Origin: an uncultured bacterium
GTDB taxonomy: Bacteria > Actinomycetota > Acidimicrobiia > Spongiisociales > UBA5794
Reading direction: 5' to 3'
Assembly: GCA_963801165.1 (NCBI GenBank)
Contig: CAWDDT010000005.1
Location: forward strand, 512,001 to 576,000
DNA: 64,000 nt
Below are positions 1 through 64,000 of the stretch, in pieces. The notes under the pieces are model-generated. The model was given only the letters and a program-made list of their open reading frames with translations. It was not told where the DNA came from and searched no databases. The position numbers and the translations under genes are program-made. Position 1 is the stretch's first letter; every line of letters starts with the position of its first letter.

Positions 1-534
1 AGCCAGGAACAGGCAGACGCGATCAAGGCGAAGATCGATTCGCTCGATCTCGGCAACCTGTCGCTTGCAGGTCTCCGTGGTCAGTTGCGGGACGGTGGGA
101 GCCTTGGCCTTCCTTTCCTCGGACGCCACGGCGATTGGCTGGGCGACCTGAACCTCGGCATTGATCTCGACCAGCTGCGCGCAAAGCTCGATTCGGGGCT
201 GAGTCTGAAAGAGGCGCTGACCGAGTTGGGTGTCGACGTCGACTCGGTGGTCGCGCAGATGAAGCAGTCGGCGCTCGACAAGATCGATCAGATGGTCAAG
301 GACGGCACCATCACCCAGGACCGCGCCGATGAGCTCGAGCAGATGGTCGAGAATTTCGATCTCGGTGACCGGCTGCCGCTTGGCCCGGGTGCCCATCTCG
401 ACCCCGGAACACTCGGACCGCGGGGACACATGCAGCACGGACCGCAAGCAAATGGCCCCCAGTTCTTCAACAGAGATCGGGGTTCGGACAACCCAGCCGG
501 TAGTGGGGACCCAGCCGGTAGTGGGGAAGTCTGA
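1..534 (+). CDS. Hypothetical protein, 5'-truncated by the window edge; helical 'LV.DG.ITQ..AD' type repeats
   Basis: ORF track 85..534; protein appears to continue upstream past the window edge; motif QMVKDGTITQDRADELEQ. Confidence 0.6.
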   Translation, partial: SQEQADAIKAKIDSLDLGNLSLAGLRGQLRDGGSLGLPFLGRHGDWLGDLNLGIDLDQLRAKLDSGLSLKEALTELGVDVDSVVAQMKQSALDKIDQMVKDGTITQDRADELEQMVENFDLGDRLPLGPGAHLDPGTLGPRGHMQHGPQANGPQFFNRDRGSDNPAGSGDPAGSGEV

Positions 535-578
535 TACCTCCGCAGGCGCATTCCCGATTGATCGGCCAGACCGACCGA

Positions 579-998
579 TCAGTCGGTTCCGACCGGGTAA
601 TCCGCGTATAGGACCGGGCCCGGCTCGGCTTTGGACATCTCCTGGGCGACCTCCGCCGGCACCGGGCGGTTGGCCGTGTCCACGTGGATGATCTGAGGTG
701 TGAAATCATCTAGCTCGTCCTCGTCGTAGTCGGCATAGGTGATGATGATCACACGGTCGCCGGGGGACACGAGCCGGGCCGCGGCTCCGTTCAAACAGAC
801 GTCACCCGGTCCGCCCGGGATGGCGTAGGTGACGAGACGGTTGCCGTTGTCGATGTCGAGGACGTGTACTTGCTCCATTTCACGTATGTCGGCAAGCTTC
901 ATCAGGTCGCCATCGAGGGTGATAGATCCGACATAGTTCAGGTCGGCGTCGGTAACAGTCGCCCTGTGGATCTTCGATTTCATCATGCGTCGCCGCAC
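579..998 (-). CDS. panD: Aspartate 1-decarboxylase (pyruvoyl enzyme)
   Basis: KSKIHRATVT..DLNYVGSITLD (G-S self-cleavage site), NGNRLVTYAI, CLNGAAA; AAGGAG RBS before the GTG. Confidence 0.97.
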   Translation of the reverse strand: MRRRMMKSKIHRATVTDADLNYVGSITLDGDLMKLADIREMEQVHVLDIDNGNRLVTYAIPGGPGDVCLNGAAARLVSPGDRVIIITYADYDEDELDDFTPQIIHVDTANRPVPAEVAQEMSKAEPGPVLYADYPVGTD

Positions 999-1213
999 GG
1001 TTGCTCCTTTGCTTGACGCCGCCCGAGCGGTCGCCGTACGTTCACCGGTTGCAGGATAGTTGCACCAGGTACAACCCGGCTAGGGGGTTTTCTATTCGTT
1101 TGAGCCCGACCTATTCGTTTGACCCGACAAATTCGTCTGACCCCAACAAAGGAAGAGAGTTTCGGTCGATGGCCCGTTGGCGGTAATGTGAATGTCGCTC
1201 TTCGCAAAGAAGA

Positions 1214-1332
1214 GGTTCCGGCGTTCAGCGAAGTCCGGTGAGAACCCGGCGCTGTCCCGCAGCTGTGAAGCCTTTGGCGGCCGCAACAAACGGTCCGAGA
1301 AGGATCAGCCAGATCGCCTGGTCACCGGAACC
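1214..1332 (+). ncRNA. Cobalamin (B12) riboswitch
   Basis: P1 GGTTCCGG(1214-1221)/CCGGAACC(1325-1332); core GAAGTCCGGTGAGAACCCGGCGCTGTCCCGCAGCTGTGA; B12-box-like AGCCAGATCGCC; lies upstream of an ECF transporter operon. Confidence 0.92.
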
Positions 1333-1415
1333 GGTTAGAGACCTCGGATGAAGGTTGATCCCGGTGCCAGAACCTCGGGCTCCTCGCTTCATCCTCCTGA
1401 ATGGGAGGATGTTTT

Positions 1416-2915
1416 ATGGAACGGCTCTCCAGCCACCCACCGCGCTGGGCGGCTCTCTCTCTACTGATCTCCGTCCTGGCGATTCTGCTCACGCCGATCC
1501 CGGCGTCGGCTGCGGTCGATCCGGATTCGGCACCGGCGCGAGCGGCAGAATGGATTGCGAGGGACTATCAGGCTCCCGATTCTGAGATAGCGCTATACGG
1601 GACGGGAGTTCTGATCGACGCCCTTGTCTCGCTCGCTGCTACCGGAACCGAGTCGGGCGTGGCGCTTGACATGCTCGACGAGTTGCGCACGGTGGCCGGT
1701 GACTACGTGGGAGGCGGTGATTCGTTCAGCGTGGGAGCGGCCGGAAAGGTGATCCACGTGCTCGAGGTCTACGGCGAGGACGTGGCCACGTTCGTTGGCT
1801 CCGACATCGAGGCTGAGCTGCGTTCCACAATGCAGACGTCCGGTGACGAAGCCGGCCGGTTTGGTGAGGCGACCGTCTTCGAACAGGCGACGGTGGTCCT
1901 GGGGTTGGCGACCACCCCCGACGGTGTGCCCGCAGACGCGGTGACGTATCTCGCGTCGCAGCAATGTCCCGGCGGCGAGTTCACCTACGACGGCTCTTGC
2001 CCCGGCCCCGGTGACGCCGATACCACCGGTATCGCAGCCGTGGCGTTGATCGCAGGTGGCGATACGACGACAGCGGCAACGTCGGTCTCCTGGTTGCTGT
2101 CGTTGCAGCTCGGCGATGGATCGATCCCCGGGTACGGCACCCCCAACAGCAACTCGACGGCCGCCGGTGCCCAGGCGTTTGTGGCTGCCGGTGAGACCAC
2201 AGCGGCAGCCGCCGCGGCGACCTTTCTCGCGTCGATGCAGTTCCCCGCGACTGCCGATCCCGCCGACGCCGGCGGTCTGAGATGGATCGCAGGGGATGCG
2301 GCAGCAAACACCTTTGCGACGGTGCAGGGCGTCTGGGGGATGGGCGTCCCCGCTCTGTTCGACATCTCCGCCCCGATGTTTGAGTTCACCGACACAGCCG
2401 GTTCTGTCTTCCCGCGTGAGATCAAGTGGATTGCCGCTGCCGGCGTCACAATGGGGTGCAATCCGCCCACGGACGACAGGTTCTGTCCGGACGATCCGGT
2501 GACTCGAGGCCAGATGGCGGCGTTCTTGAGCCGGGCGCTGGACCTGCCGGCGGCGTCCGGGTCGGGTTTCACCGACATCGCCACCAGTACGTTTGAGGGC
2601 GATATAGAGGCGATCGCCGGAGCGGGGATCACCAAAGGGTGCAACCCACCGGCGAACGACATGTTTTGCCCCGACCAGATCGTCACCCGCGGCGAGATGG
2701 CGGCGTTCCTCAACCGGGCATTTGCGCTCCCCGCGGGCTCCGGGTCGGGGTTTGTCGATGTCACCGGGAACGTGTTTGCCGGCGATATAGAGGCAATCGC
2801 TGCGGCCGGGGTCACCAGGGGCTGCAACCCGCCGGTCAACGACATGTATTGCCCCTACCAGCCGGTGACACGCGGTCAGATGGCGGCGTTCATATATCGA
2901 GCGATGCACGGGTAG
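1416..2915 (+). CDS. Secreted prenyltransferase/squalene-oxidase-repeat (alpha-alpha barrel) protein with three C-terminal SLH-like repeats; putative cobalamin-capture protein
   Basis: Signal peptide, YLASQQCPGGEF and WLLSLQLGDG barrel repeats, DADTTG, NSNST; 3x GCNPP..D.FCP..VTRG(Q/E)MAAF; first gene after the B12 riboswitch; start chosen at the ATG after GGGAGG. Confidence 0.75.
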   Translation: MERLSSHPPRWAALSLLISVLAILLTPIPASAAVDPDSAPARAAEWIARDYQAPDSEIALYGTGVLIDALVSLAATGTESGVALDMLDELRTVAGDYVGGGDSFSVGAAGKVIHVLEVYGEDVATFVGSDIEAELRSTMQTSGDEAGRFGEATVFEQATVVLGLATTPDGVPADAVTYLASQQCPGGEFTYDGSCPGPGDADTTGIAAVALIAGGDTTTAATSVSWLLSLQLGDGSIPGYGTPNSNSTAAGAQAFVAAGETTAAAAAATFLASMQFPATADPADAGGLRWIAGDAAANTFATVQGVWGMGVPALFDISAPMFEFTDTAGSVFPREIKWIAAAGVTMGCNPPTDDRFCPDDPVTRGQMAAFLSRALDLPAASGSGFTDIATSTFEGDIEAIAGAGITKGCNPPANDMFCPDQIVTRGEMAAFLNRAFALPAGSGSGFVDVTGNVFAGDIEAIAAAGVTRGCNPPVNDMYCPYQPVTRGQMAAFIYRAMHG

Positions 2916-2921
2916 GGAACG

Positions 2922-3842
2922 ATGACGCAGCGGCGAGCGATGCGACGATGGGTGGCTACGGCGCTGGTGTTGCTCGTGTCGTGGCTGCCGTCCGGGGTGG
3001 CCCGGGCCGGGGAAGCGTGTCCCGATGCCGCAAGTGGTGTGACGGTCGTCGTCGACTTCCGTGACGCCGGTGGCGGTATCCAGGTGGGATGCGCCCCCGG
3101 CGTTCCTTCGTCCGGGTTTGCCGCGCTCCAGGCCGCCGGGTTCACCATCACGGAAGTTCAGGGAACGCCGGGGTTCCTGTGCAAGATCAATGGGCTTCCC
3201 GGCGACGAGGACTGCGTAGGAACGCCGCCCGCCGACGCCTTTTGGTCTTACTGGTCGGCGTCACGGGGCGGGTCGTGGTCCTACAGCATCGTCGGTGGTT
3301 CCACACGGACTCCGGCGGCGGGGACCGTGGACGGCTGGTCGTTCGGGTCCGGCACGGCACCGGGTATCGACCCGCCAGGCGAGGCGCCACCGGCTACAAC
3401 AACGACGACAACCACGACAACGACGACAACCACGACAACGACTACGACCACAACGACAACGACCACCGTCCCGCCGACCACTACAACAACGGCCGTCGCC
3501 CCCACCACGACGGCAGCCCCGGTGACCACCACTTCGTCGACAGCACCGCCGGCGACGACCGCCCCGGTCGCCCCGACGACCGTTGCGAAGGGCGCCACCG
3601 TCGCGTCGGCCGCGACCCCGACCACCACACCGCCAACTACGACGTCCGCCACATCGGTCGCGCCGGCGGCGGCCACGGGGACAACCGCGACGGCAACGAC
3701 GGTTGCGGCTGCGGCCCCGAGGACCAACGACGAGGGTGGCTCCGGGTCGGGAGCATCGACCGTCGTCGCCCTCGCCGCCCTGGCCGGGATCGGCATGGCT
3801 GGAACCGGTATTGCGATACGCCGCAGAGGGACACACCGATGA
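2922..3842 (+). CDS. SCO2322-like/DUF4430-like secreted protein with Thr-rich stalk and C-terminal membrane anchor (B12 ECF accessory)
   Basis: GVTVVVDF, GFLCKINGLP, FWSYW, GWSFG; poly-Thr linker; C-terminal TM helix plus RRR. Confidence 0.75.
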   Translation: MTQRRAMRRWVATALVLLVSWLPSGVARAGEACPDAASGVTVVVDFRDAGGGIQVGCAPGVPSSGFAALQAAGFTITEVQGTPGFLCKINGLPGDEDCVGTPPADAFWSYWSASRGGSWSYSIVGGSTRTPAAGTVDGWSFGSGTAPGIDPPGEAPPATTTTTTTTTTTTTTTTTTTTTTTTVPPTTTTTAVAPTTTAAPVTTTSSTAPPATTAPVAPTTVAKGATVASAATPTTTPPTTTSATSVAPAAATGTTATATTVAAAAPRTNDEGGSGSGASTVVALAALAGIGMAGTGIAIRRRGTHR

Positions 3843-4909
3843 GCCGGCCGCTCCGTCGTCTTCATCCCGGTGCCTGGTGGTTGTGGGCGCTATTCCTTGC
3901 CGCGGCGGCCTCACGGACGACGGACCTGCTTCTGCTGGCACTGCTCGTCGCCGTTGCCTGGTTCATGGTGATAGTCCGCGGCGGGCAGGGGAGCACCCGG
4001 ACATTCCGCATCTACCTGTTTGTCGCCTTGTTCGTTCTGGTGCTCCGGGTGGCCTTCCGGGTGCTTGTCGGTGGCGACGCCGCCGGCGACGTGCTGTTCC
4101 GGCTCCCGCAAATATCGTTGCCCTCCTGGGCGGTCGGTATCCGGCTCGGCGGGCCGGTAACCACTCGCGAGCTCACCGGCGGTGTCGCCGACGGAGCGCG
4201 CCTGGCAACGCTTATCGTCTGTGTCGGTGCCGCCAACGCACTCGCCGACCCGAGACGGCTTCTCCGGTCGTTACCGCTGGCGCTGCATTCTGTGGGAACG
4301 GCGGTAGTGGTTGCCATCGGTCTGGTACCGCAACTGATCGCCAGCGCACTCCGGGTGCACCGGGCGTCGTCGCTCCGGGCGGTCAAGAGCCGCCGTCTCC
4401 GCTTGCGCCGCACCGTATCCCCGGTCATCGACGACGCCCTCGATAGGACGCTGGCGCTGGCAGTAGCGATGGAGGTGCGGGGGTTCGGCAGACCGCTCGG
4501 GCCCGGGCACCGTCGCATTTTCGCACTCACCGCGGCCGGGCTGCTGGCAGTGGCAACCGGGCTCTATCTCGTCCTGGACGGAACGACCACCGCGGGTACC
4601 GCGCTGGTTGTGGCGGGGATGGCGGCGAGTCTGGCCGGTCTGCGCTTCGCCGGGCGCCGCCGGTCTGTGACCGTCTATCGGCCAGAGCCCTGGCTGGCCT
4701 CCGAGTGGGTGGTGGCGGCAACGGGCCTGCTGGTCCTGGTGGTCGTGCTTGCCGCCGGCCGGACCAACCCGGCAGCGCTGCATCCAATCGGGGTGCCGTC
4801 CCCACCGCTCCCCGTCACGATCGCCATCGTCGCCGCGGCTCTCCCCGCCTGGTTTGCGCCCCGTGAAGCCGGGGGACCGCTCCGTCCCACCAGATTGCAG
4901 ACGTCATGA
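3839..4909 (+). CDS. ECF transporter transmembrane (T, CbiQ-like) component
   Basis: LHPGAWWLWA, NALADPRRLLRSLP, AMEVRGFG; ATGA overlap with the upstream gene. Confidence 0.88.
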   Translation: MSRPLRRLHPGAWWLWALFLAAAASRTTDLLLLALLVAVAWFMVIVRGGQGSTRTFRIYLFVALFVLVLRVAFRVLVGGDAAGDVLFRLPQISLPSWAVGIRLGGPVTTRELTGGVADGARLATLIVCVGAANALADPRRLLRSLPLALHSVGTAVVVAIGLVPQLIASALRVHRASSLRAVKSRRLRLRRTVSPVIDDALDRTLALAVAMEVRGFGRPLGPGHRRIFALTAAGLLAVATGLYLVLDGTTTAGTALVVAGMAASLAGLRFAGRRRSVTVYRPEPWLASEWVVAATGLLVLVVVLAAGRTNPAALHPIGVPSPPLPVTIAIVAAALPAWFAPREAGGPLRPTRLQTS

Positions 4910-6477
4910 CCGAATTCACCGAGATGATCGAATTCACCGAGTTCACGCTCACCTACCCGGACGCCGCCGCACCCGTGCTCCGCAAGGTGAGCCTGACAAT
5001 CGAGGAGGGGATGCTCTGTCTGGTTACCGGAGCCACCGGCGCCGGCAAGACGTCGCTTCTCGCCGCCATCAACGGGCTGGTACCTCATTTCACCGGGGGC
5101 ACCGTGTCCGGATCGGTCGTGGTCGGTGGCCGTGACACCAGGGTCACCCATCCTGCGGCGATGGCCGATCTTGTCGGATACGTCGGGCAGGACCCGGCTC
5201 GCGGCTTTGTCACAGAGACCGTCGAGTACGAGCTTGCCTACGGCATGGAGCAGGCGGGTGTTGACCGATCCACCATGCGCGCCCGCGTGGAGGAGACCCT
5301 CGATCTGCTTGGCATCGCCCACCTCCGCCAGATGCCGGTCACGGCACTCTCGGGTGGGGAGCAGCAAAGGGTCGCCATCGGGTCGGTGCTGACGGTGCAT
5401 CCGCGGGTGCTGGTGCTCGACGAGCCGACCTCGGCGCTCGATCCGGGTGCGGCCGAGGAGGTTCTTGCCGCTGTGACCCGGCTGGTTCACGATCTCGGGC
5501 TCACCGTGGTGGTAGCCGAGCATCGGCTGGAGCGGATCATCCACTACGCCGATCAGGTGGTCGTTGTCAACGCGGACGGCACGGTGACGTCGGGGGAGCC
5601 ACGCGACACCATCGCGACGAGTGAGCTCGTCCCACCGGTCGTCGAGCTAGGACGGATAGCCGGATGGGACGTCGTGCCGCTGTCGGTGCGTGAGGGGCGC
5701 AGGCGAGCTGCCGATCTGCGCAGCCGGGTGGCTGCACCACTATCGAGACCTCCCGTCGTCGGGCACGCGGCGGTATCGGCGAAGCGGCTCTCCGTGACCT
5801 ACGGCCCGGTGGTCGCCGTTCGCGATCTGACCGTCGAGCTGAACCGGGGCGAGGTGTGCGTCGTGATGGGTCGCAACGGGTCCGGGAAATCCTCACTGTT
5901 CTGGGCGCTGCAAGGTGCTCTCGTGCCCGACCAGGGATCGGTTGATCGCACCGGCGTAGTGGGGTTGGTGCCGCAGACACCCGGCGACCTGTTGTTTCTG
6001 TCCTCGGTCGCCGGGGAGTGCGCTCAAGCCGACCAGGACGGTGACCTCGCACCGGGAACCTGCAAGGCGGTGCTCGACGAGCTCGTTCCCGGCATCGCAG
6101 GCGATACCCATCCGGGCGATCTGTCGGAGGGTCAGCGGCTGGCGCTCGTACTCGCCACGCAGCTCGTGACCCAGCCCGACGCCGTATTGCTCGATGAGCC
6201 AACCCGCGGCCTCGATTACGCCTCCAAGAGGAATCTTGTCGCGGTGTTGCAGCGGCTTGCCACCGAGGACCGGGCGGTGGTGTTGTCGACCCACGACGTC
6301 GAGTTCGCTGCTCTTGTTGCCGACCGGGTGGTGGTGATGGCGGAAGGCGAGATCGTCAGCGACGGCAGTGCGGTCGACGTGCTCACTGCGACGCCGCTGT
6401 TCGCTCCGCAGGTGGCCAAGGTGATGGCACCGCTGCCGTTCCTGACCGTCTCCGAGGTCATCGAGGCGATCGCATGA
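4906..6477 (+). CDS. ECF transporter ATP-binding protein (duplicated ATPase domains)
   Basis: Two Walker A (GATGAGKT, GRNGSGKS), LSGGEQQR/LSEGQR signatures, two DEPT motifs. Confidence 0.93.
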   Translation: MTEFTEMIEFTEFTLTYPDAAAPVLRKVSLTIEEGMLCLVTGATGAGKTSLLAAINGLVPHFTGGTVSGSVVVGGRDTRVTHPAAMADLVGYVGQDPARGFVTETVEYELAYGMEQAGVDRSTMRARVEETLDLLGIAHLRQMPVTALSGGEQQRVAIGSVLTVHPRVLVLDEPTSALDPGAAEEVLAAVTRLVHDLGLTVVVAEHRLERIIHYADQVVVVNADGTVTSGEPRDTIATSELVPPVVELGRIAGWDVVPLSVREGRRRAADLRSRVAAPLSRPPVVGHAAVSAKRLSVTYGPVVAVRDLTVELNRGEVCVVMGRNGSGKSSLFWALQGALVPDQGSVDRTGVVGLVPQTPGDLLFLSSVAGECAQADQDGDLAPGTCKAVLDELVPGIAGDTHPGDLSEGQRLALVLATQLVTQPDAVLLDEPTRGLDYASKRNLVAVLQRLATEDRAVVLSTHDVEFAALVADRVVVMAEGEIVSDGSAVDVLTATPLFAPQVAKVMAPLPFLTVSEVIEAIA

Positions 6478-7283
6478 GAAGCCGTGCCCTTGCCGTGGTT
6501 GGTCTGATCTCGGTGATCGGGCTGATGGGCTTTCTCTGGCCGCTCCTCGTGCAGCCCGACAGCACCCTCGCCCACAACGACGACGCCCCAATGCTGTTTG
6601 CAGTCATGCTGCCGTTGTTGCTGGCGGTGGTCCTGGCCGAGTTGTCGGACGGGGTGATGGACTCCAAGCGGGTTGCCATGCTCGGTGTGCTCGCCGCGCT
6701 CGGTGCAGTGCTGCGCCCGCTCGGGGCCGGGACCGGCGGGATCGAGCTGGTGTTTATCCCGATCATCCTCGGCGGTCGTGCGTTCGGCCCGTCGTTCGGG
6801 TTCGTGCTCGGCTCGATCACACTTTTTGCGTCGGCGCTGCTCACCGCAGGAGTCGGGCCCTGGCTGCCGTTCCAGATGCTCGCTGCCGCCTGGATGGGCA
6901 TGGGTGCCGGTCTGCTGCCGAAGCGTCTCGCCGGTCGTACGGAGATCGTCGTTCTCGCCGCCTACGGGGCGATAGCGGCACTCGCCTTCGGGTTGGTGAT
7001 GAACATGTACTTCTGGCCGTTCGCCGTCGGCAGCGACACGGCCATCTCAATGCAGGCCGGCGCCGCGGTATGGGACAACCTGCGCCGCTTCTTCGCTTAC
7101 CACCTGGCGACGTCCCTCGGCTGGGACGTCGGTCGCGCAATCACCAACGTGGTGGCGATCAGCCTGATCGGCCGTGGCGTCCTGATCGCCCTGAAACGAA
7201 CGGCCCGCCGCGCCGCCTTCGACTACCAACCCGGCCCACTTTCGGCGTCCAATGCGGCCGCAATTGGCCGGAACGGACACTAG
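6474..7283 (+). CDS. ECF transporter S component (CbrT-like, likely cobalamin)
   Basis: Multi-TM; GVGPWLPFQM, SLGWDVGRA; last gene of the riboswitch operon. Confidence 0.88.
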   Translation: MRSRALAVVGLISVIGLMGFLWPLLVQPDSTLAHNDDAPMLFAVMLPLLLAVVLAELSDGVMDSKRVAMLGVLAALGAVLRPLGAGTGGIELVFIPIILGGRAFGPSFGFVLGSITLFASALLTAGVGPWLPFQMLAAAWMGMGAGLLPKRLAGRTEIVVLAAYGAIAALAFGLVMNMYFWPFAVGSDTAISMQAGAAVWDNLRRFFAYHLATSLGWDVGRAITNVVAISLIGRGVLIALKRTARRAAFDYQPGPLSASNAAAIGRNGH

Positions 7284-7288
7284 GTCGG

Positions 7289-7942
7289 TTAGGAGCGGTC
7301 GCGGCTGACCAGGGCCATCATCAGGACCACGGCACCCAGCGCTGCCGAGCATGCCACCCAGAGAGGCGAGATCTGCGTGGTTCGCTCCGGGCTGGGGGCG
7401 AGCGCCATGTAGGCAGGGGCCGCCCGTGGGGCCGGAGCCGCCGAGGTGACGACCACGTCGATTGCCACCGCGGCGGTTGATGGTGGTACGTGGGTGATCT
7501 CCTGCTCGAGGGACGGCGGGTCGATACCCACGTACAGCGCCCCACCGTTGAGGTCGCCAAACCCGGTAGTGCATGGGTCATTGCAGACGACAACCTGATA
7601 CTCACCCGCCGGGGTCTCGGCCGGAATCGTGGCTTGCACAGACACCTCGGCATTCTTCCCAGACGCATCGATGCTGAGCTCGCCGAGCGGCACGTCTGTC
7701 GCAGTCCCACCGGTTGCGGTCGAAGTGATCTCTCCGTAGCCGGTGCCGATCAGATACACGTAGAACGGCCCGTCCTCCACCCAACCGAACGCTCCCTGCG
7801 AGACATGGGCGCTCAGCTCGATCTCTTCGCCCGCGTCGACCCGGACCCGGCTCGGCTCGAGCTGGGCACCGCCTGCATAGGCGGGAGCGGCAATGGCAAC
7901 CGCCGCCACCGCGAGTGCGGATATGCTGAAGAATCGACGCAA
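7289..7942 (-). CDS. Secreted/membrane-anchored hypothetical protein with Ig-like domain
   Basis: Signal peptide, TIPAETPAGEYQVVVCNDPC, C-terminal TM. Confidence 0.65.
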   Translation of the reverse strand: MRRFFSISALAVAAVAIAAPAYAGGAQLEPSRVRVDAGEEIELSAHVSQGAFGWVEDGPFYVYLIGTGYGEITSTATGGTATDVPLGELSIDASGKNAEVSVQATIPAETPAGEYQVVVCNDPCTTGFGDLNGGALYVGIDPPSLEQEITHVPPSTAAVAIDVVVTSAAPAPRAAPAYMALAPSPERTTQISPLWVACSAALGAVVLMMALVSRDRS

Positions 7943-7999
7943 GAGGAACCACCTTTGCCTGACTCCGCCCGAGGCTAATTTGGTCCGGGGATTAAGTGA

Positions 8000-9955
8000 C
8001 TAGTTTCTTCGCGCGCCCTCGGGCGACCACCACCGGGCAGCGTTTGCTGTGTTCCAACCCTGATGGGGGACGAAGCCTTGGATCCGGTCCGGCCAATAGG
8101 GGGCGAGCGACATCTGTCGGCGGACGATCGGGTAAACGACGGCGTTGTCGGCGAGGATCGTCTCGGCCTCGACGACGAGGTCTCTGAGGCGATCCGGGTC
8201 GAGCGTGGTCTGCGCCTCGGCGACGATGTCCGCATACCGTTGTGCCGGCCCGCCGACCGAAGACCAATCGAAGAGGATCTGGTCATTCGGCAGTGTCGGG
8301 TCGAAGGCCGACAGCTGGGAGGCGAGTTCCGGGAGCCCGTCGCCGGAGAAGAGCCGCAGAGCGAAGATGTCGTTTTGACCCTCCGGCAGGTTGATGTTGA
8401 AGAAATCCCAGGTGTAGTTGGTGGTTGCGTCCCATCCGGCGGTCACCAGCTGTGCGACCACCGCATCGCCGATAGCGATGGTCTCGTCGCCGGGGCTGCT
8501 CGTGTATACGGCGGTCGGCGGATCTGCCGAGAAGTCGCGGCCCGATGCCGCGCCGAGCCGGCCCAGTAGATCGCCGGTCCGCGTCGTATCGTCGTACTGT
8601 TGCCACACATCGAGATCGAGCCCGGGCGCGGCAGTACCAACGATCGACGTTGCGACTGGAAATCCGGTGTCGTTCGATATGGCATTCCGGTCGATCGCGC
8701 TCAGAACCGCCCGGCGGTAGAGCAACTCGGCGTTCAGAGAGTCGGGGTTGACGTCGAATCGGGTGTCCCTCATCTCGAAACCGATCACCTCGTAGAGCGT
8801 GTCCCAGGACTGTCCCAGAGCGAAACCTTCCTGGTCCGGATCGCCAAGCGAGCCCGTGTCGGAGGGGTAGATGAGGTATGGCAGCATCACGTCAACCGAC
8901 TGTGCGTTGAAGCTGGACAGAGGAGTGGCCGAGTCGCTCGCCGGGCTGTAGACCTGCATCTCGATGCCATCGAGATAGGGGAGCTGGTTGCCGTCCTCGT
9001 CGTACTCCCAGTAGTTGTTGTTGCGGCTGAAATGCAGAAGGCCGGGGAGCGTCTCCGGAGCTGAGGTCTTCTCGTATCCCTCGAAGACGAACGGCCCGCC
9101 CGATAGCCACGGGTGGTCGTTCCAATCATCGGCGAAAGTCGCGGCGGTCACGGTGTGAGCAGGAACCAGCCACGGGAAGAGCCGCTCGTAGCGCGGGTCG
9201 GGCCGGGTGAGCTGGAAGGTGACCGTGTCTCCGGTGCCGTCGAGTGTGTTCATATCGATGAGCGAGTGCAGATCCCGCAGATCGTGGTCGATCGGCAGGT
9301 TGTCGTTCATGATCAACTCGAGGGTGAAGGCGAAGTCCTCGTACGTAATGGGCGTGCCATCCGCCCACACCGCTCCCGGGTCGATGTGATAGGTGACCGT
9401 TGCCCGGCCGTCTGCCAGAACCACGCCCCCGTTGGCCGTGGTCGGGATCGGATTGACGACCCAGGGCTGCGCCTCGTTGGTTTCGGGGTCGATCCGGAAC
9501 GCACCCGGCACGGTGAGCCGGGCCACATCCGAAGCGTTGCCTGGATCGATGAGGGGGTTGATTGTCGCTACGCGGTGCAGCCCGTCTATGCCCTCGTAGC
9601 CATAGATCATGTCCGTGTTGGACGCCACTTTTACCACGCCGCCATAACCCGGTTCGGCGGCGAGAGCGGCCGTGGTTGTCGTGGTCTCGGGGAGGGTCGA
9701 CGTGGTTGTGGATGGCGCCGTCTCCGGGGCGAGCGTCGTCGTGGTGTCGGCCGGAGCGACATCTGGTTCGGTTCTCATGAACAAGGCGCCGACACCTACG
9801 ACAATCACGAGCGCCAGTGCCGAGGTGAGGACTACCGCGAGCACCCGGGCGCGTCGTCGTCGCCGGATGGTCCGTGCCAGATCGGGAGGGGAGAAACCGG
9901 CACCGGATCGGCGCGCCTCTGCACCCGCGCTGCGTCCGAGTTCGTCGCTGTTCAT
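8000..9955 (-). CDS. Membrane-anchored family-5 ABC solute-binding-domain protein with anti-sigma-like N-terminus
   Basis: Short cytoplasmic N-terminus, RRRRR plus TM, Thr-rich linker, then SBP5 motifs (WADGTPITYEDFAFT, GGPFVF, RNNNYW, PYLDGI, RRAVLSAIDR); ATGA-coupled to an ECF sigma. Confidence 0.8.
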   Translation of the reverse strand: MNSDELGRSAGAEARRSGAGFSPPDLARTIRRRRRARVLAVVLTSALALVIVVGVGALFMRTEPDVAPADTTTTLAPETAPSTTTSTLPETTTTTAALAAEPGYGGVVKVASNTDMIYGYEGIDGLHRVATINPLIDPGNASDVARLTVPGAFRIDPETNEAQPWVVNPIPTTANGGVVLADGRATVTYHIDPGAVWADGTPITYEDFAFTLELIMNDNLPIDHDLRDLHSLIDMNTLDGTGDTVTFQLTRPDPRYERLFPWLVPAHTVTAATFADDWNDHPWLSGGPFVFEGYEKTSAPETLPGLLHFSRNNNYWEYDEDGNQLPYLDGIEMQVYSPASDSATPLSSFNAQSVDVMLPYLIYPSDTGSLGDPDQEGFALGQSWDTLYEVIGFEMRDTRFDVNPDSLNAELLYRRAVLSAIDRNAISNDTGFPVATSIVGTAAPGLDLDVWQQYDDTTRTGDLLGRLGAASGRDFSADPPTAVYTSSPGDETIAIGDAVVAQLVTAGWDATTNYTWDFFNINLPEGQNDIFALRLFSGDGLPELASQLSAFDPTLPNDQILFDWSSVGGPAQRYADIVAEAQTTLDPDRLRDLVVEAETILADNAVVYPIVRRQMSLAPYWPDRIQGFVPHQGWNTANAARWWSPEGARRN

Positions 9956-10515
9956 GGCGCTTCCTCCATGGTTCCGAACCGTTTCGCCAGAGTCTCCCGG
10001 GCTCGGTGCAGGTGGGTCTTTACCGAGCCGGTGGTGATGCCGAGGATCCCGGCGATGTCTTCAACCGTGCGGTCCTCGACGTAATGCAGCGCCACGACTT
10101 GGGCCTGGCGGCCGGGGAGACGCCTGACGTCGGCCCAAAACTCGCTGGCTTCGACGCTCATCGTCGTTGCAGATCGCACCGGCCGCATCCGCAACAGGGC
10201 TTTAGCCTCTGCCCGCATGCTGCGGAATCGGGATATCGCCAGATTGGTGGCCACCCGGCGTACCCAGCCCTCCGGGTTGTCGAACTGGCCTACCCGCTCC
10301 CAATCGCGCTGGGCTCGCAAGAAGGCGTCCTGGGCTATGTCCTCGGCGGCGCTGTGGCTGCGGGTCAGAACCATGGTCAGGGTCGTGACCGCTCGATACT
10401 CACGGCGGTAGAACGAGCTGAAGTCGGGAACGGATCGCACGACCGGCACCGAGCCGTCCGGCTCGCCGTTCGCTGTACTCCCCACGACGCCTCCCCGTGG
10501 CAGAACGTTCTCCAC
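9952..10515 (-). CDS. ECF RNA polymerase sigma factor (SigE-like)
   Basis: AEDIAQDAFLRA, WVRRVATN, LPGRQAQVVALHY, GSVKTHLHRAR. Confidence 0.93.
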   Translation of the reverse strand: MENVLPRGGVVGSTANGEPDGSVPVVRSVPDFSSFYRREYRAVTTLTMVLTRSHSAAEDIAQDAFLRAQRDWERVGQFDNPEGWVRRVATNLAISRFRSMRAEAKALLRMRPVRSATTMSVEASEFWADVRRLPGRQAQVVALHYVEDRTVEDIAGILGITTGSVKTHLHRARETLAKRFGTMEEAP

Positions 10516-10522
10516 AAGCTAA

Positions 10523-10551
10523 TAACGCTCGAGACGGCTCGCACGGTTGAC
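10523..10551 (-). promoter_or_regulatory. Candidate ECF-type autoregulatory promoter GTCAACC-N17-CGTTA (leaderless)
   Basis: Minus strand gtcaacc-gtgcgagccgtctcgag-cgtta ends 7 nt before the sigma GTG. Confidence 0.55.
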
Positions 10552-10654
10552 AGCCCGACCGAAAATGCACATTCGGGCCTGCGCATTCGCCGAGTCGCCG
10601 GTACCAAGCCTTTGGTTTACGCTCGCGATTTCGCTGCGTTCGTCGGAGGTAGGC

Positions 10655-11749
10655 GTGCGGCACGGATCCCGAATCTCGATGATGGTTGTGACAGTGATGC
10701 TGCTCGTGGGATGTGGCGGCGACGATGTGACGGCTACGACGAGCCCGCCGCCGGGGGATACCGCACCCGCGGGCACCGAAGACCCTGGTCTCGGTCCGGT
10801 CGGCGGCGAAGAATGGCCGGATGCCATACCGGGCGACATCCCGGTCCTCGCCGGTGAGATCACCATGGTCATGGCGGACAGCACCAAAGTCAGGCTGTTC
10901 TACGCCGGCGTCTCGGACGACGATCTGCGCGGCTACCTGGACCAGCTCGAATCGCTCGGCTACGACCTCGAGTACGTCGTCTACGAGACACCCGGAAACC
11001 CCGGGCGCGCCCAGGAAAGGGCCGATGCCGGAGAGTGGGACGCGGTCCGGGCGACCAAGGGCGACTACCACCTCGGTCTGGAGTTCGGCGCGGGCACCGG
11101 GACGTTCGACATCGGCGGCATCCCGATGGACGGGCTCGGCCCCGATACCGCCTGGCCGGAGGCATGGTCCGGGGTCCCCGCGCCCAGCGGGCTGCCGATA
11201 AGCCAGGTGACCGATCTCGGCGCCAACGGACCGCTGGTCGAAGTCGCTTACGAGACGGACGACGACATCACCGCCTACGTGGCCGAGCTCGAGGCTGCCG
11301 GATTCACCGTCACCGACCGCTCATACGACCAGAACGACAAGATCATCAGTGTGACCGTCGGCGACGGTGACCACGACGTCCATATGCGCACCTATCCCGG
11401 TGGGCGGCTCGAGATTTCGGTGTCGGAAGCAACGATGGCGCCGAAAAGCGAAGGTGCCGCCCCCGGCGTGGCGACCAGGGAGTTCCCCGAATGGCTACCG
11501 CAGGTCCCCGGTGGCGAGCTGATCACCGCGACCGACGAAGGAGAGAACAGCTTCACGGCAGTCGTGACGATCGGGGACGGCCATACCGTTGCCGAGTATG
11601 TGCAGGTCCTGATCGACGCCGGTTATGCGGAGACCGGCACCATGCTTGCGGGCCACATTCTCAGCGACGGCTCTCGAACCGTCACCATCTACGGCGACGA
11701 CGGCGGGCTGCCACCCCTCCAGATCATGATCGACGTGAAGCCGAGCTAG
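10655..11749 (+). CDS. Lipoprotein with three internal repeats
   Basis: Lipobox LVGC; repeated (W/F)P...P..G ... Y...L...G(Y/F) units; GGAGGT RBS. Confidence 0.7.
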   Translation: MRHGSRISMMVVTVMLLVGCGGDDVTATTSPPPGDTAPAGTEDPGLGPVGGEEWPDAIPGDIPVLAGEITMVMADSTKVRLFYAGVSDDDLRGYLDQLESLGYDLEYVVYETPGNPGRAQERADAGEWDAVRATKGDYHLGLEFGAGTGTFDIGGIPMDGLGPDTAWPEAWSGVPAPSGLPISQVTDLGANGPLVEVAYETDDDITAYVAELEAAGFTVTDRSYDQNDKIISVTVGDGDHDVHMRTYPGGRLEISVSEATMAPKSEGAAPGVATREFPEWLPQVPGGELITATDEGENSFTAVVTIGDGHTVAEYVQVLIDAGYAETGTMLAGHILSDGSRTVTIYGDDGGLPPLQIMIDVKPS

Positions 11750-11782
11750 GTCCCGAGCCTCCGGCTGCTCCGCGTCGTCGGC

Positions 11783-12769
11783 TCAGAGCTCGTTGCCCGA
11801 CTCGTGACCCTCGGCGAATGCGGTGATATTGGCGATGGTCACGTGGGCAATCGCTTCGAGCGCTTCGGCGGTGAAGAAGGCCTGGTGGCCGGTGATGAGG
11901 ACGTTGGGGAATGTGAGCAGCCGGGAGAACATGTCGTCCTGGATGACGGTGTCGGAGAGGTCCTCGAAGAACAAGTCGCCCTCCTCCTCGTAGACGTCGA
12001 GCCCGAGGTAGCCGATCTTGCCCGTCTTGAGCCCCTCGATGGCCGCCGCGGTGTCGATGAGAGCGCCGCGGCTCGTGTTGACCAGCATCACGCCCGTCTT
12101 CATGTTGGCGATGGCGTACGAGTCGACGATGTGGTGTGTCTCAGGTGTCAGCGGGGCGTGGAGCGAGATGACGTCGGCCTGCTCCCAAAGTTGCTTCAGT
12201 TCAACGTATTCGAGGCCGAGCTCGACGGCATCCGGGTTCTGGTGGACGTCAGAGCCGATGAGGCTGCACCCAAAGCCGTGCAGAAGGCGTGCGACCGCAA
12301 CCCCGATCTTGCCGGTGCCGACCAGCCCGACGGTTCGGCTGCCCAGGTCGAAACCGAGCAACCCGTCGAGCGAGAAGTTGCCCTCACGAACACGGGCGTG
12401 GGCACGGTGGATCTTCCGGTCGAGGGCGAGCATTAAGGCGACCGTGTGCTCGGCGACCGAGCGGGGTGAGTATGCGGGCACCCGCACCACCGTCAACCCG
12501 AGGCTCTTGGCCGCGTCCAGGTCGACGTTGTTGAACCCGGCGCTGCGCAGGGCGATCAGCTTTGGCTCGCTTCTGGCCAGCCGTAACAAGGTCGCGGCGC
12601 CAAGGTCGTCGTTGACAAAGGCACACACCACGTCGAACCCGTCGGCGAGCGAGGCGGTAGATCGGTCGAGGTGGGTTTCGAAGAACTCCAACTCGTGGCC
12701 GGAACCGGCGGCTGCGTCGCCGAGAAACCGCTTGTCGTATGGTTTGCTGCTGAACACTGCTACCCGCAT
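11783..12769 (-). CDS. ldhA: D-lactate dehydrogenase / D-2-hydroxyacid dehydrogenase
   Basis: MRVAVFSSKPYD, ALRSAGFNNVD, VPAYSP, GTGKIG, NTSRG, LDVYEEE, TGHQAF. Confidence 0.9.
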   Translation of the reverse strand: MRVAVFSSKPYDKRFLGDAAAGSGHELEFFETHLDRSTASLADGFDVVCAFVNDDLGAATLLRLARSEPKLIALRSAGFNNVDLDAAKSLGLTVVRVPAYSPRSVAEHTVALMLALDRKIHRAHARVREGNFSLDGLLGFDLGSRTVGLVGTGKIGVAVARLLHGFGCSLIGSDVHQNPDAVELGLEYVELKQLWEQADVISLHAPLTPETHHIVDSYAIANMKTGVMLVNTSRGALIDTAAAIEGLKTGKIGYLGLDVYEEEGDLFFEDLSDTVIQDDMFSRLLTFPNVLITGHQAFFTAEALEAIAHVTIANITAFAEGHESGNEL

Positions 12770-12873
12770 GGCGACGAGTGTAAGGGGCGGGGAACGGGCC
12801 GCAGCACGGTTTGTGAGCCCCGGGATGGATCGCATTTGTGTAGGTACAATCGGCCGACAGCGAGGGAGGTGCC

Positions 12874-13653
12874 ATGGCCACTACGACTACTCAGGATGGC
12901 GCAAGCGTCTACTACGAGACCACCGGGACGGGAACGCCCGTTGTGCTCGTCCACGGCATCACCGAGTCGTGCCGAACCTGGGATCCTGTGAGAGATCGAC
13001 TAGTCGACGCAGGCTATCGGGTCATCGCTCCCGACCTGCGCGGCCACGGGCAGTCTTCGCCTCATCCCCCGTACGATCTCGGCTCGCTTGTCGGGGACAT
13101 CATCGCCGTGGTGACGGCGGAGGGTCTCAGCAACCCGAGGGTGGTGGGGCACTCGCTGGGCGGTGCGGTTGTCTCGGCGCTCGCCGGGGCATTTCCCGTC
13201 GAGTCGGCCGTCAACGTCGATCAGTCTCTGAAGCTGGACGACTTCCAGGACCAGCTGAAGCAAGCGGAACCTGCGCTGCGGGACCCCGCTTCGTTCCCGA
13301 TGGTCATCGAGGGGCTTTTCGGCCAGCTGGCCGGGGACGCGATCCCCGCAGAGGAGTGGCAGCGAGTGCAGAGCCATCGCCGCGCCGATCAGGACGTCGT
13401 GCTCGGGGTATGGGACCTGGTGCTGACCGCACCACGTGAGGAGCTGGCTGCGGCGGTGGAGGGCGCCGCGTCGGGTGTGTCTTGCCTGTATCTATCGCTG
13501 CACGGCATCGATCCCGGCGACGAGTACAAGGACTGGCTCCAGCGGCTCGTACCTCAGGCTGAAGTCGAAGTCTGGCCCGGTCTCGGGCACTACCCCCATC
13601 TGGTTGAGCCGGATCGGTTCGTCTCCCGTCTCCAAAGCTTCTGGGGCGACTGA
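12874..13653 (+). CDS. Alpha/beta hydrolase
   Basis: LVHG, DLRGHG, GHSLGG nucleophile elbow, GHYPH. Confidence 0.9.
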   Translation: MATTTTQDGASVYYETTGTGTPVVLVHGITESCRTWDPVRDRLVDAGYRVIAPDLRGHGQSSPHPPYDLGSLVGDIIAVVTAEGLSNPRVVGHSLGGAVVSALAGAFPVESAVNVDQSLKLDDFQDQLKQAEPALRDPASFPMVIEGLFGQLAGDAIPAEEWQRVQSHRRADQDVVLGVWDLVLTAPREELAAAVEGAASGVSCLYLSLHGIDPGDEYKDWLQRLVPQAEVEVWPGLGHYPHLVEPDRFVSRLQSFWGD

Positions 13654-13666
13654 GCGACGTTCCTGC

Positions 13667-14611
13667 TCAACCCATAGCAACGGCGAGGATGGGGCGGAGG
13701 ATGCCGACGAGGGTCTTTGCGTGGCGCCCGTCCGGGTCGAGGTCGGGGTCGAATACGCTCACATCCAATCCGAGGCACCGCCGGTTCGTCGCCAGCGCAC
13801 GTATCAGCGCCGCGAGCTGGTCGGGATAGACACCGTCCGTGTTCGGTGAATCGACCGCGGGCATCACCGACTCATCCAGGATGTCGGTATCGAGATGAAT
13901 CCAGAATCCGTCGAGGCCCGGCTTGGTGACGTGATCGAGCATGAGCTCGCCGATACCTGCAGGATCGGAACGGATCCGATCCGATGTCCATACCGGCATC
14001 CCGAGATGGGCCAGCTCGTCGAGGTCTGCATCCGGGTCGTCGGCACGCATCCCCGCCACGGCGATGTCTGTTGTCTTGACGTAGGGTCCCCGGGCTTCGA
14101 GGTCGACGAGACGTGCATCTCCCCGGCCGGTGACGATCGCCAGGTCCTCCCCGGCGGCGGCACCGATGTCGTCCGAGTTGCCGGGATGGCGGAAGTCGTC
14201 ATGACCGTCGAGAAACGCCAGCCCATGCCTGCCGAGTCGTGCCAACCCGAGCATGATCCCGATCAGGTTGCTGCAATCGCCGCCGAGCACCAGGGTGAAA
14301 GCGCCGGGCGGCGCCATCGTGACCCGGTCCGCCAAGAGGAGAGACACGGCGGCGATGGCCTCAGCGTTGCGATCACCGGTGCCGGGCTCCCAGGTCGCTT
14401 CGTACCGGGGCGGGACAACCGTTCCGAGAGAGTGGGTCGCCAGGCCTTCCAGCAAGCCCGCCTCCCGGAGTGCCCAGCCGAGCTTGTAACAGCCGGGCAC
14501 GGTTCCCGGTTGGGGCGGGCGAAGGCCCAGATTCGAAGGCGAATCGATCACATACAAGGGCCGACCGGGGGTTGCGGGCATCTCAGTTGCGGGCATCTCA
14601 GTCGCCGACAT
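13667..14611 (-). CDS. Arginase/ureohydrolase family protein
   Basis: GGDCS, LDGHDDF, HLDTDILD..MPAVD, FDPDLD. Confidence 0.88.
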   Translation of the reverse strand: MSATEMPATEMPATPGRPLYVIDSPSNLGLRPPQPGTVPGCYKLGWALREAGLLEGLATHSLGTVVPPRYEATWEPGTGDRNAEAIAAVSLLLADRVTMAPPGAFTLVLGGDCSNLIGIMLGLARLGRHGLAFLDGHDDFRHPGNSDDIGAAAGEDLAIVTGRGDARLVDLEARGPYVKTTDIAVAGMRADDPDADLDELAHLGMPVWTSDRIRSDPAGIGELMLDHVTKPGLDGFWIHLDTDILDESVMPAVDSPNTDGVYPDQLAALIRALATNRRCLGLDVSVFDPDLDPDGRHAKTLVGILRPILAVAMG

Positions 14612-15236
14612 CGAGTGTGACGCCGAGGGCGGTCGGAGATGCGGTCACGTGCGACAGGTCAGCCACGCGAGCCGCCGGGGTTGACGACCAGGGCTGGTCG
14701 CCCACAGCGATCACCGTCGCCCCAGCAGCCTTGCCGGCCTCACCGCCCGGGCTTGAATCCTCGAAGACAACGCTCTCCGCGGGGTCGAGACCGAGCAGAG
14801 CGGCGGCTCTGAGATATGGCTCTGGATCGGGTTTGCCGGCGGCGACGTCGTCCGCGGTAATCACCTTTGGCGGAACCGGGATACCGGCGCCGCGCCAGCG
14901 GGCCTCGGCCAACCGGGTGCTCCCGGAGGTGACGATCGTCCAGACTCCATCGGGGAGGCGGTCGAGCAGTTCGATCGCTCCCTCCAGGGGTGTGCATGCG
15001 GCTGCCATGTCCACCTCTATGTCCTCCAGCCGGTCGACGGCCCGCTGTAGGGAGTCGTCGGGAAGGTGGTGGCGCAACGTGTCCTCAGCGCGCACCCCGG
15101 TGAATTGGCCGGAGAGCACGTCGAAGTCGAGACCGAACTCTTCGGCAAGCTGACGCCAGGCTGCATTCACCAGGTAATGGCTGTCGATGAGGACGCCGTC
15201 GCTGTCGAACAGCAATGCCGCTGCTTCAATCCGCAT
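14598..15236 (-). CDS. HAD-IA family sugar phosphatase
   Basis: FDSDGVLIDS, IVTS, GKPDPEPY, FEDS. Confidence 0.9.
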   Translation of the reverse strand: MRIEAAALLFDSDGVLIDSHYLVNAAWRQLAEEFGLDFDVLSGQFTGVRAEDTLRHHLPDDSLQRAVDRLEDIEVDMAAACTPLEGAIELLDRLPDGVWTIVTSGSTRLAEARWRGAGIPVPPKVITADDVAAGKPDPEPYLRAAALLGLDPAESVVFEDSSPGGEAGKAAGATVIAVGDQPWSSTPAARVADLSHVTASPTALGVTLDVGD

Positions 15237-15281
15237 GTCGGCAACTGTAGGCGGGTTTGGATGACGAACTGGATCGGGCGG

Positions 15282-15509
15282 TCAGGCCGCGACCCGGAAG
15301 CTCCTCAAAGCCTGCATGGCTCGTGCCAACGCTCGCATCCGCACCGGCTCCGGTTGCCCTGGATCGGCAAGGATTCCGGCGATGGCCGGCAGCGCTCCGG
15401 TCCGAACGAGCAACTCTCCGATTGCGGGAAATGCGGGATCATCGTTGCCGATTCCCTGGATGAGGATACGTCGCTCCAGCCGATCGAGCATTTCTGAGTA
15501 GGGGTTCAA
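15282..15509 (-). CDS. Small hypothetical protein (75 aa), divergent from LysR
   Basis: TTG start with AAGGAG RBS; plausible helical protein. Confidence 0.6.
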   Translation of the reverse strand: MNPYSEMLDRLERRILIQGIGNDDPAFPAIGELLVRTGALPAIAGILADPGQPEPVRMRALARAMQALRSFRVAA

Positions 15510-15581
15510 GTTGGCTCCTTTTCAAATACCAACATACCGCTACAGGAGTATGAGTAATAGCGATCATCTCTTGATATAACA

Positions 15582-15596
15582 ATAAGCCGCGCTTAT
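15582..15596. promoter_or_regulatory. LysR-type T-N11-A operator ATAAGC-CGC-GCTTAT
   Basis: Perfect inverted repeat between the divergent small ORF and the LysR gene. Confidence 0.65.
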
Positions 15597-15605
15597 AGTC
15601 AGGCC

Positions 15606-16538
15606 ATGAAGTCGTTTGCAGAGAGTCCCTTCCGAGACCTCGAGCTGCGTCATCTCGAGGCACTTTGCGCAGTTGCCACGGCGGGGACCTTCGGCAGGGC
15701 AGCAGCGCAGCTCGGCTACACGCAGTCGGCGGTATCGCAGCAGATCGCCGCCCTGGAACGAATTGTCGGCGAGCGTGTCTTCGATCGGCCCGGCGGTCCC
15801 AAGCCGGTGCAACTGACGGCGGCGGGCAAGATGCTGCTGAGCGACGCAGAGCAGGTGCTCGATCGGGTTTCGCGCCTGACCCGAGATGTTGAGGGTTTCA
15901 AGGCAGGCACCAGCGGGAGGATCGAGCTTGGCGTGTTCCAGTCGGTGGCCGTGAAGGTGGTGCCAAGGGTTGTCGGGCGGCTGCGGGAGGTCTCTCCTGG
16001 TGTCGATGTGCGTCTCTACGAGGCCCGCGACGACTCCGAGTTCGTCACCATGGTGGCCAGCCACGAGCTCGACCTCGCCTTTCTGGTGGGTGCCCCTGCG
16101 GATGCTGGCCTCGAGATCCGTGACCTTGTCAGCGACCCGTTTGTTCTCATTGTTCCCCGCGGTCATCCACTCGGGGACACGGTGACGACTCTCGATCTCC
16201 GTGGACGACCTCTGATCGGCCAGCCCGGCGAGGATTCGTGCCAGCGGAAGATCGATGCCGGCTTGACCGCCGCCGGGGTCCGCCCTGAGTATTTCTTCAG
16301 GACAACCGACAATGCTGCGATGCAGTCGATGGTCCGCGCCGGCATGGGCGTGGCAATCGTGCCCTACCTTGCCGTGGACACCAACGACCCCGACATCCGC
16401 ATCTGCACCCTCGACCCGCCGATTCCCGCCCGGGAGCTGAAGCTTGTCATTGGATCAGACCCGTCCCCGGTGACGAGACAGTTTGTCGAGCTCACCGTCG
16501 AGTTCTGTCACGACGCCCTCAGCGGCGCCCCGGTGTGA
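15606..16538 (+). CDS. LysR family transcriptional regulator
   Basis: FGRAAAQLGYTQSAVSQQIAALE HTH, LTAAG, MVRAGMGVAIVP. Confidence 0.95.
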   Translation: MKSFAESPFRDLELRHLEALCAVATAGTFGRAAAQLGYTQSAVSQQIAALERIVGERVFDRPGGPKPVQLTAAGKMLLSDAEQVLDRVSRLTRDVEGFKAGTSGRIELGVFQSVAVKVVPRVVGRLREVSPGVDVRLYEARDDSEFVTMVASHELDLAFLVGAPADAGLEIRDLVSDPFVLIVPRGHPLGDTVTTLDLRGRPLIGQPGEDSCQRKIDAGLTAAGVRPEYFFRTTDNAAMQSMVRAGMGVAIVPYLAVDTNDPDIRICTLDPPIPARELKLVIGSDPSPVTRQFVELTVEFCHDALSGAPV

Positions 16539-16556
16539 CTCCGCCGGTGCGGCCGC

Positions 16557-16601
16557 TTCTTGCGTCGCAAACCGGAATATGTTCCGGTCTCCGACGCCAG
16601 A
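16557..16601. repeat. REP-like stem-loop / possible terminator after LysR
   Basis: GCGTCG-caa-ACCGGAA tatg TTCCGGT-ctc-CGACGC. Confidence 0.45.
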
Positions 16602-16803
16602 GTGGGCCCCGATGTAGACGAGATCGGTGTCGGTCGCCGTACCTGGTAGTCGCCGGAAACCTGGCTCGGCGGAGGGGGCTGGTCGGGACCAACGCTCTAC
16701 CGCCGTCCGGCCCTTCGGAATGGGGCGATTGCCCCTCATACGGACTACGGTCACCACCGAAACTGGGTGCACCGTCCCTAGAGAGCAGTGGAAAGGTGGT
16801 CCG

Positions 16804-19125
16804 GTGAAACTCGACCGCAGTACGGTCGCGCTCGTCGCCACAACTGCAGGTGGCTTGGTAGTCGGCATCATCGCTGCCGTCGCCGGACAGTCCGCGGTTT
16901 CGGACGTTGCCTGGGCTCTCGCCGGAGTTGTTGCCGCGATCCCGCTCGTTGTCGGCTTCGTCGACAGCGTCAGGAAACGCGAGTGGGGGCTGGACATCAT
17001 CGCGGTCCTGGCGGTCGCCGGTTCGATCATCCTCGGTGAGTACCTCGCCGCGGCAATCATCGGTCTGATGCTGACGACGGGGGAAGCGCTCGACTCCTAT
17101 GCGGCGACGAGGGCGAAGCACGAGTTGACCGCGCTCTTGCAGCGAGCACCGCGGGAAGCCCACATCGTCGTCGGCGACGAGGTCACCACCGTTGGAGTGG
17201 ACGAGGTTCGAGAAAGGGATCGGCTCATCGTCAAGGCGGGAGAAGTCGTTCCGGTGGACGGTGTGGTGGTGGACGGTAGCGCGGTTCTCGATGAGTCTTC
17301 GCTTACGGGCGAGGTGGCCCCGGTGGTGCATCCTGTTGGTGACCACGTTGCCAGTGGCACCGTCAATGCGGGGGACGGCTTCCATGTGGTGGCGCTCAAG
17401 GGTGCTGCTGATTCGACCTATGCGGGAATCGTCAAGCTGGTGGCGGAGGCGCAGTCCGCCAAGGCGCCCATCTCCCGGCTGGCGGATCGGTACGCGTTCG
17501 GGTTCGTTCCCCTGGCGCTCGCTATTTCTGCGGTCGCGTGGGTGGTTTCGGGCGACCCGGTGCGTGGCCTCTCGGTGCTCGTGGTTGCTACGCCGTGCCC
17601 GCTGCTCCTGGCGGTCCCCATAGCCATCGTCTCTGGTGTTTCCCGTGCCGCAAATAGAGGGGTGGTGGTCAAGGGTGGCGGCGTGCTCGAGCGGCTGGCA
17701 GACGCCGAGATCCTCATCATCGACAAGACGGGGACGCTCACCGTTGGCGAGGCATCGGTGGCCGCAGTTACCGCATTTGGTCCGGATCTGGCTGAGGACG
17801 AGCTGCTCCGGCTGGGAGCTTCACTCGATCAGATGTCGAATCACATCCTTGCCGCAGCGCTGGTGAGGGCGGCACGGGAACGGGGCGTCGAGCTAGAGCT
17901 GCCAACCGATGTCGAGGAAACCGCAGGCGGCGGAATTGTCGGCAAGGTCGCCGGCTGCGACGTTGCGTTGGGGAGTGCGTCGTTCGTCGGCGAGGGGCGC
18001 GAGGTCTCGGCGGCGGCGGTGGCTTATCAGGCCCGGGCGGCGCGGTCACCAAGTATCGACGTGTCGATAGCGGTCGACGGTGCGGTGGTTGGCGCCTTCC
18101 GACTGGTCGACGAGGTGAGGGCGGACACGCCGCGTACGATCCGGCTGCTGCGCCGGCTGGGAATCCGTTCGGTCATTATGGCGACGGGCGATCATCCGGT
18201 GGTAGCCGAATCGGTGGCGGCGGCAATCGGCGCCGATCGGGTGCTGGCCCGGTGCACTCCCGTTGAGAAGCTGGAGGCGGTGCAGGCTGCCACCGCAGAT
18301 GGCGTCACCATCATGGTCGGAGACGGGGTGAACGACGCTCCGGCGCTTGCCGCAGCCGACGTCGGGGTGGCCATGGGAGCTCGTGGCGCTACCTCGTCCT
18401 CGGAAGCGGCAGATGTGGTGCTGGTGGTGGATCGCCTCGACCGGCTGGCCGCGGCGATGCGGCTGGCGCAGCGGTCGCGCCTGATTGCCACGCAGAGCGC
18501 GTTCCTCGGCATGGGCCTGGCGATGGTGGCGATGGTGGCGGCAACGTTTGGCCTGTTCGGGCCGGTGGCGGGCGCCATTCTTCAGGAGGCAATCGACGTG
18601 CTGGCCATCCTGAGCGCCCTCCGGGCACTGCGCGACGGGTTGGGTTGGGGAGCCCAGGTGCGGCTTCCCAGTGAGCTGTCCGCCCGGCTCAAGGCCGAGC
18701 ACGACGAGCTGATCCCGAGGCTTCATGACATCGGACGGGTAGCGGATCGGTCGGGCAACCTGGGCAGTGTCGATGCGCTGGCCGAACTGCAACGCATCGA
18801 CGGCTTCGTCCAAGATGAGATCCTGCCACACGAACGGCAGGACGATCGGGAGATCTACCCGGTTCTTTCCAACCTGATCGGGGGTGAGGACCCCATGGCC
18901 GCGATGAGCCTTACCCACGGCGAGATCTTCAAGCTGGCAGGCACGCTGCACCGCATGGTCGAAGACCTCAGTGCGATTGCCGATCCCACCAACGACCTGT
19001 CAGATGCCCGGCGCGTGTTGTATAGCCTGGACGCCGTGCTGCGGCTGCATTTTGCGCAGGAAGAGGAGCTCTACCAGACGCTCGACGACAGCTACCACGA
19101 GCAGACCATGGCCGGAACCGGCTAG
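16804..19125 (+). CDS. P1B-5-type heavy-metal-translocating P-type ATPase with C-terminal hemerythrin domain
   Basis: LTGE, ATPCPL, DKTGT, GDGVND, QEAID; C-terminal H..HE..DD..H..LHF..EE hemerythrin ligands. Confidence 0.92.
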   Translation: MKLDRSTVALVATTAGGLVVGIIAAVAGQSAVSDVAWALAGVVAAIPLVVGFVDSVRKREWGLDIIAVLAVAGSIILGEYLAAAIIGLMLTTGEALDSYAATRAKHELTALLQRAPREAHIVVGDEVTTVGVDEVRERDRLIVKAGEVVPVDGVVVDGSAVLDESSLTGEVAPVVHPVGDHVASGTVNAGDGFHVVALKGAADSTYAGIVKLVAEAQSAKAPISRLADRYAFGFVPLALAISAVAWVVSGDPVRGLSVLVVATPCPLLLAVPIAIVSGVSRAANRGVVVKGGGVLERLADAEILIIDKTGTLTVGEASVAAVTAFGPDLAEDELLRLGASLDQMSNHILAAALVRAARERGVELELPTDVEETAGGGIVGKVAGCDVALGSASFVGEGREVSAAAVAYQARAARSPSIDVSIAVDGAVVGAFRLVDEVRADTPRTIRLLRRLGIRSVIMATGDHPVVAESVAAAIGADRVLARCTPVEKLEAVQAATADGVTIMVGDGVNDAPALAAADVGVAMGARGATSSSEAADVVLVVDRLDRLAAAMRLAQRSRLIATQSAFLGMGLAMVAMVAATFGLFGPVAGAILQEAIDVLAILSALRALRDGLGWGAQVRLPSELSARLKAEHDELIPRLHDIGRVADRSGNLGSVDALAELQRIDGFVQDEILPHERQDDREIYPVLSNLIGGEDPMAAMSLTHGEIFKLAGTLHRMVEDLSAIADPTNDLSDARRVLYSLDAVLRLHFAQEEELYQTLDDSYHEQTMAGTG

Positions 19126-19275
19126 GAGTGCGCTGAGTAATTCCAGCTCAGGCTCGATACCGCCCCGGTGTGCCCCCCGGGAACACACAGGAGACTCCCA
19201 GCTCACTCACAGCTCGCGCCGCCAGGGTGAGGAAAACAACGAGCACGGGGAGCAAACGTGGTGGCTACAAACGGG

Positions 19276-20208
19276 ATGACCAGACGGACGTTCATCGTAC
19301 GTGCGGCCGCAGCCGGCTTGGCGCTGCCGTCGCTGTCGATGCTGCTCGCCGCCTGTGGCGAAGACGGCGCTGGTGACACGGTTTCGCCGTTCAATGGTTC
19401 CTACAACATCGACGATGCCGACACCGGGACACTGGTCGAGGTGTCGGTCGCGGACGGTGTGCGCACCATCAAGTCGAACGGCTTGCCCAACCATCCGACG
19501 GGAGCGTTCCCCAATGCGGGTAACCCCAACACAATCAGCGCCCAGACGTACTCCTTCACGCTGCCGGCCAGCCCCATTCGCAGCGCGACCGCAGCGGCAT
19601 ACAACGTCCCGCAGCCGTTCGGGATCGCCGTCAACGGCGTGAAGATCGACCCTTTCGCCGCCGAGTGGTATGACAACGACGCCACTTCTGGGTGGCAACT
19701 GGCCGCCCTCGCCAACCCCCTCGGGTTCGATGGCAACAATGCCCACGTCCAGCCAAACGGGGCCTACCACTATCACGGTGTCGCCCCGGCCCTGATCACG
19801 GCCCAGAACAAACCGCTGCTCATCGGGTGGGCGGGTGATGGCTTCCCCATCTATGGCCCCTACGGCTACCAAGACCCGTCTGATCCGGGCTCTCCGGTCG
19901 TCGAGTTGCACAGCTCCTACCGGCTCAAGACGGGGGAGCGCCGGTCGGGGCCGGGTGGTGTTTTCGACGGCACCTATATCGAGGACTACGAGTATGTCGC
20001 CGACAGCGGCGACCTCGACGAGTGCAACGGGCGAGTCGGGATCACCCCGGAGCATCCCGAGGGAATCTATCACTACGTTGCGACAACGGAGTGGCCGAGC
20101 TACGGGCGTTGCTTCGCCGGCGAAATCGCCGACTCATTCCGGGTCGAACCTCCCGCGGGAGTCGGGCCTCGCGACGCCGGTCGTGGTCCGAGCCCTAGAA
20201 CGCCCTAG
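19276..20208 (+). CDS. YHYH-domain Tat-exported lipoprotein
   Basis: TRRTF Tat motif, LAAC lipobox, GAYHYHG, DGFPIYG, DLDECNGR, YHYV. Confidence 0.9.
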   Translation: MTRRTFIVRAAAAGLALPSLSMLLAACGEDGAGDTVSPFNGSYNIDDADTGTLVEVSVADGVRTIKSNGLPNHPTGAFPNAGNPNTISAQTYSFTLPASPIRSATAAAYNVPQPFGIAVNGVKIDPFAAEWYDNDATSGWQLAALANPLGFDGNNAHVQPNGAYHYHGVAPALITAQNKPLLIGWAGDGFPIYGPYGYQDPSDPGSPVVELHSSYRLKTGERRSGPGGVFDGTYIEDYEYVADSGDLDECNGRVGITPEHPEGIYHYVATTEWPSYGRCFAGEIADSFRVEPPAGVGPRDAGRGPSPRTP

Positions 20209-20345
20209 GAGGTGTTGCAACCGGGGAGGTTGTCCCCGGGTGTCTCCGGGTTCGCCGCCACACTCCGGTCCGGTCCACAATTCGGGCCGGATCCTCTCGT
20301 CGGGAGGCGACCCACACGGGGGTAATCATCTTCGATTCGGCGGGT

Positions 20346-20807
20346 TCAGTACTCGCCTTTGATCACGAAGAACGACCCGCGAATAGTGCCGGCGAGCTTG
20401 GACTTCTGCCGGGCGAACTTGAAACGCGACTCGAGCTCGTCAGGGACATCCATCCCCTCCGCCAACTTGAACCCGACGGCCCGTTTCCCTCCGTCCTCGA
20501 CCGTGTACATCACGTTGATCGACAGCCCGCTCTCGTAGAACACATACGCCATTCGGATGCCGGCGACCTCGAACATCGTTGCTTGCAAAGGAGGACAGGC
20601 GATGACGAGGTCACGTTCTTCCTTCAGGATCCGATGCACCCACTCGATCGCATCGGCCGCATCGCTCGCCGGCTCCACGGTGAACACGTGGTCGTATTTG
20701 TTCTTGAAGTATCGGGCTTCGTTGGCCCGCAGACCGGCGAGTGCGTCGACCACCGGCGACGACTCGAGACCTTCGGTCGAGACTTGCGTGAAGTCGACGA
20801 TCGGCAT
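20346..20807 (-). CDS. Conserved hypothetical protein
   Basis: ALAGLRANEARYFKNKY ... RAVGFKL ... FKFARQKSKLAG; GGGAGG RBS. Confidence 0.7.
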   Translation of the reverse strand: MPIVDFTQVSTEGLESSPVVDALAGLRANEARYFKNKYDHVFTVEPASDAADAIEWVHRILKEERDLVIACPPLQATMFEVAGIRMAYVFYESGLSINVMYTVEDGGKRAVGFKLAEGMDVPDELESRFKFARQKSKLAGTIRGSFFVIKGEY

Positions 20808-21012
20808 GAGGTTTCCTCCCATCGGGTTCGAAGTGATTTCTGGATTGAACCATACGTCGCGGCGGCAGCGACGGCTTCTCCATACCTGCTCGATCCTCGA
20901 GAGTGTCGCGGAGAAGGTCTCGGAAGTGTCGGTCGCCGAGAAGATCCGCGGCACTAGCTACCCAAGGCGTCGATCCGCCGACGCTGTACAATTCCTGCCA
21001 GGGGTTCTAGCC

Positions 21013-22725
21013 ATGCCGCATTCTCTTGGTTCGAGATCGATCCTGGTGGTCATCCTCGTTGCGCTCGCCACCGGGTGCCACGGGGGTGGCGACACGGCGA
21101 CGACGCCATCGAACGCGGCTACGACATCGCCGGTGTCGACAGGGCCCACCACCACGACAATGACCACGCTCGCCGCGACGCCGGCTGGCGGCGGAGTTGT
21201 AATCGGAAGTGTGCAGGAGTTGCCGACGCTGAACCCGCTCGCTCCTGGTGGCTCCAACGAGATCGTTGAGGCGGTAGCCAGCCTCTACGTCCCCGGCGCG
21301 TTTGACGTTGCCCCCGACCTGGAGCTCGTCCCCGACCTGGTTGAGGATATCCCGTCACTCGACAACGGGGATGTCGTGGTCGATCCCGACGGAGCGATGA
21401 GCGTCACCTGGCGAATCCGGCCCGAGGCCGTCTGGTCGGATGGGATGCCGATTTCGGGTGACGACTTCGCTTTCAGCCTCGACCTGGGTCGGGACCAGCC
21501 GGTCCCCGATGTGTTGTCGGTGGAACCGGGCGAGAAATCGATCACGGTCCGGTTTGCCGAACCGTCTCTGGTGTATGAGGGCCTGTTCCGGTGGGTCGTT
21601 CCCCGCCACGCGGTCGACGGCACCGACCTCGACCTCGATTGGAACACCAAGATGTGGCCTTCGGGCGGCCCGTTCGTCTTCGACGAGTGGGTCCCCGGTG
21701 AGAGGCTGCGTCTGGTGCGTAACGATCGATACTGGAAGACCGAAGAGACCACGGGTGCGGCTGGTCCGTTCCTCGATTCGGTCGAGATCAGGTTCGTTCC
21801 CAGCGAGACGGACCTGGCTGCTGCCATCGCTGCGGGCAACGTGGACGTCGCATCGTTCCGTTCTCCGGAAGGGATCACGGCGTTCCGCAACGTCGGCGAC
21901 ATGAGCCTCAACGTCGACACCTCACCCGGCACGGTGCTGGAGTCCCTGATGATCTCCTTTGGTGACGACAACCCGACCGGAGAGAGCTTGAACACGTCGC
22001 TCTCCTATCGCCGGGCGATCGCTGCTGCCCTCGACCGAGATTCACTGGCCGCCGCCTGGTATGGCGACGACAGCGTCCGACCCTCCGACAGCCTTGTCAC
22101 GGTCACCCCTGGTGACGGGCCGTGGTCCGCATACAGCTACGACCCGGCCGGAGCGAGCCGTCTCCTCACCGCGGCATGCGACGCCGCCCGGCGTGACTGT
22201 GTCTCCGACCCGCCGCACGTCCGGCTGCGGGTTCCCTGGAATGCCGGGCCCGAAGCCCGTCTCGCCGACGACGTGGTGACGATGCTCCAGAACGCCGGTT
22301 TCTCCGCCGAGGTCGAGGTCTTCACCACACAGGACATCGTCCCCTGGGACGTGCCGTGGGATCTTGGCATCTGGCTGGTAGAGACACAGCCCGGCGCCGA
22401 GGGCGTCGTCGCTTCATTTGGCCTATTTGACGCCGATGCCGCATCACCGTACCGATACGAGTATCGCTGGTCCGCCGGCTCCGAACCCGCCGCGTCCGAG
22501 TTCGAGACGATCCTCGAAGCGATGCACGCCACGACGGACCCGACCGCGATTCGCAATCTCGCTGCAGCGGCCCAGGGCCTGCTTGCGGCGCAGGTTGTGA
22601 CGATCCCGCTCGTCCGCAGATCGGTCGTCACCGCATTCACCAACGCGATCGGCGGATTCGTCCCGCACCCCGACCCATCCAATGCGTTCTGGTCGATCCC
22701 CGGCTGGTACCGCACCGACCTCTGA
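21013..22725 (+). CDS. Orphan family-5 ABC solute-binding lipoprotein
   Basis: ATGC lipobox, WSDGMPISGDDFAF, GGPFVF, RNDRYW, RRAIAAALDR; no permease nearby. Confidence 0.85.
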   Translation: MPHSLGSRSILVVILVALATGCHGGGDTATTPSNAATTSPVSTGPTTTTMTTLAATPAGGGVVIGSVQELPTLNPLAPGGSNEIVEAVASLYVPGAFDVAPDLELVPDLVEDIPSLDNGDVVVDPDGAMSVTWRIRPEAVWSDGMPISGDDFAFSLDLGRDQPVPDVLSVEPGEKSITVRFAEPSLVYEGLFRWVVPRHAVDGTDLDLDWNTKMWPSGGPFVFDEWVPGERLRLVRNDRYWKTEETTGAAGPFLDSVEIRFVPSETDLAAAIAAGNVDVASFRSPEGITAFRNVGDMSLNVDTSPGTVLESLMISFGDDNPTGESLNTSLSYRRAIAAALDRDSLAAAWYGDDSVRPSDSLVTVTPGDGPWSAYSYDPAGASRLLTAACDAARRDCVSDPPHVRLRVPWNAGPEARLADDVVTMLQNAGFSAEVEVFTTQDIVPWDVPWDLGIWLVETQPGAEGVVASFGLFDADAASPYRYEYRWSAGSEPAASEFETILEAMHATTDPTAIRNLAAAAQGLLAAQVVTIPLVRRSVVTAFTNAIGGFVPHPDPSNAFWSIPGWYRTDL

Positions 22726-22756
22726 ACGAGCGATCCGGCGATATGTCATCGTCTTG

Positions 22757-23209
22757 TTAGTCGCGGAAGAACACCACCGGTATCCCCTCCCACGAGTAGG
22801 GAGCCGCCGGGCACGGCAGGTCGGTGCCGAGGGTGACCCTGATCATGTAGCCGGTCGCCTCCTCGATCGTGTATTCGCCGTCCGTCGGGCCGGACCACAC
22901 CTGTCCGCCGCGGGGAACGACGTCCGTAGCGATGGCCCCGAACCTATCGACGAGGTCGTCACCGGTAGCGGCGAGAACCGTCTCGACACGCTGCTTGTCG
23001 GTCTGACCCTTCTTGGGCAGACCGTCCCCGATTGGTGAGCGGAGCATGTCGTCGGCACCGGGGCAATCGGTACGGACCATGACGTTGCCGGCGTTGGTGT
23101 AGGTCTCGAAGAGACTGCTGGCGCCGGGGGTGGTCGCCTTTGTGCACCCGGTCGTCCCGAGAACGACCACGAGAGCGATGGCAACGGGGGCGATCTTCCG
23201 CATTCCCAT
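22757..23209 (-). CDS. Hypothetical lipoprotein
   Basis: Signal peptide with TTGC lipobox. Confidence 0.65.
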   Translation of the reverse strand: MGMRKIAPVAIALVVVLGTTGCTKATTPGASSLFETYTNAGNVMVRTDCPGADDMLRSPIGDGLPKKGQTDKQRVETVLAATGDDLVDRFGAIATDVVPRGGQVWSGPTDGEYTIEEATGYMIRVTLGTDLPCPAAPYSWEGIPVVFFRD

Positions 23210-23342
23210 AGGCTCACCCCCTCATCGCCTGCTCGGTGATCAATTCGATTCTACCGGGAGAGAGAAGAAGCGGCGGGAGCGGAACCAGAGAGCGGCACCA
23301 CCCGGTGGGCGGCGCCGCTCCTGTTGCAGCCGTCGTGGTCGA

Positions 23343-23597
23343 CTACTTGGTCGGTAGCGCAGGCCCTGCCTCACCCCGGAAGTACGCCCACTCGTCGACT
23401 TCGCTGCCATCCGAGAAGACACAGATTCCGATCTGGCCGCCGCTCGCATCGGTCCGGATGTCGACCGTGCCTCCTTGTTCCTCGCAGTAGACGGATGCCG
23501 GATTGGGCACCCCCGACTGCTCTTCTTTGTCACCACTACCGCCGCATCCTGAGATCATCAGGACAACGGCGACTGCTATTCCGACAGCACGCTTCAT
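23343..23597 (-). CDS. DUF333 (putative hemolysin) lipoprotein
   Basis: ISGC lipobox; NPASVYCEEQGG ... GICVFSDGSEVDEWAYFR. Confidence 0.85.
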   Translation of the reverse strand: MKRAVGIAVAVVLMISGCGGSGDKEEQSGVPNPASVYCEEQGGTVDIRTDASGGQIGICVFSDGSEVDEWAYFRGEAGPALPTK

Positions 23598-23869
23598 GTT
23601 GCCCTCCTCGGGTTGCTGGGCTTGCGATGCGGTGGTCCGGGGTGCCGGTGTCTCCGCCGTCATCCCCGCTTTGTCACTCGTCGGCAGGCCCAGGTTGTAC
23701 CGACTCTTACGCCTATCTATTACGCCGATTCGACGCTCCGAGATGGTGCCGGGGTTCCGCAGAATGCCGAGATATCAGCCAGCAGCTGCATTGATCACGG
23801 GCGGTCCGAATGGCATCTTGTTGGTCGCCCGGCGTTACTGTTCAGTCGACTCGGCACGAAGGGGGCGAG

Positions 23870-24700
23870 ATGCGATTGTTGGTGGTGGCGATCCTCATCG
23901 CGGTAGTGAGCTCGTGCTCCGATTCCGGCACCGTCGAATCGGTGGATTCGCCGCAGGGTACGGCGTTCGGAATCCCGCAAGGTATCGAGCCGGCAGCCGT
24001 TGACATGGCGACCAAGATCATTGCGCAGCGTCTCGACGCCGCAGAGATCACGGGCTACCGGATCGACGTCGCCGACTCGGCACTGTGGATCGCGGTCCCG
24101 GAAGACACACTTCCGATCGTCCTCGAGATGGCAGTTGCCGATGGGGTTGTCTCGCTTCGGCCGGTGCTGGAGGTCCTCCTCGAGAGTCCGTTTGTCTCCG
24201 ATCCCGAAGGGGCAATTCCCGACGGGGTGGACCCGAGTACCGGTCTGACCATCGACGACGACACATCGAGCGAGAGCTACCTACAGGATGAGAGCAAGGT
24301 GGTGTATCACGTGGGATCGGCATTCGTGGCCGGCTCAGACATAACCGGCGCATCGGTCGACCACAGTCTCAACCTGTGGCTAGTCAAGCCCGAGTTCAGC
24401 GAAAGCGCAGCAGCGGCCTTTCTCGAGGCGACGAAGGCGGCCGCAACCTACCCGTTCGATGACCCACGCCGCCGGATTGCAGTGGTGGTGGATGGGGTCG
24501 TGGTATCGGCACCCGCAATGGCGCGAGAAGTCGACCCGACCGCAGGCGTCGATCCCGCAGACATGGCCATCACATTCGGACCTGAAGATCAAGACGCTCT
24601 GAGGGCGCGAGTGGTGGCGGCCTATCTCAGCGCAGGGGCACTCCCGTTCCGCCTGACGAGGCCCGGCGACCCGGCCCTCGAGGGCGCGACGAATAGCTGA
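23870..24700 (+). CDS. Lipoprotein with SecD/SecDF P1-head-like domain
   Basis: VSSC lipobox; IIAQRLD, LRPVL, GSDITGA, RIAVVVDGVVVSAP, AGALP; no SecD TM domain. Confidence 0.75.
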   Translation: MRLLVVAILIAVVSSCSDSGTVESVDSPQGTAFGIPQGIEPAAVDMATKIIAQRLDAAEITGYRIDVADSALWIAVPEDTLPIVLEMAVADGVVSLRPVLEVLLESPFVSDPEGAIPDGVDPSTGLTIDDDTSSESYLQDESKVVYHVGSAFVAGSDITGASVDHSLNLWLVKPEFSESAAAAFLEATKAAATYPFDDPRRRIAVVVDGVVVSAPAMAREVDPTAGVDPADMAITFGPEDQDALRARVVAAYLSAGALPFRLTRPGDPALEGATNS

Positions 24701-24826
24701 GACGCGGGCCCATCGATCAAGTCCCGGTGACGGTGGCGCGGGATTCGAGGCCGCCATTGCGGCGGTGTATGTGACGGCCTGATCGAACGAAAAGCAACCG
24801 CTCGGGACCGGCGCGATGGCGAGCGG

Positions 24827-25510
24827 CTATGGCTGACTCTCAGGAGTGAGGTCTTTGTCCTCCATCTCCCAAGCGTGGTCCATCGTGTGATAGCCGCTGT
24901 GCCGAATCAGGTAGCGGAGAGGCCAGGTGCGAGCCATCTTCTCTTCGGCGTGGAATTGTCGGATAGCGTCGAGATAGTCAACCCGGTGTTCGGCCAGGCC
25001 ATCCTCGCTGAACACGGGTTCCTTAGGCAGCTTGGGCAATCCCAGCTTCCGACCCCAGTGCATTTCCTCGAAGACCACGTGGCGCACAATATGGTCGCGG
25101 TCCCGGCCGCCGCCCCGCGGCCCCTTCTTGAGTTCCGCAGAAACCCGGCGACGAACGTCGTCGAAGTACGCCCAGCAACCCGCCAGCAGAGAGAGTTCAC
25201 GCTCGAGGTCGTCCTTCGTCACCGGCGCCGCGTCGTAGGCGGAGAATGCGAACGAGATGCCCCAGAAGTCTGTCGAGCCTGAGCCGTCGTATCGTTCGAC
25301 GATATCGAGGTCGGCCGAGATGTCGAACCCGGACTCGAGACCGGCGTTCTTGGCCACCGCGGCGTAGCGGGGGAGGTACGCGTCGAGATGCTCGACGGCG
25401 ACCTCCTCAGTCTTGCCTCCGCGCTCGAGCCCCGGCCAGTCCAGTGCCCAGACGGCAAACTTCCTGCCTTTCGGCCCGAACTCGACCGCGATTCGGATGG
25501 GCTCTGCCAT
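24827..25510 (-). CDS. Hypothetical protein (HicB-like N-terminus, DinB-like C-terminus)
   Basis: WALDWPG...GKTEE; RDHIVRHV..E; H..DHAWEMED. Confidence 0.6.
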   Translation of the reverse strand: MAEPIRIAVEFGPKGRKFAVWALDWPGLERGGKTEEVAVEHLDAYLPRYAAVAKNAGLESGFDISADLDIVERYDGSGSTDFWGISFAFSAYDAAPVTKDDLERELSLLAGCWAYFDDVRRRVSAELKKGPRGGGRDRDHIVRHVVFEEMHWGRKLGLPKLPKEPVFSEDGLAEHRVDYLDAIRQFHAEEKMARTWPLRYLIRHSGYHTMDHAWEMEDKDLTPESQP

Positions 25511-25651
25511 TGTCGCGTTCTCCCCGTGTCGCGGACGGCTCGGATGGTGTTGAGGGCCAGGTGATCAGGCCCGGAGGGATACACGCCGGGTCGTCGTCCG
25601 GGCCCACATTTCCACAAACCGTACCACGACCATGGGCCTGCTAACTCGTCA

Positions 25652-25674
25652 GTGCGCCCAGCTGGATTCGAACC
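25652..25674 (-). repeat. Degenerate att remnant (tRNA-Ile 3' end copy no. 3)
   Basis: GTGCGCCCAGCTGGATTCGAACC, 21/23 identical to 50720-50742. Confidence 0.75.
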
Positions 25675-25760
25675 CTCGCCCCATTCGGGAGGATGCGGGT
25701 ATGTCAGCGTTGGGCGGCGGTGTGGCGCAGGTGGTGAGCCTGTGAAAACGGCGTCCAGGC

Positions 25761-25934
25761 CAACTCACCTGTAAGAAAGTGGGCCTCCGGGTAGGCATGT
25801 CCAGCCCTGAGACTTCCCGGCGGCGGTACATCTCGGTGCGAACCGTCGACAACCATCTCCGATCCGTTTACAGAAATCTCGACGTAGGAGGACAGGAGGA
25901 ACTGAGCGAGGTGCTGGCACCCGTCCTCGGTTGA
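25761..25934 (+). pseudogene. LuxR-type HTH C-terminal remnant
   Basis: Manual translation QLT...GMSSPETSRRRYISVRTVDNHLRSVYRNLDVGGQEELSEVL*; the rest of the regulator is missing. Confidence 0.75.
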
Positions 25935-26033
25935 GTAGTCGATTGGCGGAATTGAGTAATCCGATCCACCGGTTCAAGCGGTAATTTCCTGTGAGCCCAA
26001 TTCAGTGGCGCCTACGAATTGTTGAGGAGTGCG

Positions 26034-26645
26034 ATGAAATACAGATGGGCACTCGCCCTGGCTATGGCATTCCTCCTTCTCACGGCCTGCACCGGTTCGG
26101 GTGACACAGGCCCGGGCTCGACAGACGCGAACGCTGACGACACCACCACGTCGAGCCCGGCATCGGGCTCCTCGGTCGCCAATGACGGCGACTCGGCGAC
26201 GACGGCCTCGACGGTGGACGAAAGTAAGCACTCGGGAGGCGAAGTCGGCACAAACCGCGCCACGGTCACCCTCGATGGCGATACTTACCTCTTCCAGTTG
26301 GACGAAGGCGGCACCTGTGACCCGGACTGGCTTGGCACCGGGGGGTTGCGAGCCCTCCTGACCATGGTGGACGAGAACGGAGACTCGGTCGCGTTCGAAG
26401 AAGATTCGAGTATCACGCAAGGGGTGGACATGTTCCTGGCTGACCCCGGTGAGGGTGTCCCTCTTTCAGAGATCAGCATCTTTTTGGAGCCCGCCTGGTG
26501 GGCCAATCCGGACGCCGTCGAGGGGAGCAGCGTCGACTCCCTCACTCTCGATGGCGGTCACGCCGAGGGCACCGCCATATTCATGACCGAGACCGGTGAA
26601 GGCCCGGTGCCTGGGACCTTCGAGGTGAATTGCGCCACCCAATAG
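26034..26645 (+). CDS. Hypothetical lipoprotein
   Basis: LTAC lipobox, Ser/Thr linker, beta-rich domain ending GTFEVNC. Confidence 0.75.
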   Translation: MKYRWALALAMAFLLLTACTGSGDTGPGSTDANADDTTTSSPASGSSVANDGDSATTASTVDESKHSGGEVGTNRATVTLDGDTYLFQLDEGGTCDPDWLGTGGLRALLTMVDENGDSVAFEEDSSITQGVDMFLADPGEGVPLSEISIFLEPAWWANPDAVEGSSVDSLTLDGGHAEGTAIFMTETGEGPVPGTFEVNCATQ

Positions 26646-26803
26646 GAGGGTGGCCTGAGATTTCGAGGTCCGGCTATGAGTAGCCGGAGCCATGTGAATG
26701 AGTAGACGAGATCGCGTCAGATTCCCGTACTTTGCGGGCCGGGACTTGGCGACGGGAGCGCGTCGGTCCTGAGACACAGACCTTCCCGATCTGGAGGAAA
26801 GAT

Positions 26804-28636
26804 ATGAGACGTTTGGTCAAGGCTCTGGCGACGATCGGGATAGTGCTCGGCATGGTCACTCCGGCTAGCGCCGCAACTCAGTCTGTCACCAGGGTCAGCG
26901 AGTCGGCCGATGGAACCTTGACCGGAGGCGGGTCGGTCGGTCCCGGGAATCGGATGGCGGTCTCCGACGATGGCCGGTACGTCGCCTTCGAGTCTTCATC
27001 TGCACTGGATTCCGGCGACACCAACAGTGTCGACGATGTCTATCTCAAGGATATGCAGACCGCGGAGCTGACCAGAGTGAGCGTCTCGTCTGGCGGGGCA
27101 TTGGCCAACGGGAGCAGCGGCACCGACACCATCGACATCTCCAATGACGGGCGCTATGTCCTCTTCAATTCCAACGCCTCCAATCTCGTCACCGGAGACA
27201 CCAACTCCGATGAAGACATGTTCATCTACGATCGTCAGACCGGAAACACCGAGAGGATCCTTCGCAGCGACGGGCTCGAGAGTGCCGGCTTTGCCCGCGA
27301 AGGCTCGCTGTCGGGCAATGGGAGCTACGTTGCGTTTTCCGGCAGAGGTTACGACGGTGCATCAGGGTCGAGCTCGCCGGGGACCTTCGTGTGGGATCGC
27401 GTCGCCAAGACGACGGAGCGTCTCACCGACGGGTCCAACTTCACCGGCTCCACCGAGGCGCAGTTTGCTGCGATCTCGGACGACGGTCGCTATGTGGCGT
27501 TCGTCACGAGCGAATTCAACAGCAATAACGATGTGATCCTGTTCGATCGCAACAGCGACACCTGGGAGGTGGCCAACCCCCGCATCGGAGGAGAGGCCCC
27601 CCAGGACAGGCAGGTAGGGGTCTCGATATCGGGAAACGGCAGATTCGTTGCCTTTGGCGCCGTTTCCACGAACTACGTGGCTGGAGACGCGCCGAATACC
27701 AACGACGTGTTTGTGTACGACTCCAACACCGATTCATTGGAGCGGATACCAGGCGAAGGAGTCGGAGGCAACCGAACCTATCCGGTGCTCTCCGATGATG
27801 GCCGTTATGTCACATTCGCCGACTGGACCGACGTCTATGGGGCGGCCAACGGTCGGGTCGATGTGGTTTTGTACGACCGTCAAACTGACGACGCCGAGAT
27901 CATGTCGCTCAACAGCGATGGTTCCCCGGCTGATCGCTCCAGCGGACACCTCAGCAAGGACGCCATGAGCGGCGATGCTCGATTCGTTGCTTTCTCGTCT
28001 CAGTGGGACTTCTATGACGAGTCACCGTCGGACACCAACGTCTGGCTCACCGACCGGGAGGGCCTCACTGCTCGCCCCGGTGAGTGCACTGACGGTTTCA
28101 CGGATGTGGACGGCGGCAACGTGTTCGCGGCGGACATCTGCTGGTTGGCCAACCAGGGAATCACCAAGGGATGCAACCCGCCGGCCAACACCGAGTTCTG
28201 TCCCAAGGATGAGGTGACGAGGGGTCAGATGGCGGCGTTTTTGGTGCGTGCCCTGGGCTACACCGACAACGGTGGAGGCAACCTGTTCATCGACGACGAC
28301 GGTTCGGTGTTCGAAGGTGACATCGACCGTCTCGGAACGGCGGGAGTGACCAAGGGATGCAACCCGCCCACAAACGACCGGTTCTGTCCCAACGACAACG
28401 TGACCAGGGGTCAGATGGCGGCGTTTTTGGTGCGTGCCCTGGGCTACACCGACAACGGTGGAGGCAACCTGTTCATCGACGACGACGGTTCGGTGTTCGA
28501 AGGTGACATCGACCGTCTCGGAACGGCGGGAGTGACCAAGGGATGCAACCCGCCCACAAACGACCGGTTCTGTCCCAACGACTTCGTCACCCGTGAACAG
28601 ATGGCCGCCTTCCTGAGACGAGCCCTGGACAAATAG
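26804..28636 (+). CDS. Secreted TolB/PD40-like beta-propeller protein with three SLH-like repeats
   Basis: Repeated SDDGRYVAF and DTN..DVY motifs; 3x GCNPP...FCP..VTR.QMAAFL. Confidence 0.88.
   Translation: MRRLVKALATIGIVLGMVTPASAATQSVTRVSESADGTLTGGGSVGPGNRMAVSDDGRYVAFESSSALDSGDTNSVDDVYLKDMQTAELTRVSVSSGGALANGSSGTDTIDISNDGRYVLFNSNASNLVTGDTNSDEDMFIYDRQTGNTERILRSDGLESAGFAREGSLSGNGSYVAFSGRGYDGASGSSSPGTFVWDRVAKTTERLTDGSNFTGSTEAQFAAISDDGRYVAFVTSEFNSNNDVILFDRNSDTWEVANPRIGGEAPQDRQVGVSISGNGRFVAFGAVSTNYVAGDAPNTNDVFVYDSNTDSLERIPGEGVGGNRTYPVLSDDGRYVTFADWTDVYGAANGRVDVVLYDRQTDDAEIMSLNSDGSPADRSSGHLSKDAMSGDARFVAFSSQWDFYDESPSDTNVWLTDREGLTARPGECTDGFTDVDGGNVFAADICWLANQGITKGCNPPANTEFCPKDEVTRGQMAAFLVRALGYTDNGGGNLFIDDDGSVFEGDIDRLGTAGVTKGCNPPTNDRFCPNDNVTRGQMAAFLVRALGYTDNGGGNLFIDDDGSVFEGDIDRLGTAGVTKGCNPPTNDRFCPNDFVTREQMAAFLRRALDK
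28220..28582 (+). repeat. Exact 177-bp duplication (period 186 bp) of SLH-repeat coding sequence
   Basis: 28220-28396 identical to 28406-28582. Confidence 0.9.
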
Positions 28637-28643
28637 CACGTAC

Positions 28644-28668
28644 GGTGGGCCCAGCTGGATTTGAACCA
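28644..28668 (-). repeat. att remnant (tRNA-Ile 3' end copy no. 2)
   Basis: GGTGGGCCCAGCTGGATTTGAACCA, identical to 50719-50743. Confidence 0.85.
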
Positions 28669-28935
28669 ACGGCAGAGCCTCTATGGAGATGCCGCCGTCG
28701 CGGTTCGCCCGGTTCAGGACGAGTGCAATCGTCCTGCATGCCCCGAGCGCATAGCGTTCGCCCAGAGGAACTTCATCCACGACCTGGAACAACGGAAGGA
28801 AAATCTCACATGCTTGTTCAATAGACTCTCGCGCTCTGCCCAGTTGTTAACTTGGTCGGTCCCGCGTGAGTTGCGAAAGCTGTCGAGGGGCGACCGAGGG
28901 AGCGGCTCCAGAGATGTGCATGCTCCTCATGCCAG

Positions 28936-31464
28936 CTACTCCGCTCCGTCCATCGTTGAGCTCAGGACGGTGACAGTCCCTGCTGACCCGTCTACTGTCA
29001 CGATCTGGCCATCGCGAAGTAACTCGGTGCCATGGGCAGTAGCGACCACGGCAGGGATCCGGTACTCGCGAGCGATGATTGCAGGATGGGAGAGTACGCC
29101 ACCGGAGTCCGTGACCACCGCTCCCAAACTGGGGAACAAGACCGACCAGGTGGGTTGCGTTACCGGGCAGACTACGACATCTCCCTCACGGATCTTGGCG
29201 AACTCGTGCTCCCCCATGACAACGCGAACCGTGCCCGTGTAGGTGCCCGGGGAAGCGGCCACACCCCGGATCTTGCCGGGTTCGCTCTGCAGCGAGCCGG
29301 GATCGATATTGGCGCCCATCATCCAGAACAAGGCCTCTGTGGTGTCGCGCACCTCTGCCGGTAGGAACCTCAACGATGGGGGCGGACCGGGGTTCTGCCC
29401 ATATGTGAGGGGACCCGGATGCGCCGCTACCCAGGCCCTTTCGCCCTTGCGTCTCCGGACCTGGTCGTGACGGTCTTCACGTTCCTCGAAAGCCAGACGC
29501 AATTCAGCGTCCTCGAGGAAGAAGACGTCATCGATCTCATTGACCTGACCACGGTCGGCCATTCGGCGTCCCATCTCCATGGCGGCGGTGCGGATGAGGC
29601 CGCCGGGAGTCTGAAGCGCTACGAAGACGTTGTCCTCCCTGACCGGATAGGCGCGTTCGGCCCGGGCCAAGAGCTCCTCGAAGCGGTCACGATCGCCCTC
29701 GGCGATCAGGGAGAGCGCCTCGGCCAGGAGGCTGTCGCGCTGGCGTTGGTTCTCATCATCGACGTCGGATGGGTTGAAGCCAGATGCCAACTGATTGGCC
29801 AACATCTGGAGCAACACCTCGGGACGGTCGGCCAAAGTGGGGTCGGCAAGGTCGCGACTCAGCATCCCCATGGCGTGCGTCCAGCGGTACTCCTCGAATG
29901 CGGTGTGGAACTCCGCATCGGTCTCCGCCAACAGACCATGGGTCTCCGCGCTCACCCGGTCGAGGAGCTCCATGACTCCGGCTTTGGCTGCCGCCAGCCC
30001 AGCCAAGCCGGCGAGCTCGCGGGCGGGCCGGGAGGACCACGTGGAGAGGCCTGTCACCAAGCCAAGTGCCCGCATATCGTCCCAGCCCGGGAGCTCACGC
30101 GCTATGCGTACCATCGGGTAGGTCTCGATGATCACCGCCCCGATGACGTAGAGATGGGATTCGAGTCCGTCGGCGAGGAGGCCGATCGTCTGCTCGTAGT
30201 GAGCGAGCAGCTCAGAATCGTCGAGCGCGGCGACGTCGACGGCCGACAGCTGTCGAGCGCGTCCCATCAAGGCCGGTTGCCACTCCTCCCACCACCGGTC
30301 GATGACCTGTCTCCCTTTCTCTGACCTGACGGCCTCGGTGGCGGTCTTAATCCGCAGACGCAGCACGGGGTGCAGCCGCGCCATGACACCGAGAACGAGA
30401 GCGGGTGGCGGGCGCCGGTCCTTGCCGCCAAGCGGAACGGTTCGGGTGTAGTGCCAACCGCCGATGTCGGTCAGCTCGATACGTTCGGCCAACATCCCGT
30501 ACTCTGCGCACATCCGCGGTGTCACTTCGTTGGCCAGCGGGTAGATGATCGACCTGGACAACGGTGAATTGGGAGCGGGCCAGTGGCTCGCATCGCGTTC
30601 CCAGTAGCCGTCGGGGATGTCCACTGGAACAGGAATGGGTCCCACGGACTCCTCTGGAAGCGCCGTGATCGGACGCGACTGGAGGAGCCAGAGCTTCCCG
30701 GCCTCGATGGCCCACTCGACGTCCTGGGGCAGGTCGAGGAACGCCTCGAGTCTCCTCACCAGGTGGGCGATCCGTCTTGCCTCGATCTCGGTGAGCACCG
30801 AGGGGTCGAGGGAGTGTTGAGCCGGACTCTCGCCGACGATTCTCCATCTCTCGGGAGTTATCTCGCCACTCATGAGTCGATCTCCCAGACCGGCAACTGT
30901 GTCGATTACCACGACGTCACGATCGCCGGTGACCGGATCCACCGAGAAGGCCACCCCTGCCGCGTCGGCGGCGACCTGTCTCTGGATGAGCACGGCCATG
31001 CCCCGATCCTTGGCGCCGTCATCGCGGTAGGAGTGGACTCGGGGTCCGAACGTCGATGCCCAGCATTCTCTCACCGCTGACACAATCTCCTCGGGCCCGT
31101 GGACACCAAGTACGGACTCGTACTGGCCGGCGAACGAGGCGTGTGCGGAGTCCTCATCGGGCGCCGAGGAGCGGACCACGACATCGTGGTCCCCGAGGAT
31201 GGCGGCGGCTTGAATGACGGCCTGCTCCACTGCTGGTGGGATCTGGACCTGTCGTATCGCCTCCGCCGACGCCTCCTGCATTCGGTCGACGGCGAGGTGG
31301 AACGCGGAGACATCGAGCACGATCCCCTGTGGAACGTCGAAACCGGCCTGGGAGAGGCGAGCCAGCGTTGCCGCTTTTCCCCCAGCCCTCTCGGGGCGAG
31401 TGGCCTCCGGATTGCCGAGGGCGAGGAGGAATCGACTTGTGAGGGTCACCTCGGCCCCCATCAT
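28936..31464 (-). CDS. PEP-synthase/rifampicin-phosphotransferase-like dikinase (ATP-grasp, central substrate domain, C-terminal phospho-His swivel)
   Basis: GGKA, VRSS..ED...SFAGQY, GVAFS.DP, DVEWA, LQSRPIT; C-terminal GGVLSHPAIIAREY. Confidence 0.88.
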   Translation of the reverse strand: MMGAEVTLTSRFLLALGNPEATRPERAGGKAATLARLSQAGFDVPQGIVLDVSAFHLAVDRMQEASAEAIRQVQIPPAVEQAVIQAAAILGDHDVVVRSSAPDEDSAHASFAGQYESVLGVHGPEEIVSAVRECWASTFGPRVHSYRDDGAKDRGMAVLIQRQVAADAAGVAFSVDPVTGDRDVVVIDTVAGLGDRLMSGEITPERWRIVGESPAQHSLDPSVLTEIEARRIAHLVRRLEAFLDLPQDVEWAIEAGKLWLLQSRPITALPEESVGPIPVPVDIPDGYWERDASHWPAPNSPLSRSIIYPLANEVTPRMCAEYGMLAERIELTDIGGWHYTRTVPLGGKDRRPPPALVLGVMARLHPVLRLRIKTATEAVRSEKGRQVIDRWWEEWQPALMGRARQLSAVDVAALDDSELLAHYEQTIGLLADGLESHLYVIGAVIIETYPMVRIARELPGWDDMRALGLVTGLSTWSSRPARELAGLAGLAAAKAGVMELLDRVSAETHGLLAETDAEFHTAFEEYRWTHAMGMLSRDLADPTLADRPEVLLQMLANQLASGFNPSDVDDENQRQRDSLLAEALSLIAEGDRDRFEELLARAERAYPVREDNVFVALQTPGGLIRTAAMEMGRRMADRGQVNEIDDVFFLEDAELRLAFEEREDRHDQVRRRKGERAWVAAHPGPLTYGQNPGPPPSLRFLPAEVRDTTEALFWMMGANIDPGSLQSEPGKIRGVAASPGTYTGTVRVVMGEHEFAKIREGDVVVCPVTQPTWSVLFPSLGAVVTDSGGVLSHPAIIAREYRIPAVVATAHGTELLRDGQIVTVDGSAGTVTVLSSTMDGAE

Positions 31465-31949
31465 CGTCTCGATCGCTGGTCAATCCGGCGCAGTCTGATC
31501 AAGGGGATCTCGCGTGCGATCCAGCTTTGCGCCTGGTTGTAGGTCGGATAGCTCTCGGACAAACGGTTCCAAAGGCTCTCGTACTCGTCGAGACCCACGA
31601 ACTCGGCCCTGGCCTCGAACCTGTCGCCTCGAATTTGCACCAGGCACCGCCGGTCGGAGCGCAGGTTCAATACCCAGGCTGGCGTCGGTTCCAGCCCGCC
31701 GTTGGTTCCGGCCACGACGATCTCCCCGTCTATCTCCATGTGGCCGATCGGGACCGATCTCTCTTCTCCCGAACGTCGACCGGTCGTCGTGAGCAGCAGC
31801 ACCGGTGCGCCCAGCGTCATCCGCGTGGTGCCGAGTCGGCCTCGGGACAGTCGATAGAGGCGGGTGTGAATCGGTGTGAACTTGGGCATGAACCGCTGCA
31901 TCGCCCGCATGGAACGGCTCGGCCTTCCTAGCTGAATCTCTTTCGGCAT
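31461..31949 (-). CDS. Deazaflavin (F420)-dependent nitroreductase family oxidoreductase (Ddn-like)
   Basis: LLLTTTGRRSG..R, NGG...PAWVLNL, YPTY..Q...REIP; GGAGGA RBS; ATGA overlap with the dikinase. Confidence 0.88.
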   Translation of the reverse strand: MPKEIQLGRPSRSMRAMQRFMPKFTPIHTRLYRLSRGRLGTTRMTLGAPVLLLTTTGRRSGEERSVPIGHMEIDGEIVVAGTNGGLEPTPAWVLNLRSDRRCLVQIRGDRFEARAEFVGLDEYESLWNRLSESYPTYNQAQSWIAREIPLIRLRRIDQRSRR

Positions 31950-32037
31950 CGCATCCTCCAGACTCAATAGTCGGTCCGTGTCAATGGTGTCGCAATCGCA
32001 TGCGGCGTGCATCGGTACAAATGCGTAAATGTCCCCG

Positions 32038-34914
32038 TCAGGGTTGGGTGGAGGAGCGGTGGCTCGTGACGTGTGTGGCGAGGGCTGCTCGCGAACCGAT
32101 GCCGAGCCGGGTGTAGATGTGGTCGAGGTGGCTGTGAACCGTGCGGATGCTGATGAAGAGCTCTTCTGCGATCTCGGCGTTGGACATGCCCTTGGCCACG
32201 AGTTCCGCCAGTTCGAGCTGACGCGGAGTGAGATCGACCTCGGTCGGTGCCGGACTGAGGTGGACCCCGAGCTGTGCGGCGATGCGTTCGGCGCGTGCCC
32301 GATAGCGCTCGGCTCCGACTCGCCGCATGGTGCCCAGCCAGTGATTCATGCGGTCGTCCGGCCGAGCATGAGCTATTTCCATCGCCTCGATTCCCGCTCG
32401 CGCCTCTTCAAAGGGCATCCCGAGCTGAGAGAAGGTCGCCGCGGCCTGACCCAGTGCCTCGAGAGCCTTGCCGGTCTCGTCCTGGCCAGCGTGGATATGG
32501 CCTCGTATGCGAAGCGCCATCGCGTTTGGATAGGAGGGCCCCTCACCAAGGTCGGCGAGGGCCTCCGCCTCGGTCAGCGCGACGGTGGCTTGACCCATCA
32601 GGGCATGCGCCATTCCGCCGGTCACCATGTCCCATGGGGGCAGCGTGGTCCCTATCTGGAGATGCTTGTTCGAGTCGATGTGGTAGAGGGCCTCTCCCGG
32701 GTTGCCTCTCTCCAGGGCGAGGATGGAGGAGGCGGTGTGGAAGAGCGCCGACACCGTGACCATGGACACGGGTTCATGGACGGTGTCCATGGCCCGCCGC
32801 AGACTCTGTGACGCCTGCTCGAATTCGGCGCGATGACTGTGGAGCATGACCGCCAGCAGCGCGGCCAGCAGAGATGCGAGGGCGTGGTCCATGCCGACGG
32901 CGAGGAGATCCGCTTCCTGGACCGTTTCGCGCGCTCCTTCCCAATCGCCTGAAAAGAACGCCTCACAGAAGGTTCCGACGTATACCCGCGTCTCCCAGGC
33001 CGGGACCCGAATCGTACGTAGCAGGTCTTTCGCTCGGTGGTTGGCTTCCCTCAGCCCATCCAGGTCACCGAACACTGCTGCCATGTGAGCCTTGACCATG
33101 TGATGGCGCATCTCCAACCGGGAGTCGCCGGACCTAAGCATCCGACCTTGTCCCAAGATCTCCCCGACGGCTCGATAGTCCTGTTGCTCCAGGGCCGCGG
33201 ATAGGTTGCCCGCTTCCGCCAACGCTGCGGCACGCTGGCCCTGAACCGTGGCGGCAGCTTCGACCAAGCGGCGTGCCGACGACTCGACCGCGGCCAGGTC
33301 GCCGCGACGGTGGGCATTCGACACGGCCAGATAGAGGAGGTCGAGTGCTTCCTCCGGAGGGGTGTCGTCGGGCATCGCCGCCATGGCAACTTCAATCTGA
33401 CGATCCGAGTCCTCGAAGGCGACCTCACCCAGGGCAAAAGCGAGGTCGCGTTGGATGCGATAGACCGTTTGCTTATCGTGCCGATCGACCAGTTCCAGTG
33501 CCTCTCGCCACCAGGAAAGAGCGTCTTCGATCCTGGAGTTGGCCCAGCTGCACGCTCCCAGCTTCATCAGGATCCCGGGTACCTGGGTCGGGCGGGCGGA
33601 TCTCGCGACCGAGGAGGCGGTTTGGAGGAGTTGGATCGCCTCTGTGAAGGCAGAACGAGACATTGATTGGTCGGCCGCCTCCTGCAGCACGTCCACCGCC
33701 CAACCGGGGTCGAGTCGATCGAAGGCCTTTGTGATATGGGCGGCCATAGCCAGGACGGCGTCGGGCGTCACCTCCCGGTAGGCCTCGGCGAGACGCGCAT
33801 GGAGGTCGGATCGACGAGGCTCCGAGAGGTTCTGATACACGGCCCGCTGTGCGAGCGGATGCCACAGGCGTAACGCTCCGGGAGAGTCGGGCTCCTCCAC
33901 GAGTACAGACCTGCGGATCAATTCGTCCGCATGGACCCGAGTGGCCGTTGAACAGGCGGCGAGCAGGATCTCGATCTCGATCTCGACGCCGGCAGCCGTG
34001 AGGGTGACCAACTCCGCCTCCTCGGCATCGAGCGCGTCGAGCTGACTTGTGATCGCATCTTCAGCCACACCTGAGAGGATCTTCTCGAGGTCAAATTCCG
34101 AGGCGCCGCGCCCGGTTTCTGCGATGGCGTTGCTCTCCACCGCGGCCCGAACCAGGGCAGTAACGAAGAGCGGCACTCCGCCGGCCGTGGCTACGAGAGA
34201 CCGGACTGCCGCCGGTGCGGGCGACTTCCCGAGGCGGGACTCGACCAGCGTCTCGACCTCTTTGGCATCTAGGGGCCCGAGCTCGATTTCCACGAGCAGA
34301 TCGGATCTTCTCAAGCTTGATATCAGCGCTGGCAAAGCGTGCTCGGATCCTTCGGCAGGGTTCCAGGTGGCGAGGACCGCCACGGGGAGGCCGGGCAGTT
34401 CTCGACTGAGATACGCGATCAACTCGATCGAGGCGTGGTCCAACCACTGAAGGTCGTCGAGCAGCATCGCCGCGGGGGCATGTCGAGACAGGCGGTCGAC
34501 AAGACGAACCACCGCCTCGAACAGCCATGTCCGCTCGATCGACGCATCGAACCCGAAATCCCTTGCCGCCACGTCGAGTTCCTGAAACAGACGAGCCAGA
34601 GCAGGTAGGTCGGCCGTGAGCCCGAAGCGATCAGCGGCGCTCATCCCGCGCAAACGGGCGCCGAGTGCTTGGATGATCGGAGCGTAAGCAACGGTGGTGG
34701 TCAGCGGGTTCGCTCTGCCGACCATCGTCGTGAAACCACGCGACACAGCCCAGTCGAGGGCCTCTGAGGCAAGTCGAGTCTTCCCGATGCCGCTCTGGCC
34801 AGTGATCAAGATCACGCGCCCGGCAGCGTCGGCCACATCATCGAGGGTCCGGGAGATTCGCTCGCACTCAGGTCGGCGGCCAATCAAGCTCGATTGTTTC
34901 TTCCATTCTGACAT
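32038..34914 (-). CDS. Large ATP-binding LuxR-family (LAL-type) transcriptional regulator
   Basis: LIGR, GQSGIGKT, LDDLQW.D..S, GGVPL, C-terminal LTPRQLELAELVAKGMSNAEIAEELFISIRTV; start may be 34962. Confidence 0.9.
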   Translation of the reverse strand: MSEWKKQSSLIGRRPECERISRTLDDVADAAGRVILITGQSGIGKTRLASEALDWAVSRGFTTMVGRANPLTTTVAYAPIIQALGARLRGMSAADRFGLTADLPALARLFQELDVAARDFGFDASIERTWLFEAVVRLVDRLSRHAPAAMLLDDLQWLDHASIELIAYLSRELPGLPVAVLATWNPAEGSEHALPALISSLRRSDLLVEIELGPLDAKEVETLVESRLGKSPAPAAVRSLVATAGGVPLFVTALVRAAVESNAIAETGRGASEFDLEKILSGVAEDAITSQLDALDAEEAELVTLTAAGVEIEIEILLAACSTATRVHADELIRRSVLVEEPDSPGALRLWHPLAQRAVYQNLSEPRRSDLHARLAEAYREVTPDAVLAMAAHITKAFDRLDPGWAVDVLQEAADQSMSRSAFTEAIQLLQTASSVARSARPTQVPGILMKLGACSWANSRIEDALSWWREALELVDRHDKQTVYRIQRDLAFALGEVAFEDSDRQIEVAMAAMPDDTPPEEALDLLYLAVSNAHRRGDLAAVESSARRLVEAAATVQGQRAAALAEAGNLSAALEQQDYRAVGEILGQGRMLRSGDSRLEMRHHMVKAHMAAVFGDLDGLREANHRAKDLLRTIRVPAWETRVYVGTFCEAFFSGDWEGARETVQEADLLAVGMDHALASLLAALLAVMLHSHRAEFEQASQSLRRAMDTVHEPVSMVTVSALFHTASSILALERGNPGEALYHIDSNKHLQIGTTLPPWDMVTGGMAHALMGQATVALTEAEALADLGEGPSYPNAMALRIRGHIHAGQDETGKALEALGQAAATFSQLGMPFEEARAGIEAMEIAHARPDDRMNHWLGTMRRVGAERYRARAERIAAQLGVHLSPAPTEVDLTPRQLELAELVAKGMSNAEIAEELFISIRTVHSHLDHIYTRLGIGSRAALATHVTSHRSSTQP

Positions 34915-35012
34915 CGACGGTCCTCGACTGATGGCCACAGAGTATGGCGAAAAATCGGCCATGCCGACGAGCTGCCTGGCGTGCAGACTCGATGGTGCCA
35001 GGTTCGACCGCG

Positions 35013-35120
35013 CGTGCCGAGTACCCGAACCATGTGCTGGGTCTCGACTTCCAATTCGACGAAACCGCCGACCTGAGTCGTCTCAAGCTGTCGAATATCG
35101 TCGACGAAGTGTTCAGCAGG
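35013..35120 (+). pseudogene. IS3-family transposase fragment
   Basis: RAEYPNHVLGLDFQFDETADLSRLKLSNIVDE resembles the IS3 rve core (PNHVW..DFQFD.T..G..LK.LNIVDE). Confidence 0.7.
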
Positions 35121-35132
35121 TGCCCCACATTC

Positions 35133-35176
35133 GCTCACAACCCGAAGGTCGAGGGTTCAAATCCCGCCCCTGCTAC
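35133..35176 (+). other. 3' half of an initiator tRNA-Met-like sequence (att remnant), followed by a hairpin at 35181-35209
   Basis: GCTCACAACCCGAAGGTCGAGGGTTCAAATCCCGCCCCTGCTAC; no 5' half; GAAGAACCC/GGGTTCTTC stem. Confidence 0.7.
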
Positions 35177-35511
35177 GAACGAAGAACCCGTGTATTGCAA
35201 GGGTTCTTCTCTTGTCGGGACTTGTCGCTTTATCCGGCTTCGGTGGTCTCTATCGCGCGTCCGGCTGCCGAGACTTGACAGCGTCGTGCGGGGAGAGTCG
35301 TCCGAGGTGGCCTTCTGGGGGCATCAGGCCCTGTCAGAGGCCGCGTCAGGGATGGCGTGAGTCCGATGATGGCAGGCTGGGCCACACGCGTCTCAGTGTT
35401 GTAGGCCCCATTGACGGCATGCCTCGAGCATCCTTATGGTGTGGTCGGACAAGGCAGCGTCTGTTTGGGCGCACGACTGCGGGACGTACCGAGTATGACA
35501 GGAGGCGGACC

Positions 35512-36153
35512 GTGGGGCTTCGAGGCATTTCACGGATGGGGCTTACCGTCGGGCTGTTCATCGCCGTGGCGGGATGCAGCTCCGCCGGTGGCGATGAGCA
35601 AGCAACCACGACGACCAGCGACCCCGCGGCTTCCAATACGACAGCGGTCGGAGTCACCGATACAACCGGCCTTGAACCCACGACTTCTGGCGGGGACGAA
35701 CCAGCCTCCGTCGGTTCTTCAGACCTGCCGGAAATGAGTGGTGGAAGCGCAGCGTTCACGCTTGCAGGTGAACCTGAGGACTTCGATTGGTTCGTCTGCT
35801 TCTACGGAGACGCTGCCGTGGAGATGTTTGGCGATGAAGACGTCACCTTTGTTGGCATAGGTCGGCGAGGAGGGTCCTTCCCGTCCATGGATGGCGTCGA
35901 GGCACAGATTGTCGCATCCCGCTCAGAGTCGGCTCTCGGCACCAACTACACGATCCTCTACACACGCGTCGGAAACGACGGCGCCCAGACCAATTGGCAG
36001 GATGTCGGTTCTGACGCTGTACAACTCCAGGGGGATCGGGTCACCTTTCAAGGGGAGCTGAGCCGCATCATTGACAACCAGCCGAGTGACGAGTTCGACA
36101 CCGGGGCGCTGGATGCCACGTGTAGCCCCAACAGCATCGGCTCGGGTGAGTAG
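35512..36153 (+). CDS. Hypothetical lipoprotein (similar layout to 26034..26645)
   Basis: VAGC lipobox, Thr linker, AAFTLAGE...C...GALDATC. Confidence 0.7.
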   Translation: MGLRGISRMGLTVGLFIAVAGCSSAGGDEQATTTTSDPAASNTTAVGVTDTTGLEPTTSGGDEPASVGSSDLPEMSGGSAAFTLAGEPEDFDWFVCFYGDAAVEMFGDEDVTFVGIGRRGGSFPSMDGVEAQIVASRSESALGTNYTILYTRVGNDGAQTNWQDVGSDAVQLQGDRVTFQGELSRIIDNQPSDEFDTGALDATCSPNSIGSGE

Positions 36154-36489
36154 CGCTCGTCGAGCAGAAGAGGTCTTCATCTCTTCCAGGCAGCAAGGAC
36201 TGTCACGGTGGTGGGTCGAGGTCGATCGCCTGCCGAGCGTTGGTGGTCTTGCCGCGCGACTTGTGGAGCTCGTATCCGATGGAGACGCGCCCGGTTGACC
36301 TTCTGACGTCTTGAACTCGGTAGGACTGATAGGGCTCCATATCGGTATCCGTCCGCTGCGCGGCTCAGACCTCGAACAGGGTCTGTCCGATGTAGCTGCC
36401 GTCTGGGAGTCCTACATCTTCCAGGGGGTTCTTCACACCTGGAGGCTAAGACGGGGCGTTTGGTGTGCATTTGGTCCGCGGGAGAAGCG

Positions 36490-36660
36490 GCTTTCTGTCA
36501 ACCGGAGTGATGCGCGTCACTGGCGAACGCGACATCAAGGGCGTCCGAGACCTTGGATCTGTCTTCGGGGTAGAGATGCCCATACCGGTCCATCGTGAGG
36601 ACGATCGAGCTGTGACCGAGGTGCTCCTGCACTACCTATGGACGGCAACCCCCGGGCGAT
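36490..36660 (-). pseudogene. Tyrosine integrase C-terminal remnant
   Basis: Manual translation *VVQEHLGHSSIVLTMDRYGHLYPEDRSKVSDALD with an in-frame stop just upstream; boundaries approximate. Confidence 0.8.
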
Positions 36661-36837
36661 ACATCCATGGTGTCACTCGCTCACGTGGAGTCCCTCGTCG
36701 CCGGCGCATCGGCGCGCGTTACAGCGGTAGGTCCCCGAGAGCGATGCGCTCATTTACGCGACGGTCCGTCGCACCGCACAACGTCGGTCACTGCGAGGAT
36801 GGCAGACCCCCCCCGTAGACACGAGGAAATTCAATTT

Positions 36838-36885
36838 GTGGGCCCAGCTGGATTTGAACCAGCGGCCTCATCCTTATCAGGGATG
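36838..36885 (-). repeat. att site (48-bp direct repeat of the tRNA-Ile 3' part)
   Basis: 47/48 identical to 50720-50767. Confidence 0.95.
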
Positions 36886-37331
36886 ATCAAAGAGATCTGG
36901 CGACATTGGCGATGCGGCGATATCTCCTGTGTCACAGCGGATAACGTACCTCATTGGTTCGCATCATTTCTGGACGTTTCTCGTTCTCCCGTGGACGCGA
37001 TGTGGACGCGGGCAAGCTTGATCGCGCGAGGTGCGCCTCGAGACCCCTGTTCTTACGCCGTTCTTGGAGGTCTTGCCTGCCGGGACAAATCGGCGGAGAG
37101 CCTGGTTTTCCGGGCGATTCTGCCTCTCATCGTCTTTTGTCATTTCTCATGTTTGCGCCCGTTGCGGTCCAGGTGCGACCCAACTCGGGCGCGGAGGTAT
37201 TCGGCGGTGGCAGACATGTTGTACACGCCAATGGCACCGTGATCCCGGTACCGGGTGCCCTGGGGTTGGTGGGCTATCGCTGCCCTCCGGCTCCAAAGGA
37301 TGATGAGCAGCACACGCGTCGGCCGACCGTC

Positions 37332-38036
37332 TCATGGGCACTCGATCGCAGAGTTGACAGTCACCACATCTGCGATCAGAGGCTCTGGGTCGTCTACGAT
37401 CGCTACCTCCCATACGTCGTAGAGACTGCAGAGACCCTTTATGGTTGCGGCGTAGACTTCTCCGTCCTCCGTGGTGGCATGCCGCACTAGCACGGTGCTT
37501 CCATCGGTCCCTGTGCGTTCACCGATATCCTGCGCTTCTGCGCCGTCGCCGAACGCGAGAGCGATCGCTAGTTGCTCGTCACCGACGAAGGTAGCGAGCA
37601 GGGTGTAGATAGCGTCCTCCCTCACATATGTCAGCGCCGAGTACGGTGCCCCGTGGGGTTCGTCCCAACCGGGGTCCACCACTCCGAGGGCTTGCAGCGC
37701 AGTCTCGAGCACGCCGTCCAGCTCTGATCGGTCACGGGGCACCGTCGTAGCCGTCGAATCCCTTTCCATAGCAGTGGTTGTCGTTGTGCTCTCGTGGCCT
37801 CCGGTTGTCGTAATCAGATGTACGCCGGTGGTGGAAGTTGCCTGCGTGGTCTTGCTCGCATCCGCCGGGTCGCTATCAGATGAAGTCGGTGAGGTCTCCC
37901 CCGAACATGCCGCCAGGGCAATGATCATCGCGAGGATGATCAAGTAGCTAGGTCGGCGGAATGCTGAGGGCCTACAACGGCCGACGGGTATTGAGCGGCT
38001 CGACCGGTCCGGCGGTGTCTGGGTGATCGTCGTCAT
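37332..38036 (-). CDS. Hypothetical lipoprotein
   Basis: LAAC lipobox, Thr-rich linker, C-terminal Cys pair. Confidence 0.7.
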   Translation of the reverse strand: MTTITQTPPDRSSRSIPVGRCRPSAFRRPSYLIILAMIIALAACSGETSPTSSDSDPADASKTTQATSTTGVHLITTTGGHESTTTTTAMERDSTATTVPRDRSELDGVLETALQALGVVDPGWDEPHGAPYSALTYVREDAIYTLLATFVGDEQLAIALAFGDGAEAQDIGERTGTDGSTVLVRHATTEDGEVYAATIKGLCSLYDVWEVAIVDDPEPLIADVVTVNSAIECP

Positions 38037-38114
38037 TGTCCTTCTACTCCAGGGCGGTTGTGCGTCGCGTAGCGGACGAGCGGTCAGCTGAGTGCCAGTC
38101 CGCCACGCTCACTG

Positions 38115-38984
38115 CTACCAGAGGTCGCGACGGAATTGAGCCAATTCGTCCTCGTGCTCGGCGAGGAATGAGTAGTCGAATTCGAATATCGCTTTCTCGA
38201 AGACGGGACGCAGGTCAGAGTCGCACGAGGCATTCGCCTCGTACATCGCTCGCTCAAGCTCGAGCAGCTCTGCGTAGGCCTTGTGACTCAAGCCGAGAGT
38301 CTCGTCAATCTCCGCGTCGATTGCCTGATCCAACTGTCCAAGCATGTCCCCCAAGGATGACACGTCGAATCCGTTTGAAGACATGCAGTCTGCCCATTCG
38401 TGAATTGCTCTTGAAACCCTCGGGTCCGACTCGAGCGTCGAGGCACGCGCGGCCATGTATTCGATCCTGAGTGGAGCTATCGCCACGGCAAGGCCGGGCG
38501 TCATCCTGTACGCCGCTCCAGTGCAGCTGGCCGCGAAGTCCTCAGCCGATTGGCTCGGATTCTGCCAATCGCGGCCATAGAGGGCTTCGTAGTATCGAGA
38601 GCGTTCACCCGAATCGAGGGATTCGGCATACACGATGTTGGGGTCATCGCGCACCACTAGCCCGGTCTCATTTAGCTTGTCCCTGCTGAAGGATGTGACG
38701 AAGCCGAAGTACTCCTCCGGCTCATCACTGCCTGGCTCGAAGACATTGAAATCTGGAGCCAGCGGCACAAACGGCATACCCACGCCGTTCATACACTTCT
38801 GGATCGAGTCCTGGCGTGCTGTCTCCTCAGCGTCGAAGATGCTTCTCTCGATGTCCGGGTTGTGCCCCAGACCCACGTATTCCGCGAGGGGAGAGGTAGG
38901 CACGGTCTGGGCTCGGGCCGCCGTGCCAGCAACGACTCCAACGAAGGCGACTGCGGCCACAGCTACCAGCTTGGCTGTCTTCAT
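38115..38984 (-). CDS. Secreted protein with paired C-M..G motifs
   Basis: Signal peptide; IQKCMNGVG, SCTGAA, WADCMSSNGF, NASC; AAAGGAG RBS. Confidence 0.75.
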   Translation of the reverse strand: MKTAKLVAVAAVAFVGVVAGTAARAQTVPTSPLAEYVGLGHNPDIERSIFDAEETARQDSIQKCMNGVGMPFVPLAPDFNVFEPGSDEPEEYFGFVTSFSRDKLNETGLVVRDDPNIVYAESLDSGERSRYYEALYGRDWQNPSQSAEDFAASCTGAAYRMTPGLAVAIAPLRIEYMAARASTLESDPRVSRAIHEWADCMSSNGFDVSSLGDMLGQLDQAIDAEIDETLGLSHKAYAELLELERAMYEANASCDSDLRPVFEKAIFEFDYSFLAEHEDELAQFRRDLW

Positions 38985-39010
38985 TACTTGTGCTCCTTTC
39001 ATCGACGGCA

Positions 39011-39748
39011 CTAATAGATCAGGTTTCGCGGATAGCCGAGATATGTGTCCACTCCGTAGCCGATCCGCCACTGCCATGTCCGATTGCGTAGCCAGCTGAC
39101 TCCCAAGCTGTATGAGTGGTAGTCGGCTTCGACGTAAGCTGCCTTCGCGACGGTTTGTGTTAGCTCACCCAGGGAGTCGTACTGTGAGCAATCAGGCGTG
39201 TAGCAAATCTTGTCGCCAGTGCCTGGGCTCGAGGTCTTGAGCGCATCACGAAGGTCCTCGGCGAAGGCTACCTGGCTGGTGTATTGGTAGATTATGTGTG
39301 TTCCACCGTACGACGCAGAGGCCCCGCAGTCCTTTGTCTTGGCGTTGGAGTGAATCGGGATGTGGATGTCAGCACCCCAGGAGTTCGAGTCACTGATCTT
39401 CGTGCTGGCGCTCACTCCCCAGCGCACTTTGACGTAATAATGCCGGTCTAGTAGATCCGTGCCGTAGCCGGAAGCTGCCTCCACGGCTATGTCTGGGGCG
39501 CCTTCCGATACGCTGTCCTCAACGTAGCCGTCGCAGCCCACGTTTGCACCGCCGTGATAGGCCGGAGACAGATAGACCTTGTACTGGTTCCAGCCATTCG
39601 TCGGCCAATAGTAAGCACTGCCCGCCGAGGCCGGCTGGGCAGCGACAAGATTGCCCACGGCAAACGACGCACCAAAAGCAACCAGCATCAGAATTGCCAA
39701 GCGGACAGCCTTTCGGCGCAGCTTTGCTTTATCTGCGGCATTCATCAT
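39011..39748 (-). CDS. Secreted N-acetylmuramoyl-L-alanine amidase (Amidase_3-like)
   Basis: Signal peptide; KVYLSPAYH, E, SNSWGADIHIPIHSNA, AAYVEADYH Zn/catalytic pattern. Confidence 0.8.
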   Translation of the reverse strand: MMNAADKAKLRRKAVRLAILMLVAFGASFAVGNLVAAQPASAGSAYYWPTNGWNQYKVYLSPAYHGGANVGCDGYVEDSVSEGAPDIAVEAASGYGTDLLDRHYYVKVRWGVSASTKISDSNSWGADIHIPIHSNAKTKDCGASASYGGTHIIYQYTSQVAFAEDLRDALKTSSPGTGDKICYTPDCSQYDSLGELTQTVAKAAYVEADYHSYSLGVSWLRNRTWQWRIGYGVDTYLGYPRNLIY

Positions 39749-40142
39749 GACCTCACTCGAATCTCGTTTGTCTCGAACACCGTTCGTCTCCCCTTTCCTT
39801 GAAGGTCTCGCAGATCAGGAACTCTCTTGCCTGCACCTCTCTGTCGTAATACTTGGTCATGACCGCCCGATGGGTTCAGGTCGAAGTGCCCGAATCCAAC
39901 GGCTGCGAGGCCACACGGAGGAGCTCGTTCAGGTCTACGCCCAAACGAGGGCGGGCCCAGCGCTACGGAGGATGGCCGTAGCGGCGCCGGACCCACCCCC
40001 ACATAGATGTTGATCTCAGCCTGTCTGGTGGTTCACCGACCGGAGTAGGCCTGGAGCCAGCCGAGTGATTGCAGCGATGACCGTGAACCGAATTGCGCCT
40101 GGAGTCAAAGTGCAGTGAGTCAGTCCAGATATTGATCGGAGG

Positions 40143-40679
40143 ATGGCCGTGACTGATTTCATTGTGCAGGCGCTCGCCGCGGCGGTAATCGCTGGGTCGC
40201 TTGGGCCTGCTACCCCAGCTGTCGTAGAGCAGCACTGCGTTGTCGAGGTTGTTGGTCAGGCAGAGGATGGGGAGTTGATCATGTCTGATCCGGTGTGCTT
40301 CGCCGGGTTCGCCGAGGCGATGAGCTACGCCTCTAGCGGTGAACTGGCGTTGCCGGACCAGATCGAGGGCTCTGCTGTGCTTGTGGACGCTGCGGTGGCT
40401 GCGGCGGTGTCGTCGTTCTCGATCGGCATCCACTACTCGGATTACAACGGTGGTGGAAGCTCCATGACCATCTCAGGGTCGGCGTGCACGGGTGGCTATT
40501 GGAATGCCACTGGCTGGTGGGCGAATCGGATCAAGTCGTCATACAACGGCTGTCCGAGGCTGCGCCACTACGACAGCCCGAACCTCGGCGGAGCTTCACA
40601 GACGACGTACACCGCGGGTCAGATCGACAATCTCTCGGCGTTGGCCGGGAAGGTCGAGTCTGTCCAGTATCTGCCGTGA
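40143..40679 (+). CDS. Secreted protein with beta/gamma-crystallin / peptidase-inhibitor-I36-like C-terminal domain
   Basis: HCVV..CF N-terminus; YSDYNGGG...WANRIKSS...C....YDSPNLGG. Confidence 0.65.
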   Translation: MAVTDFIVQALAAAVIAGSLGPATPAVVEQHCVVEVVGQAEDGELIMSDPVCFAGFAEAMSYASSGELALPDQIEGSAVLVDAAVAAAVSSFSIGIHYSDYNGGGSSMTISGSACTGGYWNATGWWANRIKSSYNGCPRLRHYDSPNLGGASQTTYTAGQIDNLSALAGKVESVQYLP

Positions 40680-40682
40680 GTC

Positions 40683-41324
40683 TTGGTGGTGAACTCCTGT
40701 CGAGCGCCGTCCCACGGCGCTCGACATCGGGGTCGGCTGTATTCTCAGGCTGACTTGATTCCAGATTCTGATGTGATCGCTGCCTCGTTGGATGTTCCGG
40801 ATCGTTTCGGTGAGATCTTTGACCGGTACGGTCGACGTGTCTTCGGATATGTCGCTAAACGGATCCCCCGCGAGGATGTGGCCGATGTCACTGGTGATGT
40901 GTTCTTGCGCGCCTTTCGGATCCGACACCGGTACGACCTTGGTCGACCCGATGCTCTGCCGTGGCTGCTTGGTATTGCTACCAACGTGATCGGCGAGTAT
41001 CTCAAGAAGCGCAAGCGGAGAGCCAGAATTGGCCTACGTCCCGATGCTGCGACCGACCTGCCCGTCGAGGAGCTTGCGACCGAGCGGGCAGACGCGGCTC
41101 AGTCCAAGCCCCTCTTGGACCAGGCACTCGCTTCGCTCCATCCTCGTGACAGGTCTGTATTGATTCTCTACGCCGTCGAGGATCTGTCGTATCGGGAGAT
41201 CAGCGACGCTCTTGCCGTCCCGGTCGGGACCGTCAAATCGCGCCTGAACCGGGCACGAGCCGCCGCAAGTGAACGCATTAGTAGTTCGCGCCAAAGACCT
41301 TACGATGGACGCAGAAATGAATAG
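40683..41324 (+). CDS. ECF RNA polymerase sigma factor
   Basis: FGEIFDRY, DVTGDVFLRAF, LPWLLGIATN, LSYREISDALAVPVGTVKSRLNRAR; real start may be downstream. Confidence 0.92.
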   Translation: MVVNSCRAPSHGARHRGRLYSQADLIPDSDVIAASLDVPDRFGEIFDRYGRRVFGYVAKRIPREDVADVTGDVFLRAFRIRHRYDLGRPDALPWLLGIATNVIGEYLKKRKRRARIGLRPDAATDLPVEELATERADAAQSKPLLDQALASLHPRDRSVLILYAVEDLSYREISDALAVPVGTVKSRLNRARAAASERISSSRQRPYDGRRNE

Positions 41325-42300
41325 CAGACGCGATGCAGAGCTTGATGCTGCGGTACGCTCGCTTGTGGGCGATATCGTCCCCACCGATGCCGAACTCGCA
41401 TCGGTGCGCTCGCGACTTGAGGCCGCAATATACGAGGAACGCTACCGGCGCAAGGCTGGAGTTAGTTGGCGATACGCGTGGGCAGCGGGGGTTGTTGCGG
41501 TAGCTCTCGTTGTGACCGGTGCTGTCCTGTGGGCACGACCAGCGCCCCTGCAAGCCGCGCTCGCCGAATACGCCGAGATACTCCTCCAACAGGAACCGCT
41601 GCAACCACAAGCAGGCCAGTTCATCTACCAGGAATCCCACACCACCCAGCTGGCAGTGGTCGACGGATCAGAGCTACCCGACCTTGACGTAGAACAGATC
41701 GCATATCTGATCGTTGGAGAACGGCAGGTCTGGGTTGGTGCCGACAACACCATCGAGCTCGCCATAACCCCAACCGGAGTGGAGTTCTTCTCTGACGAGG
41801 CAGCCGCCGCCTACCAACATGCCGGGCTGGCAGAACTCGACGGTATCGGTGTTACCACCACCGTCACCCAACAATCGCAACTCTTCCCTGACCTGCCCCA
41901 AACACCAGAAGAACTCGAGCAATACCTCCGCGAACAGGCCCGTCTCGGAGGAGGCGTGCTGTCCGAGGACGAACACCTCTTCAACCTCCTAGCGGCGGTC
42001 CTCGCCGATCCCACCATCCCAAACAGCTCGAAAGCTGCCGCCGCAGATGTGATCGGCACCATCAAGGGCGTGAAACTCGTGGAACGGACCGACAGCCATA
42101 TCACTCTGGCGTTGGAGTACACCGACCTCGGTCAGGTGCAACGAACCCTCACTCTCGATCTCACCGCTCCCCAACTCGCATCCGACACGACCGAGCTTCT
42201 CGGTGCCCTCGACGAACTCGACATACCGACTGGGACCATCATCGACGAGACACACTACGAGCCGTCGATCACCACAACATCCGGTTTCCCACCGAGGTAG
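41317..42300 (+). CDS. CU044_5270-like membrane anti-sigma factor
   Basis: Overlaps the sigma stop; VRSRLEAAI, TM helix, PQAGQFIY, RQVWV, LPQTPEELEQYL, IGTIKGV. Confidence 0.75.
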   Translation: MNSRRDAELDAAVRSLVGDIVPTDAELASVRSRLEAAIYEERYRRKAGVSWRYAWAAGVVAVALVVTGAVLWARPAPLQAALAEYAEILLQQEPLQPQAGQFIYQESHTTQLAVVDGSELPDLDVEQIAYLIVGERQVWVGADNTIELAITPTGVEFFSDEAAAAYQHAGLAELDGIGVTTTVTQQSQLFPDLPQTPEELEQYLREQARLGGGVLSEDEHLFNLLAAVLADPTIPNSSKAAAADVIGTIKGVKLVERTDSHITLALEYTDLGQVQRTLTLDLTAPQLASDTTELLGALDELDIPTGTIIDETHYEPSITTTSGFPPR

Positions 42301-42771
42301 TAGAGAGGAACTTTCTGCCCAAAGGTGCAATGCCGCTTGCTCGGCAATTGTCGGCCGGGCGGCTGCGGCGATCAGAATGTGTTGGCAACGCGTTGGTACA
42401 GTCTTTCGTTGTTCACCCAGCGTCTCCATCCGTTGCCGGTGGGGTCCGGAAGTGGCATGACCTCGACTCGGGGGTTCTCCGACAATCTGATGATCGCGGG
42501 GTACCTGCTGCATGTCCTCGACGACCGCCGAGCGACCTGGTCTAGATTCGATAAGCAGCAATCCGGAATCACGGGTCGTGGACAGCAGAGCACACGTTCG
42601 AGGGCTTGCGCAGCCACGTGCCGCAGAGCCTCCACACTCTCAGGACGATTCCGGGGCCGCGCCGCCTTTCGTTGCCGCTGCGAGCGCGGCGGTTGTGGAA
42701 CAGCTGATATGTTCCGCTCGGTGGCAATACCCATACCCGGGGGCGGCGGCTTCGTGAGAATGGCTACCGTC

Positions 42772-43926
42772 CTAGCCGTGGCTTGCGCTCGCGCGATTCA
42801 GCTCCCACACTGTCACTCCATCGTGGTCAATGACGCCAATGTAGGGATCGCCGGACACCGGGTCGAGTCCCAGACTGTTCGGTGTACCCGGGTTCCGGCC
42901 CCCAAATGGATCCGGTATCGGAAGTGCGCGCACAAGGTTCCCAGACCGATCGATTTCTACGTAGGCGCCTATTCCAACTTCCTCGTTGATCTCGGAGAAT
43001 CCAGCCAGCAGCAGATGCAGCGAACCCTGGCGATCGGCGATCACCTCTACAACCGCAAAGACATCTCCACCATCGATCGACGTCATCTCGAGATCGACCA
43101 ACATGGCTGGCTGTGCGTCCGGGAGTGACATACGAACAACTGCGGGATTGCTGGGGTCGGCGGCAAGGCGATAGCGGGAGCCTGCCGGGGTCCGCAGATA
43201 GTCAACCGCCTCGGCAACGAGCGCCCCGTCTTCTATCGCAACCGCAAAGAATCGGGACCCGAGCGTTTCACGTCCAAATACGACATCGCCGTCGTTGTTG
43301 ATGAGGCTCAACAGCCTGTCGCTTTCCTGGTAGGTGATGCGATTGCCAATGATTGTCGCCAAACGCATGTTCGTGGATGAGGCAATAGCGGTCCCGTCGC
43401 TGAGTATCTGCAAACCGGAGAGGGGAGCTTCGTGGGCAATGTCTACCGAATCGAAGAAAGATCCGTCGCGTCCGTACCGGGCGATTCGATCCTTGTAGTT
43501 ATCGAGTATCCACCACCGGCCGAGGAGGTCAAGCGCCACCGGCAGTTCGGGACCCCACGGCTCGTTGACGGAATCCCCGTTCCCGAGCAAGGACTCGTCG
43601 CTCCCATAGCCAAGCGACAGCGCCACTTGCCAATCCTCCGCGAGCGAGAACGGCGTGAGGGAAACGTCATAGTGACGAGTAATCGGATCGAGGCCTACCG
43701 TTGCGGGCGCGACAGTAGTTGTCGAGGTGGTAGTTGGTTCGTCGATTCCGACGTTCTGTGTGGGAACCGTTGATGACCCGGTGTCCTGTATGGCTCCCGT
43801 CGAGCGGGAGGTTCCGGGAGGCACCGGTGGCTCGCTGGTCTCGCTGCACCCAGCGAGACCAGCGAGGACCACGACGAATACCAACCCGAGCTTGAGCGTC
43901 AACTGCAAGTGCCGTCCCAAAGACAT
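42772..43926 (-). CDS. Lipoprotein with beta-propeller-like domain
   Basis: LAGC lipobox; GYGS...LG......GP...ALD..G.WWILD..K.RI. Confidence 0.7.
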   Translation of the reverse strand: MSLGRHLQLTLKLGLVFVVVLAGLAGCSETSEPPVPPGTSRSTGAIQDTGSSTVPTQNVGIDEPTTTSTTTVAPATVGLDPITRHYDVSLTPFSLAEDWQVALSLGYGSDESLLGNGDSVNEPWGPELPVALDLLGRWWILDNYKDRIARYGRDGSFFDSVDIAHEAPLSGLQILSDGTAIASSTNMRLATIIGNRITYQESDRLLSLINNDGDVVFGRETLGSRFFAVAIEDGALVAEAVDYLRTPAGSRYRLAADPSNPAVVRMSLPDAQPAMLVDLEMTSIDGGDVFAVVEVIADRQGSLHLLLAGFSEINEEVGIGAYVEIDRSGNLVRALPIPDPFGGRNPGTPNSLGLDPVSGDPYIGVIDHDGVTVWELNRASASHG

Positions 43927-44570
43927 CCTCCCCAGCGACGTACGCCGGTGAAGGACGAATCACCTCGGTAGGTCCTGACCCATAACCCGGTGCCATCCGC
44001 CTCGCCCTTGGCTTCGATGATGTTGTCGGTGTTCCAGGTCGATGTTGTGGAGTAGATCATCCCAATATGCGAACTCGAAGCCAGCGCATCCATGTAGATG
44101 GTTGACGCCTTGCTGATCTGAGACAGATTTGGGCCGTCTCCTGCTTTGAATTCCGAGGCTGTAAAGGCCCCGTGGATGTTTCTGAGTTGCGGCCAGTATC
44201 TGTATCCGGTCGACGTTTCATTGTCAACCAGAGCCCAAGATTTGAATGTGAATCCCGAGCAATCGCCGCCCTCGCCATGCGTACTCGCAGTCTTAACGGG
44301 ATCGCCGGGTTGGTCATCGATGTTGTTGTTGTTCCAACAGCCGCCGTACCAGTGATACCCCTCATAGCGAGCCACATAGGAGTAGCTGCGAGCAGACGAG
44401 CGATTCCAGGACGAAAGGCTGTAGTCCGTATCCGTGTTGCAGTTGTCCCAGAAGCCATGGGCCGCTGCCTCGGGCGCGTCGATCGCGCTAACGGCAATAA
44501 GCCCCACGAGGAGACCAACGAAGAATCGGACGATGTGGAGGCGCCCGATGTAGCGAATGTGGTGTGTCAT
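43899..44570 (-). CDS. Secreted NlpC/P60-like cysteine hydrolase (putative peptidoglycan endopeptidase)
   Basis: Signal peptide; GYHWYGG, GGDCSGFTFKSW (Cys), SHIGMIY (His), IIEAKG. Confidence 0.75.
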   Translation of the reverse strand: MTHHIRYIGRLHIVRFFVGLLVGLIAVSAIDAPEAAAHGFWDNCNTDTDYSLSSWNRSSARSYSYVARYEGYHWYGGCWNNNNIDDQPGDPVKTASTHGEGGDCSGFTFKSWALVDNETSTGYRYWPQLRNIHGAFTASEFKAGDGPNLSQISKASTIYMDALASSSHIGMIYSTTSTWNTDNIIEAKGEADGTGLWVRTYRGDSSFTGVRRWGGCLWDGTCS

Positions 44571-46036
44571 GACAAGCCTCCAATCTCGAAACGTGCAATC
44601 CAGAATCCAAGTTCATCGTTGCGCAGCTGGTAGAGGCCATTGGGACCAACCTCGAATCGTCCCAGCACCGAGCTGTCCGCCCACCGTGAAGCGTCGACTG
44701 CGAAATGCTCCGTTGACCCATCAGCGTTCAGCACAATGACCTCGAAGACGGCGTCGTTGTCGGTCCAAGTCCGGATGACGACCAGCAAGCGCCCGTTGAC
44801 AATCTCGGCTAGCTGAACTTCGCCGATTTCCCGGTCACTTGTGATACTCCACACAGATCGAATTGAACCCCCACTGATGAGAGCGAAGAGCGCGTGGTCG
44901 CTGTCGGCTGACACGACAAGCTGAGGTTCGGCCAGATCAATCGAGCCGGTCGCCAGCGCACCGTCAGACTCTGACGTGACTCCCGCCTCAGCGCTGGTTA
45001 CCTCAACGAGTCCGCCGATTTGAGCAGCGTCCCTGGTTCTCAAAGGTACTCCAACCGGTGCATTCTCGAGCTGGTCTGGTCGAGCAACCGGTGTGGCATC
45101 GTAAAACGTCGTTGCCCACACACTCCTCGTAGCATCGTGGAGTACCACGCTAGAGTCGATCGCTTCGAGCTTCTCCGGAAGAACATCAGCGAGGAAGCTG
45201 GTCGAGAGGAGCGCGCCTCCCGGGTCGTATGCGGTGATCTTCGGATGGATGCCCGCGCCACCATCGAGAACGAAACGCGTCCCGTCGTCACCTATCGCCA
45301 GATCGGCCAATCCTCCTGTGTGCTCAATAGTCTGAACCTCCGGAGTGCTCGCGCCGCTTGACCACGTGAGCAAGCGGCCGTTAACGCGGTCCAAGACGAC
45401 CAAGGCACCATCGGGATCGAATGCGAACGCGGCTGGACCCTGAACATCTGATTCGTGGCCACCGGTGACACCAAACTCGTTAATCCCATCACCCCATCCT
45501 CCTGAGACGATGATCTCTTCTGGCGGAGTAGCTGATGGGGATGCGGGTAGATGGGTATGGACAGCCGTGCTGTAGCTCCACGCTTCGTGAAACAGGTCAC
45601 GCCGATCCGGTACGCGCACTGTCTCTCCAGTTGCAGTGTTTGAGATTTCCGCGTAGTACTGGAAGCCGTTGTCGGTCACCTGTGGCGGGATGGTTGCTTC
45701 GAGGATAGGGGGGTACTCCCCGGGCTCAAGACTGATTCTCTGGAACGAGTCTGACCCTTGGCTCCTTACGAACACGAAGCCTTCGACGTCACACAGCATG
45801 TCACCGCGTTCGAATGCCTCTTCATCCCAAGCGCAGACAGTGTCATACACAAGCGAGACCGGCTCACCTCGTTCGACCAATACCGGCTGCTTGTGAAACG
45901 CCTGGAATCCTTCCGTTGATGTCGCCAGTCCACGGCTCTGGCCGATGACAATCAAACCTCCTACAGTGACCCCGAGGGCTAGGCCCACTGTCGCGGGCCA
46001 CCGCACGAGTCTCGAGAAAAGCTGTCCCTTGCGCAC
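44567..46036 (-). CDS. Exported protein with Ig-like N-terminal domain and beta-propeller-like domain
   Basis: N-terminal TM/signal; GFQYYAEI; GWGDG..EFG......GP..FAFD.DG.LVVLD.VN.RL; GTG start with GGAGGA RBS; ATGA overlap with the NlpC/P60 gene. Confidence 0.7.
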   Translation of the reverse strand: MRKGQLFSRLVRWPATVGLALGVTVGGLIVIGQSRGLATSTEGFQAFHKQPVLVERGEPVSLVYDTVCAWDEEAFERGDMLCDVEGFVFVRSQGSDSFQRISLEPGEYPPILEATIPPQVTDNGFQYYAEISNTATGETVRVPDRRDLFHEAWSYSTAVHTHLPASPSATPPEEIIVSGGWGDGINEFGVTGGHESDVQGPAAFAFDPDGALVVLDRVNGRLLTWSSGASTPEVQTIEHTGGLADLAIGDDGTRFVLDGGAGIHPKITAYDPGGALLSTSFLADVLPEKLEAIDSSVVLHDATRSVWATTFYDATPVARPDQLENAPVGVPLRTRDAAQIGGLVEVTSAEAGVTSESDGALATGSIDLAEPQLVVSADSDHALFALISGGSIRSVWSITSDREIGEVQLAEIVNGRLLVVIRTWTDNDAVFEVIVLNADGSTEHFAVDASRWADSSVLGRFEVGPNGLYQLRNDELGFWIARFEIGGLS

Positions 46037-46175
46037 AATTCCTCCATTCCTCGACAACGTTGATGTCTTTGCCGTGAATCGTCGACTGGTTCACGGATCT
46101 CATCTCCAAGCGAAGCCTCTCGGCGCGGCCAGAGGAGATCGGGACGAGCGGGCAGGTGACGCTCTGCGGTCGTGA

Positions 46176-48836
46176 TCAAGGATGAATGTCGAGGCCACAC
46201 TCATGTCCATGTTCATGGTCAATGGCCGCCGGTCGCATCCGGCTGCGGGCGAACATTGCGGAAACGTCATCAGCTCCGGGTTGCCGTGTTCGGTGGGTGA
46301 GGTGGGTGCATTCTTCCCGGCCGGGTTCGCGGGTGGCAAGGTAGAGGGTGTTGGCGTTGCGCCCCCGGCTGAGGGCGACGTAGGCCCATTCCCGGTCGGT
46401 GGTTCCGGTGATGACGGTGAAGGTACGTCCGGTCGTGATGCCTTGGGCTTTGTGGGCGGTGAGGGCGTATCCGTACCCGACATTCCCGTCGGTGAGACAC
46501 CAACCCGGAAGCTCTCGGGTTTCGGGGTCTCGGTCGAGACGAACCGTAACGGTTCCGGCTTTCTGGTCGACGGCGGTGATGGTGCCGAGGTCGCCGTTGA
46601 GGACATCGAGGTGGTGTTGGTTTCGGCGGCAGAGGATCCGGTCACCGGCCTGGAGAACCACGCCCGACGCTTCGTGTGTGGGTCCGTGGAGGCGTCCGGA
46701 GGTGGCGAGGTGCTGGCGTGCCTTTTCGTTGAGTTCGGTGACGGTGTCGTTGTCGTGGGCTAGGAGCATTGCCGAAGCGATGTCACCCGCTCTCTGGACG
46801 TGCCGGTACCAGTCGCTGCTCGCTTGTGCAATCGTGTCGGTGCGGGTGCGTCCGAGGATGAGGCGCCGATGCTCGGCATAGGCTTGCATTGCTTGTTGTA
46901 CTGATCCGTTGCGGAGCTCGTCGAGTGCTTGGCGTTCCCAGGCCGCCTGTTGACGAACGTTGTCGGTGAGTTCGACGGCTGGTAGCCGGTTGGCGAGGGC
47001 ACGGAATAGGCCGCCAGCGTCGATCTCGGGGAGTTGCTTGTAGTCCCCGATCAGGATCAGTTTCCCTTGTGCTTGTTCGACCAGGTCGACGACGGCGGCG
47101 AGTTGCCGGGTGCCGACCATGCCGGCCTCGTCCACAACCACAACAACACCGGTAGGAAGGCCGGACCCGTGGAGGAGCCGGGCGAGGGTGGTGGAGGGGA
47201 CGCCGGTGTCGGTTTGTAGGCCGGCTGCGGTGCGGGCGGCAAGCGCGGCACCGATGATGGGTCGTCTGGTGAGTTGGGCGAGTTGGTTGATGACGGCGAC
47301 GACTGCTGTTTTGCCGCTGCCGGCGGGGCCGATACCGATGTCGATGCTGTTGCCGGAGGTTGCGAAGCTGCGCACCATCTGGCGTTGCCCTTCGGTGAGT
47401 TCCGGTCTGTGCCGTAGCCAGGTTTCCACGAGACGCCGGGGTGCCTGCCAGCGGCCCTGACCTACACCGGCCATTGCGTATTCGATGATCCGCTGTTCGG
47501 TGGCGAGGAGTTCTGCGGTGGTGTAGCTGGGCAGCGCTGGCGCGGGGAACGGCGCACCGTCACGGGTTCGCATCGCAATCACCGCTCCCTCGACGAGTTC
47601 TCGATCCTCCGGCTCGGCGGGCGAATCCGCCTCGTCCCCGGTAGCGGGTTCGAGTTGAGGGCCGGGTAGCAGTGGGATGATGTCACGGCCGGTGAGGAAT
47701 GAGTTGGCGAGGGTCTCGATCTCAGCCCGGGTGCCACCCTCGGGGAGTGCCGCGGCGATGTGTTGGATGACTTCTGGTGTGGCGAATGTCGACCTGTGGG
47801 CGGTGAGCCCGTCTGGTGACGCCAGATCCGCAAACAACGCTCCCACATCTGGTGTGGTGACCCGTCTGCTGCGATCGACGATCCGACTGATCCTCTCCGG
47901 AGTGAGACCCACCTTTGCGGCTCGTCGCTGCCAGACCGCTTCCAGCTCGTCGAGGGGACGGTTGGTCTTGGTCGTGCGGGTGGCGATCACCGCCACCTGC
48001 CGCGCCGCCGCCGTATCCGGAAGACCCTCTTCCTGTCGCCAGGCTTCGAGCTGTCGACGCCGCTGGGAGAACGCTTCGATCTGGGTACGGGTGAACCCGG
48101 CAATATCGGCGACACCGTGATGTACCGGCTGCCACCGCACCCCGAGCCGGTCCGTGAGCTCCCGGCGCAACACTGCCTCATGCAGGTAGCCGGCGGCGAG
48201 CTGATGCCGATACAACAGTCGACCGTCGATAGTCCGCCACACCCCATCGACGCCGTTGACCGTGTTGGCAACGACGACATGGGTGTGTAGCTGCGGGTCG
48301 TCGGCCCGTGACGTGTATTCGGTGAACGCCGCCGCCACATACCCCGACGTCGCGATCGGCCAGGTCTCTACCCGATACCTCGGTCGCCCATCCGGGCCAC
48401 GAACCCGATTTCCGTTCTCGTCGACGACCGGTGTCTTGGTGGCGCCACGAGTGTCGGATGCCACCGACTCCAGATAGCTGAAAGCCTGTGACGTTGCCTC
48501 GCCGAACGCCTCCAGGACCTCTTTGCGGGTGAGTTCGTCACCCAGCGCCCACAACAGCGACACCGACTTGTCCGCCGAGAAGGTCACATCCCACGCCGCC
48601 ACCCCGTCCGTGCGGAGACGACGCCCCAACTGCTCACCGGTGCCGGGATGGTTCCCGTCGAACAGCCGCACCAGACCCTCCGCCGACACACTGCCCGCAA
48701 GGCCCAACTCGGCGGCTCCCGACCCGCACCAACGACCGGTGGCGGTGCCGCCGCGCAGGTAGTAGTCCTCCCGCGGTGAGATCTCACCCAGCTTCTGCAG
48801 GTAATAGTCCTTGACCGCCTTCGCCAGACTCAACAC
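46176..48836 (-). CDS. MOBF (TrwC-family) relaxase-helicase
   Basis: DYY..DYY, DVTFSADKSVS, TSRADDPQLHTH, FSQRR, GPAGSGKT, DEAGM, GD.KQL, YALTAHKAQG, YVALSR. Confidence 0.95.
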   Translation of the reverse strand: MLSLAKAVKDYYLQKLGEISPREDYYLRGGTATGRWCGSGAAELGLAGSVSAEGLVRLFDGNHPGTGEQLGRRLRTDGVAAWDVTFSADKSVSLLWALGDELTRKEVLEAFGEATSQAFSYLESVASDTRGATKTPVVDENGNRVRGPDGRPRYRVETWPIATSGYVAAAFTEYTSRADDPQLHTHVVVANTVNGVDGVWRTIDGRLLYRHQLAAGYLHEAVLRRELTDRLGVRWQPVHHGVADIAGFTRTQIEAFSQRRRQLEAWRQEEGLPDTAAARQVAVIATRTTKTNRPLDELEAVWQRRAAKVGLTPERISRIVDRSRRVTTPDVGALFADLASPDGLTAHRSTFATPEVIQHIAAALPEGGTRAEIETLANSFLTGRDIIPLLPGPQLEPATGDEADSPAEPEDRELVEGAVIAMRTRDGAPFPAPALPSYTTAELLATEQRIIEYAMAGVGQGRWQAPRRLVETWLRHRPELTEGQRQMVRSFATSGNSIDIGIGPAGSGKTAVVAVINQLAQLTRRPIIGAALAARTAAGLQTDTGVPSTTLARLLHGSGLPTGVVVVVDEAGMVGTRQLAAVVDLVEQAQGKLILIGDYKQLPEIDAGGLFRALANRLPAVELTDNVRQQAAWERQALDELRNGSVQQAMQAYAEHRRLILGRTRTDTIAQASSDWYRHVQRAGDIASAMLLAHDNDTVTELNEKARQHLATSGRLHGPTHEASGVVLQAGDRILCRRNQHHLDVLNGDLGTITAVDQKAGTVTVRLDRDPETRELPGWCLTDGNVGYGYALTAHKAQGITTGRTFTVITGTTDREWAYVALSRGRNANTLYLATREPGREECTHLTHRTRQPGADDVSAMFARSRMRPAAIDHEHGHECGLDIHP

Positions 48837-48985
48837 GAGACACCGCCTGAAGCAACTGGTTGCAGATGCGTGTGTCGATCAGGCCGTCGGTACAGTCGAA
48901 GCGGTACGAGTGCCGTGGCGACGATTGCGGTCGTGCCTGCTCGAGGCTGGTCGCAGACGGATCTTCCGCAAAGGTTCGGGTCTGG

Positions 48986-49192
48986 CCAGAGTCTCATAGC
49001 TCCGACTAGACACCCTGACCCTCTCACCAGAGTCTCAAAAACCCTCCACAAATCCTGTCCAAAACCCTGTCAACCGATCCCGGCCGGCCCGCCACCAAGA
49101 AAAACCTCACCCGCCGAAATCGCCCGCCAAATCGGCGTTTCCGACCCAATGACAGGTCCAAGTGCAGCGAAATGGGACTCTGGTGAGAGGGT
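48986..49192. promoter_or_regulatory. Candidate oriT / regulatory region with repeated 11-17-bp sites
   Basis: CCAGAGTCTCA at 48986 and 49027; ACCCTCTCACCAGAGTC (49018-49034) exactly inverted at 49176-49192. Confidence 0.55.
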
Positions 49193-49211
49193 TGGACTTC
49201 ATGCTCAGAGG

Positions 49212-49412
49212 ATGGAACGTCTCGATCGGCTCCTCACTGTCCAAGAACTCGCCAACTACCTCGGAGTGCCCGTATCGACCATCTACGCGTGGCGATACCG
49301 ACACGAAGGTCCACCCGGCTTTCGCGTCGGTCGACACGTGCGCTTCCGGCGGAGCGACGTCGAACGGTGGCTCAACGATCAGCTCGACAAGGTTCGAGGA
49401 CAAAGAACTTGA
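49212..49412 (+). CDS. Excisionase-like / AlpA-like helix-turn-helix protein
   Basis: LLTVQELANYLGVPVSTIYAWRY...GPP.FRVGRHVRFRRSDVERWL. Confidence 0.9.
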   Translation: MERLDRLLTVQELANYLGVPVSTIYAWRYRHEGPPGFRVGRHVRFRRSDVERWLNDQLDKVRGQRT

Positions 49413-49546
49413 AGAAGTGCCGGGGGCAATAGGCGAAGTCGGTGGTAGTTCTGACAGTCGCCTGCAACTTGCATGGCGATCTTGAGGGTGGCGCCACCTC
49501 GGACATGGGGGTACGGTCGGCGGAGGAGCTCCAGGAGGTAGACGAC

Positions 49547-50716
49547 GTGGGTTCGGTACGAAAGGTGAAGCATCGATCCGGCAAGGAGAGCTGGCAAGCA
49601 CGGTGGCGGGACCCGTCGGGCACGGACCGTTCCAAGAACTTCGACCGGAAAGTAGACGCCAGCCAATACCTCGTTGGCTTGGAGTCCGACAAGCTCCGCG
49701 GGCGTTACACCGACCCTCGTCTTGGCCGGACCAAGCTCGCCGGATGGATCCGGGAATGGCAGGCCACACGGACGAACCTGAGTCCTCAGACGCGTCTCCG
49801 TGACGAAGCCTCGATTCGCAATCACGTGCTCCCCGCATTCGGTACCGTTCCGATCGGGCAGCTCCGGCCGGCGCATGTCGCACGGTGGGTTGCGGACCTC
49901 GACGCCAACGGCTCAGCGCCGGCCACCACCCGCAAGGCCTACCAGCTTCTAGCTGCCGCACTGTCCGACGCAGTGGACAATGGGCTCATCCCGCTATCGC
50001 CATGTAGGAACGTGAAGCTCCCCAAGCTCACCTCCCCGGAGATGAGGATTCTCGAGCCGGCAGAGATCAAGGCTCTGGCCGGTGCCGTCGACGAGCGCTA
50101 CCGAGCGATGATCCTGGCCGCGGCGTACACGGGGCTACGTTTTGGTGAACTTGCCGCTCTTCGGATAGAGCGATTCGACGCCCTGCGGAGGACGATCCGA
50201 GTGGAGGAAAGCCTCGCTGAGATCCGAGGGCAGTTCATGGTGAAACCGCCGAAGTCGGACGCCTCTCGCCGGATGGTCTCAGTGCCGTCGTTCGTAGTCG
50301 AGGAGCTGGCGCAACACCTAGCTGAACATGCCGACGGTTCCGGCCTCGTTTTCAATGCACCGTCTGGTGGTCCGATCCGACGTACGAACTTTCGACGACG
50401 GGTATGGCTTCCGGCGGTCCGAGCGTCGGTCGGAGAGCCGTGCACCTTTCACGATCTCCGACATACACACGCTGCACTTCTCATCGCCGTGGGTGAACAC
50501 CCGAAAGTCATCCAGGGACGGCTCGGTCACGCGTCGATCAAGACCACTCTCGATACCTACGGGCACCTCTTCGAGGGGCTCGATGAGGCCGCCGCGGATC
50601 GTCTCGACAAGGTGTGGCGCACCGCTGCTGTGGACGCGGTGTGGACGCAGCGAGATCGGGAGATAATCGAGTTCACAGGCAGAAAACCAAAACCCCTTGC
50701 GGGGCAAGGGGTTTGA
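49547..50716 (+). CDS. Tyrosine recombinase / integrase
   Basis: WQARWRDP, TGLRFGEL, PKS, FHDLRHTHA, RLGHAS, TYGHL; AGGAGG RBS; stop abuts the att core. Confidence 0.96.
   Translation: MGSVRKVKHRSGKESWQARWRDPSGTDRSKNFDRKVDASQYLVGLESDKLRGRYTDPRLGRTKLAGWIREWQATRTNLSPQTRLRDEASIRNHVLPAFGTVPIGQLRPAHVARWVADLDANGSAPATTRKAYQLLAAALSDAVDNGLIPLSPCRNVKLPKLTSPEMRILEPAEIKALAGAVDERYRAMILAAAYTGLRFGELAALRIERFDALRRTIRVEESLAEIRGQFMVKPPKSDASRRMVSVPSFVVEELAQHLAEHADGSGLVFNAPSGGPIRRTNFRRRVWLPAVRASVGEPCTFHDLRHTHAALLIAVGEHPKVIQGRLGHASIKTTLDTYGHLFEGLDEAAADRLDKVWRTAAVDAVWTQRDREIIEFTGRKPKPLAGQGV
50690..50714. terminator. Hairpin terminator between integrase and tRNA-Ile 3' end
   Basis: AAACCCCTTGC-ggg-GCAAGGGGTTT. Confidence 0.7.
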
Positions 50717-50717
50717 C

Positions 50718-50795
50718 TGGTGGGCCCAGCTGGATTTGAACCAGCGACCTCATCCTTATCAGGGATGCGCTCTAACCGAGCTGAGCTATGGGCCC
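50718..50795 (-). tRNA. tRNA-Ile (GAT)
   Basis: GGGCCCATAGCTCAG...CATCC-CTGATAA-GGATG...GGTTCAAATCC...GGGCCCACCA. Confidence 0.97.
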
Positions 50796-50861
50796 GTAGG
50801 GTTGGCGAGTTTACCACCATGGAGGACGAACGATCCGGGGCCGGCATGCTGAACGGCCAAC

Positions 50862-51257
50862 TCAGGCAGCCGATGAATCGTGGTCGTGGCGAGCCCGGAT
50901 TACCTCGTTGACCGAGCCCTCGACGAGCTCGATCAGGTCGCGCAGCCGTGCGGCTACCTGGGCGCCGAGGTCGGTGAGGCTGTACTCGACCCGTGGCGGA
51001 ATAGCCGATTGAACGTCACGGACGACCATGCCGTCGCGCTCGAGCGTGTGCAGGGTCTGCGACAGCATCTTCTCGCTTATGCCGTCGACCCGCCGACGCA
51101 GCGCGTTGAAACGGTACGGGCTCTCGGCAAGGGCGACCAGCGCAAGCGTCCCCCACTTCGAGGCGACGTGGTCGACGATTGTGCGCGATGGGCAATCTCG
51201 GGCGAACACATCCGCCACTAGGTCGTCGGTCGGGCCATTGGTGTCGTCGGATTCCAT
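50862..51257 (-). CDS. HxlR-family winged-helix regulator
   Basis: CPSR..KW, RFNALRR, ISEKMLSQTL..LERDG, PPRVEYSLT. Confidence 0.93.
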   Translation of the reverse strand: MESDDTNGPTDDLVADVFARDCPSRTIVDHVASKWGTLALVALAESPYRFNALRRRVDGISEKMLSQTLHTLERDGMVVRDVQSAIPPRVEYSLTDLGAQVAARLRDLIELVEGSVNEVIRARHDHDSSAA

Positions 51258-51363
51258 GGCGTCATAATACCACGTCGCTCGTAAGTACTAACTGTGTGTA
51301 TAGTGCTTTCTATCAGAAAGTATACGTTTCTCCCGTACCGCCCGGGAGAGAGGAGCCGAAACC

Positions 51364-52224
51364 ATGACCATCGCCATAACCGGAGCCACCGGAAACTTCG
51401 GGAACCTAGCCATCCGCGACCTGCTCGGACGGGATGTGCCTGCCGCTGATCTCGTTGCAGTTGTGCGCTCACCCGAGAAGGCTCGGGAGCTCGCCGATCT
51501 CGGTGTCCAGATCCGTCGCGCCGACTACACCGATCCAGAGACGTTGCGCGCTGCATTCGACGGGGTCGACCGCCTCGTCTTCGTGTCGGGGAGCGAAGTC
51601 GGATCCCGGATCTCTCAGCATCAGAACGTCGTGGACGCTGCAGCGGCCACCGGCATCCAGCTCGTCGCATATACGAGCATCGTGCACGCCGACAGTTCGA
51701 AGATCGTCCTGGCCGGTGAGCACCTTGCCACCGAGCAGATGCTTGCCGCCAGCGGAGTTCCCCACGTGCTTCTCCGCAACAGCTGGTATCTCGAGAACTA
51801 CACCGGTGCCCTCCCCATGTACCTCGAATACGGGACCGTCCTGGGGGCGGCAGGCGACGGACGTGTCTCGGCGGCTACCCGCGCCGACTTCGCCGCCGCC
51901 GCAGCGACGGTCGTCGCTGAGGACGGTCACGCCGGTGCTGTCTACGAGCTGGGTGGCGAGCCGGCCTTCACGCTCGCGGAGCTTGCGTACACACTGAGCG
52001 AGATCTCGGGCACCAAGGTGGTGTACCAGAACCTCGACACGGAAGCACTGGTGGCGGCGCTTTCGGGCGCCGGTGTTCCCGACCCGATGGCACAGGTGTT
52101 GGCGGACTCCGACCTGGGCATCGCCCGCGGCGAGCTGTTCACCGACAGCGGCGATCTCGCCAAGCTGATCGGGCGGCCGCCGACGACCCTGGCCAGGGCA
52201 ATACGAACAGCGTTCGCCGGCTAG
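51364..52224 (+). CDS. NmrA/QorB(YtfG)-like NAD(P)H:quinone oxidoreductase
   Basis: ITGATGNFG, RRADY, AYTS, HLATE, LRNSWYLEN; divergent from HxlR. Confidence 0.9.
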   Translation: MTIAITGATGNFGNLAIRDLLGRDVPAADLVAVVRSPEKARELADLGVQIRRADYTDPETLRAAFDGVDRLVFVSGSEVGSRISQHQNVVDAAAATGIQLVAYTSIVHADSSKIVLAGEHLATEQMLAASGVPHVLLRNSWYLENYTGALPMYLEYGTVLGAAGDGRVSAATRADFAAAAATVVAEDGHAGAVYELGGEPAFTLAELAYTLSEISGTKVVYQNLDTEALVAALSGAGVPDPMAQVLADSDLGIARGELFTDSGDLAKLIGRPPTTLARAIRTAFAG

Positions 52225-52250
52225 CGCCGGGTCCGGGCGTTGCCGCTGGG

Positions 52251-52324
52251 TGGAGACGATCGGATTCGAACCGACGACCCCCTGGTTGCAAACCAGGTGC
52301 TCTGCCAGGCTGAGCTACGTCCCC
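52251..52324 (-). tRNA. tRNA-Ala (TGC)
   Basis: GGGGACGTAGCTCAG...CCTGG-TTTGCAA-CCAGG...GGTTCGAATCC...GTCTCCA. Confidence 0.96.
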
Positions 52325-52412
52325 TCGAAGACGCGACATTGTAGGTTCTCCACCGGCCATTCGGTACTCGGCACCCGGTACTCTTATGGGTCTGCGGCAA
52401 AGAGGGAGCCTG

Positions 52413-53582
52413 ATGGCAAATGCAGTGATCGTCGACGCGCTTCGCACCCCGGGTGGCAAGCGGGGTGGCAAGCTCAAAGACTGGCACCCGGTCGATCTCG
52501 CCTCGGAGGTGCTGGCGGAGATCGTTGCCCGCAACAACGTGGACCCGGGAATGGTGGACGACGTCATCATGGGCTGCGTCTCCCAGACCGGTGAGCAGAG
52601 CGTCAACGTTGGTCGTAACGCCTTGCTCGCCGCCGGTTTTCCGGAGCACGTTCCCGGCGTGACCATCGATCGGCAATGTGGCTCCTCTCAGCAGGCGGTC
52701 CATTTCGCCGCCCAGGGTGTCATGGCGGGGGCGTACGACATTGTTATCGCCGCCGGTGTCGAATCGATGACCCGGGTCCCGATGGGCATCACGATGCAGC
52801 AAGGTCCCGGGGTGCCCTTCGGGCCCAAGATGAACGCCCGTTACGAGAACGGGCTCGTTCCGCAGGGCATCTCCGCCGAGCTGATCGCCGAGCAGTGGGG
52901 GATCACGAGGGAGGAGATCGACCGGCTAGCTCTCGACTCGCATCGGCGCGCCGAACGGGCCACCACCGAGGGGAGATTCAAGAGCGAGATCCTCCCGATC
53001 GCCGTCAAGAGCGATGGCGGCTCTACCGAGATGATGACCACGGACGAAGGCATCCGCCCCGAGACGACCCTCGAGGTGCTCGCCGGGTTGCGTACGGTGT
53101 TCAAGGAAGACGGTGTTGTCACCGCCGGAAACTCGTCCCAGATCAGCGACGGGGCGGCAGCTGTGTTGGTGATGAGCGAGGACAAGGCGCACCAGCTCGG
53201 TTTGGCGCCCCGGGCCCGGTTCAAGGCGTTCGCCGTCGTTGGTGTCGATCCGATAACGATGCTCACCGGACCGATCCCCGCCACCCGCAAGGTGCTCGAC
53301 AAGGCGGGGCTGACCATCGACGACATAGACTTGTTCGAAGTCAACGAGGCGTTCGCCACCGTCATCGCCGCGTGGCTACACGACACCGGCGCTGATTGGG
53401 AAAAGACCAACGTCAACGGCGGGGCCGTGGCGCTTGGTCACCCGCTCGGGGCCTCGGGTGCCAAGCTCATGACCGCCCTTGTGCACGAGATGGAGCGGCG
53501 GGGGGCACGCTACGGTCTACAGACCATGTGCGAAGGTGGCGGTATGGCCAACGCCACGATCCTGGAACTCGTCGAAAGCTAG
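52413..53582 (+). CDS. Acetyl-CoA C-acyltransferase (thiolase)
   Basis: DRQCGSSQQA, TAGNSSQISDGA, NEAF, GHPLGASG, CEGGG. Confidence 0.96.
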   Translation: MANAVIVDALRTPGGKRGGKLKDWHPVDLASEVLAEIVARNNVDPGMVDDVIMGCVSQTGEQSVNVGRNALLAAGFPEHVPGVTIDRQCGSSQQAVHFAAQGVMAGAYDIVIAAGVESMTRVPMGITMQQGPGVPFGPKMNARYENGLVPQGISAELIAEQWGITREEIDRLALDSHRRAERATTEGRFKSEILPIAVKSDGGSTEMMTTDEGIRPETTLEVLAGLRTVFKEDGVVTAGNSSQISDGAAAVLVMSEDKAHQLGLAPRARFKAFAVVGVDPITMLTGPIPATRKVLDKAGLTIDDIDLFEVNEAFATVIAAWLHDTGADWEKTNVNGGAVALGHPLGASGAKLMTALVHEMERRGARYGLQTMCEGGGMANATILELVES

Positions 53583-53591
53583 GTACGGCAA

Positions 53592-53825
53592 GTGCAAGCT
53601 GCGATCGCGATCGCGATCGGTGTGGTGATCATCGCGTTCACCCTGTGGGTGATCCGGCTGCTGCTGGTCCCCCAGCCCGAGGAGCCCGATCCCGATGCGG
53701 TCCGCGAGGTGGCGGTCGACTACCGCTGTGTCATCTGCGGCATGCGGCTGACTGTCACCCACGCCCAGGACGCCGTTCTCGACGCACCGCGTCACTGCCG
53801 CGAGGACATGGTCGAGGTGCCGTAG
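53592..53825 (+). CDS. Small membrane protein with Zn-ribbon-like CxxC...HC motif
   Basis: N-terminal TM; YRCVICG...PRHCREDM. Confidence 0.7.
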   Translation: MQAAIAIAIGVVIIAFTLWVIRLLLVPQPEEPDPDAVREVAVDYRCVICGMRLTVTHAQDAVLDAPRHCREDMVEVP

Positions 53826-53889
53826 CGAGTGTGCTGAAAGAATCGAGTCACACGTGTGCGAGCCTTCGCGGCGATCAACCAGCACCCTC

Positions 53890-54830
53890 CTAGGTGTATT
53901 GATCTGTGAGGTTGTTGACGCGGGTGTTGGGTGGAGCGTCGACTGCGGTGTGATGTCTGTGGTGATTGTATTGGTGTAGCCAGTTGGGGAGATCGTCGGC
54001 TCGTTGCTGGTTCGAGGTCCAGGTTCTGGTGTAGGCCCATTCGGTGGCGAGGGTGCGCTGATAGCGTTCGACTTTGCCGTTGGTTTGGGGATGGTATGGC
54101 CAGGTGAAGATGTGTTCTATGTCGAACGATTCGATTGTGTCACGGAAGAGATTCGAGACGCATCCGGGTCCGTTGTCGGTCATGATGGCCTGGATCATCA
54201 CACCCTGGTCAGCGAACCACTGCCGGGCTCTGGCTACGAACTCGAGACAGGTGATGGCTTTCTCGTCTTTGAGGAATTCGCCGTAGGCAACCCGTGAGTA
54301 GTCGTCGACTACCGAATGCAGATAGGTGTATCCGATCTTGCCGGGACGAGAGACGTTGCCCCAGCCATGGGCTCGCCAGCCGCCCCCAGCAGGGATCTTC
54401 CCGAACTTCTTGATATCAATATGCACCAGCTCGCCAGCCACCTTCTTCTCGTAGCGGCGGATAATCCGTCCCGAAGGCGGGTCCAAATCACGTAGCCTCG
54501 ATATCCCGTATCGTCTTAAGACTCGCCACACCGTCGACGTCACCAAGTGGAGATGACCAGCAATCATCGCTGGTCCCCAACGACGGTTTACCCGTAACCC
54601 GATAATGCGTCGTTCAGTGCGTTGTGCAAGCCGATTCGGACAAGAGCGAGGCACCGATCTGCGGTCAACCAGGCCGGCCTCCCCTTCAGCCAGATAGCGG
54701 TTCCACCACTTCGATGCGACCTGACGAGCACCCCCATCTCGACAGCGACATGAGCAATCGGGCGGCCCTTATTGATTCGTTCACAAAGGATCCGGCGACC
54801 CGTCGGGGTCAAAGGCGCATTAGCGTGCAC
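53890..54830 (-). pseudogene. IS481 transposase, frameshifted near 54730
   Basis: HANAPLTP.GR N-terminus lies in a different frame from SKWWNRY...HIDIKK...VDDYSR...TDNG...QTNGKVER. Confidence 0.85.
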
Positions 54831-54926
54831 AAGGAGCCTCCTCTGGCTGGCGTGATGCGTGTAAACACCACACAACCAGGGAGGCTCAACTAATCACAAC
54901 CGTCAACAACCTCCCGAAGCAATACA
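53895..54926 (-). mobile_element. IS481-family insertion sequence (1032 bp)
   Basis: Terminal IRs TGTATTGATCTGTGAGGTTGTTGACG / TGTATTGCTTCGGGAGGTTGTTGACG; CCTAGG duplication at 53889-53894 and 54927-54932. Confidence 0.95.
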
Positions 54927-54998
54927 CCTAGGGACGAAATTCGCGTTTTCCCCAGCTGTGGAGAACAGCGTGGATAACTACAAGGCTGTAATTTGCCG

Positions 54999-55253
54999 CT
55001 ATCGGTAGTTGAGCGTCATGGCGAAACCGCCCGCGATCCCGGCCAGCCCGATCATCAGCCACATGTTCTTGGAAATGAGGGGCAACGCGACCACATAGTT
55101 GACGAGGATGAGGAGAACACCCAGACCCATGAGGCTGAACATCACGGCCACGTACCAGACCGGCGATGGGCCCTTTTCTGCGACCGGATCCGTCCTCTTC
55201 GGCGGGGTGGGGCGGTGGTTGGCTACTTTCTTGCGCTTCTTCGAGACAGGCAT
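54999..55253 (-). CDS. crgA: Cell division protein CrgA
   Basis: MP.SK.RKK, SP.WY..VM, two TMs; conserved context. Confidence 0.9.
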   Translation of the reverse strand: MPVSKKRKKVANHRPTPPKRTDPVAEKGPSPVWYVAVMFSLMGLGVLLILVNYVVALPLISKNMWLMIGLAGIAGGFAMTLNYR

Positions 55254-55329
55254 GGGCGTAAAGGCTAGCGTCCACTAACCGATACTCTGCAAGCGGCTCC
55301 GGAAACAGGTGAGCCGTTTCGAGGAAGAA

Positions 55330-56115
55330 ATGACCGATACCGAGACCCCGCCAAGCGATATCACTCGCCCGGTCCCGCATGGGGGCCGCAGCATGCGGGT
55401 GATCCACGGTCTCGGGTGGACCCTCATCTACCTCGGCGTGCTCACTCTCGGTTTCGTTGTTCACGAGCTGGTGATCACGACATGGTTCGCCCAGCAGGCG
55501 CAGCCCGAACTGACCGCGGAACGGCTGGCACAGTGGGCACAGACCGATATCACCGACATGGTCGTCGTCCCTACCACGACGGCTAACCAGGGAAATGAGA
55601 ACACGACTGGCACCGGCGCCCCCGGCGACGAGGGCGGGAGCGCCCAGCCGGTAATTCTCAAAGTCGAGTCCGAACCCGAGCTGGGCACCGCGTTCGCTGT
55701 CATCCGCATCCCCAAGTTAGAGCGGCTCCGAGATGGGTGGAACGTCGTCGAGGGGGTACGGGTCGTCGATCTGCGCAACGGCGCGGGGCACATGCCGGGC
55801 ACCGCGATGCCCGGCCAACCAGGCAATGCCGTCATAAGCGGGCACCGCACCACCTACGGTCAACCGTTTCACGAGCTCAACGAGCTCGATCCCGGCGACC
55901 GTATCGAGGTCGAAACGGCCATCGGCACCAGCGTGTACGAGGTGAGGGAGATACACATCGTCGCCCCCACCGACCTCTGGGTGACCGAGCCGAGACAGGG
56001 TGCCTGGCTCACGCTCACAACGTGCCATCCCAAGTTCTCTGCCCGGCAGCGGTACGTTGTCGTCGCCGAGCTGGTGTACGGACCGAACTACGACGCAATC
56101 CAGGCGATGTCATGA
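55330..56115 (+). CDS. Class E sortase
   Basis: GAGH.PGT.MPG..GN..ISGHRTTYG.PF, LTLTTCHP, R. Confidence 0.93.
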   Translation: MTDTETPPSDITRPVPHGGRSMRVIHGLGWTLIYLGVLTLGFVVHELVITTWFAQQAQPELTAERLAQWAQTDITDMVVVPTTTANQGNENTTGTGAPGDEGGSAQPVILKVESEPELGTAFAVIRIPKLERLRDGWNVVEGVRVVDLRNGAGHMPGTAMPGQPGNAVISGHRTTYGQPFHELNELDPGDRIEVETAIGTSVYEVREIHIVAPTDLWVTEPRQGAWLTLTTCHPKFSARQRYVVVAELVYGPNYDAIQAMS

Positions 56116-56264
56116 TTACGAGAATCTGGAGACTGTTGCCCGGTCCGCTCAGTGTGCGTGTCGCGCAGGCGGTCGTGCTCACCCTCGTCTTTCTGGTCGC
56201 CCTGCACTTCTTCTACGATTGGGTCGGCAACTGGCTTCTCGACCAGGGTGGCACCGTCGGATGA
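56112..56264 (+). CDS. Small membrane protein (50 aa) of the sortase-pabA locus
   Basis: IWRLLPGP..VR plus TM; ATGA overlaps on both sides. Confidence 0.7.
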   Translation: MITRIWRLLPGPLSVRVAQAVVLTLVFLVALHFFYDWVGNWLLDQGGTVG

Positions 56265-56821
56265 AAGTACTCGTCATTGACAACTACGACTCGTTCACCT
56301 TCAACCTCGTCCAGTATCTCGGCGAGTTGGGGGCGGAACCGGTTGTCGTGCGCAACGACGCCCTCGACCCGGCGGATGCGGCCCGGCAGAGCTTCGATCG
56401 TCTCTTGATCTCGCCGGGACCAGGTCGCCCCGAGGACGCCGGCAGCTCGATTGATTTCATCAAGGTGCTCGGTCCCGCCATCCCGACTCTCGGCGTGTGC
56501 CTCGGTCATCAGGCGATCGCGGTGGCGTTTGGTGGCCGCGTAGATCTGGCACCTGAGCCGCGTCACGGCAAGGTGTCAACGATCACCCACGACGGGCGGG
56601 GGGTCTTCCGCAATCTTCCCAACCCGTTTGAAGCCACCCGGTATCACTCCCTGGCCACTATCGAATTGCCGGTTGAGCTGGAGGTGGTAGCGCACAGCGA
56701 AGATGGCGTTGTCCAGGGCATCCGGCATCGAGAGCTTCCGATCACGGGTGTCCAGTTCCACCCGGAGAGCATCATGACTACCGCCGGCAAGGATCTGCTG
56801 GCGAACTTTCTCAGCAACTAG
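56261..56821 (+). CDS. pabA: Aminodeoxychorismate/anthranilate synthase component II (glutamine amidotransferase, PabA/TrpG)
   Basis: IDNYDSFT.NL, SPGPG, GVCLGHQ, RYHSL, QFHPES. Confidence 0.88.
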   Translation: MKVLVIDNYDSFTFNLVQYLGELGAEPVVVRNDALDPADAARQSFDRLLISPGPGRPEDAGSSIDFIKVLGPAIPTLGVCLGHQAIAVAFGGRVDLAPEPRHGKVSTITHDGRGVFRNLPNPFEATRYHSLATIELPVELEVVAHSEDGVVQGIRHRELPITGVQFHPESIMTTAGKDLLANFLSN

Positions 56822-56822
56822 C

Positions 56823-57605
56823 GTGCCTGGCTACCTCGACACTGCGGTGGAGATAGCTGCGACGGCCAGCGAGATCATGCTGCGTTACTTCGACGCCGGC
56901 CTGTCCGCCGAGTGGAAGGCGGACGACACGCCCGTGACCATCGCCGACCGGACAATCAACGACATGGTGATCGACCGCATTGCCGCCCGGTACCCCGGCC
57001 ATGGCGTCGTCGGTGAGGAGGCTTCCCGGAATCGCCCGGAAGCGACGATGCAATGGGTGTGCGATCCCATCGACGGGACCGTGCCCTTCCTGCTGGGGAT
57101 ACCGACCAACGTCTTTGCGCTCGCCCTATGTGAGGAGGGCAAGCCGATCGTGTCGGTGATCGCCGACCCATATCTGTCCCGGACGTATACCGCCACCCAT
57201 GGCGGCGGTTCGTTCTGCAACGATCGCCGGTTATCTGTGTCGGCCACTGCCGGGTTGCCCGGTGCGATGATGAACGTGTCCGGACGCAGCGACGGCGACC
57301 CGGCCAGCGGTGCCGCCATCTACCGCGACCTCGAGGCTGCCGGTGTCAGCCAGATGCACCATTACTCGATGCTGTACGAGGCCGTCCAGGTTGCGGCAGG
57401 GAAGTTCGATGCTGCCATCTACGCCAAGTCGCACCCGTGGGATGCCGCCGCCGGTGCCCTCCTCGTGACCGAGGCCGGTGGCCGGGTCACCGACCTCCTG
57501 GGCCGAAACCAGCGCTACGACCGCACCATCACAGGTGCCGTCTTCTCCAACGGCCACGTGCACGACGACCTTGTCGCCCTGACCACCCCCCACGTAGCCA
57601 AATAG
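56823..57605 (+). CDS. Inositol monophosphatase family protein
   Basis: VT.AD, GEE, DPIDGT, WDAAAG..LV.EAGG. Confidence 0.92.
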   Translation: MPGYLDTAVEIAATASEIMLRYFDAGLSAEWKADDTPVTIADRTINDMVIDRIAARYPGHGVVGEEASRNRPEATMQWVCDPIDGTVPFLLGIPTNVFALALCEEGKPIVSVIADPYLSRTYTATHGGGSFCNDRRLSVSATAGLPGAMMNVSGRSDGDPASGAAIYRDLEAAGVSQMHHYSMLYEAVQVAAGKFDAAIYAKSHPWDAAAGALLVTEAGGRVTDLLGRNQRYDRTITGAVFSNGHVHDDLVALTTPHVAK

Positions 57606-57615
57606 CGATCCCACG

Positions 57616-58066
57616 TCCCGGTCCAATCCCTCCCTGCGGTCGGGTGTACCAGCAGCGATTGTGCTGGGAGCAAGTAGTGATCCCCCCATTTCGGGGGATC
57701 GGACGGCCTCCCGGGCCGTCCGAGGGGGGAAGGACGAGCGGCGTTCGCCGTTGATTGTGCCCCCCTCCCGGTCCAGTCCCTCCCTCCGGTCGGGTCTGGC
57801 CCCGCCCTCCCGCAAGGGGAGGGCCGCTACAGCAATCCCCCCATTTCGGGGGGATCGGGCGGCCTCCCGGGCCGTCCGAGGGGGGAAGGACGAGCGGCGC
57901 TCGCCGTTGATTGTGCCCCCCTCCCGGTCCAGTCCCTCCCTGCGGTCGGGTCTGGCCCCGCCCTCCCGCAAGGGGAGGGCCGCTACAGCAATCCCCCCAT
58001 TTCGGGGGGATCGGGCGGCCTCCCGGGCCGTCCGAGGGGGGAAGGACGAGCGGCGCTCGCCGTTGA
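57616..58066. repeat. Tandem ~156-bp REP/BIME-like palindromic repeats (~3 units)
   Basis: ATCCCCCCATTTCGGGGG(G)AT starts at 57680, 57835 and 57991; internal hairpins GG(A/G)CGGCC..GGCCGTCC and CCCTCCC-GCAA-GGGGAGGG; between convergent genes. Confidence 0.88.
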
Positions 58067-58071
58067 CGCAT

Positions 58072-59007
58072 CTATCTCGGGGTGCGGTACCAGTCGAGCG
58101 AGGTGCGGACCGCCTCGCCGAGCGGGGTGGCCGGGAACGGGCCGAAGACCGTCTGGTACTTGGTGTCGTCGGCGACGAAGTCCTCCGTCCACTGGTACGC
58201 GATCTCCAGACTCTCGCGCGAGATGCGATGGAACGGCGCCAGCATCCGCAGCATGTTCTTGGTGACCACGCCGGTCTTCAGCTCCGTCGGAACCTCCGCG
58301 TTGACGGTAGCGAGAAACTCTGCACCGGTTGGGGCGGGTGCGTGCGGGAGGATCCACGTCTCTCCGTCGGCCTTCGACTCGTCGCCCAATGTGACGAAGG
58401 CGCGGGCGATGTCCGGTAGGTACGCAACCGAGTGTTTCCGATCGAGGCGCCCCATCCACCTAGCGGTTTTGCCTGCGGCGGCAGGGGCGATGGCGAGGGC
58501 GGTGATCCCGCTGTTGTCCGCCGCCGGCCCGAAGTAATCGGACGCCCTGCCAATGGCGACTCGAACCCGGCCCGTGTCGTTGGCGCGACGCAGGGTCTTT
58601 GCCATGGCGGCCCGTACGTCGCCCTTCTTGGTGCCACCCATTTCTGCGAGGTCTTCGGTCAGGGTGGTTGCACCCGGGCCGTACATGTAGAGGTTGTCAA
58701 CGATCACCAGTTTGGAGCCGGTCGCGGCGACCGCATCGAGCACGGTGTCGAGCATGTGAGGGAACTCCTGCGGCCACCGGTGGTACGGAGGTTGTGCGGC
58801 GAGATACACGACTGTTGCCCCGGCGACCGCCGCCGCGGCGCCGTCCGGGGTGGTGATGTCGGCCGCTAGTCGGATGACACCCTCCGGACCCTGGGAGTCG
58901 CCGCCTCGGTTGACGGCACGGACCTGGTGGTCGCTGGCGGCCAGTGCCCGCACGATGGCGCTCCCGGCACCGCCGCTCCCGCCGAGGACGACATGCATAT
59001 CGTTCAT
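58072..59007 (-). CDS. NAD-dependent epimerase/dehydratase family protein
   Basis: VLGGSGGAG, DNLYMYG, KKG.VR, RASDYFGP. Confidence 0.9.
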   Translation of the reverse strand: MNDMHVVLGGSGGAGSAIVRALAASDHQVRAVNRGGDSQGPEGVIRLAADITTPDGAAAAVAGATVVYLAAQPPYHRWPQEFPHMLDTVLDAVAATGSKLVIVDNLYMYGPGATTLTEDLAEMGGTKKGDVRAAMAKTLRRANDTGRVRVAIGRASDYFGPAADNSGITALAIAPAAAGKTARWMGRLDRKHSVAYLPDIARAFVTLGDESKADGETWILPHAPAPTGAEFLATVNAEVPTELKTGVVTKNMLRMLAPFHRISRESLEIAYQWTEDFVADDTKYQTVFGPFPATPLGEAVRTSLDWYRTPR

Positions 59008-59020
59008 GGTCTTCTCCTTC

Positions 59021-59069
59021 TGCGAACACCGTTCACTGTTCTTCATACAATATGCGAACAGTGTTCGCA
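59021..59069. promoter_or_regulatory. TetR operator pair
   Basis: TGCGAACAGTGTTCGCA (59053-59069) palindrome and degenerate copy TGCGAACACCGTTCACT (59021-59037). Confidence 0.7.
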
Positions 59070-59118
59070 CTGTCAAGAGTGTTTGCACCTCATGCGGATG
59101 GAAGCCACACTGGTGGCG

Positions 59119-59796
59119 ATGACGACACGACGCGAGCGGCTCCGAGCAGCGACCATCACCGAGATAAAGCAGGCGGCGCTCGAACAGATCGCCGCGGTCG
59201 GCGCACCCGCTCTGTCGCTGCGGGGAGTGGCCCGGGCAATCGGAATGAGCCCGGCCGGCCTGTATCGGTACTACGGCGGTCGCGATGCTCTGCTGACCGA
59301 TCTGATTACCGACGCCTACAACGCTCTTGCGGATGCGGTCGAGGCCGGGATGGGTGCTGCCGTGGGATCGCCGCGGGACCGGTTCGCTGCGGGAATCCGG
59401 GCCTACCGCGCCTGGTGCCTCGACCATCCGAACCAGTTCTTGCTCATCTTCGGAACGCCGATCCCTGGCTATGCCGCCCCCGAGGGTGGCCCCACGGTCG
59501 CTGCCAACCAGCGGATGGGAGAGGCCTTCTTCATGGTTGCCATCGAGGCGTGGCGGCATGGTGCGATGCGGGCGTTGGCCCCGGTACGGCCGCCTGTGGA
59601 AGGTGAAGTAGCTCTGGCGGCGCAGATAGATCCGGAGTTACCGCCCACCCTGATCGGGGTCTTGCTGGGGACCTGGGCCCAATTTCACGGTCTGATCACC
59701 CTGGAAGTGCTCGGTCAGCTCGACTGGATCTACGACGACGTCACGGTCTTCTTCGAGAGCGAGATTGCACGGTTGCTCGACGGGCTTGGCCTGTAG
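59119..59796 (+). CDS. TetR/AcrR family regulator (WHG-type C-terminus)
   Basis: LSLRGVARAIGMSPAGLYRYY, LIFGTPIPGY, W..FHG. Confidence 0.92.
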   Translation: MTTRRERLRAATITEIKQAALEQIAAVGAPALSLRGVARAIGMSPAGLYRYYGGRDALLTDLITDAYNALADAVEAGMGAAVGSPRDRFAAGIRAYRAWCLDHPNQFLLIFGTPIPGYAAPEGGPTVAANQRMGEAFFMVAIEAWRHGAMRALAPVRPPVEGEVALAAQIDPELPPTLIGVLLGTWAQFHGLITLEVLGQLDWIYDDVTVFFESEIARLLDGLGL

Positions 59797-59823
59797 CGGC
59801 TCCGCCGCCGAGTCGGGACGGCA

Positions 59824-62016
59824 TCAACCGCCCCCGCCACCGCCCCCGTCACCGGGAGGGGGTTCGGCCGGGGTGACGATGCCGATGTCGACGGTCACCA
59901 CCGAGCCGTCGTCGACCATCGCCCCCACGTCGGGGTTCTGGGCCGCGACCTTGCCCTCGAGACCGGAATCGGGCGGCACCTCGACCGTGCCGGCTACATT
60001 CAGGGTCAACCCCACGTCGAGCAGAGCCGATCGTGCCTCGTCCTCGGTCTTGCCCGTGAGATCCGGCACCTCTACCTGGAGGATGACGCCGAGCCTGACA
60101 TGAATCTCGTCACCAAACGCGACCTGGGTGCCTGCGGACGGGGTCTGGGCCGCGATCATGCCGACCAGACCGCTGTCCTTGGTGACCTCCACGGTCTCCG
60201 AATCAACGACCAGAGTGAGTCCCCGCTCGGAAGCGAGCGCCTGCGCTTCGGGGATCGACCGCCCGGTGAGGTCGGGGAGCGGGAACGGCTCGGGCCCCTT
60301 GGATACGTACACAGTCACCGTCGCATCGCGTTGGGCCAGTTGGTTGGCCGCCGGCTCGGTGCGGATCACAAACCCTTCCAGCATCTCGTTGTCGAAGTCC
60401 TCGGCGACGACGATATCGGTGAAGCCGAGCCTGGTCAGCTCCTCCTGAGCGGTCGTCTGTGCCACGCCTTCCAGAGACGGCATGGCGAGGAACCTCGGCC
60501 CGCTCGAGACGACCAGATCTATCTTTGTGCCCGGAGCGGCCTGGGTACCCGCCGGGAGCGACTGGGTGATGACGACGCCTTCGTCGAAGTCCTGGCTGTC
60601 GCGTAGGGTCTCCTCACCGACGACAAACCCGGAGTCGGACAGTGTCTGTCGTGCCACCTCGATGTCGAGATTGGTCACGTTGGGGATCGGGAACTGCTCA
60701 GGCCCGGAAGACACCACCAACGTCACCTTGGTTCCCGGCTCCACCTGCTCACCCTCGGGAGGCTCGGAGCGGATCACGATGTCCTCGGCGACCTCGGCGC
60801 TGGTCTCTTCCCGGAAGAAGATCTGCAGCCCGTTCTGCTGGAGGAGATCCGACGCCGCGTTGCGATCGAGCCCGGCGAGCGTTGGCACGGCCACCAGGGT
60901 TGGTGCCGTCGGCTCGTTCGTTCCGGAGACCAGCTGCCACAACATGAACGATCCGATCAACAACAAGCCGATGAGCCCGACGATGGCCAGGATGTAGCTG
61001 GTTTGGCTGCGCTCCTTGTCCGGGTACTGGGCGATGTGACGACCGGTCTGGTCGGGCGTGGCGGTCGGGGGCGGCGCGGGGCTGGCCATGAGGCGCGTCT
61101 GGGCGGTCGGTTCCTGAGGCAGGGACCGGGGAGGAGCAGCGGCCGCAGCCACGGCTTCGTGCTCGATGGTCATCTGATGGGCGACCGTCATCTCGCCCCG
61201 CAGATATCGCAAGAGGTCGGCGCGCATCTCCTCGGCCGTCTGGTAGCGGTCGTTGGGATCCTTCTCCATCGCTCGCTCGACGACTGCCTCGAGCCCGGCG
61301 GGCACGTCGGGGTTGATCCCGCTCGGAGGAGGCGCAAACTCGGCGACATGCTGGTAGGCCACCGCGACGGGGCTCTCCCCGGTGAACGGCGCCTGTCCGC
61401 ACAACAACTCGTAGAGGACCACGCCGAGCGAGTAGATGTCGGAGCGGGCATCGGCGGGAAGACCCTGCGCCTGTTCGGGGCTGAAGTAAGTCGCGGTACC
61501 GATAACCGCCCCGGTGCGGGTCAGCTCCTCGGAATCATCGAGAGCACGGGCGATACCGAAGTCTGTGACCTTCACAGTCCCGTCCGCCGTCAGCATGATG
61601 TTGCCCGGCTTTATGTCGCGGTGGTAGACACCCGCCTGGTGGGCCACCGTCAGGGCGGCCGCCGTCTCTGCGGCGATCTCGGCGGCTCGCCGGGGCAGCA
61701 GCATGCCCTCGGAGCGGCGAACGTCGCGCAGAGTCCGGCCGTGGATCAACTCCATCACCATGAAGTACGTGTCCTCATGGCTGCCAAAGTCGTAGATGCT
61801 GACGATGTTGGGGTGGTTGAGGCCGGCGGCGTTCTGCGCCTCACGGCGGAACCGCGCCACGAACGCATCGTCCCTGGCGAACTGTGGGTGCAGGATCTTC
61901 ACCGCGACGCGTCGACCCAGGGAGATGTCCTCTGCGGAGAAGACGTCTCCCATACCCCCTCGGGCGAGATGCCCGGTAATCCGGTAGCGGCCTGCGAGTA
62001 CGCGTTCGTCAGTCAC
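59824..62016 (-). CDS. pknB: PASTA-domain Ser/Thr protein kinase PknB
   Basis: GGMG.V, VAVK, HRDIKPGN, DFG, GTATYFSPEQ, TM, five PASTA-like repeats. Confidence 0.95.
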   Translation of the reverse strand: MTDERVLAGRYRITGHLARGGMGDVFSAEDISLGRRVAVKILHPQFARDDAFVARFRREAQNAAGLNHPNIVSIYDFGSHEDTYFMVMELIHGRTLRDVRRSEGMLLPRRAAEIAAETAAALTVAHQAGVYHRDIKPGNIMLTADGTVKVTDFGIARALDDSEELTRTGAVIGTATYFSPEQAQGLPADARSDIYSLGVVLYELLCGQAPFTGESPVAVAYQHVAEFAPPPSGINPDVPAGLEAVVERAMEKDPNDRYQTAEEMRADLLRYLRGEMTVAHQMTIEHEAVAAAAAPPRSLPQEPTAQTRLMASPAPPPTATPDQTGRHIAQYPDKERSQTSYILAIVGLIGLLLIGSFMLWQLVSGTNEPTAPTLVAVPTLAGLDRNAASDLLQQNGLQIFFREETSAEVAEDIVIRSEPPEGEQVEPGTKVTLVVSSGPEQFPIPNVTNLDIEVARQTLSDSGFVVGEETLRDSQDFDEGVVITQSLPAGTQAAPGTKIDLVVSSGPRFLAMPSLEGVAQTTAQEELTRLGFTDIVVAEDFDNEMLEGFVIRTEPAANQLAQRDATVTVYVSKGPEPFPLPDLTGRSIPEAQALASERGLTLVVDSETVEVTKDSGLVGMIAAQTPSAGTQVAFGDEIHVRLGVILQVEVPDLTGKTEDEARSALLDVGLTLNVAGTVEVPPDSGLEGKVAAQNPDVGAMVDDGSVVTVDIGIVTPAEPPPGDGGGGGGG

Positions 62017-62064
62017 GAGGGGGAATGGTAACGATGCTGGGGGGTACGAGTGTCATAGTCCGGT

Positions 62065-63546
62065 TCAATTGTCTTCCTGTCCAATTCCAAAGAATGCCGA
62101 GAACACCTTCTGAGCTATCGGTGCGGCCACGGTCCCACCTGTAGCTGCCTCCCCGGCGTCACCTCCCGACTCGACGAGCACCGCGATCGCTATTTGCGGG
62201 TCGCCGACGTCCGGCTCGACAGGCCCGAAACCGACGAACCAGGCATGCGGCGCCGCATCGGGGACCTCGGCGGTCCCGGTCTTACCCGCGATCCGGATGC
62301 CCGGCACCGACGCCCGTCGCCCGGTACCCGAGGTGACCACGCTCTCCATCAGACCCGTGAGCGCAGTCGAGGTTGCCGGGCTCATCGCCCGCACCCATAC
62401 CGACGGCTCGGTCGACTGCTCGACGAGACCCTCCGAGTTGAAGACCTCCTGTACGAGGTAGGGGACCATGATCTCACCGTTGTTGGCGACGGCCGCGGCG
62501 GTGAGCGCCATCTCGAGCGGGGTGGCAAGCACGTCGCGTTGGCCGATCGCCGACTGCGCCACCCCGGGCACGTCGAACTCGAAGGTGCTCGCAGCGGGGA
62601 TGGTTGATTCAATGGACCGCAGCTCAAAGGGGACCTCGCTGTTGAATCCGAACGACTCGGCGGTATCGACCAGCTGCTCGGCACCGACCGACATGCCGAG
62701 CATTCCGAAGATCGTGTTACACGAGTTGGTGAACGCCCGTGACAGCGGCACCTCGGCACCGGAGCCGCAGGCTTTCCCATCGAAGTTGCTGATGGTGGCG
62801 GTCGACCCGGGAAGCTCGAGCTCGACCGGGTTGGGAAACGGCGTTTCCGCGGAGGCAACACCGGATTCGAGGGCGGCGGCTGTGGTTATCAACTTGAACG
62901 TCGACCCCGGAGGGTACGACGCCGCTATGGCGCGGTTCAGCAGCGGCTGGTCGGGGTCGTCCTCGAGGGCAGTGCCGGTGGGTCCGGCGTCGCCGCCGGT
63001 CAGTGTGTTCGGATCGAAGTCCGGGGTCGAGACCATGGCGAGGATCGCCCCGGTGGCCGGGTCGAGGGCAACCACCGCGCCCCGCTGATCACCGAGTGCC
63101 TCGCGGGCGACGGTCTGCAGATCATGCTCGACGGTGAGGCGGAGCCCGCGAGGGCGAACGTCGCCGCCGAACAGCGCACTGAGAACACCCGAGATGGTGG
63201 CGTCACGGTAGGACACGAGATCATCGGCCCGGGTCGACTCGAGACCGTGGCTGCCAAAGAGAAGGGTCGTGTAGCCGATCGTTTGGGAGTACAACGATCC
63301 CTCCGGGTATGTCCTCCGAAACGACAACGGGTCCGCCGGATCGGCAATCGACTCCGCAACCACGACACCGTCGGCGGTGATGATGGTTCCGCGCTCCCTT
63401 CCATTCTGGCTGGTGGCAACCCGAACGTTGCGTGGATCGTCGCGGTAGTCGGGCCCAACAATCACCTGGTGGTACGTGACGGCACCGACGAGAACCGCAA
63501 ACAAGGCGAAGACTGCGCTGGCGAGCACGCGTATCGGCCGGTTCAT
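62065..63546 (-). CDS. pbpA: Class B penicillin-binding protein PbpA
   Basis: PGSTFK, SCN, KTG; between rodA and pknB. Confidence 0.93.
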   Translation of the reverse strand: MNRPIRVLASAVFALFAVLVGAVTYHQVIVGPDYRDDPRNVRVATSQNGRERGTIITADGVVVAESIADPADPLSFRRTYPEGSLYSQTIGYTTLLFGSHGLESTRADDLVSYRDATISGVLSALFGGDVRPRGLRLTVEHDLQTVAREALGDQRGAVVALDPATGAILAMVSTPDFDPNTLTGGDAGPTGTALEDDPDQPLLNRAIAASYPPGSTFKLITTAAALESGVASAETPFPNPVELELPGSTATISNFDGKACGSGAEVPLSRAFTNSCNTIFGMLGMSVGAEQLVDTAESFGFNSEVPFELRSIESTIPAASTFEFDVPGVAQSAIGQRDVLATPLEMALTAAAVANNGEIMVPYLVQEVFNSEGLVEQSTEPSVWVRAMSPATSTALTGLMESVVTSGTGRRASVPGIRIAGKTGTAEVPDAAPHAWFVGFGPVEPDVGDPQIAIAVLVESGGDAGEAATGGTVAAPIAQKVFSAFFGIGQEDN

Positions 63547-64000
63547 GTCCGCTCCCCGTGCGAGGCGCGCACCAACAACGCCACCAGGACCATGTTGGCG
63601 AGCAGTGACGATCCCCCGTAGGACATGAACGGCAGTGTTATGCCCGTGACCGGGAACAGCCGCAGTACGCCCGCGAGGATCAGACAGGCCTGGACCGCAA
63701 GCACGGTCGTGAGGCCGAACGCCAGGAACTTGCGGAACACGTCGCGGGAGCGTAGGGCAATGCCATACCCGGCAGCAGCGATCAGGGCATAGGCCGCCAG
63801 TACCGCGATAGAGCCCGCAAACCCCATCTCCTCGGCTACCGAAGCAAATATGAAATCGGTCGCAGCAGCCGGGATCAGGTCGGGCCGGCCCAAACCGAGC
63901 CCGCTGCCGGTCAGTGATCCGCTCCCCATAGCGAAGAGGCCCTGGATGGTCTGATAGCCGGCGTCGGCGAAATCGTTGAACGGGTGTAGCCAGGCAAACA
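63543..64000 (-). CDS. rodA: RodA/FtsW SEDS protein (5'-truncated by the window edge)
   Basis: TDFIF...EEMG, PVTGITLPFMSYGGSS. Confidence 0.92.
   Translation of the reverse strand, partial: FAWLHPFNDFADAGYQTIQGLFAMGSGSLTGSGLGLGRPDLIPAAATDFIFASVAEEMGFAGSIAVLAAYALIAAAGYGIALRSRDVFRKFLAFGLTTVLAVQACLILAGVLRLFPVTGITLPFMSYGGSSLLANMVLVALLVRASHGERT

Follow-up and report, generated by a model that had tools for sequence, protein, structure and literature searches.

Organization of the mobile element

The stretch of DNA that was analysed (the window, 64,000 nucleotides) carries an integrated mobile element of 13.9 kb (36838-50767), which lies inside a tRNA-Ile gene of a soil actinobacterium. The element is bounded by 48-nt direct repeats (36838-36885 and 50720-50767, identical at 47 of 48 positions), and att repeats, integrase, excisionase, and relaxase are all present (Table 1), in line with the initial annotation of a mobile element. 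Transfer-apparatus families were not found among the Pfam matches of the element ORFs scanned. In the host genome, the type IV secretion marker TraG-D_C was without a match and AAA_10 was matched only below the cut-off. The region is an integrative mobilisable element (IME) with an integrase, an excisionase, and a MobF relaxase, and without a transfer apparatus.

Sister elements with relaxases 82-84% identical occupy tRNA-Arg and tRNA-Lys and carry different cargo; the cargo is therefore accessory. One of them has only ~6.3 kb between its repeats. In one low-depth metagenome contig, position 36885 is joined directly to the 10 bases 50768-50777, as an empty site would be, which is a weak hint of an empty insertion site.

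Table 1. Features of the element and its cargo (positions in the window)
Feature	Position	Strand	Description	Basis
attL	36838..36885	.	Displaced 3' part of tRNA-Ile	48-nt repeat
g1	37332..38036	-	Lipoprotein, 234 aa, Thr/Ser-rich linker, last of unit A	Lipobox at residue 41
g2	38115..39077	-	Secreted four-Cys protein, amidase partner	Signal-like segment
g3	39011..39748	-	Divergent Amidase_3-type zinc amidase, secreted	Amidase_3 E 1e-4
Motif, unit A	39852..39878	-	TGAACC-N16-CCAAG	Motif search
Motif, sigma operon	40084..40110	+	TGAACC-N16-CAAAG	32 nt before g4 ATG
g4	40143..40679	+	Small secreted four-Cys protein, I36/beta-gamma-crystallin-like	Inhibitor_I36 E 0.0095, below cut-off
g5	40683..41324	+	ECF (group 4) sigma	Sigma70_r2 and r4_2 only; TIGR02937 82 bits, cut-off 42.9
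g6	41269..42300	+	Single-pass membrane anti-sigma-like, CU044_5270-like extracytoplasmic domain	NF038083 E 9e-18
g7	42772..43926	-	DUF7485 lipoprotein, NHL-type propeller, last of unit C	DUF7485 E 3e-32; lipobox
g8	43899..44570	-	Secreted NlpC/P60-CHAP-fold cysteine hydrolase, unnamed family	Fold search
g9	44567..46057	-	Membrane-anchored Ig-like sandwich and NHL-type beta-propeller, g8 partner	Structure model
Motif, unit C	46067..46093	-	TGAACC-N16-CAAAG	30 nt before GTG 46036
Relaxase	46176..48836	-	MobF/TrwC relaxase-helicase	TrwC E 3e-74, AAA_30; NF041492 MobF 228.7 bits, above cut-off
Excisionase	48870..49412	+	Excisionase-type HTH protein	HTH_17; TIGR01764 51.5 bits, above cut-off
Integrase	49442..50716	+	Tyrosine integrase	Phage_integrase E 2e-20
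tRNA-Ile(GAT)	50718..50795	-	3' part 50720-50767 = attR

The cargo of ~9 kb comprises nine genes in three units, placed as in the initial annotation. Unit A consists of a divergent Amidase_3 enzyme (g3), a four-Cys secreted protein (g2), and a lipoprotein (g1). Unit B encodes an I36-like secreted protein (g4), an ECF sigma (g5), and a CU044_5270-like membrane anti-sigma (g6), and unit C a membrane-anchored Ig and NHL-propeller protein (g9), an NlpC/P60-fold enzyme (g8), and an NHL-propeller lipoprotein (g7). Each of the eight non-sigma cargo proteins has one hydrophobic N-terminal segment (residues 73-89 in the anti-sigma), a feature absent from the sigma, relaxase, excisionase, and integrase; this agrees with the earlier view that all cargo products but the sigma are exported or membrane proteins. 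The lipobox, previously placed on the product of 44567-46057, is actually on those of 42772-43926 and 37332-38036, and the product of 44567-46057 has a membrane anchor; the propeller and lipoprotein labels of unit C had been interchanged. The division into three units stands, but the I36-like protein is the first gene product of a recurrent regulatory cassette and not a separate cargo.

The GC content of the cargo falls to 0.57-0.61, and a profile of g8 is present in 14 of 401 genomes of the phylum; it was not found in the one other genome of the host family or in the five genomes of the host order that were searched. Based on this rarity and the lowered GC, we propose that the cargo is of foreign origin.

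Predicted wall hydrolases and their partners

The Amidase_3 score of g3 (22.8 bits) is under the 27-bit cut-off, and a homologue from another locus exceeds it with 30.8 bits. H65, E77, H133, and E207, which make up the complete set of Amidase_3 metal-binding and catalytic residues, are invariant among 32 sequences, and profiles match the amidases 4rn7 (E 0.009) and CwlV 1jwq (E 0.07). Its description as an Amidase_3-like hydrolase holds on these residues and matches, despite the low Pfam score. For g2, no Pfam or NCBIfam family and no PDB relative was found; its likely start is near 39002 or 38984. In 18 of 48 metagenomic loci, the amidase gene is immediately followed by a g2 homologue. No Pfam or NCBIfam family above cut-off was found for g1, and neither g1 relatives nor a sigma factor were found beside the amidase pairs elsewhere.

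The enzyme g8 matches no Pfam or NCBIfam family, including PF00877, and has 894 relatives, with a Pfam domain in none of the 120 listed. Its best profile match is LytE (E 0.023). The model of g8 alone is poor (pLDDT 63.1), and a Foldseek search returned nothing at E <= 0.001. In a fold search, nearly all of the 35 best matches were NlpC/P60/CHAP wall hydrolases (Z 9.3-5), and C104, H168, and E186 are invariant. The fold and this Cys-His-Glu set sustain the initial NlpC/P60-like assignment.

The model of g9 (pLDDT 83.4, pTM 0.82) has an Ig-like sandwich followed by an NHL-type propeller. This protein has no family match and resembles the filamin-NHL region of Lin41 (E 8e-11). The likely start of g9 is the GTG at 46036. 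Profiles of g7 also match NHL domains (Mei-P26, E 5.6e-6), and a g7 homologue comes after the P60 gene in no more than 3 of the 80 loci.

A g9-type propeller gene is located directly upstream of the g8-type gene in all 80 related loci, and in the window the g9 stop and the g8 start overlap. The exported partners expected for both enzymes are conserved. Both pairs recur in the gene neighbourhoods searched; linkage to a sigma mostly does not, as 78 of the 80 P60 loci are without a sigma match. In Gaiellales-like loci, the recurring chromosomal neighbours of the pair include a PafBC-like WYL regulator cluster (26 loci), aldehyde dehydrogenase (25 loci), and 2-oxoglutarate dehydrogenase E1 (22 loci). 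Each hydrolase/partner pair is a module of its own. Because the pairs are mostly chromosomal and unlinked to a sigma elsewhere, the layout of the cargo is a local assembly rather than a system conserved as a whole.

The initial annotation had suggested co-folding of the P60-type enzyme with the 44567 protein. The g9:g8 co-fold reached an ipSAE of 0.95 in three runs, versus 0.00 for the best control. Of 157 solved complexes, 116 attained this value, as did 2 of 215 mismatched pairs; these counts hold only roughly here because our own alignments were used for g9:g8. At least 87% of contacts were common to the runs, with a partner pLDDT of 76-82, and the complex is supported by the models. Residues 103-106 and 167-168 of g8, including the catalytic Cys and His, sit in the predicted g9 interface. 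Conserved columns show no enrichment in this interface (g9: odds ratio 1.16, p 0.40; g8: 0.92, p 0.66). The predicted position of the active site fits inhibition of g8 by g9, and a catalytic site buried in this way would be equally compatible with an immunity protein and with a regulator.

Sigma cassette and shared promoter-like motif

The sigma/anti-sigma pair recognised earlier is confirmed, with the sigma above its cut-off and the CU044_5270 match of the anti-sigma (NF038083, 65 bits) under the cut-off of 100 bits. The start of g6 is uncertain, and the gene overlaps the 3' end of the sigma gene. Among the Atlas matches of g4, 16 of 30 belong to I36-labelled clusters, which is a lead only. 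The order g4, sigma, anti-sigma is kept in four of five other g4-like loci; these genes form a recurrent three-gene regulatory cassette with g4 first. At a second locus, a cassette of the same type is located beside a peptidase-like alpha/beta-hydrolase and a serpin, with no mobility gene among the ORFs scanned.

As the claim of one common motif had it, TGAACC-N16-C(A/C)AAG occurs with identical 16-nt spacing upstream of the first gene of every unit, on the coding strand of that gene. GTGAACC-N16-CAAAG is exact at 40083-40110(+) and 46067-46094(-), and the copy at 39852-39879(-) has two mismatches. ECF promoters typically carry a -35-like GAACC. With up to two mismatches, the window contains 8 matches versus 3.43 expected, a count that is weak by itself because 5 of 100 shuffles reach 8. 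In the 4.55-Mb genome, TGAACC-N15-17-C[AC]AAG, a pattern built on two of the three cargo sites, has 11 sites, three of which are those before the cargo units.

Another MAG carries an orthologous, collinear cluster (L006; g4-sigma-antisigma-g9-g8-g7), in which GAGAACC-N16-CAAAC precedes both the g4-like gene of the sigma operon and the g9-like gene of the propeller/P60 operon. L007 is nearly a copy of L006 (99.995% identity over 18.7 kb), so the orthologous support amounts to one observation. In the remaining 78 loci, none of which has a sigma match, the motif was not found ahead of g9. Judged from this motif, with its pattern taken from two of the three sites, the units are probably sigma-dependent.

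Proposed function and alternatives

We suggest, with roughly an even chance of being right, that the cargo is a self-contained ECF-sigma regulon on a mobilisable element, which equips the host with foreign wall hydrolases gated by partner proteins. The membrane anti-sigma g6 would hold g5 until an extracytoplasmic cue, possibly sensed jointly with the secreted I36-like g4, frees it. The freed sigma would then transcribe its own operon and the two wall-hydrolase operons from TGAACC-N16-C(A/C)AAG promoters. Amidase g3 would be produced with its dedicated exported partner g2 and lipoprotein g1, and g8 with the membrane-anchored g9 and the propeller lipoprotein g7. By covering the catalytic face of g8, g9 may tether the enzyme at the membrane surface in a latent or directed state. 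The host's own peptidoglycan would thereby be remodelled or cleaved in an inducible and partner-gated manner, through genes acquired horizontally; substrate, enzyme activity, partner role, and inducing signal are all presumed in this scheme.

An interbacterial weapon is possible, though we consider it unlikely: g3 and g8 would be Sec-secreted antibacterial wall toxins and g2 and g9 (and g7) immunity proteins, the sigma would turn on their production when competitors are sensed, and the element would spread the weapon together with its antidote. A hydrolase with an adjoining exported partner has the layout of effector and immunity genes, the pair has its origin outside the host lineage, and an RHS-repeat gene, a serine recombinase, and a toxin-antitoxin pair lie close to the L006 cluster. 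The fold search with g8 also retrieved Tse1 (3vpi, Z 5.9) and Tae3 (Z 5.2), and the predicted interface around the Cys and His of g8 recalls the occlusion of Tse1 by Tsi1 as described (PMC3391265). However, no dedicated secretion system or effector-targeting domain was found in the element ORFs scanned, and g9 is twice the size of g8, upstream, and overlapping. Membrane-tethered immunity would not obviously protect a monoderm wall from the cell's own freely secreted enzyme. Most of the 80 loci have recurring chromosomal company and are not variable islands, and the Gaiellales-like context is more easily reconciled with a housekeeping autolysin gated by its partner than with a weapon.

NlpC/P60-fold enzymes also cut substrates other than peptidoglycan. 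It is distinctly unlikely that both enzymes act on another extracellular substrate, such as a secreted peptide or protein, poly-gamma-glutamate, or a lipid-linked or teichoic-type polymer, with the propellers binding substrate instead of regulating the enzyme. The wall hydrolases that dominate the fold matches of g8, the best profile matches (LytE and CwlV-type amidases), and the invariant Amidase_3 set of g3 all speak against this, even though g3 and g8 are short of family cut-offs and without a recognisable wall-binding domain. Glutathionylspermidine amidase, transglutaminase, and double-glycine peptidases also appear in the g8 fold list (Z 4-5), and the peptidase-like hydrolase and serpin at the paralogous cassette, with the protease-inhibitor-like g4, hint at a proteolysis theme. 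An aid to DNA transfer, in which the hydrolases open the wall locally and the sigma couples them to transfer-inducing conditions, is very unlikely. Gram-positive conjugative elements encode NlpC/P60-type hydrolases needed for transfer (Tn916 Orf14, ICEBs1 CwlT), the cargo adjoins the relaxase with the unit C promoter ~80 nt from the end of the relaxase gene, and the poor TraG-D_C and AAA_10 results in the host genome would also agree; but the sister elements, including the short one, are without such hydrolases, both pairs are mostly in chromosomal, non-mobile settings, and the second cassette serves an alpha/beta-hydrolase with no mobility gene among its scanned neighbours. That nine unrelated genes were gained piecemeal, the motif being chance or a recombination repeat and not a promoter, is extremely unlikely. 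The three modules do occur separately elsewhere and the window count is within the shuffle range, but three of 11 genomic sites fall in the three upstream regions with correct orientation and equal spacing, a related motif occupies two equivalent places in L006, and the GAACC box is ECF-like.

Relation to known systems

IMEs are relaxase-bearing islands without a conjugation apparatus. The element resembles them in its tyrosine integrase and excisionase, tRNA 3'-end insertion with direct repeats, single relaxase, and variable cargo, and differs in that its cargo would be a complete sigma/anti-sigma regulon with target operons. The term "ECF sigma" was not found in the literature gathered on IMEs. 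If the regulon reading is true, a complete sigma switch and its target operons are carried jointly by a mobilisable island.

In B. subtilis, sigma-I is held by the membrane anti-sigma RsgI; in response to envelope stress it increases expression of the NlpC/P60 enzyme LytE, and its own gene is among its targets (PMC7478892). The proposed regulon likewise places a P60-type hydrolase and its own operon under an alternative sigma with a membrane anti-sigma. Sigma-I is chromosomal and not of the ECF r2/r4-only type, and LytE carries LysM domains and is not encoded with a propeller protein; in the element, switch and proposed targets travel together.

In Pseudomonas aeruginosa, Tsi1, a partial beta-propeller, covers the active site of the NlpC/P60-type Tse1; Tsi1 is small and periplasmic, and Tse1 is delivered by a type VI system (PMC3391265). 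A single-domain P60-type hydrolase and an adjacent all-beta propeller-like partner, here predicted to lie over the active site, are common to both systems. Compared with Tsi1 as described there, g9 is a 450-residue, membrane-anchored, upstream-encoded Ig and NHL propeller, the element has no secretion system, and most g9-g8 relatives occupy recurring chromosomal contexts.

In LytE-IseA (PDB 8i2e) and FtsEX-RipC (8idc), a dedicated membrane or wall partner sets the activity of a Gram-positive NlpC/P60 endopeptidase, as proposed for g9-g8. The folds of IseA and FtsEX bear no relation to that of g9, and to our knowledge their genes are not a fixed adjacent pair with those of the enzymes, unlike g9-g8. 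The lytABC operon of B. subtilis encodes an Amidase_3 autolysin together with its modifier protein and a lipoprotein. Unit A likewise joins an amidase, a possible modifier (g2), and a lipoprotein (g1), in a different gene order, and the likeness to LytB and LytA lies in the layout.

Structure and mobility of the element

The 13.9-kb island in tRNA-Ile is an integrative mobilisable element (IME) by anatomy, and it matches the definition of this class as far as genes alone reveal it here. A direct repeat of 48 nt (47/48 bases identical) flanks the island as att sites, the right copy being the 3' part of the tRNA-Ile gene, and a tyrosine integrase supplies the site-specific recombinase. The element encodes its own relaxase, and mating-pore (T4SS/T4CP or FtsK-type) and other transfer-apparatus families were absent from the Pfam matches of the element ORFs that were scanned. 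In the host genome, the T4SS marker PF12696 had no match and PF12846 gave a sub-cut-off match alone. The GC content of the window, 0.62-0.69, drops to 0.57-0.61 over 35-46 kb. A single soil-metagenome contig spans 36401-36885, and its next 10 bases are those of 50768-50777, the junction expected of an empty insertion site; this is a weak hint of presence/absence polymorphism. Metagenome contigs compared with the element gave no joints, merely loose ends at the att sites.

Features of the element and its surroundings (positions in the window)
Feature	Position	Strand	Remark
Small Thr/Ser-rich protein	26019-26645	+	precedes the 634-aa protein
634-aa protein	26732-28636	+	outside the element
AAA_16/LuxR-type regulator	32038-34962	-	974 aa; left of the element
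ORF	35212-36153		left of attL; without family
ORF	36177-36470		left of attL; without family
Direct repeat, left copy (attL)	36838-36885
g1, lipoprotein (unit A)	37332-38036		lipobox
g3, putative amidase (unit A)	39011-39748
Motif copy before unit A	39852-39878	-	TGAACC-N16-CCAAG, 2 mismatches; about 100 nt before g3
Motif copy before unit B	40083-40110	+	exact GTGAACC-N16-CAAAG; 32 nt before g4 ATG
Motif copy within g5	41269-41296	+	GTGAACG-N16-CAAAG, 1 mismatch
g7, DUF7485 lipoprotein (unit C)	42772-43926		lipobox
g8, predicted P60-fold enzyme (unit C)	43899-44570
g9, Ig and NHL propeller (unit C)	44567-46057		membrane-anchored
Motif copy before unit C	46067-46094	-	exact GTGAACC-N16-CAAAG; 30 nt before in-frame GTG 46036
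TrwC/MobF relaxase-helicase	46176-48836		MobF model 228.7 bits
Excisionase-type HTH protein	48870-49412		between repeats, right end
Tyrosine integrase	49442-50716		between repeats, right end
tRNA-Ile(GAT)	50718-50795
Direct repeat, right copy	50720-50767
rve-type transposase	53890-54654	-	3 kb right of the element

The host genome (13 contigs, 4.55 Mb) contains sister elements that adjoin tRNA-Arg and tRNA-Lys, with relaxases 82-84% identical. In the tRNA-Arg element the repeats are about 6.3 kb apart. The tRNA-Lys element carries an ECF sigma factor, a CU044_5270-family protein (130.6 bits, above the cut-off), a relative of the four-Cys secreted protein g2, and a second sigma/anti-sigma pair. 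The backbone is common to the sister elements and the cargo differs; the cargo is therefore accessory. Elements of this family seem often to carry ECF cassettes. In the tRNA-Lys element (L001, C9:428000-446000 of the host genome G000) the cargo, with two ECF sigma genes in all and further exported-looking ORFs, lies at 6960-12128; three transposase genes are at the far end. Relaxase-integrase islands of the host were found at C4:469231-471897, C9:440239-442908, C6:649869-653941, C5:593970, C6:333673, C13:63583, and C13:169419; three have close relatives of the relaxase described here (82-84% and about 65% identity), four have more distant ones (32-33%), and most lie near an integrase and an excisionase. 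The host has many relaxase islands, yet neither T4SS marker family reached its cut-off in the genome.

The putative amidase pair

The cargo consists of unit A (g3, g2, and g1), unit B (g4, the sigma factor g5, and the putative anti-sigma factor g6), and unit C (g9, g8, and g7). Each of the eight non-sigma cargo proteins has a single hydrophobic segment in its N-terminal part, while the sigma factor and three backbone proteins have none; a lipobox is present in g1 and g7 alone. Eight cargo proteins had no match in PHROGs.

The first enzyme, g3, scores 22.8 bits against Amidase_3 (PF01520), below the gathering score of 27; its relative L107 reaches 30.8 bits, above the cut-off. H65, E77, H133, and E207 are invariant in 32 sequences, giving the His-Glu-His ligands and the catalytic Glu, which we take to be the metal and catalytic set of CwlV-type amidases. 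The family profile also matches the amidases 4rn7 and 1jwq. These features suggest that g3 is an Amidase_3-type MurNAc-L-Ala amidase, placed at the fold or superfamily level. Its family is small, with 33 relatives in 5.8 billion proteins (five of them with a precomputed PF01520 match) and occurrence in 3/401 sampled genomes of the phylum. Canonical Amidase_3 genes are present elsewhere in the host genome.

A g3 profile search gave 48 metagenomic loci, and a g2 homologue lies directly downstream of g3 in 18 of them. All 18 belong to the 23 best-scoring loci; of the five remaining in that group, three end near the match. The pair occurs in loci ranging from 0.45 to 0.71 GC. The neighbours vary among the 10 amidase loci whose adjacent ORFs were scanned, with two-component systems in L100 and L096 and no sigma factor in any of the 10; relatives of g1 were not detected in the 48 loci. 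Searching the Atlas with g2 returned 'hypothetical' clusters alone, and single-sequence PDB searches with g8, g3, and g2 gave nothing useful.

The P60-fold enzyme and the propeller proteins

The second enzyme, g8, matches no Pfam or other family, including the PF00877 model. Since g8 fails PF00877 and g3 remains below the Amidase_3 cut-off, both are placed at the fold or superfamily level alone. There are at least 894 relatives of g8, many from Gaiellaceae MAGs; among the 120 listed, all named ones are 'hypothetical' and none has a Pfam domain. A putative catalytic set of C104 (in DCSGF), H168, and E186 is invariant in 30 sequences. The AlphaFold model of g8 is mediocre (pLDDT 63.1), and Foldseek found no match to it at E <= 0.001. 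In a VIA search of 48,161 chains, which is independent of Foldseek, NlpC/P60 and CHAP wall hydrolases filled nearly all of the top 35 rows, with Z from 9.3 (rmsd 3.3, 123 aligned) down to 5, a papain-like alpha+beta fold on a model of pLDDT 63. The best PDB match of the g8 profile is LytE around the catalytic Cys motif (E 0.023).

The model of g9 (pLDDT 83.4, pTM 0.82) comprises a transmembrane helix, an Ig-like sandwich (about 50-170), and a beta-propeller (about 180-490). Its best fold match is the filamin-NHL part of Lin41 (E 8e-11), followed by the NHL domains of Mei-P26, Brat, and TRIM2/3. The initial annotation had labelled g9 a propeller lipoprotein, a label that belongs to the other propeller, g7, where the lipobox lies. 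The g7 profile matches NHL domains by sequence (Mei-P26, E 5.6e-6). Between g7 and g9, BLASTP gave E 0.19, and hhalign a probability of 43.7% (E 2.4e-4 over 81 columns), so kinship of the two is suggestive, possible but unproven. At a locus in another genome (L140, G235 C6:6684-9884), a DUF7485 search matches the N-terminal part of a g9-type gene beside a g8 homologue; this match appears to link the DUF7485 and g9 families through the first propeller blades.

Three co-folding runs of g9 (residues 45-496) with g8 (residues 36-223), each protein with a 30-row alignment, gave an ipSAE of 0.95; of three controls, the best scored 0.00. The mark is reached by 116/157 solved complexes and 2/215 mismatched pairs; we used our own alignments, so this calibration is valid only roughly. 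The runs share at least 87% of contacts, with a partner pLDDT of 76-82. The predicted interface includes g8 residues 103-106 (the catalytic Cys motif) and 167-168 (the catalytic His), and a g8 hairpin (173-183), predicted to insert into the propeller, contacts several g9 blades at residues 295, 307-312, 381-386, 410-414, and 465. Conserved columns were not enriched at the interface (g9 odds ratio 1.16, p 0.40; g8 0.92, p 0.66). The model supports binding and fits g9 as a partner that would cover the catalytic face of g8.

Distribution of the propeller-P60 pair

A g8 profile scan of one genome per species confirmed 207 loci, the best 80 of which were kept. In all of these 80, the gene just upstream of g8 is a g9 homologue, and a g7 homologue follows g8 in only three (L006, L007, and L008). 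Matches to g4, the sigma factor, and the anti-sigma factor occur in two of the 80, L006 and L007; these share 99.995% identity across 18.7 kb of a single contig and so count as one observation. There, g4, sigma, anti-sigma, g9, g8, and g7 are collinear on one strand, and the six-gene cluster adjoins a large serine recombinase, a TacA/GNAT pair, and an RHS-repeat gene. The 18.7-kb stretch, which takes in the six-gene cluster, the serine recombinase, and the RHS-repeat gene, occurs twice on the same MAG contig; it was either duplicated very recently or doubled in assembly.

Recurring neighbours of the pair in Gaiellales-like loci among the best 80 include a PafBC-like WYL regulator cluster (26), an aldehyde dehydrogenase (25), and 2-oxoglutarate dehydrogenase E1 (22). 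ORF picking is crude in these GC-rich loci, with spurious antisense clusters, and only clusters with a Pfam-matching representative were used. The g8 profile is found in 14/401 sampled genomes of the phylum. Searches of the one other genome from the host's family and of five from its order gave no match to it, and PF00877 had no match anywhere in the 98% complete host genome, while 9/14 control genomes have one; the P60 pair therefore looks imported into the host lineage, judging by these profile searches. With PF00877 as the one genome-wide search for this fold, g8 is the sole NlpC/P60-fold enzyme detected in the host genome.

Regulatory cassette and shared promoter-like motif

On its domain content g5 is a plain ECF sigma factor: it has Sigma70_r2 and r4_2 domains alone, the makeup of ECF (group 4), and scores 82.1 bits against TIGR02937 (cut-off 42.9). 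The gene for g6 overlaps the end of the sigma gene, and its product, with one transmembrane segment (residues 73-89), is a putative anti-sigma factor of the CU044_5270-like type (NF038083 65 bits, below the cut-off of 100). A single-sequence PDB search with g6 gave a weak hexosaminidase match (E 0.013) and nothing useful. The protein g4 is weakly I36-like, and g4-like genes occur in 4/401 sampled genomes, all inside the host's class. The order of g4, sigma factor, and CU044_5270-like protein is kept in four of the five other g4-like loci, one of which is a further copy in the host itself. By this order, g4 is part of the regulatory cassette. The genes downstream of that further copy encode an alpha/beta-hydrolase and a serpin, and the cassette is, as far as gene order tells, reused with different outputs. 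At L003 (G000 C5:610000-622000, positions 5083-10298), the cassette faces the serpin gene and is followed by the alpha/beta-hydrolase (S33/S9-like), an arrangement that, combined with the I36-like g4, hints at a theme of proteases and inhibitors.

The three units share a promoter-like motif (see table). All three unit sites have a 16-nt spacer, the correct orientation, and a position upstream of the first gene of the unit. The GTG at 46036, which is preceded by GGAGGA, is likely the true start of g9. A further copy falls within the 3' end of the sigma gene, where the anti-sigma ORF starts, and could be an internal promoter or chance. With up to two mismatches, the window contains 8 matches against 3.43 expected, and 5/100 shuffles reach 8, which is unconvincing alone. 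Counted over both strands of the whole genome, the looser pattern TGAACC-N15-17-C[AC]AAG occurs 11 times, including the sites of units A, B, and C. It was derived from two of the three unit sites; the third site and the L006 orthologue are independent tests. The L006 cluster has GAGAACC-N16-CAAAC ahead of its g4-like gene (5893-5917) and again ahead of its g9-like gene (8395-8419). The core GAACC-N16-CAAA lies upstream of g9 in 2/80 loci, exactly those two with the sigma cassette. Searches for the TGAACC motif gave no match in L001 or L002, the sister elements, or in L003, the paralogous cassette; L003 has a looser GGAACC-N17-CAAT alone, read by eye. A scan for sigma-70-type promoters gave none in intergenic regions; its one site, where 3.1 were expected, lies within g7. 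Convincing terminators were not found. ECF promoters typically have a GAAC-containing -35 element. We infer that the motif would be an autoregulated sigma promoter common to the g4-sigma-anti-sigma operon and both hydrolase operons.

Function of the cargo

The best-supported account of the element is a mobilisable, self-contained ECF-sigma regulon. By way of sigma-type promoters, an autoregulated g4-sigma-anti-sigma cassette would have brought under its control two secreted hydrolase/partner modules that are independent of each other. The initial annotation had described a mobile element with ECF-sigma-controlled hydrolase cargo, and this observation is confirmed. Its interpretation as a cell-wall lysis or remodelling module for competition, predation, or DNA transfer, with protective partners, is supported in part. 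Assembly of the units by chance without common control is very unlikely, given the placement of the motif and the recurrence in L006.

We favour partner-gated action on the host's own wall over an interbacterial weapon, and give it about an even chance of being right. This choice follows from the recurring chromosomal contexts of the g9-g8 pair where it is common, the absence of a delivery system, and the nature of the partner, which is large, membrane-anchored, and encoded upstream with overlapping stop and start codons. If the hydrolases were effectors and the partners immunity proteins, the buried g8 active site of the co-fold model would fit equally well; however, the element has no delivery system, 22-26 of the best 80 loci have recurring chromosomal neighbours, and the setting is not the variable, polymorphic one expected of effector/immunity genes, which makes a weapon rather unlikely. 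A non-peptidoglycan substrate for both enzymes, which are divergent, is somewhat less probable again. That the hydrolases serve the DNA transfer of the element is very unlikely, a reading weakened by sister elements without hydrolases. It would be a long shot to regard the hydrolase/propeller complexes as the element's substitute for a mating apparatus, with signal-triggered opening of the donor or recipient wall for relaxase-led DNA passage; if so, transfer would not depend on a conventional type IV system, and the trigger would be an envelope or contact signal.

Comparison with known systems

IME cargo, an ECF regulon, and a hydrolase with a partner are each known kinds, and the sizeable family of NlpC/P60-fold/NHL-propeller pairs is unnamed. 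DUF7485, PF24303, and NF038083 turned up in no paper of the open-access literature searched, and CU044_5270 in one unrelated paper. We found no described equivalent of an ECF-sigma/NlpC-P60/amidase module on a mobile element in that literature. As a circuit, the proposed regulon resembles the sigma-I/RsgI control of LytE (PMC7478892), from which it differs by a sigma factor of the ECF type and by placement on a mobile element. In Tse1/Tsi1 (PMC3391265), a partial propeller occludes an NlpC/P60-type active site, and the predicted g9:g8 complex resembles this arrangement. It also resembles LytE-IseA in the PDB. The pair is a member of neither system, as partner size, topology, and gene order differ and there is no secretion system.

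The element would show clearly how an entire circuit from signal to output, with its sensor, sigma factor, promoters, and secreted effector enzymes, can be moved as one unit by mobile DNA. This circuit would enter a lineage without a P60-type enzyme in the relatives searched and without a detectable canonical NlpC/P60 domain. The unnamed NlpC/P60-fold family is encoded behind a membrane-anchored Ig+NHL-propeller protein in the best 80 loci, and the g9-g8 pair, which is common among Gaiellales-like Actinomycetota of soil, may represent a new mode of autolysin gating.

Genomic surroundings

The GC dip begins about 1.8 kb left of attL. This interval (35000-36837), with its two ORFs, may be left over from an earlier insertion at the same tRNA. 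The AAA_16/LuxR-type regulator lies to the left of the element and the rve-type transposase to the right. Further left, the 634-aa protein has weak sub-cut-off matches to SLH, Kelch, and PD40 repeats and is, on these matches, probably a further propeller-type surface protein near the element. The small Thr/Ser-rich protein beside it resembles the g1 linker (New_glue-type low-complexity match).
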